64,000 nucleotides of DNA, from positions 54,694,922-54,758,921 of the forward strand of contig NC_079163.1 of NCBI RefSeq assembly GCF_947563725.1, written 5' to 3'. Shown piece by piece: positions 1 through 64,000 of this stretch (position 1 is the stretch's first letter; the number at the start of each line of letters is the position of its first letter). The notes under the pieces are model-generated. The model saw only the letters and a program-made list of their open reading frames with translations, ran no database searches and was not told the DNA's origin. The DNA is from Argiope bruennichi. Its lineage: Eukaryota. The translations under genes and the position numbers were made by a program.

Positions 1-774
1 CCAAGAATTTTACAGTGCTTTACTCATTTTACTGCAAACTCTGTATATATTCCGTAAGAATAAAAAGATAGGATGTGTTTCTGAACAGTATTAAATGATA
101 AAAATAGATTTAGGGTTGATTTTCTATCACTTTTATTAGAAAACTGAAGTGAATCACTTATCGCAATTTCAGAAAAATCGCATAAAATAATGCCTTATCG
201 TATTCTTGATATGCAAATAACAAAATGTTACACAATTCTAAAAATATTTATTTTTTGTTTTCATTTCTAACTTAATTACAAAAAAATATTATTCGTTTCT
301 ATATTTAAGACTTGTCAGAGGGCTTGTAATGTGCCATAATTCGCAACACATATTTAAGACTAAATATTTCCTTACAGATAATATCAAATAATAGCATAGA
401 GCGTTTACCAATAATAACTTTACTAGTATTATTATTAAGAACCTCATAGAAATAATGCTGCAATAGAACTAGCTCCCATATATTTTTGATTTATGAATAT
501 TGTTTTCTTATCTTTTATTTATTCGATGAAGATTGTTATTGTATTTTCTTGTAAGCGTGAACTGCCTTTTATGCAAGTAAAGCTGGTTCCCATTAGGTTA
601 GATAATCTATAGGTTGTATACATCTGTTGGAGATCATACTATAGTAAATCTAATGCTTAGAAAGCCTTTGAAACAATATTACTAAGTATTCCGAAGAGTA
701 CGATTGCCGTTTGGTGAGTAATTTCATTAATGGTTACGATTTCCTGCTATCCATTTCAGCTTATTGAATGTGGT

Positions 775-812
775 AGTTGTCTAAATGGGACGTAAATATA
801 ACTAAACTACTT
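775..812 (+). mobile_element. Possible 3'-tail fragment of the same SINE family
   Basis: GTCTAAATGGGACGTAAATATAACTAAACTAC resembles the family tail AAAACGGGACGTTGATATAACTAAATTAAACT. Confidence 0.3.
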
Positions 813-1097
813 TCTTACAGGATAAAGACAACTATTAGCTGCATCTTTATCTTAAAAGAACAAATGTGTTTCAATCCAATAACGTATACAGGAGAGTTTC
901 CATTCAATAAATTTCCATTAACGAAATTCTCTGATGAAATTCTCTACAGAACCTTGAATTTGAACGGCATTTCAATTACTCTCTATTTTTACGAACGATA
1001 ATTTCAAAATGGTGAAATGTTTCTTTCTAAACATTTTTCAACTTCTCATTTGTGGAAGTTTTAGCAAAATCAACCAAATCAATCAGCAAAGAAAAAT

Positions 1098-1383
1098 GGG
1101 ACCATAGTGGCCTGGTGGTAAGAACTCGGCTTAGAAACCAGAGGGTTTTAGGTTTAAGACCCAATACCACCGAAGAACCGTCGCGTAAGCAGGTTTGGTG
1201 CACCTTAAATCCATCGGGGCCAAACATCCTCCCGCTAGTGTGTTGTGGAAGCTTGGTTGGGAGGGGTGCCAGCTCAGGTGTCGTCCTCGTCATCCGACCG
1301 CGGTTCAAAATTACTAGGTCCGTCCCAAAATAGCCCTAGTGTTGCTTTAAAACGGGACGTTGATATAACTAAATTAAACTAAA
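1098..1383 (+). mobile_element. tRNA-derived SINE, copy 1 (reference-like)
   Basis: The 5' head is tRNA-like: box-A-like TGGCCTGGTGG and box-B-like GGTTTAAGACC. It is followed by a central domain and the conserved 3' domain GGTGCCAGCTCAGGTGTCGTCCTCGTCATCCGACCGCGGTTCAAAATTACTAGGTCCGTCCCAAAATAGCCCTAGTGTTGCTTTAAAACGGGACGTTGATATAACTAAATTAAACTAAA. The same structure recurs at six other places in the window. Confidence 0.75.
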
Positions 1384-1983
1384 TGCCTTAGAAAAATGGC
1401 AGAATTGGAAAACAAAACATGGGAGTTGTTGAAGAAGTAAGATTTAATTTCTCCATGTTGAAGACTTTGTGATTGCTGAATATTATACGGACCAGGACAT
1501 ATTGAACTATGTTATGTAACATGAAATTACTAGAATGAATGATGAAGATAATAATGGAGATGATATTGAAATCCTTCCCAAGGACGAGATATTAATAGCA
1601 TTTGTTTACGAAGAAGAAAATGTTCAACAATCTGTAAAATTTTCCTGCATTTTAGAGATTTTTATTGGTATGAATATTTTAATACGTCCTCATGTATCTC
1701 TACCTAACTGCAGCTCCTTTAAGTGGTTAATTGTAAGAAATTTTCCATGCACTGTTAATTGTAAGAAACAATTAACTTTAATGAAAAATTCATGTAAACA
1801 GCCTCTCATACTTGTGATCACATCCTACTTAACAGTGCATGGAAAAAATTTCTGAATATCGCCCGTCTATCCCTCGTCAGGGTAGAAATCAAAATAAAAC
1901 GTTTAATGTGTTATTTAAGAGTGTTATGTGTTATTCAAATTTCTGAAAATTGTGTTGCTCAAATTTTTACAATCAACTGCTCA

Positions 1984-2004
1984 AAAAAAAAAAAAAAAAA
2001 AAAA
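1984..2004. repeat. A21 homopolymer
   Basis: Read directly. Confidence 0.9.
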
Positions 2005-2357
2005 TGTGATCATTTTAGGATTTGAGTTAGTCAATGAAATGGAGTCCGTTTTTGTTTTAGTTTTTTTCCTTCGTTTTTATGAATTATTTTACAAATATCT
2101 ATTGAACGAATTTTCTTTATAAGTAGAAAGACTTCACTAAATAGAGACATGATTTTATTCTATCTTACGTGAATATCCAAACACGTATTCGAAATTCTGG
2201 TTTAATGTGTTTCGGAGCATGATATTTGAGCTACATAAGAATATAAATCAAAGTTTATAATATTTTAAATAGAGAATAAAGTTCTGTGTAGTTTATTTAA
2301 TTTTTAAGAAAAATTCTTTTGTAATAAAAATGTTCATCTGCCTTTTACATAAAAATA

Positions 2358-2617
2358 AGGGCCACGAGTACCTCGTGGTAGAGTCTCGCCTTCGTGATCG
2401 GAGGGTCAATTTTTCGAGACTGATTATGCGGTAAATCCTCTTTGCATATGGATTTGATATTTTTTAAATCTCTTTAGGGGTGAACTCCTCCCATTTATGT
2501 AGAGTGAAAGTTTGGAGAATGAGTGGAATCGGCTCAGGCGTGGTCCTTTTCATTTGATCACGTTTCAAATCCGTTCCAAAGCAGTTTCAAATCGAAACTT
2601 CAGAACTAAACTAAACT
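2358..2617 (+). mobile_element. tRNA-derived SINE, copy 2 (divergent head)
   Basis: The head GGGCCACGAGTACCTCGTGGTAGAGTCTCGCC...GATCGGAGGGT is different. The 3' domain GGCTCAGGCGTGGTCCTTTTCATTTGATCACGTTTCAAATCCGTTCC...AACTAAACTAAACTAGG matches the family. Confidence 0.6.
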
Positions 2618-3257
2618 AGGACTTAAAATAATTATAAATATCTATATGAAACACCTAACATGCACTCAGCATTTTTCTTTATCGTATGTTATTTCGAATG
2701 TGATCTAATAGCTACAATGTATATAAGTCAAAGTTTATAAATTGTTAGGTAGAAAACAACATTCTGTACAGTACATCTGTAAAACAATATACATATATTC
2801 TTTCTTCTATCAAAAGTTGTTTATTTCATAGGTTCACACGTTTCTAATTCATGAAATTTCTTGAAAGTCATCAAGAAAGCTTTGCAACGCCATCTTTTGG
2901 TGTTGTGAAAACTTACTTTCCGGAATACCCTCGTCTTTCTAAAAATATAATTAAATCATCATTTTTGCTGCATATCCTTACATCTTTGCTCAAAATATAT
3001 CTTAACGCATTTTTTTCTTGATAATATCCATACTGTAAACAGAAAACATTATGCATCCAGTATTATGTATAATACCTGGAAGACCGAACTTAGCTCGGCA
3101 TTTTTTTAAATATAAAAGCGTGTTTTTTCTGTAAAAATATTTAGATACTGATCGCATACGGATTAAATATGAATATTTCCCAATCTTATCGACATATGAG
3201 CTGGTCATTTAATAAAAATCATAAATGCACGTAGTTTAACATGTTATTCGAAACAAT

Positions 3258-3306
3258 GCGCTATATTACATTTCGCGCTATATTCATTTTGCGCTATATT
3301 CATTTT
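3258..3306. repeat. Short tandem repeat GCGCTATATTCATTTT, 3 copies, with another copy at 3378-3392
   Basis: Read directly from the sequence. Confidence 0.8.
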
Positions 3307-3445
3307 GCAGTTTGTCTACCATTATTTATATTTTTGCTTACACTGAGTTTTATCATATAGAAATTGGGTCCAAGATGGCGCTATATTACATTGTCAGCAT
3401 GAGAGTAGATAGAAAAAAGCTCTAATTGTTAGATATAAAAAAAAA

Positions 3446-3493
3446 GTGTGTGTGTGTGTGTCTGTGTCTGTGTCTGTCTGTCTGTGTGTGTGT
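3446..3493. repeat. Compound (GT)n/(CTGT)n microsatellite
   Basis: gtgtgtgtgtgtgtctgtgtctgtgtctgtctgtctgtgtgtgtgtg. Confidence 0.95.
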
Positions 3494-5675
3494 AAAATCA
3501 CGTTTTTTCAGGAAAGACACCTACAGAGATCAAATTAAAGAGAAAAACATTAAATGTAAATACATAAGTAGAAAAAATAAAGCAAAAAACGGGAGTCCAA
3601 CCGAGGACCCACAACACACGCGTCATTCATGTTGTTCTTGTCAGTATACTGCATTACCCACACTTCGAAGCGGAATATACTTATTCTAATATTTAGTTAT
3701 AAAAAATCTTTTTTCGTGTGTAAAATCGCGTTTTTGCAGTAAAGACACCTATATAGATAAACTTAAAAGGCAAAACCTTATCTAAATATAAAATTTTATC
3801 CAAAATTTGATAAAGGAACGCAAAATAAATAAATTTATATATATACCAGAATTGCTTGTTTAAACTTATATATTAAGAATGCACTAGGCGATGGCCAGAA
3901 TTCCATTTAAATCGAGGATTTTAGTGGAAAATCAGAGAAATGCTTTTCTCCATTTTATGGCATTAAACGCTTGGTACTTTTAAACCTCCTATAGGTTTAC
4001 CTATTCACTTCTTCACTCGTTAACAGTAATCTATTAATCTATCATGCATATCTGTATACATTAGGACAGTAGCGTACAGGGTAATTAGACACTGTGTGCA
4101 GGTTCATTAGAGACTGTTATCTGATAAGGTGGATATCGAATGAAGAATGAATTTTTAATGATTTAGTGATATAGCATATGTACCAACCAGTACATAGTTG
4201 TAAAATCTCTTCTAGCCTACCTTTCGTACCATCCCCATTTTAAATCACAAAGATATACGATGTAATCCCTTTAGACCGGTTTTGAATTTGCTTGTTTCTA
4301 TTTTTCTCTCATACTTGTTGGAGTACAATAGGAGAAGAAAGTACAGAATAATTTGGTACTGTGTACAGGATTATTCGAGACACAAAAGTTGAATAATAGG
4401 AGAAAAAAATTCCTACGTCTTAGTGGTAATCTTATCTATCAACCTTTACATGGGGGAAACCAGTACGACATTTTTCAATCGTAAAAAAATTCTAAGTTAT
4501 GTTTTTACATATGAAGAAAGGAGAACCATTATTACACAGAACCAATACCTGTTCAAAACGCTTTCTATACAATTTTACACAAACCAATGTAATTGGAATT
4601 GATTCACATAAAACAAGTGTTTTCGTATTATGTATTTTCATGCGCAGCGTTATATGCATTTATATATCTCGGCTTAAACTATAACTCGAAATGGGTATTT
4701 TTTTTTCCTTGGAGTGGGATCCATATTCTAAGGCAAGAGTAACGACAGGGTATTCTTCCATTATACTTTTCTGTTTCAAGAAAATGAAACATTTTATACT
4801 TCTCAAGTAAACTTTCGGGACATTAAATCTTGTAAGCTACTTTTACATTATTTTCGGAAAAGATATCTTTGATTATAATAAAAATAAATGGTAAACTCCT
4901 TTTACAGTTAGTCTCGACTCCCTGATCGATATCGTAGGACTTACTACAGAAGCTCTGATCTAGAAATTCTTTTTTCTAGGGCCAGACTAATGAATTAAAG
5001 ACAAAAGAACTGCGAATTCGGAGGGCGTTTCTAACAAAACATAGTTCCCTGCAAGCAAATACTTTAAATTCATAAATTGTCTGAATATCTGTCTAATCTT
5101 ACCGAACAAAAGATATTCTATGAGAGTTTAAAATTCATACAAGCAAAACTGTTACTTAACATATTAAATAAAAAATTCAAGAATCTTCATAAAAATATTA
5201 AAAAATTATAAAAATTTACAATCAAATGCTTATCTGTTAAGCAACGTTTTGCAAAGGATTAAAGACCAATTAACGTGTCAAAACTCAGATTTTGTTATTT
5301 TGATGACATGAAAATTATATGAAGTTTGGTTTGAACACGCGATGATTTTATTATTTAATGAGGCGATTAGGACGCCAACCAGATTTCCAGGTGAAAAAGC
5401 ATTTTTTAAATTTCTTTTTTTAATCTAAACTGAATGGTTAAATTATTATTTATGATAATTCATATTTGGTGCTTTAAATTTTTTTTCTGTAAAATAAGTT
5501 AATTTGCAGCTTGGATGGTAAATTAAAAAAAAAATATATCCTCATTAATTCATAAATCTGTATCCGGACAGCCAATAAATAAACAGAATAATAAAATGTT
5601 TAGGTGTGTTTCTTTTTTTTTTCCTTGTATCACCATGGAATATAGTATAATTATCCTCTATTGACGTTTAATGCC

Positions 5676-5917
5676 GCAATGGATTGTTGATTACGATTCA
5701 GCTTCAGGATCGGAGGGTTCCCGGTTCGAAACCGGATTTCAAGGAAGAATCGCAGCATAAACATCCGTCAAGGCAGAATGTCCTTTTCCGCGGTAGCTCG
5801 AGGAATAGGCGGCCCACTCAGGTGCCATCCTCGTCACCTGACAGCGGGTCTTATTTATAAAGCCTTTTCCAAAATAGACATAGTGTTGTTTCAAGATGAG
5901 ACGTTAACGTAACCATA
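5676..5917 (+). mobile_element. tRNA-derived SINE, copy 3
   Basis: The head shows GATCGGAGGGTTCCCGGTTCGAAACCGGATTTCAAGGAAGAATCG. The tail shows ACTCAGGTGCCATCCTCGTCACCTGACAGCGGG...AAAATAGACATAGTGTTGTTTCAAGATGAGACGTTAACGTAACCATA. Confidence 0.65.
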
Positions 5918-6966
5918 TTCGCCTCACACCTAGATGAAATCATTCCTTCAGGCTATAACTGCAAAAGAATATTATTTACTCTCTCATCATAAGCAAGTGA
6001 AGATTTTTTAATTCTAAGTATATTTTTAAATTGTTCATGAATAAGGGAATATGGAGCAAATCTTATTTTTTCCTTCGCAGTTAGACTAAAACTTTCATCT
6101 TAACAAAAATTCAGAAGTGATATTGGCTAACCATAACCAGGAATTTGATTAGCACTCTATTACCACCGACGCCCAGAAAGGAAAGAAGCCGTAAAAATTT
6201 TTTTAGTCTTTTATTCATTTTAGGCGGGGATTTTCTCTAAAAAGAACTGACCTGGCATTTCTTTTGAGACTTTTGATTTTCACGCAGTGCGGCAGATCAA
6301 CGTTAGACAGTTAAAGTTACAGTAATTAAACCATGAAATTAGAAAGAAAAACCAAAAAATCCTCACGACTCAGAAGTAAAGTAAAAGCGTTTTTATGTTT
6401 GAATTTAAGTGGTTAGAAAAACACGGAAAAATTTTATGAATTATATAGTTAAGGAGGGAGGTAGTGAGGACTTAGAGAGGGGGGGGAGTAAGTTTTTTTT
6501 TTTAAAGACTACTTCATTTGGAGGTCCTTCATATCCCTCATCTAGCTGAAATTGAATGATGAGTACCACAGCAAACATGTTCAACGTACTTTATTTTTTT
6601 ACCTCGAAGAATTTAAGAACATTTTTTATTTGTCTGAAAATTTTTATAAATAGTTATAATGTTGTTGATCTTGTCTTTTGTTGTCATTAAGAGGTAATGG
6701 AAATAAAAAATAACTGAATTAAAAATAATATGTTAACTAAAATGAAAAAGAACAATAAATGAAAAACGAAAATGTTCACTTATCATGCTACCCTAGTAAC
6801 AAATATATACTGCACAGTATCTTTCAGTATCGACAATATCGTATGATTCTGCATAATACCATTAATAACATATAATAGCAAAAATATTGTACAATGTCAT
6901 AAATCATGTTGTGCCGCTTGGATTTCTAGATATGTGGGAGGATATAAAGAAGGTATTTCACTTCAT

Positions 6967-7040
6967 ATTTATGCATAGTTTATTCATATAATTTATGCAT
7001 AGTTTATTCGTATAGTTTATGCATAGTTTATTCATAGTTA
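6967..7040. repeat. Tandem repeat of about 21 bp, ATTTATGCATAGTTTATTCAT, about 3.5 copies
   Basis: The unit repeats visibly with small variants. Confidence 0.85.
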
Positions 7041-8700
7041 TTTATTCATATTATGCATATGCTTATCAAAGTGCCTCTTATAGAAAAAATAAACATACAA
7101 AAATACTAATCGAAATACAAGAAAGAAAAGAGAAGAAATTCATGGAAAGAATATCATAAAAATATTACTCTTAGGGAGGAGAAATAGCCAAATTATTGAA
7201 AGAGTAGAATATTTTCAGAGCAATGATTAGCGAATTATCATTAAATAAAGGACATTATACCCTCAAAAATACCAATAGAATATTAAACAATCCTAGAGTA
7301 TCTTATTCTTATTATTATGTTTTGTCAATTTTTGTATCTCTGTGTTAAATAATGTATAAAATAATTGAGTCATTTGTGCTATATTTTTCCTATTTCTTTC
7401 TAATTATTTCAATCAAACAGGACTTGAGAAAACATTACTTGTAAAAGGAAAAAATCTAATGAAGATCTTTATTCTCAAGACCCTGTGTAATAAGAGAGCC
7501 TCCTCTTTGAAAAAAAAATACTCGAGAAATGATGCTTTTATTTGCGGAATACTTATCAATCTCTAATTCATGCAATATACAGCTCTAAAAGCTAAATGCT
7601 AGAATTATACAGCCTCTTGTGCGAATTTCTTTTTTAAGGCAGAATAATTATGAATAAAAGATAATTATTTCGTCTCTATTGTCCAGCTTAATTCAAATTA
7701 AAGTATGATCTATTCTTTCGGTGGTTGAATAATAAATAATTCAGATGGTTGAATAATCATGATAGACACAAAGTTTCGGTAAATATGTATTCTGTTAGAC
7801 ATTATCTGAAAATGGCAGTAAGGTATTACTAGCGCCATCTGTGGGGTAAAAGCGTAAAGAAAAGATTTCGAGTGAAAAATAACACTGAAATATTAAGCAT
7901 CCTTTTCAACTACATATTTTATTTATTTTCCCTTCAGATAACAATATTTCCTGGTATTTTTTAAAAATTTTGTTTGTGTTTCATTGTTTCTTGTTCTTAT
8001 ATATTTTTTTTCATGGCGCTTCATTTCAGTATATATTTCTTTCTTTATATTTCGCTATAAATTTCGTTAATAATCAATTTTTATCTGTACTTTGGAGAAT
8101 GGCAAATAAAATAGTTAGAAAATGAAATGAATTTTCACTAAGTTTCTAGACTTTTAATATTAGTGAAATCCTTTCGGTGTACATTTATATAAGTGCATAC
8201 TGATTCAGAAGTAAGGAAAAGTTTTAAAAAATCAATAAATCGCAAATAAATCATATGTAAAGATACCGACTGCATAAAAAGAACTGAAATAAAACTGAAA
8301 TCTTTTGAAGATGAAATTAAAAATTATTAATTGCAGAGAGTGCAATTTAAAACACTGTTTTTGAAGGTGGTAAAGTGATATAATGTGTAAAATAAAATAT
8401 CTTAAAATGATTTAGTATGTCATCGTCCATTCTGTAGTAATATTCTAATAAGAAATCAGTTTTTCACAGCATTATGTGACGTTTCTGTCATTATCTTCGG
8501 ATCTCTCTCAATTCCCTCTTCCGTATGATTTGGTATTGTGGAGACTAGAATAAGACTTTGTATAAACTAGCCGCCTTCAACGATCAGCTGCTCAATCATC
8601 ATTTCAATTTTCTGAGTGTTTTCAGTCTCAAAATTTGACAGATTTATCTAAAAATATTTTTAATTGATTCCTTAAATGAAATACTTATTATCTTTCATTA

Positions 8701-8956
8701 CTCAGATCGTTATGTTTGAGAGTTCCTGGTTCGAAACTCGATTCCATCGAAGAACTGTAGTGTAAATGTATTTGATGCAATTAAATCCGCACAGGTCCAA
8801 ATATCTTTCAGTTAGTGTAATGCGGAAGTTTAGAGACGGGGATGCCAACTCCAATACAGCTCTTTTTATTTGACCACAGTTCAAAATTATGTGGTCCATA
8901 CCAAAATATAGCCCACGGATTTCTTCATAATGGGACATTAATATAAATACTAAACT
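8701..8956 (+). mobile_element. tRNA-derived SINE, copy 4
   Basis: The head shows GAGAGTTCCTGGTTCGAAACTCGATTCCATCGAAGAACTG. The tail shows GACCACAGTTCAAAATTATGTGGTCCATACCAAAATATAGCCCACGG...AATGGGACATTAATATAAATACTAAACT. Confidence 0.65.
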
Positions 8957-9673
8957 CTTATCCATAATAAAAATTTATTAAGACTAATTTAGTTTTTACA
9001 CATTTTTTTAAATTAAACTTTGTTTTTTAATATATTGTTGTTTAATATTCCCTCTTCAGTTGAGAAAATGTCAGGACCTACACTTTCTCGAGTTAGTAAA
9101 ATACATAAAATTTTTCAAGATATGATAGACTAATGAAAACAATCATTCAGATAATCAACTTTTTGCAGATGCAAGTGTGATATCAGAATACAGATGTCTG
9201 GAATGCAAGTATTACAGATAAAATTGAAGCCATTCCTGTTGTGTCAAGCTATGTTGTGGATATAAAAAATAAAATCAGTGAGGTATAGAATCGTGCAGCA
9301 CAAAATCAAACTAAATGAATTGGACCGATTTTAAAATTAAGAAGGTTTTATGTATAAAACTGCTAATTATTAATTCTGTGTTATTTTTTATCATTATTTT
9401 ATATAAGTCTATTGCGTTCGGAACTTTTATTAAAATATTGAGTTTATGTTAAGCCTTATATATTGCTGTCGCAACAATGCTACTGATACTGGGCAAAAAC
9501 AATGTATTTTGAATACGGAAAAAATATATTCAATCTCATTGAGTGATATAGTTTTTTCCTGCATTCTATAAGTTCAGAAATAACATATTTAAAAAGTTAG
9601 TTCTTCAAACATTACTATTGTTTAATGCCTTTTGCATTTTTCTCAGATTTTTATAGAGGGACACAGAAATTGG

Positions 9674-9920
9674 AAGGATGGCCACCGCATTGGAGACCTG
9701 AGGGTTTCAGGTTTGAGACAGGATTTCACCGAAGCCGGTCCGGAGCATGATAAATACGTCGGACAAAAAAATCCTCCTATTGGTGCGGCATGAAATTTCG
9801 GAGAAAGGGTGCTAGCAAAAGTGCCGTCCTCGTCATTTGACCGTGCTTCAAAATTATTACCTTCTTCACAAAATAGTCCTAATGTTGTTTTAAAACGGGA
9901 TGTTGATATATAAGTTAAAT
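9674..9920 (+). mobile_element. tRNA-derived SINE, copy 5
   Basis: The head shows GGATGGCCACCGCATTGGAGACCTGAGGGTTTCAGGTTTGAGACAGGATTTCACCGAAG. The tail shows GTGCCGTCCTCGTCATTTGACCGTGCTTCAAAATTATTACC...AATAGTCCTAATGTTGTTTTAAAACGGGATGTTGATATATAAGTTAAAT. Confidence 0.7.
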
Positions 9921-12900
9921 AGACTTTTACTTGTATTGATGCAAGTGTTTTCTATTCTCTAAAACTTTTTTTTCTGTTTAAGATAGAATTTTGAAATCTT
10001 TTGTAGATACATTCATATATAGGGACTACAAGAATATGTATTTAAATCTGTGAGCTCGAATTATTTTTAAAACTGTCAAAAAGATTGCTTTTAGAATTGT
10101 CATAATTTTTGTCAGGTTTAGATACAAAGAATCAAATCTTCATTCACATACCAGCGTTTGTTTCCAGTAGTCCAACAAATAAAAATAACTTAAAATGAAA
10201 ATATTAAATATTATGTATCTTACAAGAATTTTAAAAATCTCACTGAATAAATGGACCTGCTAAGCTGACCTTTTTGTGATAATCTGTTTAATAGTATGCT
10301 TTTAATATTACTGTCCTTAAATTACAGTTGCCCTACTAACAATTGACAATAAAAAATTAATTGGCGAAATCGGTCCGGTGGTTGTGGGATCTGCCAAAGC
10401 ATTATTTTGCGATATCTGCGATAAAACGTAGTTTTGCTATATGGAGAACGGTGGAGAGAAAGAGAAACATTGATGACAAGTCTTAGGGTCATAAACTTTT
10501 ATATGAAATGAAAATCATTAAAATTGGTAGAGTGGTTGTGATTGGGAAACTCCGTCACGGTTTTTATCTTAAGAGAATGCTTAATGAAGTAGTGTTTCCA
10601 AGATTTTTTTTCAAAAAATGGAATGCATAGGGGGAGAAGGTCACCGTTGATACATATCTAGGGGTTGCAAACTTTCTTATAAAATAAAAATCTGACTAAT
10701 GGTTAAAACTAAGGTTTTGATCCTTGGTTTTTGCCTTTATATATTATCCATGTCAACTATGCTATTATCTTAAATGCAGTTTTTCTGAAACTATTTAAGT
10801 ATGGGTTAAGAATATGACACATTTTATAAAAAAATTATTCTATTCAAGCATTATTAAATTAATAAAGCACTAAAATCAATTATAAGAAATAACGCATGTG
10901 TATGAATCCATTCCGGTCGTTGCACGATAATAAAACTAGTTATGTTATAAACACGCCATTGGTATTATGTATTTTGTGTTATTAACCTACTGTCATAAGC
11001 AAAGATAATTACATTTTTTGTTGAAAAACCAACAATACTAAGATCTTTTGCCATCAAACCCTATTTTTGTGTTACCCTATAATATCTAATTATTTCTTGA
11101 GCATTTCTCTTTGTATATTCTCAAGCTAGTCGCTTATTATATCCAATTTTATACAGTTCTGTTTCGAGTATGGCTGTATCGGCTGGCATCAAAAATGTTT
11201 TGTGTTTTCTATCTTCAGTTATTAGATATTAACTTAATATTTCAGTCATTAAACATCTTTAAATGTTAACGAATGTGAAACTTTTAAGTTATTCATAATT
11301 TCAATATAAAATGCAAATTATTATTACAGAGTCATCAAATATGGAAATATATAGAAAATATGAAGATTTTCATTTAATACTAATTGATATACTCGGTGTT
11401 ACTCAGTATAACTCTTTCATGGAAAATATTTCTAACTTGGAAAATATTTTGTATAAAATTAAAGAATACACAAAGTCCTTTTATCGTCTGAGATGCTCTT
11501 CAATTAAAACTAGAATATAAATTGAACCAAACGATTTTTAAAATTCATTTATAGCCGATTTCGTCCATAATTTATTAATATTTGTCATATTAGTATTCAA
11601 AATTTTGTTCGCAAAAGTATGAGAAAGATTTTAATGAAAATTTTGAAACAATTAATAATTTTTCATTATTGGAAACATAAAAATAAACCAAATCAATAAT
11701 TGCTCCAGATGTAAATTCTTAATCGAATGCTTTATTTTTATTTTTTAGAATTTCGCTAATGTGTTCTGGAAACAGAATTTCATGTGTATTTTTATTCTTC
11801 AGCAATAAAAAAAAAATATTTCATTTGCTCTTTAAAGTTATATTTTTCTAGCTTTCGTTTGAATTGGAGTGATGAACTTATGCCTTCTCTTAGCCGCTGA
11901 TAAATCATTACTTTCAAACTATCAAAGCATAGATATATGTATAACGATATGAAATTTAAAAAAAATAGTGTTAAAGTAGCTTAAAGTTTCAACAATATTT
12001 AACTAAGATGCACTTATGCTTCCTTATTTCAAAATTGTGAATTATTTTTTTTTAAATTAACAATAATTAAAAAAATAGCAAATCAAAAGTGTGAATAAAT
12101 TTTTTAAAAAATACCAATAATTAAAGGAAAAATCGCACAAATGTGAAATTTGTATCATTAAAAAGATAAAATTTTGAATTTTTAAATGGTGTAAAAATAT
12201 TTTTCTAGGATAATTTCCTCCGAAAGTTACTATGGGGAAAAGACTAAGTCGGTTAATTTTTCATAACCTGAAGTCATCGCTGCTGTTTCAGTCGCTCTCA
12301 AAAGCTTTACTCCCCCCCCCCCTGAGTGATTGACACGTGCTTGCTTTTAAGCATCGTTAAATAACTACTCTATTGCCAGTAGAAGAAGTTGTGAAAAGAT
12401 ATGTATAAATAAAAGAGGAATTTTGAAAAACAGCTGTGCTACTACCGAAGGAGAACTTTCCTTATTTTAATATCATCTAAGATAAATTTTTTAATTATAA
12501 CATTTGAAGGACGCAATAACTACACAGAAATGTAACAGTACCAATTACACAAAAATGTAATTGGCACTGTTGGAACAGTAAAATTTTGAATTTTAAAACT
12601 GTGTAAAATTATTATTTCTTGAGTAATGTTTTCCATATATATTTGGGGGGGAGCAATATTTTTGTTATTTCTAATTAATTCAATATTTAATTTTTGTATT
12701 TTGAAAAATTCGCAATATTCTTTGCCTTGTCTTGTATAATAAGTGTTCAAAATTTGGATAAATTTGCATCAGTTGTTTAAAAGATGTGGAATTACGTACA
12801 TTCATAGTCACGATGACTTTTATTTGCTTTAAAATTTCAACCCTTCAAAATTTTTCAGTTACTTCGTTGATATAACAGATTATTTATATTCATAAAGAAG

Positions 12901-13423
12901 AGAGGGCTAGTTGTAACGATTTTTGTAAAAATGCTTATATTGTTTAATTTTTTGCGATTCCTTGATTGTAACTATTTTTAGTAGCTAAATTATTTATTCA
13001 TAATATGGATAAAAAACATACAACGATTTTATTGGCTTTTGTACCAGAAATATTTTTCAAAACTTGCCGGCTGTTATAACTTGCCTTGGATATGAAGCAA
13101 ATCGTAACAGATGCGACGCAAGTTGTGATAATAAAAACAATAATATTTAAAATTATTTTCCTTTTACCATTTTTTCATTAATTAAAATGCACAAATCATT
13201 TGATAATTATTATTTCTTGAAATAATGATAATAAATGTTATCAAGCAATCTACTATAAAATATAGTTAAAATTATTTAACCAATTAGCATAAAAGTCAGT
13301 CTACAACAGAATTACAATTAACGCAACTAAATGGTTGACTGCTTCCTATCGTTCATATTTTGTACTCGTATTTTGCAAATTAGAAATTTGACTTATTTTT
13401 CCCTCATGAAAATTGCGAGTCAT

Positions 13424-13693
13424 GGAGGTCTGTTCTTTAATGTCTTATCTCCGGGGCTGGTGTGTTCCGGATTCGAGACCGGATTTCACTGAAGAACCGC
13501 TATGTAATCGGGTTTGGTGTATGCCAACTCTCTCAGGGCCAAACTTATTCCAGCTGGAGAGGCGTGGCAGCTTAAAGAGAGGGTGCCAACTTAGGCGCTA
13601 TCTTCATCATCTGAAAGTTATTAAAAGTACATGGTCTGCCTCATAATAAAACTAATGTTGCTTCAAAACGGGATGTTAGTGAAATAAACTAAG
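13424..13693 (+). mobile_element. tRNA-derived SINE, copy 6
   Basis: The head shows GGGGCTGGTGTGTTCCGGATTCGAGACCGGATTTCACTGAAGAACCG. The tail shows GGGTGCCAACTTAGGCGCTATCTTCATCATCTGA...AATGTTGCTTCAAAACGGGATGTTAGTGAAATAAACTAA. Confidence 0.7.
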
Positions 13694-16600
13694 CTATAAC
13701 ATATCGTCAAAGTTTTTGCATGCATCTCTGAGAGCTAATACAAGACCATTTTTCTTTCTCCAATCAGAATTTATACATTGGTTCAAAAGTCTTTTCTTCA
13801 CTCTTTATTTTTTCCAGAGGAATTTTTTTTCTTAAACCTTTAACAATTTAACTGTTTCGACCTCTTCTAAAAATGTGTATCTAAAATGTCATATATATAT
13901 ATATTATGTAAATATAATAAATGTTTAATTTATACATTTATAATTAATTAATTACTATATAAATATAATAATTGTCATTGAATAATCTTGCCATAATGCC
14001 AAATGTTCTACTTCTTCCATGACGAGAATACTCGTTAAAAACAGTCAACTGGTTAATTTTCTTTCCTTTTTTTCATATTTTAATTTCTTATTATTTTCTT
14101 TTTCTGCTGCTTCTTTTCAGCTGTATCAATAAGGAAGAGATTTTTTGTTGTTATTGTTATTGTTATTAAGGGAGCGTTTGTTAGATCTCTTTCTGAAATA
14201 AATCTTTAGGGAGATATCTAAAGTTTGAAAGTGCCTGATAATATATATATATCGAATATAATAACAGAAAGCCGAACTGCATTGATCAAGCACAAATCAA
14301 GACCAATTTCGCAAATTGTAATCTGTTATAAGTTGCCTCATGGCTGAGTTTCGGGTATTTTTGTTGATTAATAAAAGAATACTGCGATCAGAAAAAATAA
14401 AAAAAAAAAATAACAGCAGTTTTTTCAAATTTATTACTTAGAAAAAATAAATAAAATATTTTTTGAAAAGATCTACTCAGTTATCTTAAATCAAAGTTTA
14501 CGAAATACTTTTTCTCCTATTAACTAGCTAAAATGAAGCAGATGGTCACGAACTCTTATTATTCGTTTCGGTTGATTACTAATTGAGCTGATGTGATAGG
14601 GCCTGCCGTAAGAATTGCTTTCAAAGAAATTTCTGATTAAATTTTTTTTAAAAACCTATGCATAAAGTGTGTGTCACAATTTGCCCGTCATAACTTACCC
14701 CAGGCTTTCCTACTAAGGGATACTTTTCAAAAAATTGAATTGACGCAAATTTTAAAATAAAGGTGGCCTTTTTATAAATAAAAACTGCTTGTACTTACTA
14801 AAGCTACTACTTTAATTCGATTGATATTTGTTGTTTGAATATGTAATAATTACTTTCTGAATAATAAGCTCCGTTTGAATACTTCCAAATCGGAAAAAAT
14901 AGCTCCAAACGTGTTAAATAATTGGCTATTGATTCAAGGGTGCGATGAAAAATTTTAATGAATTTTTTTTAATAAATGAAGGAAGAAAAGATTAATGAGT
15001 TGGCATGTATGGAGGAACATTCGAGAGGAATGGTGATACCGCATAGAAAATCACAGCAATAAAAATATATATATACATACAACATTAACAAAAAAATTCT
15101 GAAAATCTAGCATCATTAATTGTCAAACTCGTCTTAACGATATATTTTAGTGAAAGAAGTCATGTTATTATTATTTGTTATTATTATTATTATTATTTTC
15201 ATGTCTCTCTACTTTGAATTGTGTTATTAATTTAACATAGAGAGTACGGCATCATAACAGAACAATAACTACGTTTTGAAAAATTGATCAGTCTAAGCTA
15301 CAAAGATTAATGTTAGAGCTACTTAATTTTTATCAAGTTATTAAAGGGTAGTGGTTGTTTCTCGCATCATTTGTTAAATTAACATACAAAATACCCCTAA
15401 ACAGCGGAATAGGAATATCCAATGGCATTTGAATTTAAAATGTTTGAATATTTGTTACTATAATTACAAATACTATGTAAATGGTTAGTTTTAATTGAAT
15501 TGAATCAGCATGTGTCATCCGGCCAAGATAATAAAGAAATTTTGCAAATTTTTGCAGGGAATCTAATAAATAGCCAATAGAGCCATAAAATTCAGTTATA
15601 AAAATAGTTTTACAATGTTTTATAGGATTTCAATAAGGGAAATATTTTAAAAGGATATTACAGAATACATTATTTGTAAAAATTTCTGCGAATAAAGTTA
15701 TTATTTCAATTTAAATAGTAAATGCCTTTAAAAATGCAATTTTGCAATAATGTTATTTAACATCGCTAATTATTCTTCCTTCCCTGATTTGTATTTTCTC
15801 TCCAAGCGCTTTAATTTCATTAACTTATGAATCTTTCACTTGCTTTGAAGATATTTTAAATTTCCGCTATGGTCAAAGACAAATCAAGCTCACGGAGCAA
15901 AGCGTGTGTGTCATTATCCTTTTTCAATATTACTTAATATATTCCAAACAAAATAATTTATATAATTAAACAGAAATAAATCTTAAACACTTATAATCGT
16001 TATTCTACGTAATAAAATTCTATATACGAAATTAAAATTGCATAATTATACAGGCTTTTCATGTAATGCGATCCTATTGTCGTCGAGAGACAAAGGATTA
16101 TCAGGTCGTCACTTTCCCAGACGGATGAATAATAAGAGGTAGACACACTTTGTGGTCCCTAAAGTCTTTCATCCTGCCGTATTATTATTTCTTTCTGTAG
16201 GTACATTTCAAGAATCTGCTCTATGACACTTCTTTTGAATATGAAAAGATATTTATTGCTAAAATTTTGGCATTTGCTGCTGAAATACGTATCACTGTTC
16301 CAGACAGGTTGAAACACACTTTCACATTTTTCCTACTGGAGATAAGTAGCACTGTAAATTGTAAAAGAATTCGAAATAAATAGGAAAGAAGAATGTTTAT
16401 GAATCAGTCGTGCTATTAATTTTCAAATAATTGTACTGTTTGAAACTTTTTACAATTCCTGTAACAAAATTGGTTAGTTATAAATGTTTTTTTTTTCCTG
16501 CAACTAGATCATGACAAAAAATAAATTTACTTGTTTATACTTTTATACTTGTTTATTTAATGACATAAAGAAAGAAAAATATATGGCTGATACAATTATT

Positions 16601-17228
16601 TTCTACCATCTACAATGATGTTTCACCAACGGAAATAGGGAACATTGACTAATTTATAGATAAGAATTATCTATAAATTAGTTGTTATATAAAAATTATC
16701 TTAACAAGTAGTAACCCTTTGCCCTCGGAAAAGTAATTCAATTAATAATTATTCGCCTAACACAAAGACTTGTTTATTGCTCCGAAATATATATAATTGT
16801 TTTAAGTTGAATTATCCCGTTTAAATAATTTGCATCTTCTAACTACTCTGCATGTATTTTTAACAATCAAAATTAAATAAATAAATAAACACAACGTCAA
16901 AATAATGCACTGTCTTGAATGGGGAGTAAGAGTCCCCATTCGAGTGCAAAGGGTTAAAATATTCTATCATAAATATGTCAAAAGAAAGTATTATAGAACT
17001 GGAGATCATTTAAAAGGAAAACATAGTTTAAAATCTTGGAAACTTTATTCAGAAACAGCAATACGCAAATCAACCTTAAAATGTTTTCCCTTAACTCTTG
17101 TGAATAACTATGCTCTAATAATGCTCGGCATCCATAATATTGTAACAAATATAGGTCGCTGTTGTTTTAAAACATTTACTAACATTTAGACATAACATAA
17201 ACTTGTAACATAACATAAACATAGATTT

Positions 17229-17296
17229 GAAAAAGGGTTTGTATAGCTTGTAAACTTAATAAACATTAAGTTTACAAGCTATACAAACCCTTTTTC
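17229..17296. repeat. Perfect 68-bp palindrome with 32-bp arms and a 4-nt spacer
   Basis: GAAAAAGGGTTTGTATAGCTTGTAAACTTAAT, then aaac, then ATTAAGTTTACAAGCTATACAAACCCTTTTTC. The arms are exact reverse complements. Confidence 0.9.
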
Positions 17297-20200
17297 GACG
17301 TTGGCCTTATAAATATAAATGAAACGAAATGAAATTGGGGGATATAGGGGCTCCTACCAAACCAGCGTACTGCATATTAATGCTTTTATTTAACATGTTT
17401 ATTACATTTGCAGCCTCGCATGCCATCATGATGATAATAATTTTTTACAAATGATAATACTGTTTTTTTCTAAAATCTATTCCAGGTTCTTTCAAATGTA
17501 TTTCATTTGTAAAAAATCGTTCATAAAGGATTGGACCAAGAAATTTTCTTTTCTAAATTTCACACCACAAGGGCACAAAAACGCTATAGCGGGATGTTCC
17601 ACAACAACAACAACAAAAAAGAAAACCAATCGTATTATTCGAGTAATGATCGTTATATTTATAGTTTCCCCCATCACCATTTTACAAACATTCGGCTGTT
17701 CAGAAAATCTTCTCACAAAATCTGAATCTATGTAATACTGGTTTAATAATCACTTGCAGAAAACAACACATCGGAACCAAACCATTCCGTGAAAGTTCTA
17801 TTGTGAAAATCAGAATTGCAGCATTGAACGTAAACAATCATCTCTATCAGTGTAGAAGTGTTTGATACTTAATCAGGAATACTTAATCATCAGTGCAATA
17901 TTATCTACAGATCAATGTAGATCAGTGACAGCAGTGTGAGTTGTTGAGAGAACTGTCGACTGCTTCGGATGCAAGTCTGAATGTTGAACAATAATCCATC
18001 CTGGATGACTACGCTGTCTCTTACTTTAATTTTTTGTATGGAGAGGGCTCTTTATCACCAATTATGTATAAAAAGATCACAGTCGTACGGTGCATCCCGC
18101 CAGATGTGTTCAAGACTTTCGTAGATTTAGTTGATGTATCACACTTTATTTGGTCATCAAGAAGGTAAAGAAAACTTTATAAGATTATCGAAATTCTATC
18201 CATAAGATTACTGAAAGAAAACAGGATGTTTTGGAAATTGCTGCTAATATTTGTGTTGCTTGTTTGAAATAACAGCGGGTTGATGTCAGATTCGTGGAAC
18301 AATAGAAACTATTATCCCACCCTATGCTGACAAAATGCTTCGTAAGATATAAGCTGTGATCAGAGCACATGGTGATATTTAACCGAATATTAAGTTTAAT
18401 AAAACCTGATTTCATAGTATTTTATCCGAAGAATTCACATCCTCGGTTTCACTATGGGGGCTCTCTAGCACCTAAGCTGCTCATTTTCTACAAAATTAGG
18501 ATTTAACAGAGTATATATTGGTTTTGATATGTAATGTCCTCCTTTTCATCTTCATTTCCCTGAATCACTTTGAATAAACCATACTTGTTCAGCTAACATC
18601 AGTGCACTAACAGGACATATTTAAAGGATTGCAGCATAAATACGACTGTACAAGCCCTCTTCCGCACTATATTCCACTTTATTAAAACTGAAAAGTAGAA
18701 AATTATAAGATCAATTGAGCGAAAAGTGTAAACCGGTTGTTGAAAGAGAATATCATTCGCATTACTTAAGAGATATAAATTAAGGACAAGAAACAGGTCT
18801 TCATAAATTTTTACATCATATTTCTTCCAAAGAAAATTAGGTCCTTTCAGTTACGAAACAAGAAAAGCAGTATCGAAATTTGTTTATTAACTAACTAAGT
18901 TTCATTTGGGTACTTATATATCACTCATAGTTCCGAAAAATAACGATTCAAATTTGAATTGACACTATTTTAATTGAAATTTCTCGAGAATGACATTGAG
19001 AAACGAACGCTCGTTTGTACGTAATTCGTGGGAGGTTTTCTAAGCTGTAATTTGCAGCAATCCCTTAAATAGTGAGTACAAAGTGTACTGTGTACATATT
19101 TTCTTAAAATTATGTGAATTTGCTAAGTGATAAGTAATTCTTAATTTTGTTCAGAGGAAGAATGGTCATGAGACGGAATTGTTTCTTTCCCTTCGTTAAC
19201 TCTTCTTCGCAGGAAAAAAACACACACATATAGGACTCTACTTATATCAAAGTGCTTTAAATAATGTAAAAAGTTTGAAATCAGTGTTAAAGTAGATACT
19301 CTTAATTTAATAATTCCTCTATATTATAAATTCTATTCAAAATAATGGCTGGAATTTTAAAATTGTACACTTACCACGTGAACTTAACTTTTCTAATGTA
19401 TTAAAATTCAGTTTAAAGATCAAATCCGAATACAGTTAAACTTGCTTATACCGATCACGAAGGGGCCACGATATTCGATCGTTAGAACTGAGTGATTGTA
19501 AAAACGGGGCCGTGAAAAAATTATAATTCCTACATATTTATTATACATACTTACTTTTATCACTTTTTTTTATTTCTGAAAGTACACTAGAAGTTGTTTT
19601 ATTTGTGTTGAATTGTCTTGTTTTCTCTTTCTTGTGTTATTTGTTCTTTGCAACAGACTCGTGCCCCGAAAAGCATCGACATTTAAATCCTGCCTTTGAA
19701 AAAAAGTTTGAAGTTTTTCTGCTCATTTAAATGCTATTAAGTATGCTGGGGGCTGTTCGGCTTGAAACTCTTCAGATTCGACATTATCATTGTGGCTTTT
19801 GTCATTTTTTTTTTTTTTTCATCTGCTTTAGCTTGAATTTTAGCTAAAATATCTTCAGGAGTAGGTATCTCGGAAGTGATAACATTGAAAATTATGTATC
19901 TGTTGACGCCAAATTCTTTTCTACTCATTTCCCAAATTTGCCAAGTGATATACGTCTTATGACTCATCATTGAGTTCGGAATATTAAAAGGGTTTTTTTT
20001 CTCAAGAAGGGATTAGCTGAGCTGGAGAGCTGGAAGTCAAATTTATAAAAATATTGTTCTGTATAACCAAGGTTTAAATGCTCGTTAAAAGCGAGTAATG
20101 CTCCCAATAGACTTAACATTGCACCTACCAAGTATTTAAGATTTCGTCATTAAATCGGGGTTCGTTATACGAGAGTTGTATTGTAAGAATATTAGTTACT

Positions 20201-20496
20201 CAGAAAGACTATTAACTAGATTCCAATGATATAAGTTACACAACTAATCAAAAAAGAATATAAGCTTCTAAAATATCTATAAAACACATGGGCTTGAGAT
20301 ACATAATGTTAAATTAGAATTAAATTTTTATAAAGTTTATGATTCGAAAAAAGTGTTCGTGGAATTCTTATGAGTTATGCTTATCTCAATCTTTGTTCTG
20401 TAATAAACAATATATATATATATTATCAAATGTATCACTGTGCCACTTTTTACGATTTTTCCATTTATGAATGTAGTTTGAAATGTAAAATTACAG

Positions 20497-20770
20497 TAGT
20501 TTAGTTTAGTTATATTAACGTGCCGTTTGAAGCAACACTAGGGCTATTTTGGGACGGACCTCTTAACTTTGAACAGCGGTCAGATGACGAGGACGACACT
20601 TGAGCTGCCACCCCCCTCTCCACACCACACCAGCGGGAGGACGTTTGGTCAGGACGGATTTAACGTGCAACTGACCTCCTTACATGATGGTTCTTCGGTG
20701 GAATCGGGTCTCGAACCTGAAACCCTCCGGTTCCGAAGCCGAGACCTTACCACCAGGCCACCGCGGCCTC
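20497..20770 (-). mobile_element. tRNA-derived SINE, copy 7. It is the only minus-strand copy and the best-preserved tRNA head.
   Basis: The reverse complement reads GAGGCCGCGGTGGCCTGGTGGTAAGGTCTCGGCTTCGGAACCGGAGGGTTTCAGGTTCGAGACCCGATTCCACCGAAGAACCATCATGTAAGG...GGCAGCTCAAGTGTCGTCCTCGTCATCTGACCGCTGTTCAAAGTTAAGAGGTCCGTCCCAAAATAGCCCTAGTGTTGCTTCAAACGGCACGTTAATATAACTAAACTAAACTAC. Confidence 0.75.
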
Positions 20771-22003
20771 AAAATTACAGTAACTCATATTCATTTAACC
20801 TCTTCGCCGTCCAGAACGCGTCTAGCGGGTTCAAGTGATACTTCTGCAGGGCAACCGTAACGCGTTTCAAGTGTTCTTCTACATTTTAAAATCTTTAAAC
20901 TTTTGCGTTTGTGCGTCTACAAAAATAAAATGCAGACAAACTTACTATAAAACTAAATCTTATTACATTATAGATAATATTATCAAATTTACATCAACTT
21001 ATTTTCATTCATAATTCTAGCATCGTTTTTCAACAACAAATTAAAAGTTCCAGAAATATCACTGTTGCCAATCTGAATTTTACAACTATTTACAAAATAA
21101 AATTTATAATTATTAAAACAATCGTTAGCTACTTTTAAATAAAATATTTACGATTTATGTCGCACCAAAACTTTTAAAAAGCTTTGTAAATGTTTACTTG
21201 TTTAAAATTTTTAATTTTGTTTGTTCTATTGCGGTGAAAACCAGAGGAAAAACAGAAATTTTAATTTCATTTTATAAAGGTTTGTTTTAAATACTTCCAT
21301 GAAACTCTCTCCTTGTTAGACGTCAATTTCTCGATATGCTTCTTAACTCCCATGAAGCAGTTCATCAAAATGCACAAATGACCAACCCTCCTCTATTCAT
21401 TATGGCAGTTAGAGCCGTTTTTCATATCATTTCGCTGAACTTAGATGATGTTGCCATAAGCAGAAAGAATTTGTGAGTATTCTCTGTGCACTTACTTTTT
21501 TCAAAAATATAACATTTTAAATAGAAATTATTGAAAGTATTCACATTATGAGTCAATTTTTCACTTTTAATGCCGATTCTCAAATAATTAAGAATCATTC
21601 GCAAGGCAGTATTTTTAAGAAGACAGCAGCACTGTGTGAATGCGGTCTATATATGAGAAGTAATTTAATTTTGAAAGAACTTCTTAAGAAATATCTCAGT
21701 TCTAAATAAAACCTTAATTCAAAGCTGATATTATTAGATCAACACCCAAAGACTGAAAACCAGATTCACAAATTGAAAATGAACAGAGAAGCAAATTAAT
21801 AACTCATTTTGTAAATTTTTTAGATTCAATCTAATTTTCTGAAACTTATATTTATCCATAGGAGTTAATACAATAACTAATAAATCCATAACAATCATTA
21901 CACTGCATTTTACTGTTAAAGAGAGATTTTAAAATGCGTTTTTTTTTCTGTTAAAAAAACCCACGTCAATAATCATAGACCAGTCAAAGAAAAAATTAAG
22001 CAT

Positions 22004-22009
22004 TTTATT
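22004..22009 (-). promoter_or_regulatory. Candidate polyadenylation signal (AATAAA on the minus strand) for the WD40 gene
   Basis: The plus-strand tttatt at 22004-22009 reads AATAAA on the minus strand, about 130 nt downstream of the TGA stop. Confidence 0.3.
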
Positions 22010-22139
22010 TCTTTACAACAAATAACAGCAATAAAATTAAGAAATATTAAAAAAATACTGAAACTACATAGCAACAGCGTTCGCTAATTTTCATAACAAA
22101 AATAAAATTCAAGCAAAATTAACATGTCCTAGGAAATTT

Positions 22140-22289
22140 TCAGTTGTTCTTTTTATCATGAAATTGCAATAACTGTATAGCTCCAGAAGAAGTACCAATC
22201 ACTAAAATGTAAGTAGGCACGGTTGAAGTAAGAACTATTTCACAACCAGCAAGACTAGTAATCGGCACCGATGAATGGAATAAGCAAAC
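22140..22289 (-). CDS. Terminal coding exon (VCLFHSSVPITSLAGCEIVLTSTVPTYILVIGTSSGAIQLLQFHDKKNN, then stop)
   Basis: The acceptor is cttatttttag|GTTTGCTTATTCC. An in-frame TGA lies at 22140-22142 and no donor follows it. Confidence 0.6.
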   Translation of the reverse strand, partial: VCLFHSSVPITSLAGCEIVLTSTVPTYILVIGTSSGAIQLLQFHDKKNN

Positions 22290-22435
22290 CTAAAAATAAG
22301 TAATAGCAGAAAGTTCAAATAACAATTACTTATATTTTTATTGATAAAAGTTTATTTTGTGCAGGAAAACGACTTTTCTTTTTAAAAGCCACAATAAAAA
22401 TTTAGTCAAACAAAGAACACAAATATTTCTGTTAA

Positions 22436-22724
22436 CCCTTTCTAGGGCCGTGAGAAGTATGCTTCCCACCAAATTTATCAATCTTTGTATGAAATTATGC
22501 AGGTTGGCATACGTTCTGACAAATTGTTTTAGTAAGTCAGGAACTTAGATGCTTCAGTTCTTTATCTCACATAAAATGATGTGTCTTGGTTTGTCAATTA
22601 TTAATTAATCAAATTAAATTTATCTATTATCTTATAAGTTAAATGAATTCCTGTTCTTATTCTAATTTCAAGCCTAAAAATATTTTAACATAATATGACT
22701 AGAAAAAAATTACCCTTTAAAGGG
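22436..22724 (+). mobile_element. piggyBac-type MITE, copy 1 (289 bp), in the last intron of the WD40 gene
   Basis: It is flanked by TTAA at 22432-22435 and 22725-22728. The termini are CCCTTTCTAGGGCC at the 5' end and CCCTTTAAAGGG at the 3' end, an imperfect terminal inverted repeat. It is about 88% identical to the copy at 47391-47686. Confidence 0.65.
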
Positions 22725-24118
22725 TTAAATTATAATTAATTAGCCTTCAAATTATTCTCTGAAATTAAAATGCAGACTTAAAGTACAAAGCATCATTTGT
22801 AGTTAATCTATAAACATAAAATTCAAAATTTCAAAGAAAATATATAAAACTTTTTTTTTTTGCAGTTCTTGATTCTTTAATAATACAATTTTGTATACCT
22901 TTAATAAAATTTAAAAACAATTATGAAACTGACTTTGATGAGCATGAGAAAGAGTTAATGTATCTTAAAACAAATTTCTATAGGTTTTTAAAACTGAAAT
23001 TATAAGAGCTTAGTATTTCTCCAGTAATATCAAATTTCAAAAAGCATTTTGCAAAGAAACTCATTCTATTTTTTTTAAAGTAATGATAAAATATTCACTA
23101 TAAGCATTTGAAGTATTTCCTCCTCAAATTAAACTCATTATCAAGCTGGTATAAGCTAAAAATTCCCCATATCTGCAATGAATATTATATCACTCCATGA
23201 ATTTTTAATTATCCAAAATAAAAATCAGGTAGAAATTAACTTCTCAGTTTTAATATAAAATCATTTATAATCCATTTGAAAAACAGATTTTTAAACTAAC
23301 AAATAATAAATAACAAGTCTAAAAATATGATATTTAATATTAGTATCTCGTATCAAAACAAATGTTTGAAGAATTAGTAAACCATTTTAAATCCCTAATC
23401 AACGTATGCTACTTATAATATGATCCGCATTTTTTGACACTCCAAAGATTTAAATAATTCATAAAGTGTTGAACAGAATCCAACAGAAATTCTGCAATGT
23501 ATTATATCTCAACAAAGAAGAATTACATTATCTTTCTTCAATGTGTCTATGGCTCCTCTTATGACAAATAACGATTGACTGACATTGTAAAGCATTCATA
23601 TGGAGACAACTTGCTGTCCATAAGTGCTATAAATTTATAAAATTTCAGAGGTGGCTATAGTTTTAATATGAGATTTGTATGAAACTGATTGTTTGTTTGA
23701 CCGATTACAATACTAAGCATTTTTAAATATGTTCGTTTATATATTCGTTATTCATATTTTTCCCTTTTATGTACTTCACTGCTCAATATTGTCGTTACCA
23801 ATATTTTAAGTTATTTAATCACATTTTTGAAATAATAATAGCCTTATCAAGTATTTAACAGCTATCATACGATTAGTTAAATGATGTATTAGCCAAAAAA
23901 TTGAAAATGAATGATTTTACTTTACAAGCAAGTTCAAATGTCTGTGAGGTAACTAAGTTGGATCTCAAGACACAATAAAAAACAATTGAAGAAAGTGATA
24001 TTCGTAAACTGGAACTCTAGAAAATTTTTTTCCAAAAAACACTCTTTAAAACAAATAAAGTAACGGAACGAAGATTATATTAAATCGTATTTATTTAAAA
24101 AAATATTTATATACATAC

Positions 24119-24230
24119 CTGATTAAGAGCAGAATTCCATCCTTTTAAAGTTTTATCTAAGGAACATGTAAATACATACACACCACAAACTGCAATGCCA
24201 GTGATTGCATCGTCATGAATCTAAAATTAA
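24119..24230 (-). CDS. WD40 gene exon (IHDDAITGIAVCGVYVFTCSLDKTLKGWNSALNQ)
   Basis: The acceptor is tttaattttag|ATTCATGACG and the donor is TTAATCAG|GTATGTAT. The segment has a canonical WD-repeat ending, D-x-T-L-K-x-W. Confidence 0.65.
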
Positions 24231-26383
24231 AAAAATTCAATTTCCCAAAAAAACAGTCTCAAAATACAAAATTTTATCAAGTATTTCATAATTAATCTGC
24301 ATCATCTGAAAAAATTATAAAATTTGTCCTTTTAAATATCATTTAAAGTAAACTGATCATTCAAGTACTAAAAAACGCAATAACGCTTCTTAGCATTCTA
24401 AGGCTTTTTTTTTTTTTTTTTTGCAGCATTGCAATTTGTAATTTAATAGGATGATAACTTTTATAATTTTTTCCATATATTCGCAAACCATTCCACATTT
24501 TTGGTTAAATGCCCCCCTTCCCCGAAAAAAAGAACTTTTTTCACCACTCAAATGTTAAAGAGATAAAGATTTCATAAACTTCTGAAGCAGTATTTCGAAC
24601 ATTTCTCCTGAATAGTTAAGAATAAACATATCAATAAAATTCATAAAATATAAATTCTATTTAACAACTAGATTTTTTTATGATGACCTAACTGAGTATT
24701 AAACTATTATTTTATATTGCTCAAATCGAATAAAGCCACCTTCGTAATTGGACAGACAACATGATGGTCAATAAACATTCTAACACTGATTATAATTCAC
24801 AAAACAAACATTTCTCTTAGAAAACAAACGAATTTATACGCTGGTAGTGATAGCCTGTATCAGTATAGATCATTTCTATCTATGTAATGAATTATTCCAG
24901 ACAGAAAATTTACAGAACAAGTTATGAATTTATGTTGATTTACGCTCAAATAACCTTTAATAATTTGTGTAAGTTATCAAAGCTAATCCTCGGATAAATC
25001 AAAATTTTCAGTTTCCTTGATACATCAAATATATTTAGTCAATGATAATAACTGTTGCAATAATTAAACGTTGATATCTTAAAAATGTGTAAATAGAATG
25101 CAATATAATTTTATACCAATCAATGCATAAATTATTCTTATTAAAATATCGAAAATTTCAACTCTTTTTTCAGGTTAATCACTGAAATATATATTAAAAT
25201 GTAAAGAATTCTTTTTGTTTCATTGGGAATCATCCAAACATTGCATAATTCTAGTTTCGATAGTAAATAAGTTCAATAATAAAATATTATTACACTCCAA
25301 CAATTAAGACCAAGAGCCAAGGAAAGCCACATATTTTAGGAATATGCAATTCTGTAAAATAAAAACTTCAGGTGGCAGACAGGTGGTACATTCACAAAAA
25401 TAAGATAATAAAGCAGAAATTTATCGTCAGTGAAATTTTTTCCAGAAAATATACTTTCCTCTGTTTTCATGTTCGCTTAGAATTATTTATTTTAACATGC
25501 AGACAATTTTTTAATCATTAGGTGTCAAAAATTAAATGTATACATAAATAATGATAAATTCAATCCAATAATCTCTCTTTTTCATAAAGCATTTCCTAGA
25601 ACAGCCCCAATTTTACATTCACTATACAAGATGTAGCAACTCTTTGAGATTAAACGAATTCTATTATTATTACTTCAATTGGAAAAAATATTTATCAAAA
25701 TGTAAAATCAAGAAAGTTGAAAGAATGCATCATCAGTTTAAACTTTTTAAAGTTAAACACGACGATGCCACAAAATTTTTCAACGAGAATGACACATTTT
25801 GGTTGATCTTTAGATTTATCGATTGTATCAATTACTATAAAAAATCTTTGGTTAAAAAAAATCATTGCAACAAAAAAAAAAAAAAAAACTTTTGCATAGA
25901 AGTTTGAAATTATAATCTTTTTATTTTTTATTTTACAAGCAATATCAAAAATCTATTTAAGATGCTATCAGTTGTTGTTGAGGAGAGTGGAGTTGAGTGG
26001 CCTTGTTCTTAGCAACATTTTTTATTGCGTCCAATTTATTTATTTTATCAAAAGAAAACCCTATTTTTTTCTTTTTTTTTAATTCAGAGAGTGTTTATGA
26101 AAGATGCGATATAGTCAATCAATTAATAGTATCAATGAATTTATGTTTAAGAGGTGTGAATAAAAATATTGTCCCTTCAGACAGCATTATCCTAAGAAAT
26201 TATCCTATTAAAAAGATGGTACTGGGAAAATAGAGAAAAAATTACGTCTCTGGTTTAGACTGGTTTAAGTATAAGGTACGAAAGCTTACAATTTTCGGAA
26301 TTCTGTTGCATTTAAAATTGATGCGATTAATAAGCAACAGTATTTCTGTATAGAGGAAAAATTATTTTCATAAATGAACATAC

Positions 26384-26543
26384 CTTTTTCGATATTGGAG
26401 AGTTTGAATACCTTCTTAACCAACCTTGTGAATCACCACAATATACATTATCGCAGTTTGCACAACAGAAAGCACTTATAAAAACAGGAACGTTCCCCAG
26501 ATCTGGGCACTGAATTTCTTTAATTTCAACTTTGTTAGAATCC
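26384..26543 (-). CDS. Exon of the same gene (DSNKVEIKEIQCPDLGNVPVFISAFCCANCDNVYCGDSQGWLRRYSNSPISKK)
   Basis: The acceptor is cattttcttttaaaag|GATTCTAAC and the donor is CGAAAAAG|GTATGTTC. The segment is an open frame of 160 nt. Confidence 0.55.
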
Positions 26544-28188
26544 TTTTAAAAGAAAATGTAAACAGATAAAAATAAGCAATACATAGACTTCACACACACA
26601 AAAAAAAATAATAATAAATACTTGAATTAATAAGTAAAGCAGAAATAAAGAACTTGTAATAACTTTATTTTAAAGAATAGTACTAAATTTAACCACACAC
26701 TATCACTAAAAATGAGAATTAAAATTAGAAAACAAAACAGGGACTACAAAATTTATATTTGAAGGATATTATTTTAATCGAGTTGCACTAAATACAGAAA
26801 ATCAAATAAGCTCTCTAAAAAAGGTTGCGATGTTTGGAATTTCCTTTAACACTTAATTGTATATACGAAATAAAAAAAAATTTGCTAGACATAATTTCCA
26901 TTTAAATACAGAGCAAATCTTTTAGTATAAATCCATTACTTCATTTTTCAATTAAAGTAAATTCTTATAAAATATTCAAATCGAATTTCAACAGAGAAGT
27001 GTAAACACTTTAATACACAATAAGATAAACAAAGAAGGAATCTCTTCAGACCGATCAATGGCATAGATAATTCACAAATAATAAGGTTAAAAGAATCAAA
27101 TCTAATGAACAGCATACTAAAAATAAAAACAAGTTTGATTAAAAATATAAAATAAAAAAACATAACACATTTCAAGTATATTTAATAAAAAATATTCGAA
27201 ATGCATTGCAAAATTTGGTTAAAAATAAAACTATTCTGAAAAGATCATTAACTATTTAATTAAAATTGATGGCAAATAAATGATAAACCGAAAACTATGA
27301 TTTAGAATATGGAAGATGCATCGCATTTAAATGATAGTTAACCATTATGATCAATAAAAATGTAAAAGATTACCATTCTTTGTGCATCAGGAAGTGAGAA
27401 AGAGAGAATGCTGTATACGCATACCCGATACTGTAAAACACGCAAGCACAAAAGCAGTCCAATAAAGGGACAGTGGCTGAGCGACTGGGGAACAAAGGAC
27501 GTAGATATGCCCCGCACCCAAGATTTATGCAGAACCATCGAAATAAAACATTAATACGTTTATATATTAATGTTTTAGTCATATACAAAGTGGCGAGAAA
27601 AAAAAGTAAAACCTTGCCCTATTACCATTTACCTTTAAGAAATCACTGATGGCGAATAAGGATAGATAATTACATTATATCCTGGAGATTACTCACTATC
27701 GTTACGTCACTCTATAGAGAAGAGTCACAGTCAAAGTGAAGAGTTCTTTACTGAGCAACATGCCCCCTTTATAATTAATTTGCTCAATTTATGGAATTAT
27801 ATCCTTACAAATATTAATGTTGCAAGTAAACTGCAACAATCTCCTAAATCAAAGATTAATGATAATTTTATTAAAAAGTTTGACTAATTCTTTTTTCTAC
27901 ATTCATTTAGTTCTGATGCGACATTACATATAATAATGATACTGATGATAATGATATATTAACATAATTATTTTCTTTTTATAAAGGTACAGAAAGAAAG
28001 TTTTTTTTTTTACAGATTTTTTTCACTTTAAATGCAGTGATAAGCAGACTGCAGACCTCCAAAATTACAATTTAAATTTGAATTTTATTTAAGAATTTTG
28101 GGTACTATTTTGAATTCCTTTCAAGACAGGCTTACTCTTAAAGAATACAACACATTATTTAAATTTTGAATTAAATTAAGGAATATAC

Positions 28189-28285
28189 CTGGTGAAGTAA
28201 TATCAAAGTCATGCCAGGATTTTAATATTACTTTTGATGATTCAATATCTTTATGACTTGTATAATGAATTAATTGTGTACAAAC
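28189..28285 (-). CDS. Exon of the same gene (VCTQLIHYTSHKDIESSKVILKSWHDFDITSP)
   Basis: The acceptor is taattttatctttaaag|GTTTGTACAC and the donor is TTCACCAG|GTATATTCC. The segment lies inside the 80-aa ORF at 28121..28363. Confidence 0.5.
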
Positions 28286-29487
28286 CTTTAAAGATAAAAT
28301 TACTGGTAGTTTCAAAAATTTAGAATTTATTGAAATATATAAATTAATTTTAGGTTTATCCAAATTTTCTCTAACCTTAATAATATATTTAACTCAACAT
28401 GTCATAGTTGCAAATCGATGAAAATTTTTTTTTTCTGAACTAAAAATAATTAAATCGAAATTAAGATCAGCGACGTGCCAAGAGCGATTAAATAATTTAG
28501 GTTTAATTGTTTCAGAGAAAGATTGGTCAGATGAAATTTATTTAAATGGTATTATTGACGAACCCGCAAGTGAGAAAACAACAAGAATGTAGCTTCAATT
28601 TAACGTTTTAAAATTTTAATAAAAGTTTACTTTTTAATTTTTTACTACATATACACACTCGCATTTTCACATCACATATATAATGTGACGAAATAATCAT
28701 GTTAAATTTTGTAATTGTGAGAATATGATGCATCATCTTTTTATAAGAAAATTGGCTATATTCGGCACTCGCTTTATATTCGGTGTTTTAATAATGAATT
28801 ATTTAAATAAGTCATCAATTTGTTGAATACGTTAATAAAAATTTTTCTACGATTTTTTAAATTTTATATACAATGGTTTAAAAGATGTATGAATGTTTAC
28901 AGGGCACAAGAGCGTCTGAAGTTAAAAAGCACAATAGTGACTTCAACACTGGAACAGAGTCTGCATATATAACAGATTGAGTTAAGGAAATTGGCATTTT
29001 ATTACTTACAGTCTTTTGTCTAACATATCTTGTTTATAAGCAGACCAATAAGAATAGATTCAGAGATTAGTACTGACGCATTGACACATCTGAAGGATTT
29101 TTCCCAAATGCAAGTGATTCTTCTTAATATTTCAAAAAATATGAAAAATGAAAACATCGGACTTAAGTCCATGAACTGCCGATTTCAGGATAAATTATTG
29201 CAGGCCAAATGATGATTTTTCAGATTTATAATATATGTACATTATCCGTATAAAACTTTTTACATAAACATTTATTATAAACTATTTGTAACCGATATTA
29301 TGTTTATCATTTTATTTTATTTATGTTTATCATTTTATTTTGCAAAGACAAAGCTTATACATATTTAATATATTTAAATCATGCAAACATAAACAACTAA
29401 GATTTCTTCTTGTTTATAAGTCATTTTTGTAATTTAAGAATTATATACGAATTATATCAATGAAAAATAGAACAGACAGCAACTTAC

Positions 29488-29624
29488 ATCATTTTTCAGA
29501 GGTTCTTCAATCTGAATACATTTAACTGTACCATTCAACAATGCTGCAAATATAAATTCTGGAGAGTCAACAGAATTCGAATATAAATTTATACCTAAAA
29601 CCCAGTCGTTAGATCTGAAATATG
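29488..29624 (-). CDS. Exon of the same gene (RSNDWVLGINLYSNSVDSPEFIFAALLNGTVKCIQIEEPLKNDV)
   Basis: The acceptor is tttcatatttcag|ATCTAACGAC and the donor is AATGAT|GTAAGTTGC, a perfect GTAAGT. Confidence 0.6.
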
Positions 29625-31341
29625 AAAAATAGTGTTACACCTACAGATAACCAAAACAAGTATTAGTCATAGCTTAACAAAATTATTAATTATACATATG
29701 CAATTTTGATGAAATGCGTCTTTACTTAAGCATAATGGAACTGAAGCATCTTAACTTTTTTCAGTGTATAAAAATATTTATTAATTTAATTTTATACATA
29801 ATATTAAAATCCATTACCAATCTAATGAAATTCCTTCGATAGCTTTTGATCGTTAGGTGAAAAATAAGGGGAAAAGATATACTACTTTCTGTACTCAGTA
29901 TTGCTTTTAGTCACAGCTCCGAATTTCTGCTGCTGCGCAAGTACAATAATAGAACATTCGTTTCTTTATAAAATTAAAAAGGCGATTCCGAAAATAAGGT
30001 TCTAAAAACACTAGAAATGTCGTTTTATGCGGGTTTTTTCCCCCACAGAAGTAACTCTTCATGAGCCAAAAATTAGAAAATAATTTTCAATGAAAGATAA
30101 ATAAAAATTTAGAAATAGTGTACCATATAATTTTTCTATAAATAAATCGAAAAATAACATTATTACATGTGCATTATTTAATACAAATTTTGTGATTTTT
30201 TTTATTGCTCAGCCATACTGAGAAGATTTTTATAAATGAGAGTAAGAATTTCAAAATAACCAAGAAGCTTTATTTCAAAGTTCATTTTTTAAAAGAAAAT
30301 TAATTAAAAACTAGCAATTGCTTAGCTACAATTTTTTAATAAAATTTACCTACATCAAGACGGAAATCTAATTATTATTTTTATTAATTTATAATTAAAC
30401 TTTTCATAAAGGTAAATTTTATATCAAAAAGCAAAACTATATATGCTGTAACATAAGTATATGTTAGAGCACCCATTGCTGCACAAACTACCACTAACTC
30501 TAAGAAATGGGAAAGCAGCCCTCTGAGCATATACAAAAATAGCAGATGGCATGATAATTTCATCAACAAATAGTAATCCTTCTCCACTTCACTAAGCGCA
30601 AATCGGGCAATCGACAGTTTAAAATATTTTTTTCTCCGTGTTACCGCTTTATTACTGTATTTTACTGAAATCTCAGGCCAGAGGGAATTTAACATCATTA
30701 TAAAAGGTTGAATATTATTAAATATTTCACTTATTTTATACTTTTTTAAAAATAACAATTTAAAAAGCCCTTTTTTTGAAGAGTCACATTTTTTTTTTTT
30801 TTTTTTTTTGTACTTTTTTACATTCGTCCTTTTTTTCCAAATTTTGGAGCACAAATTGACAATTTATGTATTCTTAGATTTTTATTTAAGATTTTTTTTA
30901 AATAATACTTATTTTCTGCACATGAAATCGTTAAGAAATTTAATTAATGTAATTTGTAGCATTTATTCAGAAAAAAACTGTGTTTTACATCTAAAATATG
31001 CGCTACCTTATTCAAATTAAATACATTACTGCGTTCAATAGCACATTTTGCATCACTTTTTACAAATTATAAAAATTGAGAGCTCCAAACAAATAGTTTT
31101 TCAAGAAAACGCACACAGCTGTCCTCTGTTCTCTCATCCAATGCTAGATTTTGTGCCATTTAGCATTAATTTATTTCGCAAGCAGTATGATCTACAATTA
31201 TGTTGTTGTTGTTGCTAATCTCCATGGTCTGACTTAGTCAGACCAAATCCAAAAATCCATTGACAAGAAGAAAGTCAAAAACGAGAAAGGGAGAAGAATA
31301 AATTTCTCCCCAATGAATTGGTTTTGTATCACAAGGTTGTA

Positions 31342-32640
31342 TCAATTGGTTTTTCTATCACAAGGAAGAATTAAGGACTGGCCCGGCTTATTGGCTCTAT
31401 ACCAATAATGAGTAGGGGGAACCATCCAATTCTTCTTATTTAGGAATTTCGCCTGAGAGAAAAGTTCTAAGTATGTGAGCTCAGCAGAAGATGAAGTCGC
31501 TAGGCTGCTTCTTTTCTTTGCAAGCCTGTCTGCTATTTTGTTACCAAGTAGATCCACATGAGATGAGATCCACTGGAAATGAATATCATGTTGGAGTGAA
31601 ATCAGCTTCAACTTCTGAAGAATAGACCAACTTGCTTTATCTCCAACATAGGTCCAATTGTTAAGGTGTTCCATTGAGCTGCGGCTATCAGTAAGAATCC
31701 AAAGGTTCTTATAATTATTTTCGTGTAAAATGATCTTAAGTCCCTCATCGATTGCTAGAAGTTCGTTTCTAAAAACAGAACAGAAGTCTGGATTTCGTTG
31801 ACATAGAGAAAAACTAGACTGAGGAGTTACAATGTAGATGCCACTACCTGCAAAATTGTCGATTTTGCTGCCATCAGTATACAATTTAATGTCACATGTA
31901 GGGATTTTATTAATGACTTCCAAGGTCAATTGTCTAAGGTATTCTGACGCATTTTCCTTTTTATTAATGGGAACAGGAAGGTTGAAATGAAAGTGAACCC
32001 TGGTAAGTTCTTCAGTAGGATTCACACAGGAATGAAGAGAATGTGGCTCTACGTTTTTAGGAATTATATTCTGAGTATTCTGATTATTATATTATATTAT
32101 ATTATATTCTGACTTGAATAAAGGGACTATTTTTCTTGAGTCTCTGGAGGTTAGTCCAATTACTTAGGTATTTTGAGGTGTTGTTTTCAATGCCATAACT
32201 GGAAAGTTTGTTGTAATATTTGATAAGGTTAGCATGTCTTCTAACATGGAGAGGTTTCAGGTCGGCTTCATAAAGGACAATATCTGAGGGGCAACTTCTT
32301 TTCAGACCAGTTATTATACGAGCTGCACTCAGCTGAACCTGATCAAGTTTCTTCAAGTTGGAAATGGAGGCACAGCAATAAATTGGGAATCCATATTCAA
32401 GTAAAGGTCTGATGATAGCTAGATAGGTAGTTCTAAGGGTAGTCGTGTCAGCTCCCCAGTATCTACAATTATAAATGTTTGAAATGTCACCACCAATATT
32501 ATTTGGAAAATATAAGAAATCTTTAAAATGTAACTCTGACAAAAATAAATAGGTCAAAAACCGAAGTGTGTTCACTGTGATTTTGTGAGTTTCATTGCAT
32601 AACATCATGCCAATGAAAAAACAAAAACATCTACATTTAA
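31342..32640 (-). mobile_element. Non-LTR retrotransposon pol fragment of the I/R1-like clade (RT C-terminal thumb region plus RNase H). It is 5'-truncated and frameshifted.
   Basis: The ORF at 32102..32608 reads ...YLAIIRPLLEYGFPIYCCASISNLKKLDQVQLSAARIITGLKRSCPSDIVLYEADLKPLHVRRHANLIKYYNKL. The ORF at 31342..32025 has RNase H motifs: YTDGSK...AGSGIY, NELLAIDEGLK, ILTDSRSS, ISSHVDLLGNKIADRLAKK. The two ORFs are separated by a (TATTA)n-containing frameshift region. Confidence 0.75.
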
Positions 32641-33479
32641 GATTCAGAAATTTCTAACAATTCCTGGTGGAAACATAAATAGAAATCCTTATTGTATTTA
32701 ATTATCGAATCAACACACACGCTAGAAATAAGAGTTTACAATGATTTTTTTTACAAGAGCAGGTTTTAAGTTAGCCATAAGAAAGTAGGAAAAAGAAAAC
32801 AGGCAGTGAATAGAATATAGTTTATATTTTGAACAGCTGCATCCCCGAAATGATTTTTTTAAAAATGAAACTATGATACAAAAGGGACAAGAATGGAATT
32901 GTAATATTTCAAATCAATGAAATGTTTAAAAAGTTGGCAATAAAGAATTACTAATTAAAAAATCAACTAGATTTTTTTTTTCTTGACAGTAGAAAAATAT
33001 TTAGAAATCTTATGGTTATGAATATTTGGCTTATATTTTCAATCTTAAGAACATGACATTTGAATAATTATATCTACATGTAAAAAAACGATAAATTTCT
33101 GCAAGATTTAAAAATATATTCAAAGTTCTAAAGACAAGACGGAACTGATAAAGAGTTATATCGAAATGCAATATATATTATTTACAGTTGATTTTTAAAT
33201 AATAAACTTTCTTTCTTCTCTTAACCTTCTCTTTTTTCCTTTAAATAAACGAACTTACTATTGGGCAAATCAAAATATTAGGTGCAAAAGTTATCATAAA
33301 GTATAATACTCGGTACATTTTTAATAAGTAATCATCGGAAAGCTTCCCCGAAAATCAATAAATAATTAAAACTTACAAAACTACACATAAATTCCATATA
33401 AAAGTATGTTCAAATACAAACCAATAAAGCATCATTACTTGGGAAGAAAATAGTCAAATTGTTACGAAATTTCCGGGGT

Positions 33480-35340
33480 TCGTTTGGATAGTGGGAGTGA
33501 TATGGTGTGGGGAATGCTCAATCATCAGGCGGCAGTAGAAAATAAAATAACGACGTTTATTTACACGAAGACTCACAGGACAGCACAAAGACGACAACTA
33601 TATACAGCACAGAAGACGATTATCTTCAGCCGAGACGTGCAGCATACAACAGCATACAACCAGACTCTACTGCAGACAGTAGCGCACAGCTTAGTTCAGC
33701 ACTAGCTTCACTCCGTCGCTGCTCCGCTTTCTCTGGAAGGCCAGTTCTTTATCGTCGATTCCGACTACTCTCCACCGTCGATCCCGACTACTCATCTCTG
33801 TCGCTTCCGACTACGACTCCGATCTGGTTCACTACTCAATTCACGACGACCCCGGCAGGCGGGATTTGGCGATTATGGAGCACCCGCCTCGCGAAGCGAG
33901 GCTATCATCTTCCTTGCAACAGTTAAAAACTTGCGTCTAAGTATGCCCTAAACTGGTGGCAAACTGAGGTCGATATGGTTCTTCACAGTGACCGGGTTTC
34001 AGAGACTGGGAGTGGGAGAGGGGGTGAGTTCGCTTGACCAACGGGGAGGCAGCAAGTCGGTGGAGTAGGAGTGGGTGAGGTTTTCTGGATTTTCCGGGTT
34101 CCGAGGGTCAGGTGGTGGATTAACTATTGTACGAGTTCAGCGAATCAGGAGCTTGCTAAGTGCAGGTGGGCGGGAGAGTTGGAGCTTATTCAAGAAGTGC
34201 ATTGAGGAGGATCAGTTTCCGTTCTTCTTTGGACTTCGATTCTTTTAATTTGTCTGCTATTGTCAGGAGGCCTGGGAATTCTATTATTAGTTTCTTGATT
34301 TCTTTAAATGCTTCTATTATACTATGTATTTCTGAGAAATCAGGGATGGTGGTATGGGCTGCTGTTGTTGGGCTGGACTCAGATGGTTTCCTTTGGTTCC
34401 TGGGTCACTGTTGGGATTTAGATTGGGTTTGAGTTATTTCGGGATTACTTTCTGGGATTCTTTTTCTGAGGGTCTCAGCATATGATCTTCTGGTTCCTGT
34501 TGATGTAGATGGGTAGGCAGGACACCCCTTCAAAGAAGCTAAATGTCCTAACCCTTTGCAATTTATACATACTGGCTCCGGAATTCTTCCTTTAATGCTG
34601 CAGTCCGCCGTCAGGTGGTTTCCATTGCATTTAATGCAGCGCGGATTGCAACTGCAATTCCGCGCTGTGATGAAAGCCAGAACATCTGAAACACATCGGG
34701 GCTTTGGCTGGTTTCCTATAGGTTTCAATCCTAACCCTCATGTAGGACAGGTGGTTTATGTTGTAAATATTACTGTAGTTTCCTACTTTTTTTATCTCAA
34801 TCAGGAATATGGGGTGAAAGGTCTGAGTTCTGAAGTTCTTTAGTTGCGAGATCCGTAAAACTGCGAAATTTAGTTCTTCTAGTTCCCTTTTGAGTTCATC
34901 TTTGTTGTGGTTTCCTGGTAGCCCTTTGATGATAACTTTAATTGGTCTATTGGTGGGATCTTCGGAGATATTCTTTTTTCTTTTTATTGAGGATTTCTAT
35001 GATGCTTAGTCTGTCCGACTCTGAAGTTGTAGTTATCTTGATGAATCCGTTATTGAGCTTATTGTCGGTACCTGGGTATTTTCTGCAGATCTCTTGCAGG
35101 ATTAAATTGTAGTCTTCAGTTAGTTCACGACGACCCCGGCAGCTGCAGACTGCCTCCTTTTATAGGTCTCAGGAGGCGGGGCTAGAAGCCTCTCAACCAA
35201 TCAGGAACGTTCGAGGCGTATCTCGGTTCCTAATGGACGGATCGGGAAAATTCTCGATGTTTCGGGTATAATCTATTTTGGCGCCAAATTCGTCGCCAAG
35301 CTCTGGGACCTCCTATGGAACTAACTATGCTGGGAAGCCG
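33480..35340. repeat. GC-rich island made of a retroelement remnant plus flanks, including a tandem approximately 15-bp motif (TCGATTCCGACTACT-like) at 33745-33830
   Basis: The composition shifts sharply at about 33480 and about 35340. Tandem imperfect copies of CGTCGATYCCGACTACTC are visible. Confidence 0.5.
33859..35123 (-). mobile_element. Non-LTR retrotransposon ORF1 (gag-like) remnant with three CCHC zinc knuckles
   Basis: The minus-strand translation reads ...CFRCSGFHH..., then a frameshift, then CIKCNGNHLTADC and CINCKGLGHLASLKGC. This overlaps the 107-aa ORF at 34405..34728. The segment is GC-rich against the AT-rich background. It is flanked by a 19-bp direct repeat TTCACGACGACCCCGGCAG at 33840-33858 and 35124-35142. 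Confidence 0.65.
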
Positions 35341-35915
35341 CATTACAGATTCGTAACAATATTGTTATATAAACATAAAAGAAAAAGAAGCTAATAGTTT
35401 TAATAATGTTGAACTAATTCTATAAGTCTGCTTACAGAAACAGAGAGAAAACTATGATTAAAATTATAAACGTTATGATATCTTATAAAATTTTACTTAA
35501 ATACGAAAGCGTAAATAATATTTTATTCTTATAAAATTCAGCAAATAAAATACGCTATTTTAGTTTTAATTTTAAAAGCTTTTCAGAATATAGTAATGCA
35601 ATATTTAAAATTATGCTCAACAGTCATCAGAGAAACAAATGCTGATTGGTATAAATCGTGATATGTTCTTACAGTTACCAAAATAATAAACAATTAACTA
35701 AGTTACATATCATTAAAACTTTCGTTTCAATGGCCAACATATTTTCGTTGAACAAATTTAATAATTGGGGAAGTATCATCATATACAAGTGAATTAATTT
35801 TCACTTTTTACAACGTTATGAAAATGTCAAAAAATAAACTGATTAACAGCATGCATAAATACCTATAAAGCATACATACAAATCTATTTAGTGAAAAAAC
35901 GACAAATACATACAC

Positions 35916-36048
35916 ATTAATTGTTTTCTTCACATCAGAATTAATAAGGACGAAATTTCCCGACTTCAAACCAACTACAATTGTTTCAGTTGTCCCACTT
36001 GCATCAAGGCACAGCACTTCACTGTCAAAATAGTGTGAATTCTCAGCA
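35916..36048 (-). CDS. WD40 gene exon (AENSHYFDSEVLCLDASGTTETIVVGLKSGNFVLINSDVKKTINV). The donor is ambiguous by 2-4 nt.
   Basis: The acceptor is attttccttgcag|TGCTGAGAA. Candidate donors are GTGTAT, GTATGT and GTATTT in tandem. The segment overlaps the ORF at 35808..36017. Confidence 0.55.
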
Positions 36049-37039
36049 CTGCAAGGAAAATTGAATAATTTAGATTTCTTATGTTAAAACCTAAAGCCTT
36101 TGTTATACCTTATACTCTACAAATATGACAGAACATATCAGTGATCACATAAATATAAATTATGGTATTTATTTTCAAAATTAAAAGCAAAATGGCAACA
36201 TTTTCACAGTAAAAAAAAAGAAAAAAGTAATAACATGTACATACTATGTCGCTTGAGTTCAAAACTTCAGTTAAAGAAAAGATGTAATGGAGAAAACAAT
36301 TAAGTCAATTACCCTAAGTAAAAGTTTGTCGACCTGAACAAATCTGTTTTATTAAAATATTTTTATTAATCTCAGCGTTGTAGATATTAATACTTATAGA
36401 GATGTTCCATTTCATTGTAAACATTGTAAAAGGCTAGAACATTAAGAATTATAAATACTTGACATTGTCCGGGTATATTGTATATAGTTCACAAAAAGAA
36501 TTCCATTTCTAAAAGAAAATAATCTTGCTTTACGAAATGGGGAAATAAATTCATAAATAATATATATATTACAAATTTTTAAAAGCGATAGTGAATTTTT
36601 TTTAAAAAAAACACAACAACCTTTATTGCCATTATTACTTACCTCATTATTATAATCTTTTAATAAAAATCTTCACATATTTAACACTTATTCTTAATTT
36701 TTTTAAATTTAAACTTTCAAATTAATGTAGTATAGAAATTAATGTGGATTTAGGTCTAAGAGTTCCACAGTTTGATATTTTTTTCTTTTCTTTTTCGTTT
36801 AGTGTGGATTTAAGTTTAAAAGTTCTAGAAATTTTTTTTTTCTTTTTTTTTTTAAATATTAGTTAGGCAGATTTTTAGGCAAGGTTAGGTTATCATGCAG
36901 ATTTCGCAGGCAAGTAATTCAACCGCAAAGGGGAAAACAGAAATTTTAAGCTATAAATTATTTGGGATATTCTGATTGTGAATATTCGTGCAGTAAATAT
37001 TGCGAAGTTCGCGCAGTAAATATTCTTAAAAATGACTCC

Positions 37040-37425
37040 CCCCCTCCCCCCGTTTTGAAAGAGAAAGCAGCAAAAATTGCTTCTCAATTGTGAAATCAAG
37101 GAGTCTCAGCTTCAAACTATTAGAGTAACAGTTGTTTGTGACGATTCTGCTTCAGTCGATTCTGAGACTGTTCAAGACTGTGGAAAAAAAACATTAACAT
37201 CTTTGAAACAATATTCTAATAAAAATATTTCAATATTAACCACACAGGACTGCTTTAGAAATTTCTTCCTGATAAGACTTTTCCAGTGAAAAGTTACAGC
37301 TGTCATGAGGAGAAATTATCGAAACCGCGATTGATTGTTTTGCTGCGCACCGATTTAGACGTGAATAAATAGTTAACACCATTAGTTGCTGGAAAATTAA
37401 AAAAAAAAAAAAATGGGGGGGGGGC
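37040..37425. repeat. Segment of about 385 bp bounded by a C-rich run (CCCCCCCTCCCCCC) and a G10 run, with similar CGTTTTGAAAG / CGTTTTAAGAA sequences just inside each end
   Basis: The homopolymers at the two ends are inverted in sense. A second C13 run occurs at 12304-12316. Confidence 0.4.
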
Positions 37426-38260
37426 GTTTTAAGAATGCAAAAGGTTTTTATACTAAATATATCTCAAACAAAAAATCTTGAATGACAAGTACTATTTTTG
37501 AAAACTACTTTCGCAACTAGAACAAAGAAATGCAGTTTTTTTTTATGTGATTAATGCGAAGCCCATATTGTAGATTTAAAGTTACAAAATACACGAAAAA
37601 AAAATTTAGAAAACTGATATTCAAACCATGGCGAAGGAAGAAATAAATGGTATTGTAATCTAAACTAATTTTTTACTTATTGTAATTTAAACTAATTTTT
37701 AAGCATTTACTAAAGCAGGAAAGCTCTCTTAGGCGTGTTGATCGTAAAGCGAAATCTCTAGTTGCAATATGAACACTATTGCTGTGTTCTGCCTGCTTGC
37801 GTCGAGTTTTTTTCAAGTGTTGGTCTTCGTCTCTTTTTTACCCTGTGCTCCATGTTTTCAAGTGGAATAATGGGTTATTTTCCATTATCCGACTTGTTGG
37901 ACTTCACCGCACACAAACCAAACGTTTTCCGTAATAACATAAATGTGAATAATTATACTAACATATTTACATGTAACAATTGTTGGTTTCTGTTGACTTA
38001 AATATACGTTCCAATTATTGCAATATAGCAAATTACTGAAAAGATTTTTTTTTTAATTTAACAAATAAATTTTTATTGATACTAAAAGCAATACACTGAT
38101 TTTTTTCACTTAGTATGGAATCCGAAATCTTTTATGATTTTGTATAATCTTCAAAATAAGAGGGGAAACAAGTTTATGTTATACTTTTAACAAAACAACT
38201 TTAAATTTTCGAATTATGGAGCATGTGACTAATTTTTAAAAAATGGAAAAATGTACATAC

Positions 38261-38415
38261 TGAAAACTGTAGATAGAATTGTTATCAGAAGTACTGCGTT
38301 CAAAATATAAAACATCGATAAAATATTTATCGCCATCATCTGCTGTCTGAGTGACTGCACAAACCAGTTTCTTGTCTTGAAGCAATGACAGTGATTTGAC
38401 ATATCCCCCAGCATA
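38261..38415 (-). CDS. WD40 gene exon (YAGGYVKSLSLLQDKKLVCAVTQTADDGDKYFIDVLYFERSTSDNNSIYSFQ)
   Basis: The acceptor is ttttctttgcgatgttttag|TATGCTGGG and the donor is TTTTCA|GTATGTAC. Confidence 0.6.
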
Positions 38416-38803
38416 CTAAAACATCGCAAAGAAAAATCACAAAATTATTAGGAATCAGAAAAAGAAAAAAAAAATGTAAACCTACCACACAAAAATTTGA
38501 TACAACACTCAAAATCAAAACTAAAGTTGAAGATAGATAAATTACTATAAGAGGATTATACTGGTGGGAAAACCCCCATCAAATTCAATATTCGTAACCT
38601 ACAAGAAGATATTTTAAGTATAAACACAAAAAAATAACTATAAAAATCATTATATATATATTTAAGACAAAAAAATTATTTCATATAAATTTCTATTTTA
38701 ATAGAGCTACATATCTTCTATCTCAAATGTGTTTATTCGAAAATTAAAAATGATTATCAAGTACTATCACTAATAAATCATGAAATAAATTAATTGAACT
38801 CAC

Positions 38804-39088
38804 TGTTTTCTTTCCAGCAAACAAAAATGGAGTATCTGTTGAGAAATCCAATTTCCAAATAATAACATTACCATATGCGTCTGAACTGATAATTTCTTCT
38901 CGTGAAACAGAAAAACAAAAATCAGTTATGCTAGCTAAATGCTCTGGATGAATATCTCCTGGTTCCTCAGGTATTTTCCACAAATTAACAGTACCATCTA
39001 AAGAGCAGGATAAAATTTCACCACTTTGGCTAGTACAGCAAGAAGTAATGCCTCTATTGTGACCTTCCAATGAATATGAAAATGCTCT
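38804..39088 (-). CDS. WD40 gene exon (RAFSYSLEGHNRGITSCCTSQSGEILSCSLDGTVNLWKIPEEPGDIHPEHLASITDFCFSVSREEIISSDAYGNVIIWKLDFSTDTPFLFAGKKT)
   Basis: The acceptor is tttttatttttattttag|AGAGCATTT and the donor is GAAAACA|GTGAGTTC. The segment is 285 nt and covers the 108-aa ORF at 38744..39070. It contains two WD repeats. Confidence 0.75.
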
Positions 39089-39769
39089 CTAAAATAAAAA
39101 TAAAAAAATTTAAAGATGCTATTTGTTAGACTATTTTTCAAAACCTGAACTAATCACATTTTTACTAGAGTATTTCAGACAAAGTTAAACGTCTTTATAT
39201 CAATATAGTTAATTCATGGGTAAAACCATTTTTCTAAAATACAGAATGGAAAAATTAAGCAACAATTCATTAAATAGAAATATTTAGAGATATTCCAAAT
39301 ATTTATGCACAAAAAACTTGATAAGAACTGATAAGACAAGCTGATAAGAACCCCATTTATTGAAAATTAACAATTGATAAAGAAATCTCAAAGCTCTATT
39401 AAACACACAAATTTATAGAGATGCATAATCCACGATTTTTTGAATAACAAATAATATTGCTATTGTTATTTTTAAATATGCGTTCCAAATATCTGTTATT
39501 TCAATCATATTATTAATTAAAAATTATTACTTAATATTAAATATAAAATTTATTAATTGTAATTAATACTTAATTTACTAATTTAATTAACGTGTGATTG
39601 AATTAATTTATCTGTTTCAGCTTACTTCTTAAATTTTATTTTTTTTCTCAAAACTATTTATTTAATTTATTTATTAGAGTGAACCATTTTCTGGAAAAGA
39701 TGAGTTAAAAATATATGTCATTTCTTTAAAATGTTTACTTTAGTTCTATATTCTACCAATAGATGGCGC

Positions 39770-52092: not shown

Positions 52093-54499
52093 ATTTTGTA
52101 TTTTTGAGTTTACACTTGCATTATAAAGAGTGATTACAATAAAATCTCCTAATTTTGAAAATTTAGAGAAACTATAGTGAGAAGAAAATTTTGAAATTGC
52201 ATTTACTTAGCGAAATATTTCAAGTGAGAACCGGGAAGAGTCCTCCATCTTTTTTTATAGTGTATGTAGGTAGTTCACTCTGGGATTGTAACCATGCAAT
52301 GGAATCTCATTTAGTATAACTGGATTAACAAACATTAATTCGGTAAAAATTTGAAAGAATGCATTTCGTAACAAATAGGTAATTCATTGTTATAAAGTCA
52401 AAATTTTGATGGGCGGCGACTGTCTTTAGAATGTTTGTTTGAAATCATAGATAATTATTTTGAAGAAAATGCCAGAAATAAGAAATTTCTCAGCTGACTA
52501 TATAGAAAGTTTTGTATAAGGATTACTTTTCATTTTTATAGGTTACAATTGGCATAAGTTCTATGTCAATAGATATGGTGCAAAGACTGCGAGTAAATCA
52601 GAACACCAAATAGATATTTCTTGAATACTTTGTAGTAATCATATTAAAAATACATCAATCAATGTTGTTTATAAAATTGCATTGCTATTTTTAAAATGAC
52701 TATAACACTGTGTTGGAAAATTTTGTTGCTTTGCAAATAAGCCTTTCATAGCTTGCCACCTCTCTTTTTTTTAATAATCATTATGTATAATGATTTTTTT
52801 AAATTGTTGAAGCATTATGGTGGTGTTGTTTCAAGGAAAGAAGAAAGTAAATTAACCATGAAACCTGTTGACACCAACTCCTATTTGATTTGAAATAGAA
52901 AAACATCAAATCTTTCCTTTAAAACTATTGGGGAATACAACATTCAAAGCTTATTGAAAAGTAAGCCTTGGAAGTGAAATAATTTTAATATAGTTAAAAC
53001 TCTATCTTCATCCTCTCTGCATCAATTCCTAATCGAACAAAGGAGGCTCGAGTGTAAGGATGCAGAGCTGCAACACCTTTTCGCCTTTCTTCCGTGTTTA
53101 AATTCATTCACACAAAGAAAAGGTGAAGATCCACAGTACTATTTTCCTTTGCAAGTGATATCTAAATCCTTTAACGGTTTAATGGAATTTTCTTCCAATG
53201 CTTCAGACGAAACGCAAGGAAAAAAATCCAAAGTTACTTTAATGTAGAATTATAGCAGAAAAGTTGGATTAATTAGAAATTTCCCCTATTTGAGAACAAA
53301 GGGTTCCTTTGTATCAATTTTCTTCTGCTGGCACTCGCGAATTCAGAACGTGAATTTTTCTAAATAGGATTTTAACAACACACAAAAAGAAACTAAGAGC
53401 GCTGTCACTGCCAACAGTATTAGAAAATATTTTTAAAACATTTTTTCTGTGAAGAACATTTTTTCGAGAGATGAAATTTGAAGATAAATAATGAAGAAAA
53501 AAAATTAATGATCATAATTAGACTTTTAAAAAAATTAAACAAATTTGAATAATTTTTTTATTTAAACTAATTTTTTTGGAGTTTTAACTAACACATGCTT
53601 AAAACTCTCAAAGGATGATGCATTCAAAATTTCTGCAAACCTGTAATTATTTTGCATGACCCTATTTAATGTCATGATGAAAATATTATGGCTTAGAATA
53701 AAATGTGGGCAATTCCAAGAAATAAGATTTCATTAAAAATATCAAATAAGATGGTCCTTCTTCCATATATTGTGCTATTTACTCAGAATAAAACGTAGAA
53801 GAAAGAAAACAGAGTTTCAAAAAATGCATTCACCCTGAAAAGCACCAAAACATACCTGTTACTGAATTTTTCACTCGAAAAAAACTAGAATAAATTGCAT
53901 TGCTGAGTAGTTTTTAAAACTACTTATAAATAATATTACCTTATTCCATACATGTATTTTTATTTTATTTTTATACTTCATGAATACTTTGAATGTTCAG
54001 CCACTCAGCTCAGAAAAGAATATATGAAAAATAATAAGAAAATTATTTCAAAGATAAGTTTTTAATTAAAAATTAATAAATAAGTAATATCCTAAATTAA
54101 AACTTTAGTACTTAAAATAACTTCCATCAACTTAAAAATATAAAAAATTTTAATAAGTAATAGTTAAATTAATGAGAATCAATTAAAAAGAAATAATTTA
54201 AGTTATGAAGATACCACTATTACTCATTAAGGACTCAAACCCCTCCCTTCGGCGATAATGCTTAAACCTCCAATGTATGTAAAATATTTAGAAGTACTTT
54301 AAAAGTATCACCCATGAATAAATCAAATGTCAATTTGTATTGCACGCATGTCACCTATCATTTTACAACTACACGACGGCTGTCCAGTAATTTTGAATCT
54401 CTGTGAAATGAAGAGGAGGTTTCTAATGCTGCCATTGAAATGAACATGAGAATATTTGGCATATGATGGTTTGAAAGCATCGTAGGAAGAAAAGTTAAT

Positions 54500-54556
54500 G
54501 TGTAAAGCGAATCATTGGCGGAGCCAGATTTCGAACCCACGGCCTTCTGACTAAAG
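54500..54556 (-). mobile_element. tRNA-like or SINE-head fragment
   Basis: The minus strand reads GGCTTTAGTCAGAAGGCCGTGGGTTCGAAATCTGGCTCCGCCAATG. It has a box-B-like GGTTCGAAATC followed by ...GCCA. No complete cloverleaf can be drawn. Confidence 0.25.
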
Positions 54557-54736
54557 CCGAAACAATGCAATTACAAATTATATATTTATCATATATAGCT
54601 CATAATCAATTATCTAAAAAACAAAATCTTTGAGAAAACACAATTCAATTGCTACAAATAAATATTATGAAATATATACTTATTTCGATAATTTATTTGA
54701 AAAGGGTAATTCAATGAAAATTGAAAATATATATAC

Positions 54737-54873
54737 ATATCAGGATATGAAAAGAGTCCTATATCGCCTTCGGAACTACCGCAAACAATAATTCGTACAT
54801 TATGGATAACAGTTGTTACTCTAGCATTGAGGGTTCCGACTGTCGTAATTTCCGAAGTCTGTAAGTTTCCAAT
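54737..54873 (-). CDS. WD40 gene exon (IGNLQTSEITTVGTLNARVTTVIHNVRIIVCGSSEGDIGLFSYPDM). The donor position is approximate.
   Basis: The acceptor is ctttattttcag|ATTGGAAAC. The donor lies within GATAT|GTATATAT. The open frame overlaps the 97-aa ORF at 54652..54945 in the supplied ORF track. Confidence 0.55.
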
Positions 54874-55244
54874 CTGAAAATAAAGTGAAATCAATTTAAC
54901 AAAAAAAGTATGCACTGAAATAATATTTATAATATACAGCAACATACTGAATATATCAGTAATTAAAGAAATAAACGAAATTCTGCTACAAGATGCTGTA
55001 CAAAATCCTAATTTAAGTAGCTATCATATGATTAATCAAAACGTTAAAGAAAATGACATAAGGGTGAAATATAATACAAATTCTCATAAAGTCATAAAAG
55101 AAACTTTGAAACAAAATACAAAAACTGTTGTACTTTAAAATTGGATGAAAGGAAAATGCGCTTTTGTATTATATGATTAAACTTAGATTTGTTTTTATCA
55201 ATAGCTTTAAAAAATTATATTTGGTGAATCAGGAAAAATCTCAC

Positions 55245-55390
55245 CATTATTTTACCAAACTTGGTTCCAAATATCACAGATAAATCAGTCCACTTTTCTC
55301 CAGTGTTTCCGGATGCATACGTAAGCGAATCAAACTTACTGAAACATGAAACTAAATCAGCTTCTAGTGACATTTTCGTCGTCACATAAC
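55245..55390 (-). CDS. WD40 gene exon (YVTTKMSLEADLVSCFSKFDSLTYASGNTGEKWTDLSVIFGTKFGKIMV)
   Basis: The acceptor is ctttattgcag|GTTATGTG and the donor is AAAATAATG|GTGAGATTT. Confidence 0.6.
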
Positions 55391-55533
55391 CTGCAATAAA
55401 GCAATTAGCAGCAATGAAAGATAATCATAATGAAACGAGATAAATAAACCGAATGAACCCTTAACATAATTTATGTTGAACATATGACAAGATTCAGAGG
55501 ATTAAATTTATCGTGAAATGCGCAAACACTTAC

Positions 55534-55678
55534 CAGTACTCATATCCATCACCCACATGTCAGAATTTTGAAATCCAACAGCCAGATGATTGGGAGATAA
55601 AATTTCCAAAACACTGATAGGGTAACATTTACATTCAGAAAAAGTGCGAACAGACAATCCTGATTCAGCAGGCCAAAC
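55534..55678 (-). CDS. WD40 gene exon (VWPAESGLSVRTFSECKCYPISVLEILSPNHLAVGFQNSDMWVMDMSTG)
   Basis: The acceptor is ttttttctcaaag|GTTTGGCC and the donor is GAGTACTG|GTAAGT. Confidence 0.65.
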
Positions 55679-55787
55679 CTTTGAGAAAAAATTATTTTCT
55701 AAAGTCAGTTATTCAAACAGAGAACAAACGAACTATAGTATTCAAAAATTAAAATTTTGGTACACAATATGGTAACGTAAAACTTAC

Positions 55788-55886
55788 CTTGAGAGTGCAA
55801 TCATCACTTCCGCTAATAATTTTATCACCTTCAGGTGAATAGCTTATTGATTTAACAGGCAAAACATGTCCTTTAAGGCAAGAGAT
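55788..55886 (-). CDS. WD40 gene exon (ISCLKGHVLPVKSISYSPEGDKIISGSDDCTLK)
   Basis: The acceptor is ttttcttag|ATCTCTTGCC and the donor is CTCAAG|GTAAGTT. The segment is 99 nt and is a textbook WD repeat. Confidence 0.75.
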
Positions 55887-57216
55887 CTAAGAAAATATTA
55901 CAGATATTTTTAAAAAAGCCAAACCATTACTTGGAAATGAGAGAAATGAAAATTAGACGATAAATTGTTAAAAATTTAAAACATTCTCTTACATCACCAT
56001 TTCTTAATTTATAACTTACAATATAATTTTGGCTGAATGCATGAAGAAATGTTAACAGATGTAAATATAAAAATAATAATAACGAAAATAAACAAGAAAG
56101 CCAAATACAGAAATATGTAAAACAGTTTATAGAATAAATATACACGCCTCTATATAATTACGCAAAATATACTTTACTTATATTTTACAAATTGATATAT
56201 TCATTACATAATTGCTATTCAGAGCTATGCCCACCTTAAGATTCATAGGAAAAAAACATACCTTTTAAAAATTAGTTTTCAAATTTTAGCACTTTAAAAA
56301 AAATGAACAGAATGAATTATATCAGCTCAGTTTATTTTGGGTTTTAACAATCAAGTAACAAAATAATAATATATATTCTATCAAATGTTTTTTCCTTTTT
56401 TTTTTTTTTTTTTGCATATATTTTAAACAACTAATGTTATATGATAAAGAGAAATGCAAGTAAATCTTTTGGAATTGCTATTTAAAAAGAAGCATCCAAT
56501 TACCTTTATTATTACTAATAATATAAACGGTGCATCTAGTAACAATAAATTTTACATGAAATCCTAAATGTAGAAACATTGCAACAAGATATACGAAAAA
56601 TTAAAAACGATTTTCTTAAAATGTTTTTAAACTTAAAGATAATGCACTCTTATGAGTGTTACTACAAGGATAAGGGACACCAAATGTATATTAATTTTTG
56701 CCTCGTCGTTATATTTAACTTAAAATACATTATCACATTAATGTTTGAATTCCATGCCTTCTAATGCAGGCATCTGGACTCCATCCCTGTTTAAGCCACT
56801 GACTTTAGTGTGTATATATATACACACACACATATTATATATATATTACAATAAAAGGTTCATAAAATTGACGTTACAATGAGAAATAACAGCTAAAGAA
56901 CTACCACCAACTACTTAAATCACAGCAAATTTTCGAAATCTTATTGTACAAGAGTATCAAACTATTATTAAAGAAGCATTAACGATAGAAAACAGTAAAA
57001 CGTGAGTTAAGTTCTTGCAATGAAATATACAACAGATGGAATGGTACTAGACAATAACTATTAACAAAGAAAATAAACAGTACAGGTGGAATTAATATTT
57101 TTCTATTTATATATAGATGGATATAGATACATACTGAATACATTTGGCAGAGACAAAACAGAAAAAAAAAAGTTTGTGTTTCACTGAATGTTTGCATTAC
57201 AATACGAGATCAGAGC

Positions 57217-57243
57217 AAAAAAAAAAAAAAAAAAAAAAAAAAA
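57217..57243. repeat. A27 homopolymer
   Basis: Read directly. Confidence 0.9.
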
Positions 57244-57436
57244 GATTTAAAGATATGCAAAATAAGGAACCAAAAAGTCTGAAGTAGAACTTATTTTATC
57301 TTTTATGTAACAATTATTTTTTAAAAATATTTATGAAATATTCATATAATTAAGCTAGATAGTTTTCTACTTAAAAAGCGCACTACTATAATAGTTATGA
57401 TAAGAACAAAACAATTCAGTAATAAGAAAAACAAAC

Positions 57437-57556
57437 CTTAAGTCCTTGTTCAGACGACCAAATAGTCACATCAGAATTCATGTATGATGTGATTATGTTC
57501 AAACCATCTAATGTATAAACTATTGATTTAACTGAATAACCACTGCTTGATAGTGT
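57437..57556 (-). CDS. WD40 gene exon (TLSSSGYSVKSIVYTLDGLNIITSYMNSDVTIWSSEQGLK)
   Basis: The acceptor is tttattctttcag|ACACTATC and the donor is CTTAAG|GTTTGTT. The segment is 120 nt, 40 codons. Confidence 0.6.
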
Positions 57557-58435
57557 CTGAAAGAATAAACATTCAGTTACTAATTATTAAGGGAAATACT
57601 ACTTTAAGAAACATTTTTTTTAGATTAAACCAGGGGTTCCCATTGGAAACCCATTGTGGAAACAATCAACAACAAACAGTGTTTGATGGATCGCAACTAG
57701 ATCGTGAATTCATATGCATCTTTCTGCAATTTTTTTTATTGTGATGTGGACTTCAGATCATCATCAAACCACAACGCATCAACACAACAAAAAGTTGGGC
57801 AATAAGTAAATAAGCAATTTGTGTCGAAGAAATAAAACTTCTTTTCAATATGCGAATGATGCAGGTAAAGAATCAGCGTTTTGCCCAAGATATATTTGTC
57901 GCATCGCCTATTACTCAAATCTGCAGTTTCTCTTAAGGTTATGTTTCCAAGACCACCCACTTAATTAGAAACTTCTTTTCACTATGAATGTTTAATTTAA
58001 TAAGACTATACATTAATTTTGAAGCGATATTTTATTACTTGTATGAACATTCATTATATTCGATAATAAATATTTTTTTCTCTTCACTAAAGTTCACTTT
58101 TGTTCCAAAAAACAGTTTCAGAAAGAATATGAGCTAATTGTCTTTCAAAGATATTAAAGATAGAGGATTAGATGTCTTGTTTAGATTCAATTTCTAAAAG
58201 ATTGGTCGCAATATTTAAAAGCTTGAGAACCCCAGGATTACTGATAATATAAAAAAATTATGGTTATGCCTTTTTCAAAATTCTTCAGATTAAGTTATTT
58301 CAATAAAAAAAACTTACAGAGAAAAAAATATTGTTGGAAATAAATTATAAAGATATATAACATTCAAAATTTTTATAAGATATAAACAAAAAAATAAAAG
58401 AAAGTGAAACTGACTAGCTTTTTTTCAAGAGAAAC

Positions 58436-58523
58436 TGTATCCCATATTTCAATGTTTCCACTCCATAAACCACAGGCAACTTGCTGTTTTGTAGGATGAT
58501 GATCGATACAATTTACAGGACAT
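58436..58523 (-). CDS. WD40 gene exon (RCPVNCIDHHPTKQQVACGLWSGNIEIWDT). The 3' boundary is uncertain.
   Basis: The acceptor cttcattag|ATGTCCTG is clear. The donor is weak (ACA|GTTTCT), and the frame stays open a further 20 codons beyond it. Confidence 0.45.
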
Positions 58524-61500
58524 CTAATGAAGTATATTAAAAAAATTCAATGACAATATTATTTAAAATGAGCATTTATCTCATGTTTGCATTCATTTAA
58601 TTAAAAAATATTTCCCATTCTTTCTTGAGTAAAGCAAATATACTAAAATAATATAAAAAGTATAAATATACTGCAGTTCTGGACAATTACATATTAAATA
58701 CAAATAAACTACAAGTATCCCGGAAATGAAATAAATGCAAAAACAGAATTTGTCTAAATATTTTATGTAAAAAAATATTTTATGTAAATATCATTTATAA
58801 TAAATTCACTCAGGTAGCATTCAATCATAAGACATATATTGCTCTCATGAAAAATAATTTTAAAACAAAACTTTTGTATTTCTAGGCTGGTTTCATGAAC
58901 CGGAGAGAGCATTTTTAACTTTCATATTGTTTCATTTTAAAATTTGGCAATGTTAAACAAAACATACATTTTATTGAAAAATATTTTAAAACATTGCGGC
59001 ATGTTTGATTTATATTTGTTTAACACATCTTTGTAGTGTAATTTAATTGGCGACATCAAAATTCACTTTTTTAATTAAAAAAATGTAATTAAAAAATTAA
59101 AATGAATTATTAAAATCTGATATAGAGAAGAAAAACATAAAAAACATTTTCAATTTCTTAAAAAAATGCCTAAATTTTAATAAAAATATATGAAAAACAT
59201 GCACCTTCTTTCACACAAACAAGATTTAACAAAGCATGTTTTATGAAAAATCAAACAATAAACATAAATCCATAGTTAAAGAATAAATTTAGATCTAGAG
59301 ATGAGTATGATAGAAATCTATATTTCATGGTTAGTTTTAATAAGCTGTGTGCAGTATCCTTCAGGTTGACCGCCTAATTTGTAATAATAATTAGGTCAGT
59401 AAAAATTGAAATTTGTGTCATTAATAACAATTAATATTGTAGCAGCATTGGTAGTTTTTTTTTTTTTAAATTTAAGCTATTTAACAAAATAATTTCCAAC
59501 TGAAATACTAAAACCAAAATTGTTATTTTCGAAAGATAAAGCTGAATATATATATATATATATATATACAAAATCGAACACCATAATAAATGAAGCTTTT
59601 ATGTTCAAATTTATCTATTCAAGCTTTAAAATTTCTCATTTGCTAGATTAAATCAAATGTTGATAAAATAGCAATTACACGCATTTATATTCTGACATTT
59701 CTTGAATACGATACTTAAAAATCTATTAAAAATTATGGTAAAAAATCTAAAACAAGTTTTTAATTTCAGATAATAATTGAATAAGAATTAACTTATCGCT
59801 TAAAACAAACCAGGGCGGGGCAGGGTGTCCATTTGTAATATAAGTAGATTATAAATTAAAGAGAGGAATTTTAAAGATGAGAGATAATGTTCAATAATAG
59901 ATTTCGAAAGAAAAAAAAGAAAGAAAATTCCATAGCACGAGTTATATAGGGTTTTTAATTTAAAGCAAGATTCAAAGATGCGTTTTTTTTAACGTTCAGT
60001 TATTTAAAAGTCGATATCGAAATATGAGACCAAGGTTAACTCCGCATATAACCAACTCAGTAGTTGTCCGACTAAACAGTTGAAAGACCACACTGATCGC
60101 TTTTTTATTGAAGATGGCATAACTTTCTGTAACCAAATGAAAGTGCCCCATTTTCTGTTGACTAAATCCAACTAAATCCAAAAACACCAACTAAAAATCG
60201 TCGCTCATTAGGAGTTGAAGGTCATTGAGTTCTACAACTGGCCTACATCATAATTTGTCAGACGTCAAGTTTAATAATTAATATTAATAATTTTTCATAT
60301 GTTAATAACTGTTAATTCATTTTTATTAATAATAAATGCACTTTATAACAGTGATATGAAATTTCAATTAATTTAAGCAATTTTTCATAATAATTCAAAA
60401 ATGTTAAATTCAATAAATTAAATTTTTTTAATTCACATATCTGAATATTTATAAAAATAAATTGGAAAGATCTCAAATATTCATTTTACAATAAAAAATG
60501 TACTTGTCTTTTCTTTGGCAAAATTATTTTGAGTATAACTATTGAATAACTAGTATTTTCTATGCAACATTCCATGAGTCATACAGCTCAGTCAGATAAT
60601 TTTTTAATTGTCAAATACTAAAATATGCAGAAGAACGAAATAAAAATAAGACAGTTGCTATTGATTACAGAACATTGGGACTAATGTAATCCGCCATTTC
60701 TTTTGTGCGCACATTTTTCCATTTGCTTCTCTTGAAGACTTGTCGTTCATTATGCACATTTTTTTAAAATCATTTTTCGTCATATTCTCATCATCACACT
60801 TCTTATTGTTGTCATTTATCATTCAATATTTAGTATTAGATCGAATCGCAATTTGAGCTTCATGATTCATTGGGTGTCATGTAGAAAATTGCAGTTGATA
60901 ATACAGTCTTCCAAACAATTCTACAATTCCAAACTAATTTGAAAAAAAAAAAAAAAAGAAAAAAAGAAGCGAGCTCTTCAATAATATAGTCTATTGAAGA
61001 ACTCCACAAGAAATTTCTTAATAATATTTTCTACAAGTTCTGCAATAACAATACTTACACAAATATTTAAATTAGTAAATTGCAGAAATTAATTTATTAA
61101 ATTCAAAATATCTCAATTACAAAATGAATTAATCAAATTATAAAAAATTACATAATTATATAAAATACAATTATTAATAAACATAGTTATAATGACTAAA
61201 AGTATGCAAAATTATATTATTTTAAAATGCAATGACTGGCAAGTTAAAACATACATCTATAATTGTATTTATGCAATTATAAAACAACTACTATCTTATG
61301 AATTCCAGATTCACTAACAAATATTGCAGTATATATTATATAAAATCCGAAATCGAATCAATTTCAATCGATTGCATTAAAGATTACGTATCAAACAATA
61401 ATTAATTGTACGAAACTTAAGCTTAATAGCATTTTTTTTTTATTTATTGTCTCCGTATGTGCAAATATGCGCTTCATTCAAAGGGTTCCTAAGAAATTGA

Positions 61501-62478
61501 GTGCTAGGAATCCTTAACAAGATTATTCAGCCTCTGTAGATGGTTCTTTGAAAAACTGTATATCGAAAGCTGATATATTTCTAATATTTATTGATAAAAT
61601 CCATGACATTGCAGCAACCTCAGCTTAGTCCACAGAAACAAGATTTAAAGCTTCCCGATATCCTCTCCCCAGAGTGATTGAATCTGGTGAAAAATGCCAA
61701 ATACTGCCAAATCTGTGCAACTTTTCATATGTAACTAAGCATTGCTTAGAGCATCGCAATGCAGGATTAAAATAATAAGAAAATAACTAAAAGAAGATGA
61801 CTTAAAATCAGAAATGCCATTTAAATATAAATCCTAGCAGATACTTAACAGTATTTAAAGAAATTCCATAACAATTATGAGTTGTGAGGCAGCACACATG
61901 AAGTAGACATGAAAAGTAAATTAACTTTTTTAGTTAGCAAAATATGGTTTCTTTTAAGTTCCCAATTTAAAAGCATAATCAATATTTTGAGTATAACATT
62001 TCAAAATTTAAAAACTGTCTTCTACATAATGCTCATAATAAGATGATGCTGATGCATAATGCACAGGTAATTTTGTCAGATCAATGAACCACAGTACGAA
62101 GGTCTTCATAATTTTAATTTTGAACGATTGTGAAAAAATAAATATTTACAAACATACTTGTATGGTTTTTAGAACATAGAGCGTAAATAAAGTTGCATAG
62201 TTCTACAAGTTGGAACAAACAAGTGTCTTGAAAACGACAAACATAAACAAATATTCGTATTAAGCCACAGAATGGTAGTGACAAGGGATTTTTCTCCCCT
62301 TTCTGATAGAGAGCTTTCAAGCTGAAATATAGAAAAGCACTTCCCTCTTCCTCCTTTACAATACAGACTCATTATTCTTAACAACAATTCATGGGGATTA
62401 TTTAAATAATAATTACACTAATGGTTAACGACTATGTAAAAATAGAATGTAATAACTATATCATAAAATCAAGTTTAC

Positions 62479-62625
62479 CCAAAATCAATGACTGAAATAG
62501 AGCTTCCGTCTCTCAAACTCCACAGCCGCACAGAATTGTCCCACCCAGATGAAAGTAAAATAGTGCTTGAAGAATCAGCACAACAACAGGAAACGATGTG
62601 TTTATGTCCTTTCAGTACAGAAATG
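62479..62625 (-). CDS. WD40 gene exon (ISVLKGHKHIVSCCCADSSSTILLSSGWDNSVRLWSLRDGSSISVIDFG)
   Basis: On the minus strand the acceptor is ttttttttttttttgtag|CATTTCTG and the donor is ATTGATTTTGG|GTAAACTT. The segment is 147 nt, an open frame, and a classic WD repeat. Confidence 0.7.
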
Positions 62626-64000
62626 CTACAAAAAAAAAAAAAAAAATACCAAGTTAAAGTGAAAGCAAAACATATTGAATTTTCAGAAACAGAGAATTAT
62701 ACAAATTCATTCGCACTCAACGAGGAAGAAAGATTTTTTTAATACTTTAACGATCAAAAAATTTTAAAATCTCCACCATCTATTTGTCAAAAATAAAATA
62801 AAAAAAATCAGTTCCGGTATAGAATTTTTTTTTTCGTGTTCATTATTATGTAAGTTGATTCTTATTTAGAAAATAAGTGAAGATATAAAAAATAATTTAG
62901 AGTGCAATAAGGAGATTTTATGGAATAAGAAACAAGTAAACACATCCTTTATTTCACTTTTTTCTTTTGCTCAATTTAACTTCACATTATGATACTGATG
63001 GTCAAAATTTTGAAATTTTAAAATGATTTGCAACAACACAATTTTTTTAAAAACCAGTATTAAGAGAAATTATCAAAAATCTCTCCCCCCCCCATATACG
63101 CAGTCACAATTCATTTCTTTTCAAAACATATGCAGCTCGTGGGTGAAATATGAGTCAGAAAAATCTGCATGCTGATCTGCTTAGTATAATTTGTCAAAAA
63201 AGTATCTGAACACATCTTATTACTTGTAGTCTATAATAGCTAAAATCAAGAACAATTCAATCTATTCGTATGCCCTCGTCATTCAATTTGTATGTCTTCT
63301 TTAAAAATTTAATTTCACAATTTAAGTTAACTGCATTCTCATAACGGGTCATCTACATATTTATATTTGCATCATTTTGCACTTTCCCAGCTGCAGCCTC
63401 CATTTTTTAATGTTTCTATATAATAAGAAATCTCTATATCTGAATTTTAGATGAATTGATTCAAACTTATAAGAGACATACAAATAAAAGGTTTTAGGGG
63501 ATGTTTCAAATAAATGTCACCAAATCACTTGACTAATGTTTTCCTTTGTGGAAATTTTACTTTCACTCGCTAGTAACTTTGCTATAACGAAGATTAATGT
63601 TTTTATACTGTTAGAAATGATGAAAAATGACTAAATGAGAATTAGAAATGCACATTTTTATTTGTGTATTTAATAACAAAAATAAATAAATAAATAATAG
63701 TTTAATAGTATTTTAAAGATACATTGTTAAAAATAATTAAACATTCTGGAGTTCTGAAATTGGGAAAAAGTGCAGCAATTAATATCAAATCGAAAATAAT
63801 CCAATGTTGTTAAATTGCATATTCAAATTTTCATCAATGATACTTAAAATTTTTCGCAGAATTTTTTTTAACATTTTATCTCTTTTTACTAGAAAGATTA
63901 TTAAATAATAAAAATTAATTTAAGAAAACTTTTAAGCTTTTGTTCCATTTTCAAAAAAGACATCTGTTCAAAATATAGAGACATTGAATTATCCACACAT

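Follow-up and report, generated by a model that had tools for sequence, protein, structure and literature searches.

Copies of a SINE family with a weakly tRNA-like head in the downstream flank of a WD40 gene of the spider Argiope bruennichi

The 64-kb stretch of Argiope bruennichi DNA analysed here (hereafter, the window) harbours a WD40 gene, whose body carries other transposons such as a LINE and two MITEs, and a cluster of short repeats in the downstream flank of this gene. A protein search with the WD40 exon gave no match, and an exact look-up of ten ORFs of the window returned none either, perhaps owing to stop codons in the reference sequences. Profile and BLAST self-searches of the window revealed seven copies of one element of ~283 bp within positions 1098-20770, with nhmmer E-values between 1e-47 and 1e-85, confirming the SINE cluster described there in the initial annotation. 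The consensus of the element is 283 bp long. In the whole window, nhmmer detected ten copies and fragments, which are short, dispersed, multi-copy and non-coding, at a density of ~1 copy per 6 kb.

Two copies in the flank are close to the consensus. Copy c1 (1099-1389, plus strand) is young, with 13% divergence, and is flanked by a 10-bp target site duplication (TSD), AGAAAAATGG, at 1090-1099 and 1390-1399. Copy c7 (20497-20769, minus strand), the youngest, is 8% diverged and possesses a TSD of 11-12 bp, (T)ACTGTAATTTT. The copies had been described as clear, but five out of the seven are 28-35% from the consensus, all of them old and on the plus strand. These are c2 (2359-2618; 33%), whose 3' domain has suffered deletions and whose tail is AACTAAACTAAACTA; c3 (5672-5924; 31%), whose middle region has an internal deletion and whose B box, GGTTCGAAACC, is perfect; c4 (8686-8956; 35%, K2P 0.49), the oldest, with a degraded head start; c5 (9658-9925; 30%); and c6 (13417-13697; 28%). 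The terminal motif quoted in the initial annotation as common to all copies was matched by just two of them at ≤3 mismatches, and its description is therefore loose.

Outside the cluster, three further pieces were found. The one fragment previously counted among the clustered copies was not detected within 1098-20770; a tail-only piece lies just outside, at 781-810 (plus strand), and consists of the final ~30 nt of the 3' domain followed by AACTAAACTA (hmm 250-279, nhmmer E 0.002). This fragment is either an extremely 5'-truncated SINE copy or the 3' end of a putative partner LINE. The gene body, said to hold at most one short fragment, possesses two decayed copies: a 5'-truncated one at 46749-46948 (minus strand; hmm 56-279, nhmmer E 6e-16), and a heavily decayed one at 54353-54565 (minus strand; nhmmer E 7e-7), in which the B-box-like GGTTCGAAATC is kept.

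The seven flank copies could be aligned with MAFFT across the full ~283 bp, heads included, and not just over the 3' domain. The 3' domain is, as previously proposed, the best-conserved part of the element, with a mean pairwise identity of ~66% vs ~55% in the head and middle. Structure prediction for this domain gave no conserved RNA fold (-2.15 kcal/mol, no covariation). The element ends in a tail of (TAAAC)n type, also present as (ACTAAA)n.

The lower identity of the heads would fit a scenario in which c2 and other copies carry different heads on a common 3' module, acquired via module exchange or as chimeric subfamilies, and c2 also lacks two blocks of the 3' domain. Nevertheless, a single head consensus fits every head, and in this alignment the A boxes and the B boxes line up. 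The head of c2, formerly taken as different in kind, is the same as that of the other copies: it aligns to the common consensus and is 65% identical to the head of c7 (73% in the 3' domain), in a copy that is 33% diverged overall. The lower head identity is largely explained by base composition, which also argues against head exchange, since the head is GC-rich (68% GC, vs 48% in the 3' domain) and GC sites in old copies change faster (substitution of 0.34-0.42 vs 0.17-0.25 at AT sites). Exchange of heads is thus considered very unlikely.

The consensus possesses an A box, TGGCCTGGTGG, at position 11 and a B box, GGTTCGAAACC, at position 54, with tRNA-like spacing. Six B-box-like sites were found vs 1.1 expected by chance, and five out of the six are located within SINE copies. 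The Rfam tRNA model matched two heads over its full length and in the same register, that of c7 (14.9 bits) and that of a copy at the Araneus ventricosus locus L004 (18.3 bits), neither of which reaches the gathering score of 29. This model gave no match to three other SINE heads, and ARAGORN at default settings detected no tRNA. Relaxed ARAGORN calls on the consensus were artefacts wrapping around the sequence ends and were disregarded. On the basis of its sequence, the head may be regarded as weakly tRNA-like, or tRNA-related. The earlier view of the family as SINE-type retroposons whose head is tRNA-related is supported by the A and B boxes, the TSDs and the tail, with tRNA-model scores that are sub-threshold.

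The TSDs of c1 and c7 are perfect and differ in sequence, and TSDs of 10-12 bp were also present around five copies in A. ventricosus. The five old copies in the flank have no recognisable TSDs, as expected after decay, with a possible one of 7-9 bp at c2. Copies truncated at the 5' end and ending in ACTAAA/TAAAC repeats are present as well. The copies are between 8% and 35% diverged from the consensus (K2P 0.08-0.49), and a repeat search revealed no homology between the flanks of the copies. A cluster of this kind could also originate from local segmental or tandem duplication of a SINE-bearing block, and a short direct repeat around c2 (2241-2292 and 2721-2772, 77% identical) is in agreement with such an event. 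However, homology between copies is confined to the SINE itself, the TSDs of c1 and c7 differ, and the copies form a star-like pattern in which each is nearer to the consensus than to the other copies, so that duplication is extremely improbable. We therefore regard the copies, with high confidence, as insertions that occurred independently, most of them long ago, and that belong to a single tRNA-related SINE family (~283 bp) of araneid spiders.

In the proposed mechanism, the internal promoter of a source copy, with its A box at position 11 and its B box at position 54, would direct transcription by RNA polymerase III. A putative partner LINE would supply the reverse transcriptase, which would recognise the RNA via the 3' domain and the (TAAAC)n-like tail and, by target-primed reverse transcription, copy it into chromosomal DNA at a nick. 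The expected outcome would be TSDs of 10-12 bp and sometimes 5'-truncated copies. We infer polymerase III transcription and LINE-mediated mobilisation, the latter from these hallmarks, because no partner LINE was found. The LINE of ~4 kb in the gene body (31195-35300, minus strand), whose protein is 93% identical to a LINE protein of Argiope bruennichi, as fits an Argiope-like host, had been proposed as the partner from its portion at 31.2-32.6 kb. Its end, near 31195, is a (CAA)n tail, and its sequence does not resemble the 3' domain of the SINE; as the single LINE compared, it leaves no LINE with a SINE-like 3' end in this comparison. A scan for tails of (TAAAC)n type that do not belong to SINE ends, covering the window and A. 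ventricosus loci L001-L005, yielded only an inverted, MITE-like pair in L001 and the fragment at 781-810, and upstream of the latter no LINE or reverse transcriptase ORF was detected.

The distribution of the copies had been read as an insertion hot-spot or as selection against SINEs inside the gene. Seven out of the nine substantial copies are located in the first 20.8 kb of the 64 kb (binomial p=0.007, a nominal value, as the boundary was picked post hoc). A true hot-spot in the flank, or purging of SINEs from the gene body, is nonetheless unlikely: the boundary of the test was set after the data were seen, the insertion ages are widely spread (K2P 0.08-0.49), and the gene body tolerates the two SINE copies, the ~4-kb LINE and the two MITEs. 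The distribution in A. ventricosus is equally patchy in a small sample, with four copies in 4 kb at locus L002 and seven hit segments in 8.7 kb at L004, and two out of five 20-kb samples of that genome contain clusters at least as dense as that of the window. The cluster in the window is thus not exceptional, as judged from this small Araneus sample. As reported before, six of the seven flank copies are on the plus strand, with c7 alone on the minus strand, but a strand bias is not supported (p=0.125 for six of seven; p=0.51 for six of nine). The cluster in the downstream flank is best read as slow, long-term accumulation where insertions are tolerated, with no special hot-spot. It is ordinary accumulation of junk DNA and not a new kind of element.

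The same SINE family is very abundant in Araneus ventricosus. Five loci of this spider, 102 kb in all, contained 16 copies (19 hit segments); the 11 further copies among them are distributed as 0, 0, 1, 5, and 5 per locus. In Trichonephila clavipes, Parasteatoda tepidariorum, Uloborus diversus, and Stegodyphus mimosarum, no match below E 0.1 was detected in one 20-kb sample each; as ~2 copies would be expected at Araneus density, this suggests absence from these spiders only weakly.

The translated consensus matches 128 'hypothetical proteins' of A. ventricosus, and a profile search matched at least 2,267 protein cluster representatives, with all ten sampled ones belonging to A. ventricosus. 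One frame of the consensus is open across all 93 codons, and thousands of database 'proteins' match that frame, as would be the case if the copies formed a small family of protein-coding genes, which is how they are annotated in A. ventricosus. Nevertheless, the GC-richness of the element leaves the antisense frames long and open too, the copies contain indels and frame breaks, the start codon is not conserved, and no Pfam domain was present among the matches listed. The A and B boxes and the TSDs, like the tail of simple repeats and the 5'-truncated copies, also argue against a coding function, to which we give hardly any credence.

The annotation of Argiope bruennichi reports 4,643 SINE elements (0.08%) vs 20.5% unclassified repeats (PMC7788392), and that of Araneus marmoreus 0.18% SINEs vs 41.5% unclassified (PMC12103598). 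SINEs of spiders therefore seem under-annotated: few are reported and the unclassified fractions are large, yet the present family occurs at ~1 copy per 6 kb in the window. No published name for the family was found in the literature, either by keyword or by searching full texts for sequence strings of the element. It is possible, at somewhat less than an even chance in our judgement, that this is an unnamed araneid-specific SINE with ~10^5 or more copies per genome, hidden in the 'unclassified' repeats and mobilised by an undescribed lineage of LINEs with the ~110-bp domain and (TAAAC)n at the 3' end, and that it gave rise to thousands of spurious 'hypothetical proteins' in A. ventricosus. 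The value of the analysis is modest but practical, as it yields a clean consensus of a spider SINE with a high copy number. Protein databases are polluted by translations of the SINE, in the form of at least 2,267 protein-cluster representatives, all of those checked by name being from A. ventricosus, and the family could provide presence/absence markers for phylogeny within Araneidae. Current understanding of SINE biology is unchallenged.

Named chelicerate SINEs include Isc-Nin-DC of Ixodes scapularis and the CORE-SINE 'Lipo' of Limulus polyphemus (PMC5804259). Similar to the spider family, both are tRNA-related and possess a conserved internal domain, the likeness to Isc-Nin-DC being one of description only. 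The spider SINE differs from CORE-SINEs in that its body has no significant similarity to the central CORE (~65 bp) of MIR: in a weak test against a MIR consensus, the body reached a local score of 15 vs a shuffle mean of 16, and 337 out of 500 shuffles reached 15. Bm1 and other lepidopteran tRNA-SINEs (PMC8010984, PMC3272025) are also arthropod elements of a few hundred bp, abundant and often near genes; they belong to a different lineage and are likened by description. Compared with tRNA-derived SINEs whose tails are of LINE type and not poly-A, the stringent SINE/LINE pairs of SINEBase (PMC3531059), the spider SINE differs in its tail unit, (TAAAC)n/(ACTAAA)n, in a parent tRNA that is not assignable, and in that no LINE sharing its 3' end was found. 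Nonetheless, it resembles those pairs in its length of ~280 bp, in its TSDs and 5'-truncated copies, and in its build: a tRNA-like head with internal A and B boxes, then a non-tRNA body and a 3' domain to which a short tail of simple repeats is joined.

The downstream flank of the WD40 gene region contains exactly seven copies of one SINE family within 1098-20770, according to two nhmmer profiles, the first built from 7 copies and the second from 14 (E-values 1e-47 to 1e-85). Six copies lie on the plus strand, namely c1 (1099-1385), copy 2 (2359-2618), and those at 5672-5924, 8686-8956, 9658-9925 and 13417-13697, and the seventh, c7, lies on the minus strand at 20497-20769. A BLAST self-search of the AT-rich window (~29% GC), with the element at 1098-1390 as query, recovered six copies, and copy 2 matched itself alone at that sensitivity. 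MAFFT aligned all seven over their entire length, heads included. The profile count and this alignment bear out the seven copies of one family proposed in the initial annotation, of which the terminal motif holds only approximately (2 copies match at ≤3 mismatches). The profiles also detected a tail-only fragment (781-810, plus strand), and two minus-strand copies in the gene body, one decayed and 5′-truncated (46749-46948, E 6e-16), and one very decayed (54353-54565, E 7e-7).

The consensus of 14 copies, seven from the window and seven from Araneus ventricosus, reads GGGGCCGCGGTGGCCTGGTGGTAAGGTCTCGGCTTCGGGACCGGAGGGTTCCAGGTTCGAAACCCGATTCCACCGAAGAACCGCCGTGTAAGCGGGTCTGGTGCACGTTAAATCCGTCGGGGCCAAACGTCCTCCCGCTGGTGTGGTGTGGAAGTTTGGAGAGGGGGGTGCCAGCTCAGGTGTCGTCCTCGTCATCTGACCGCGGTTCAAAATTACGAGGTCCGTCCCAAAATAGCCCTCGTGTTGCTTCAAAACGGGACGTTAATATAACTAAACTAAACTA and possesses an A box, TGGCCTGGTGG, at position 11 and a canonical B box, GGTTCGAAACC, at position 54. 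The window has six B-box-like sites, where chance predicts 1.1, and all but one are inside SINE copies. The Rfam tRNA covariance model aligned end to end with the heads of c7 (14.9 bits) and of one A. ventricosus copy (18.3 bits, E 0.089) in an identical register, neither reaching the gathering score of 29; agreement was good in the D and T arms and poor in the acceptor and anticodon stems. Since these scores are sub-threshold, three other heads did not match the model and ARAGORN found no tRNA at default settings, the head appears only weakly tRNA-related, without a nameable parent tRNA. The two youngest copies, c1 and c7, have perfect target-site duplications, AGAAAAATGG at 1090-1099 and 1390-1399, and (T)ACTGTAATTTT, respectively. 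Copies terminate in TAAAC/ACTAAA repeats, several are 5′-truncated with the tail kept, and no terminal inverted repeats were seen on them. The element is a real SINE family, as recognised initially. Because the boxes, tRNA-like head, target-site duplications, tail, truncation and lack of inverted repeats are together hallmarks of this mechanism, we infer that its RNA would be transcribed by pol III and inserted by a LINE enzyme via target-primed reverse transcription.

The copies belong to very different age classes, with K2P distances of 0.08 for c7, 0.14 for c1, and 0.37-0.49 for the other five. A different head in copy 2, read initially as module exchange, is not supported, as this head aligns to the common one with the boxes in register. 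Copy 2 is 65% identical to c7 in the head and 73% in the 3′ domain, and diverges by 33% from the consensus; judged from these alignments, it is simply old. A ~50-bp direct repeat (2241-2292 and 2721-2772, 77% identical) brackets copy 2 at 480-bp spacing, and could stem from a local duplication or be a repeat that predates the SINE and received its insertion. Among the five old copies, the rate of change was 0.34-0.42 at positions where the consensus has G or C and 0.17-0.25 where it has A or T, and GC content is 68% in the head and 48% in the 3′ domain. The stronger conservation of the 3′ domain is therefore in large part due to base composition. The residual excess is small (0.34 vs 0.42 at GC sites) and fits constraint on source copies, without proving it.

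The gene body harbours a degenerate non-LTR retrotransposon of ~4 kb on the minus strand (~31195-35300). It comprises a PRE_C2HC/CCHC gag region (34408-34996, Pfam PRE_C2HC motif), the C-terminal part of a reverse transcriptase (32102-32608) and an RNase H domain (31345-32091, Pfam E 1e-13), and closes with a (CAA)n tail at about 31195-31215. The ORF with the RNase H domain shares 93% identity with Argiope bruennichi LOC129969228, against 55-58% for the next named matches, from Parasteatoda, Uloborus, Trichonephila and Araneus; A. bruennichi or a closely related spider is accordingly the most likely source of the window. The part at 31.2-32.6 kb had been suggested as the partner LINE, which is ruled out by its unlike 3′ end, reading AGCAACAACAACAACA near 31195, and by the absence of an nhmmer hit with the SINE profile at a threshold as loose as E≤10. 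A scan of the window and the A. ventricosus loci revealed no other candidate partner.

Other repeats were also present. Two plus-strand copies of a ~300-bp element (22432-22735 and 47377-47695, ~86-95% identical) lie in the gene body, each bounded by TTAA and the terminal inverted repeat CCCTTT...AAAGGG, and look like a piggyBac-type MITE. A perfect palindrome at 17228-17297 (33-bp stem, 4-nt loop), which folds as DNA at -35.6 kcal/mol (z -11.6), is probably what remains of a foldback element or MITE; each of its strands resembles a plant miRNA model only weakly, with scores well under the threshold. Runs of A (40297-40330, 52043-52090, 57217-57243) and T (44466-44492, 30795-30815, 56396-56413) of ~18 to 48 bases, which lie inside or close to the gene body, could represent the tails of other families of poly-A-type retroposons.

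The gene itself was confirmed by minus-strand WD40 coding exons at 38744-39070 (Pfam E 3e-11) and 62478-62696 (E 7e-8); for the larger exon, no homologue could be detected in a 5.8-billion-protein index, spider proteomes included. A gene body with at most one SINE fragment had been contrasted with the flank; this is overstated given the two decayed copies. An insertion hot-spot in the flank, or selection against SINEs in the gene body, would account for seven of the nine copies lying in the first 20.8 kb (nominal p=0.007), although the boundary behind this value was chosen post hoc. Both are weak explanations, as copies differ widely in age, their flanking DNA is mutually unrelated in a repeat search, and the gene body also holds the LINE and both MITE-like copies; equally dense clusters occur in two of the five A. 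ventricosus samples. The suggested strand bias is not significant (6/7, p=0.125; 6/9, p=0.51). The cluster is most simply read as having built up slowly in intergenic DNA that tolerates insertions.

The consensus has one frame free of stop codons along its whole length, and a search with the translation of that frame matched 128 proteins; the 120 listed are all 'hypothetical protein AVEN_*' of the orb-weaver A. ventricosus, without Pfam domains. A protein profile from 30 of the matched A. ventricosus proteins matched at least 2,267 cluster representatives (866 at E≤1e-10) in a library of 1.84 billion proteins in 50%-identity clusters; ten of ten sampled matches were from A. ventricosus, and no non-Araneus protein was among the matches listed. 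Thousands of these annotated proteins are SINE translations (e.g. locus L001, 10001-10360), some fused into models labelled by UniRef as TNase-like, ISXO2-like transposase or DUF5641, and represent annotation contamination. The main practical consequence concerns repeat libraries and the removal of spurious proteins from spider annotations.

The same element was found at the DNA level, with target-site duplications, in five A. ventricosus loci of 20 kb, each with a SINE-matching 'gene' at its centre. Five copies have duplications of 10-12 bp, unrelated in sequence. Eleven additional copies occur in 102 kb, very unevenly (0, 0, 1, 5 and 5 per locus). Window copies consistently carry CTAGTG or CTAATG, vs CTCGTG in seven of seven A. 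ventricosus copies, and therefore represent a different, long-separated subfamily. Araneid spiders of at least two lineages share the family, which is highly abundant in one of these. No match was obtained in single 20-kb samples of Trichonephila clavipes, Parasteatoda tepidariorum, Uloborus diversus and Stegodyphus mimosarum; together with the lack of non-Araneus proteins among the listed matches, this weakly suggests confinement to part of Araneidae. At L004 10033-10463, a full-length copy is directly followed by a 5′-truncated copy inserted at its tail, which suggests that insertions may be drawn to the simple-repeat tail itself. Two ...AAAAATTAGATAAACTAAAC termini in inverted orientation, 1.1 kb apart (L001, 11818-11827 plus and 12970-12979 minus), look like DNA transposon ends with a chance likeness to the SINE tail.

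Spider genome papers give SINEs only in bulk, with 4,643 elements (0.08%) and 20.5% unclassified in A. bruennichi (PMC7788392), and 28,715 (0.18%) and 41.5% unclassified in Araneus marmoreus (PMC12103598). Six diagnostic strings had no match in print in the literature searched, where the only named chelicerate SINEs found were Isc-Nin-DC (Ixodes) and Lipo (Limulus, CORE) (PMC5804259). The body showed no similarity to the CORE region of MIR when compared with an approximate reference sequence. The architecture and local clustering are ordinary, and the family is at most a new, and possibly unnamed, addition to the well-known SINE class.
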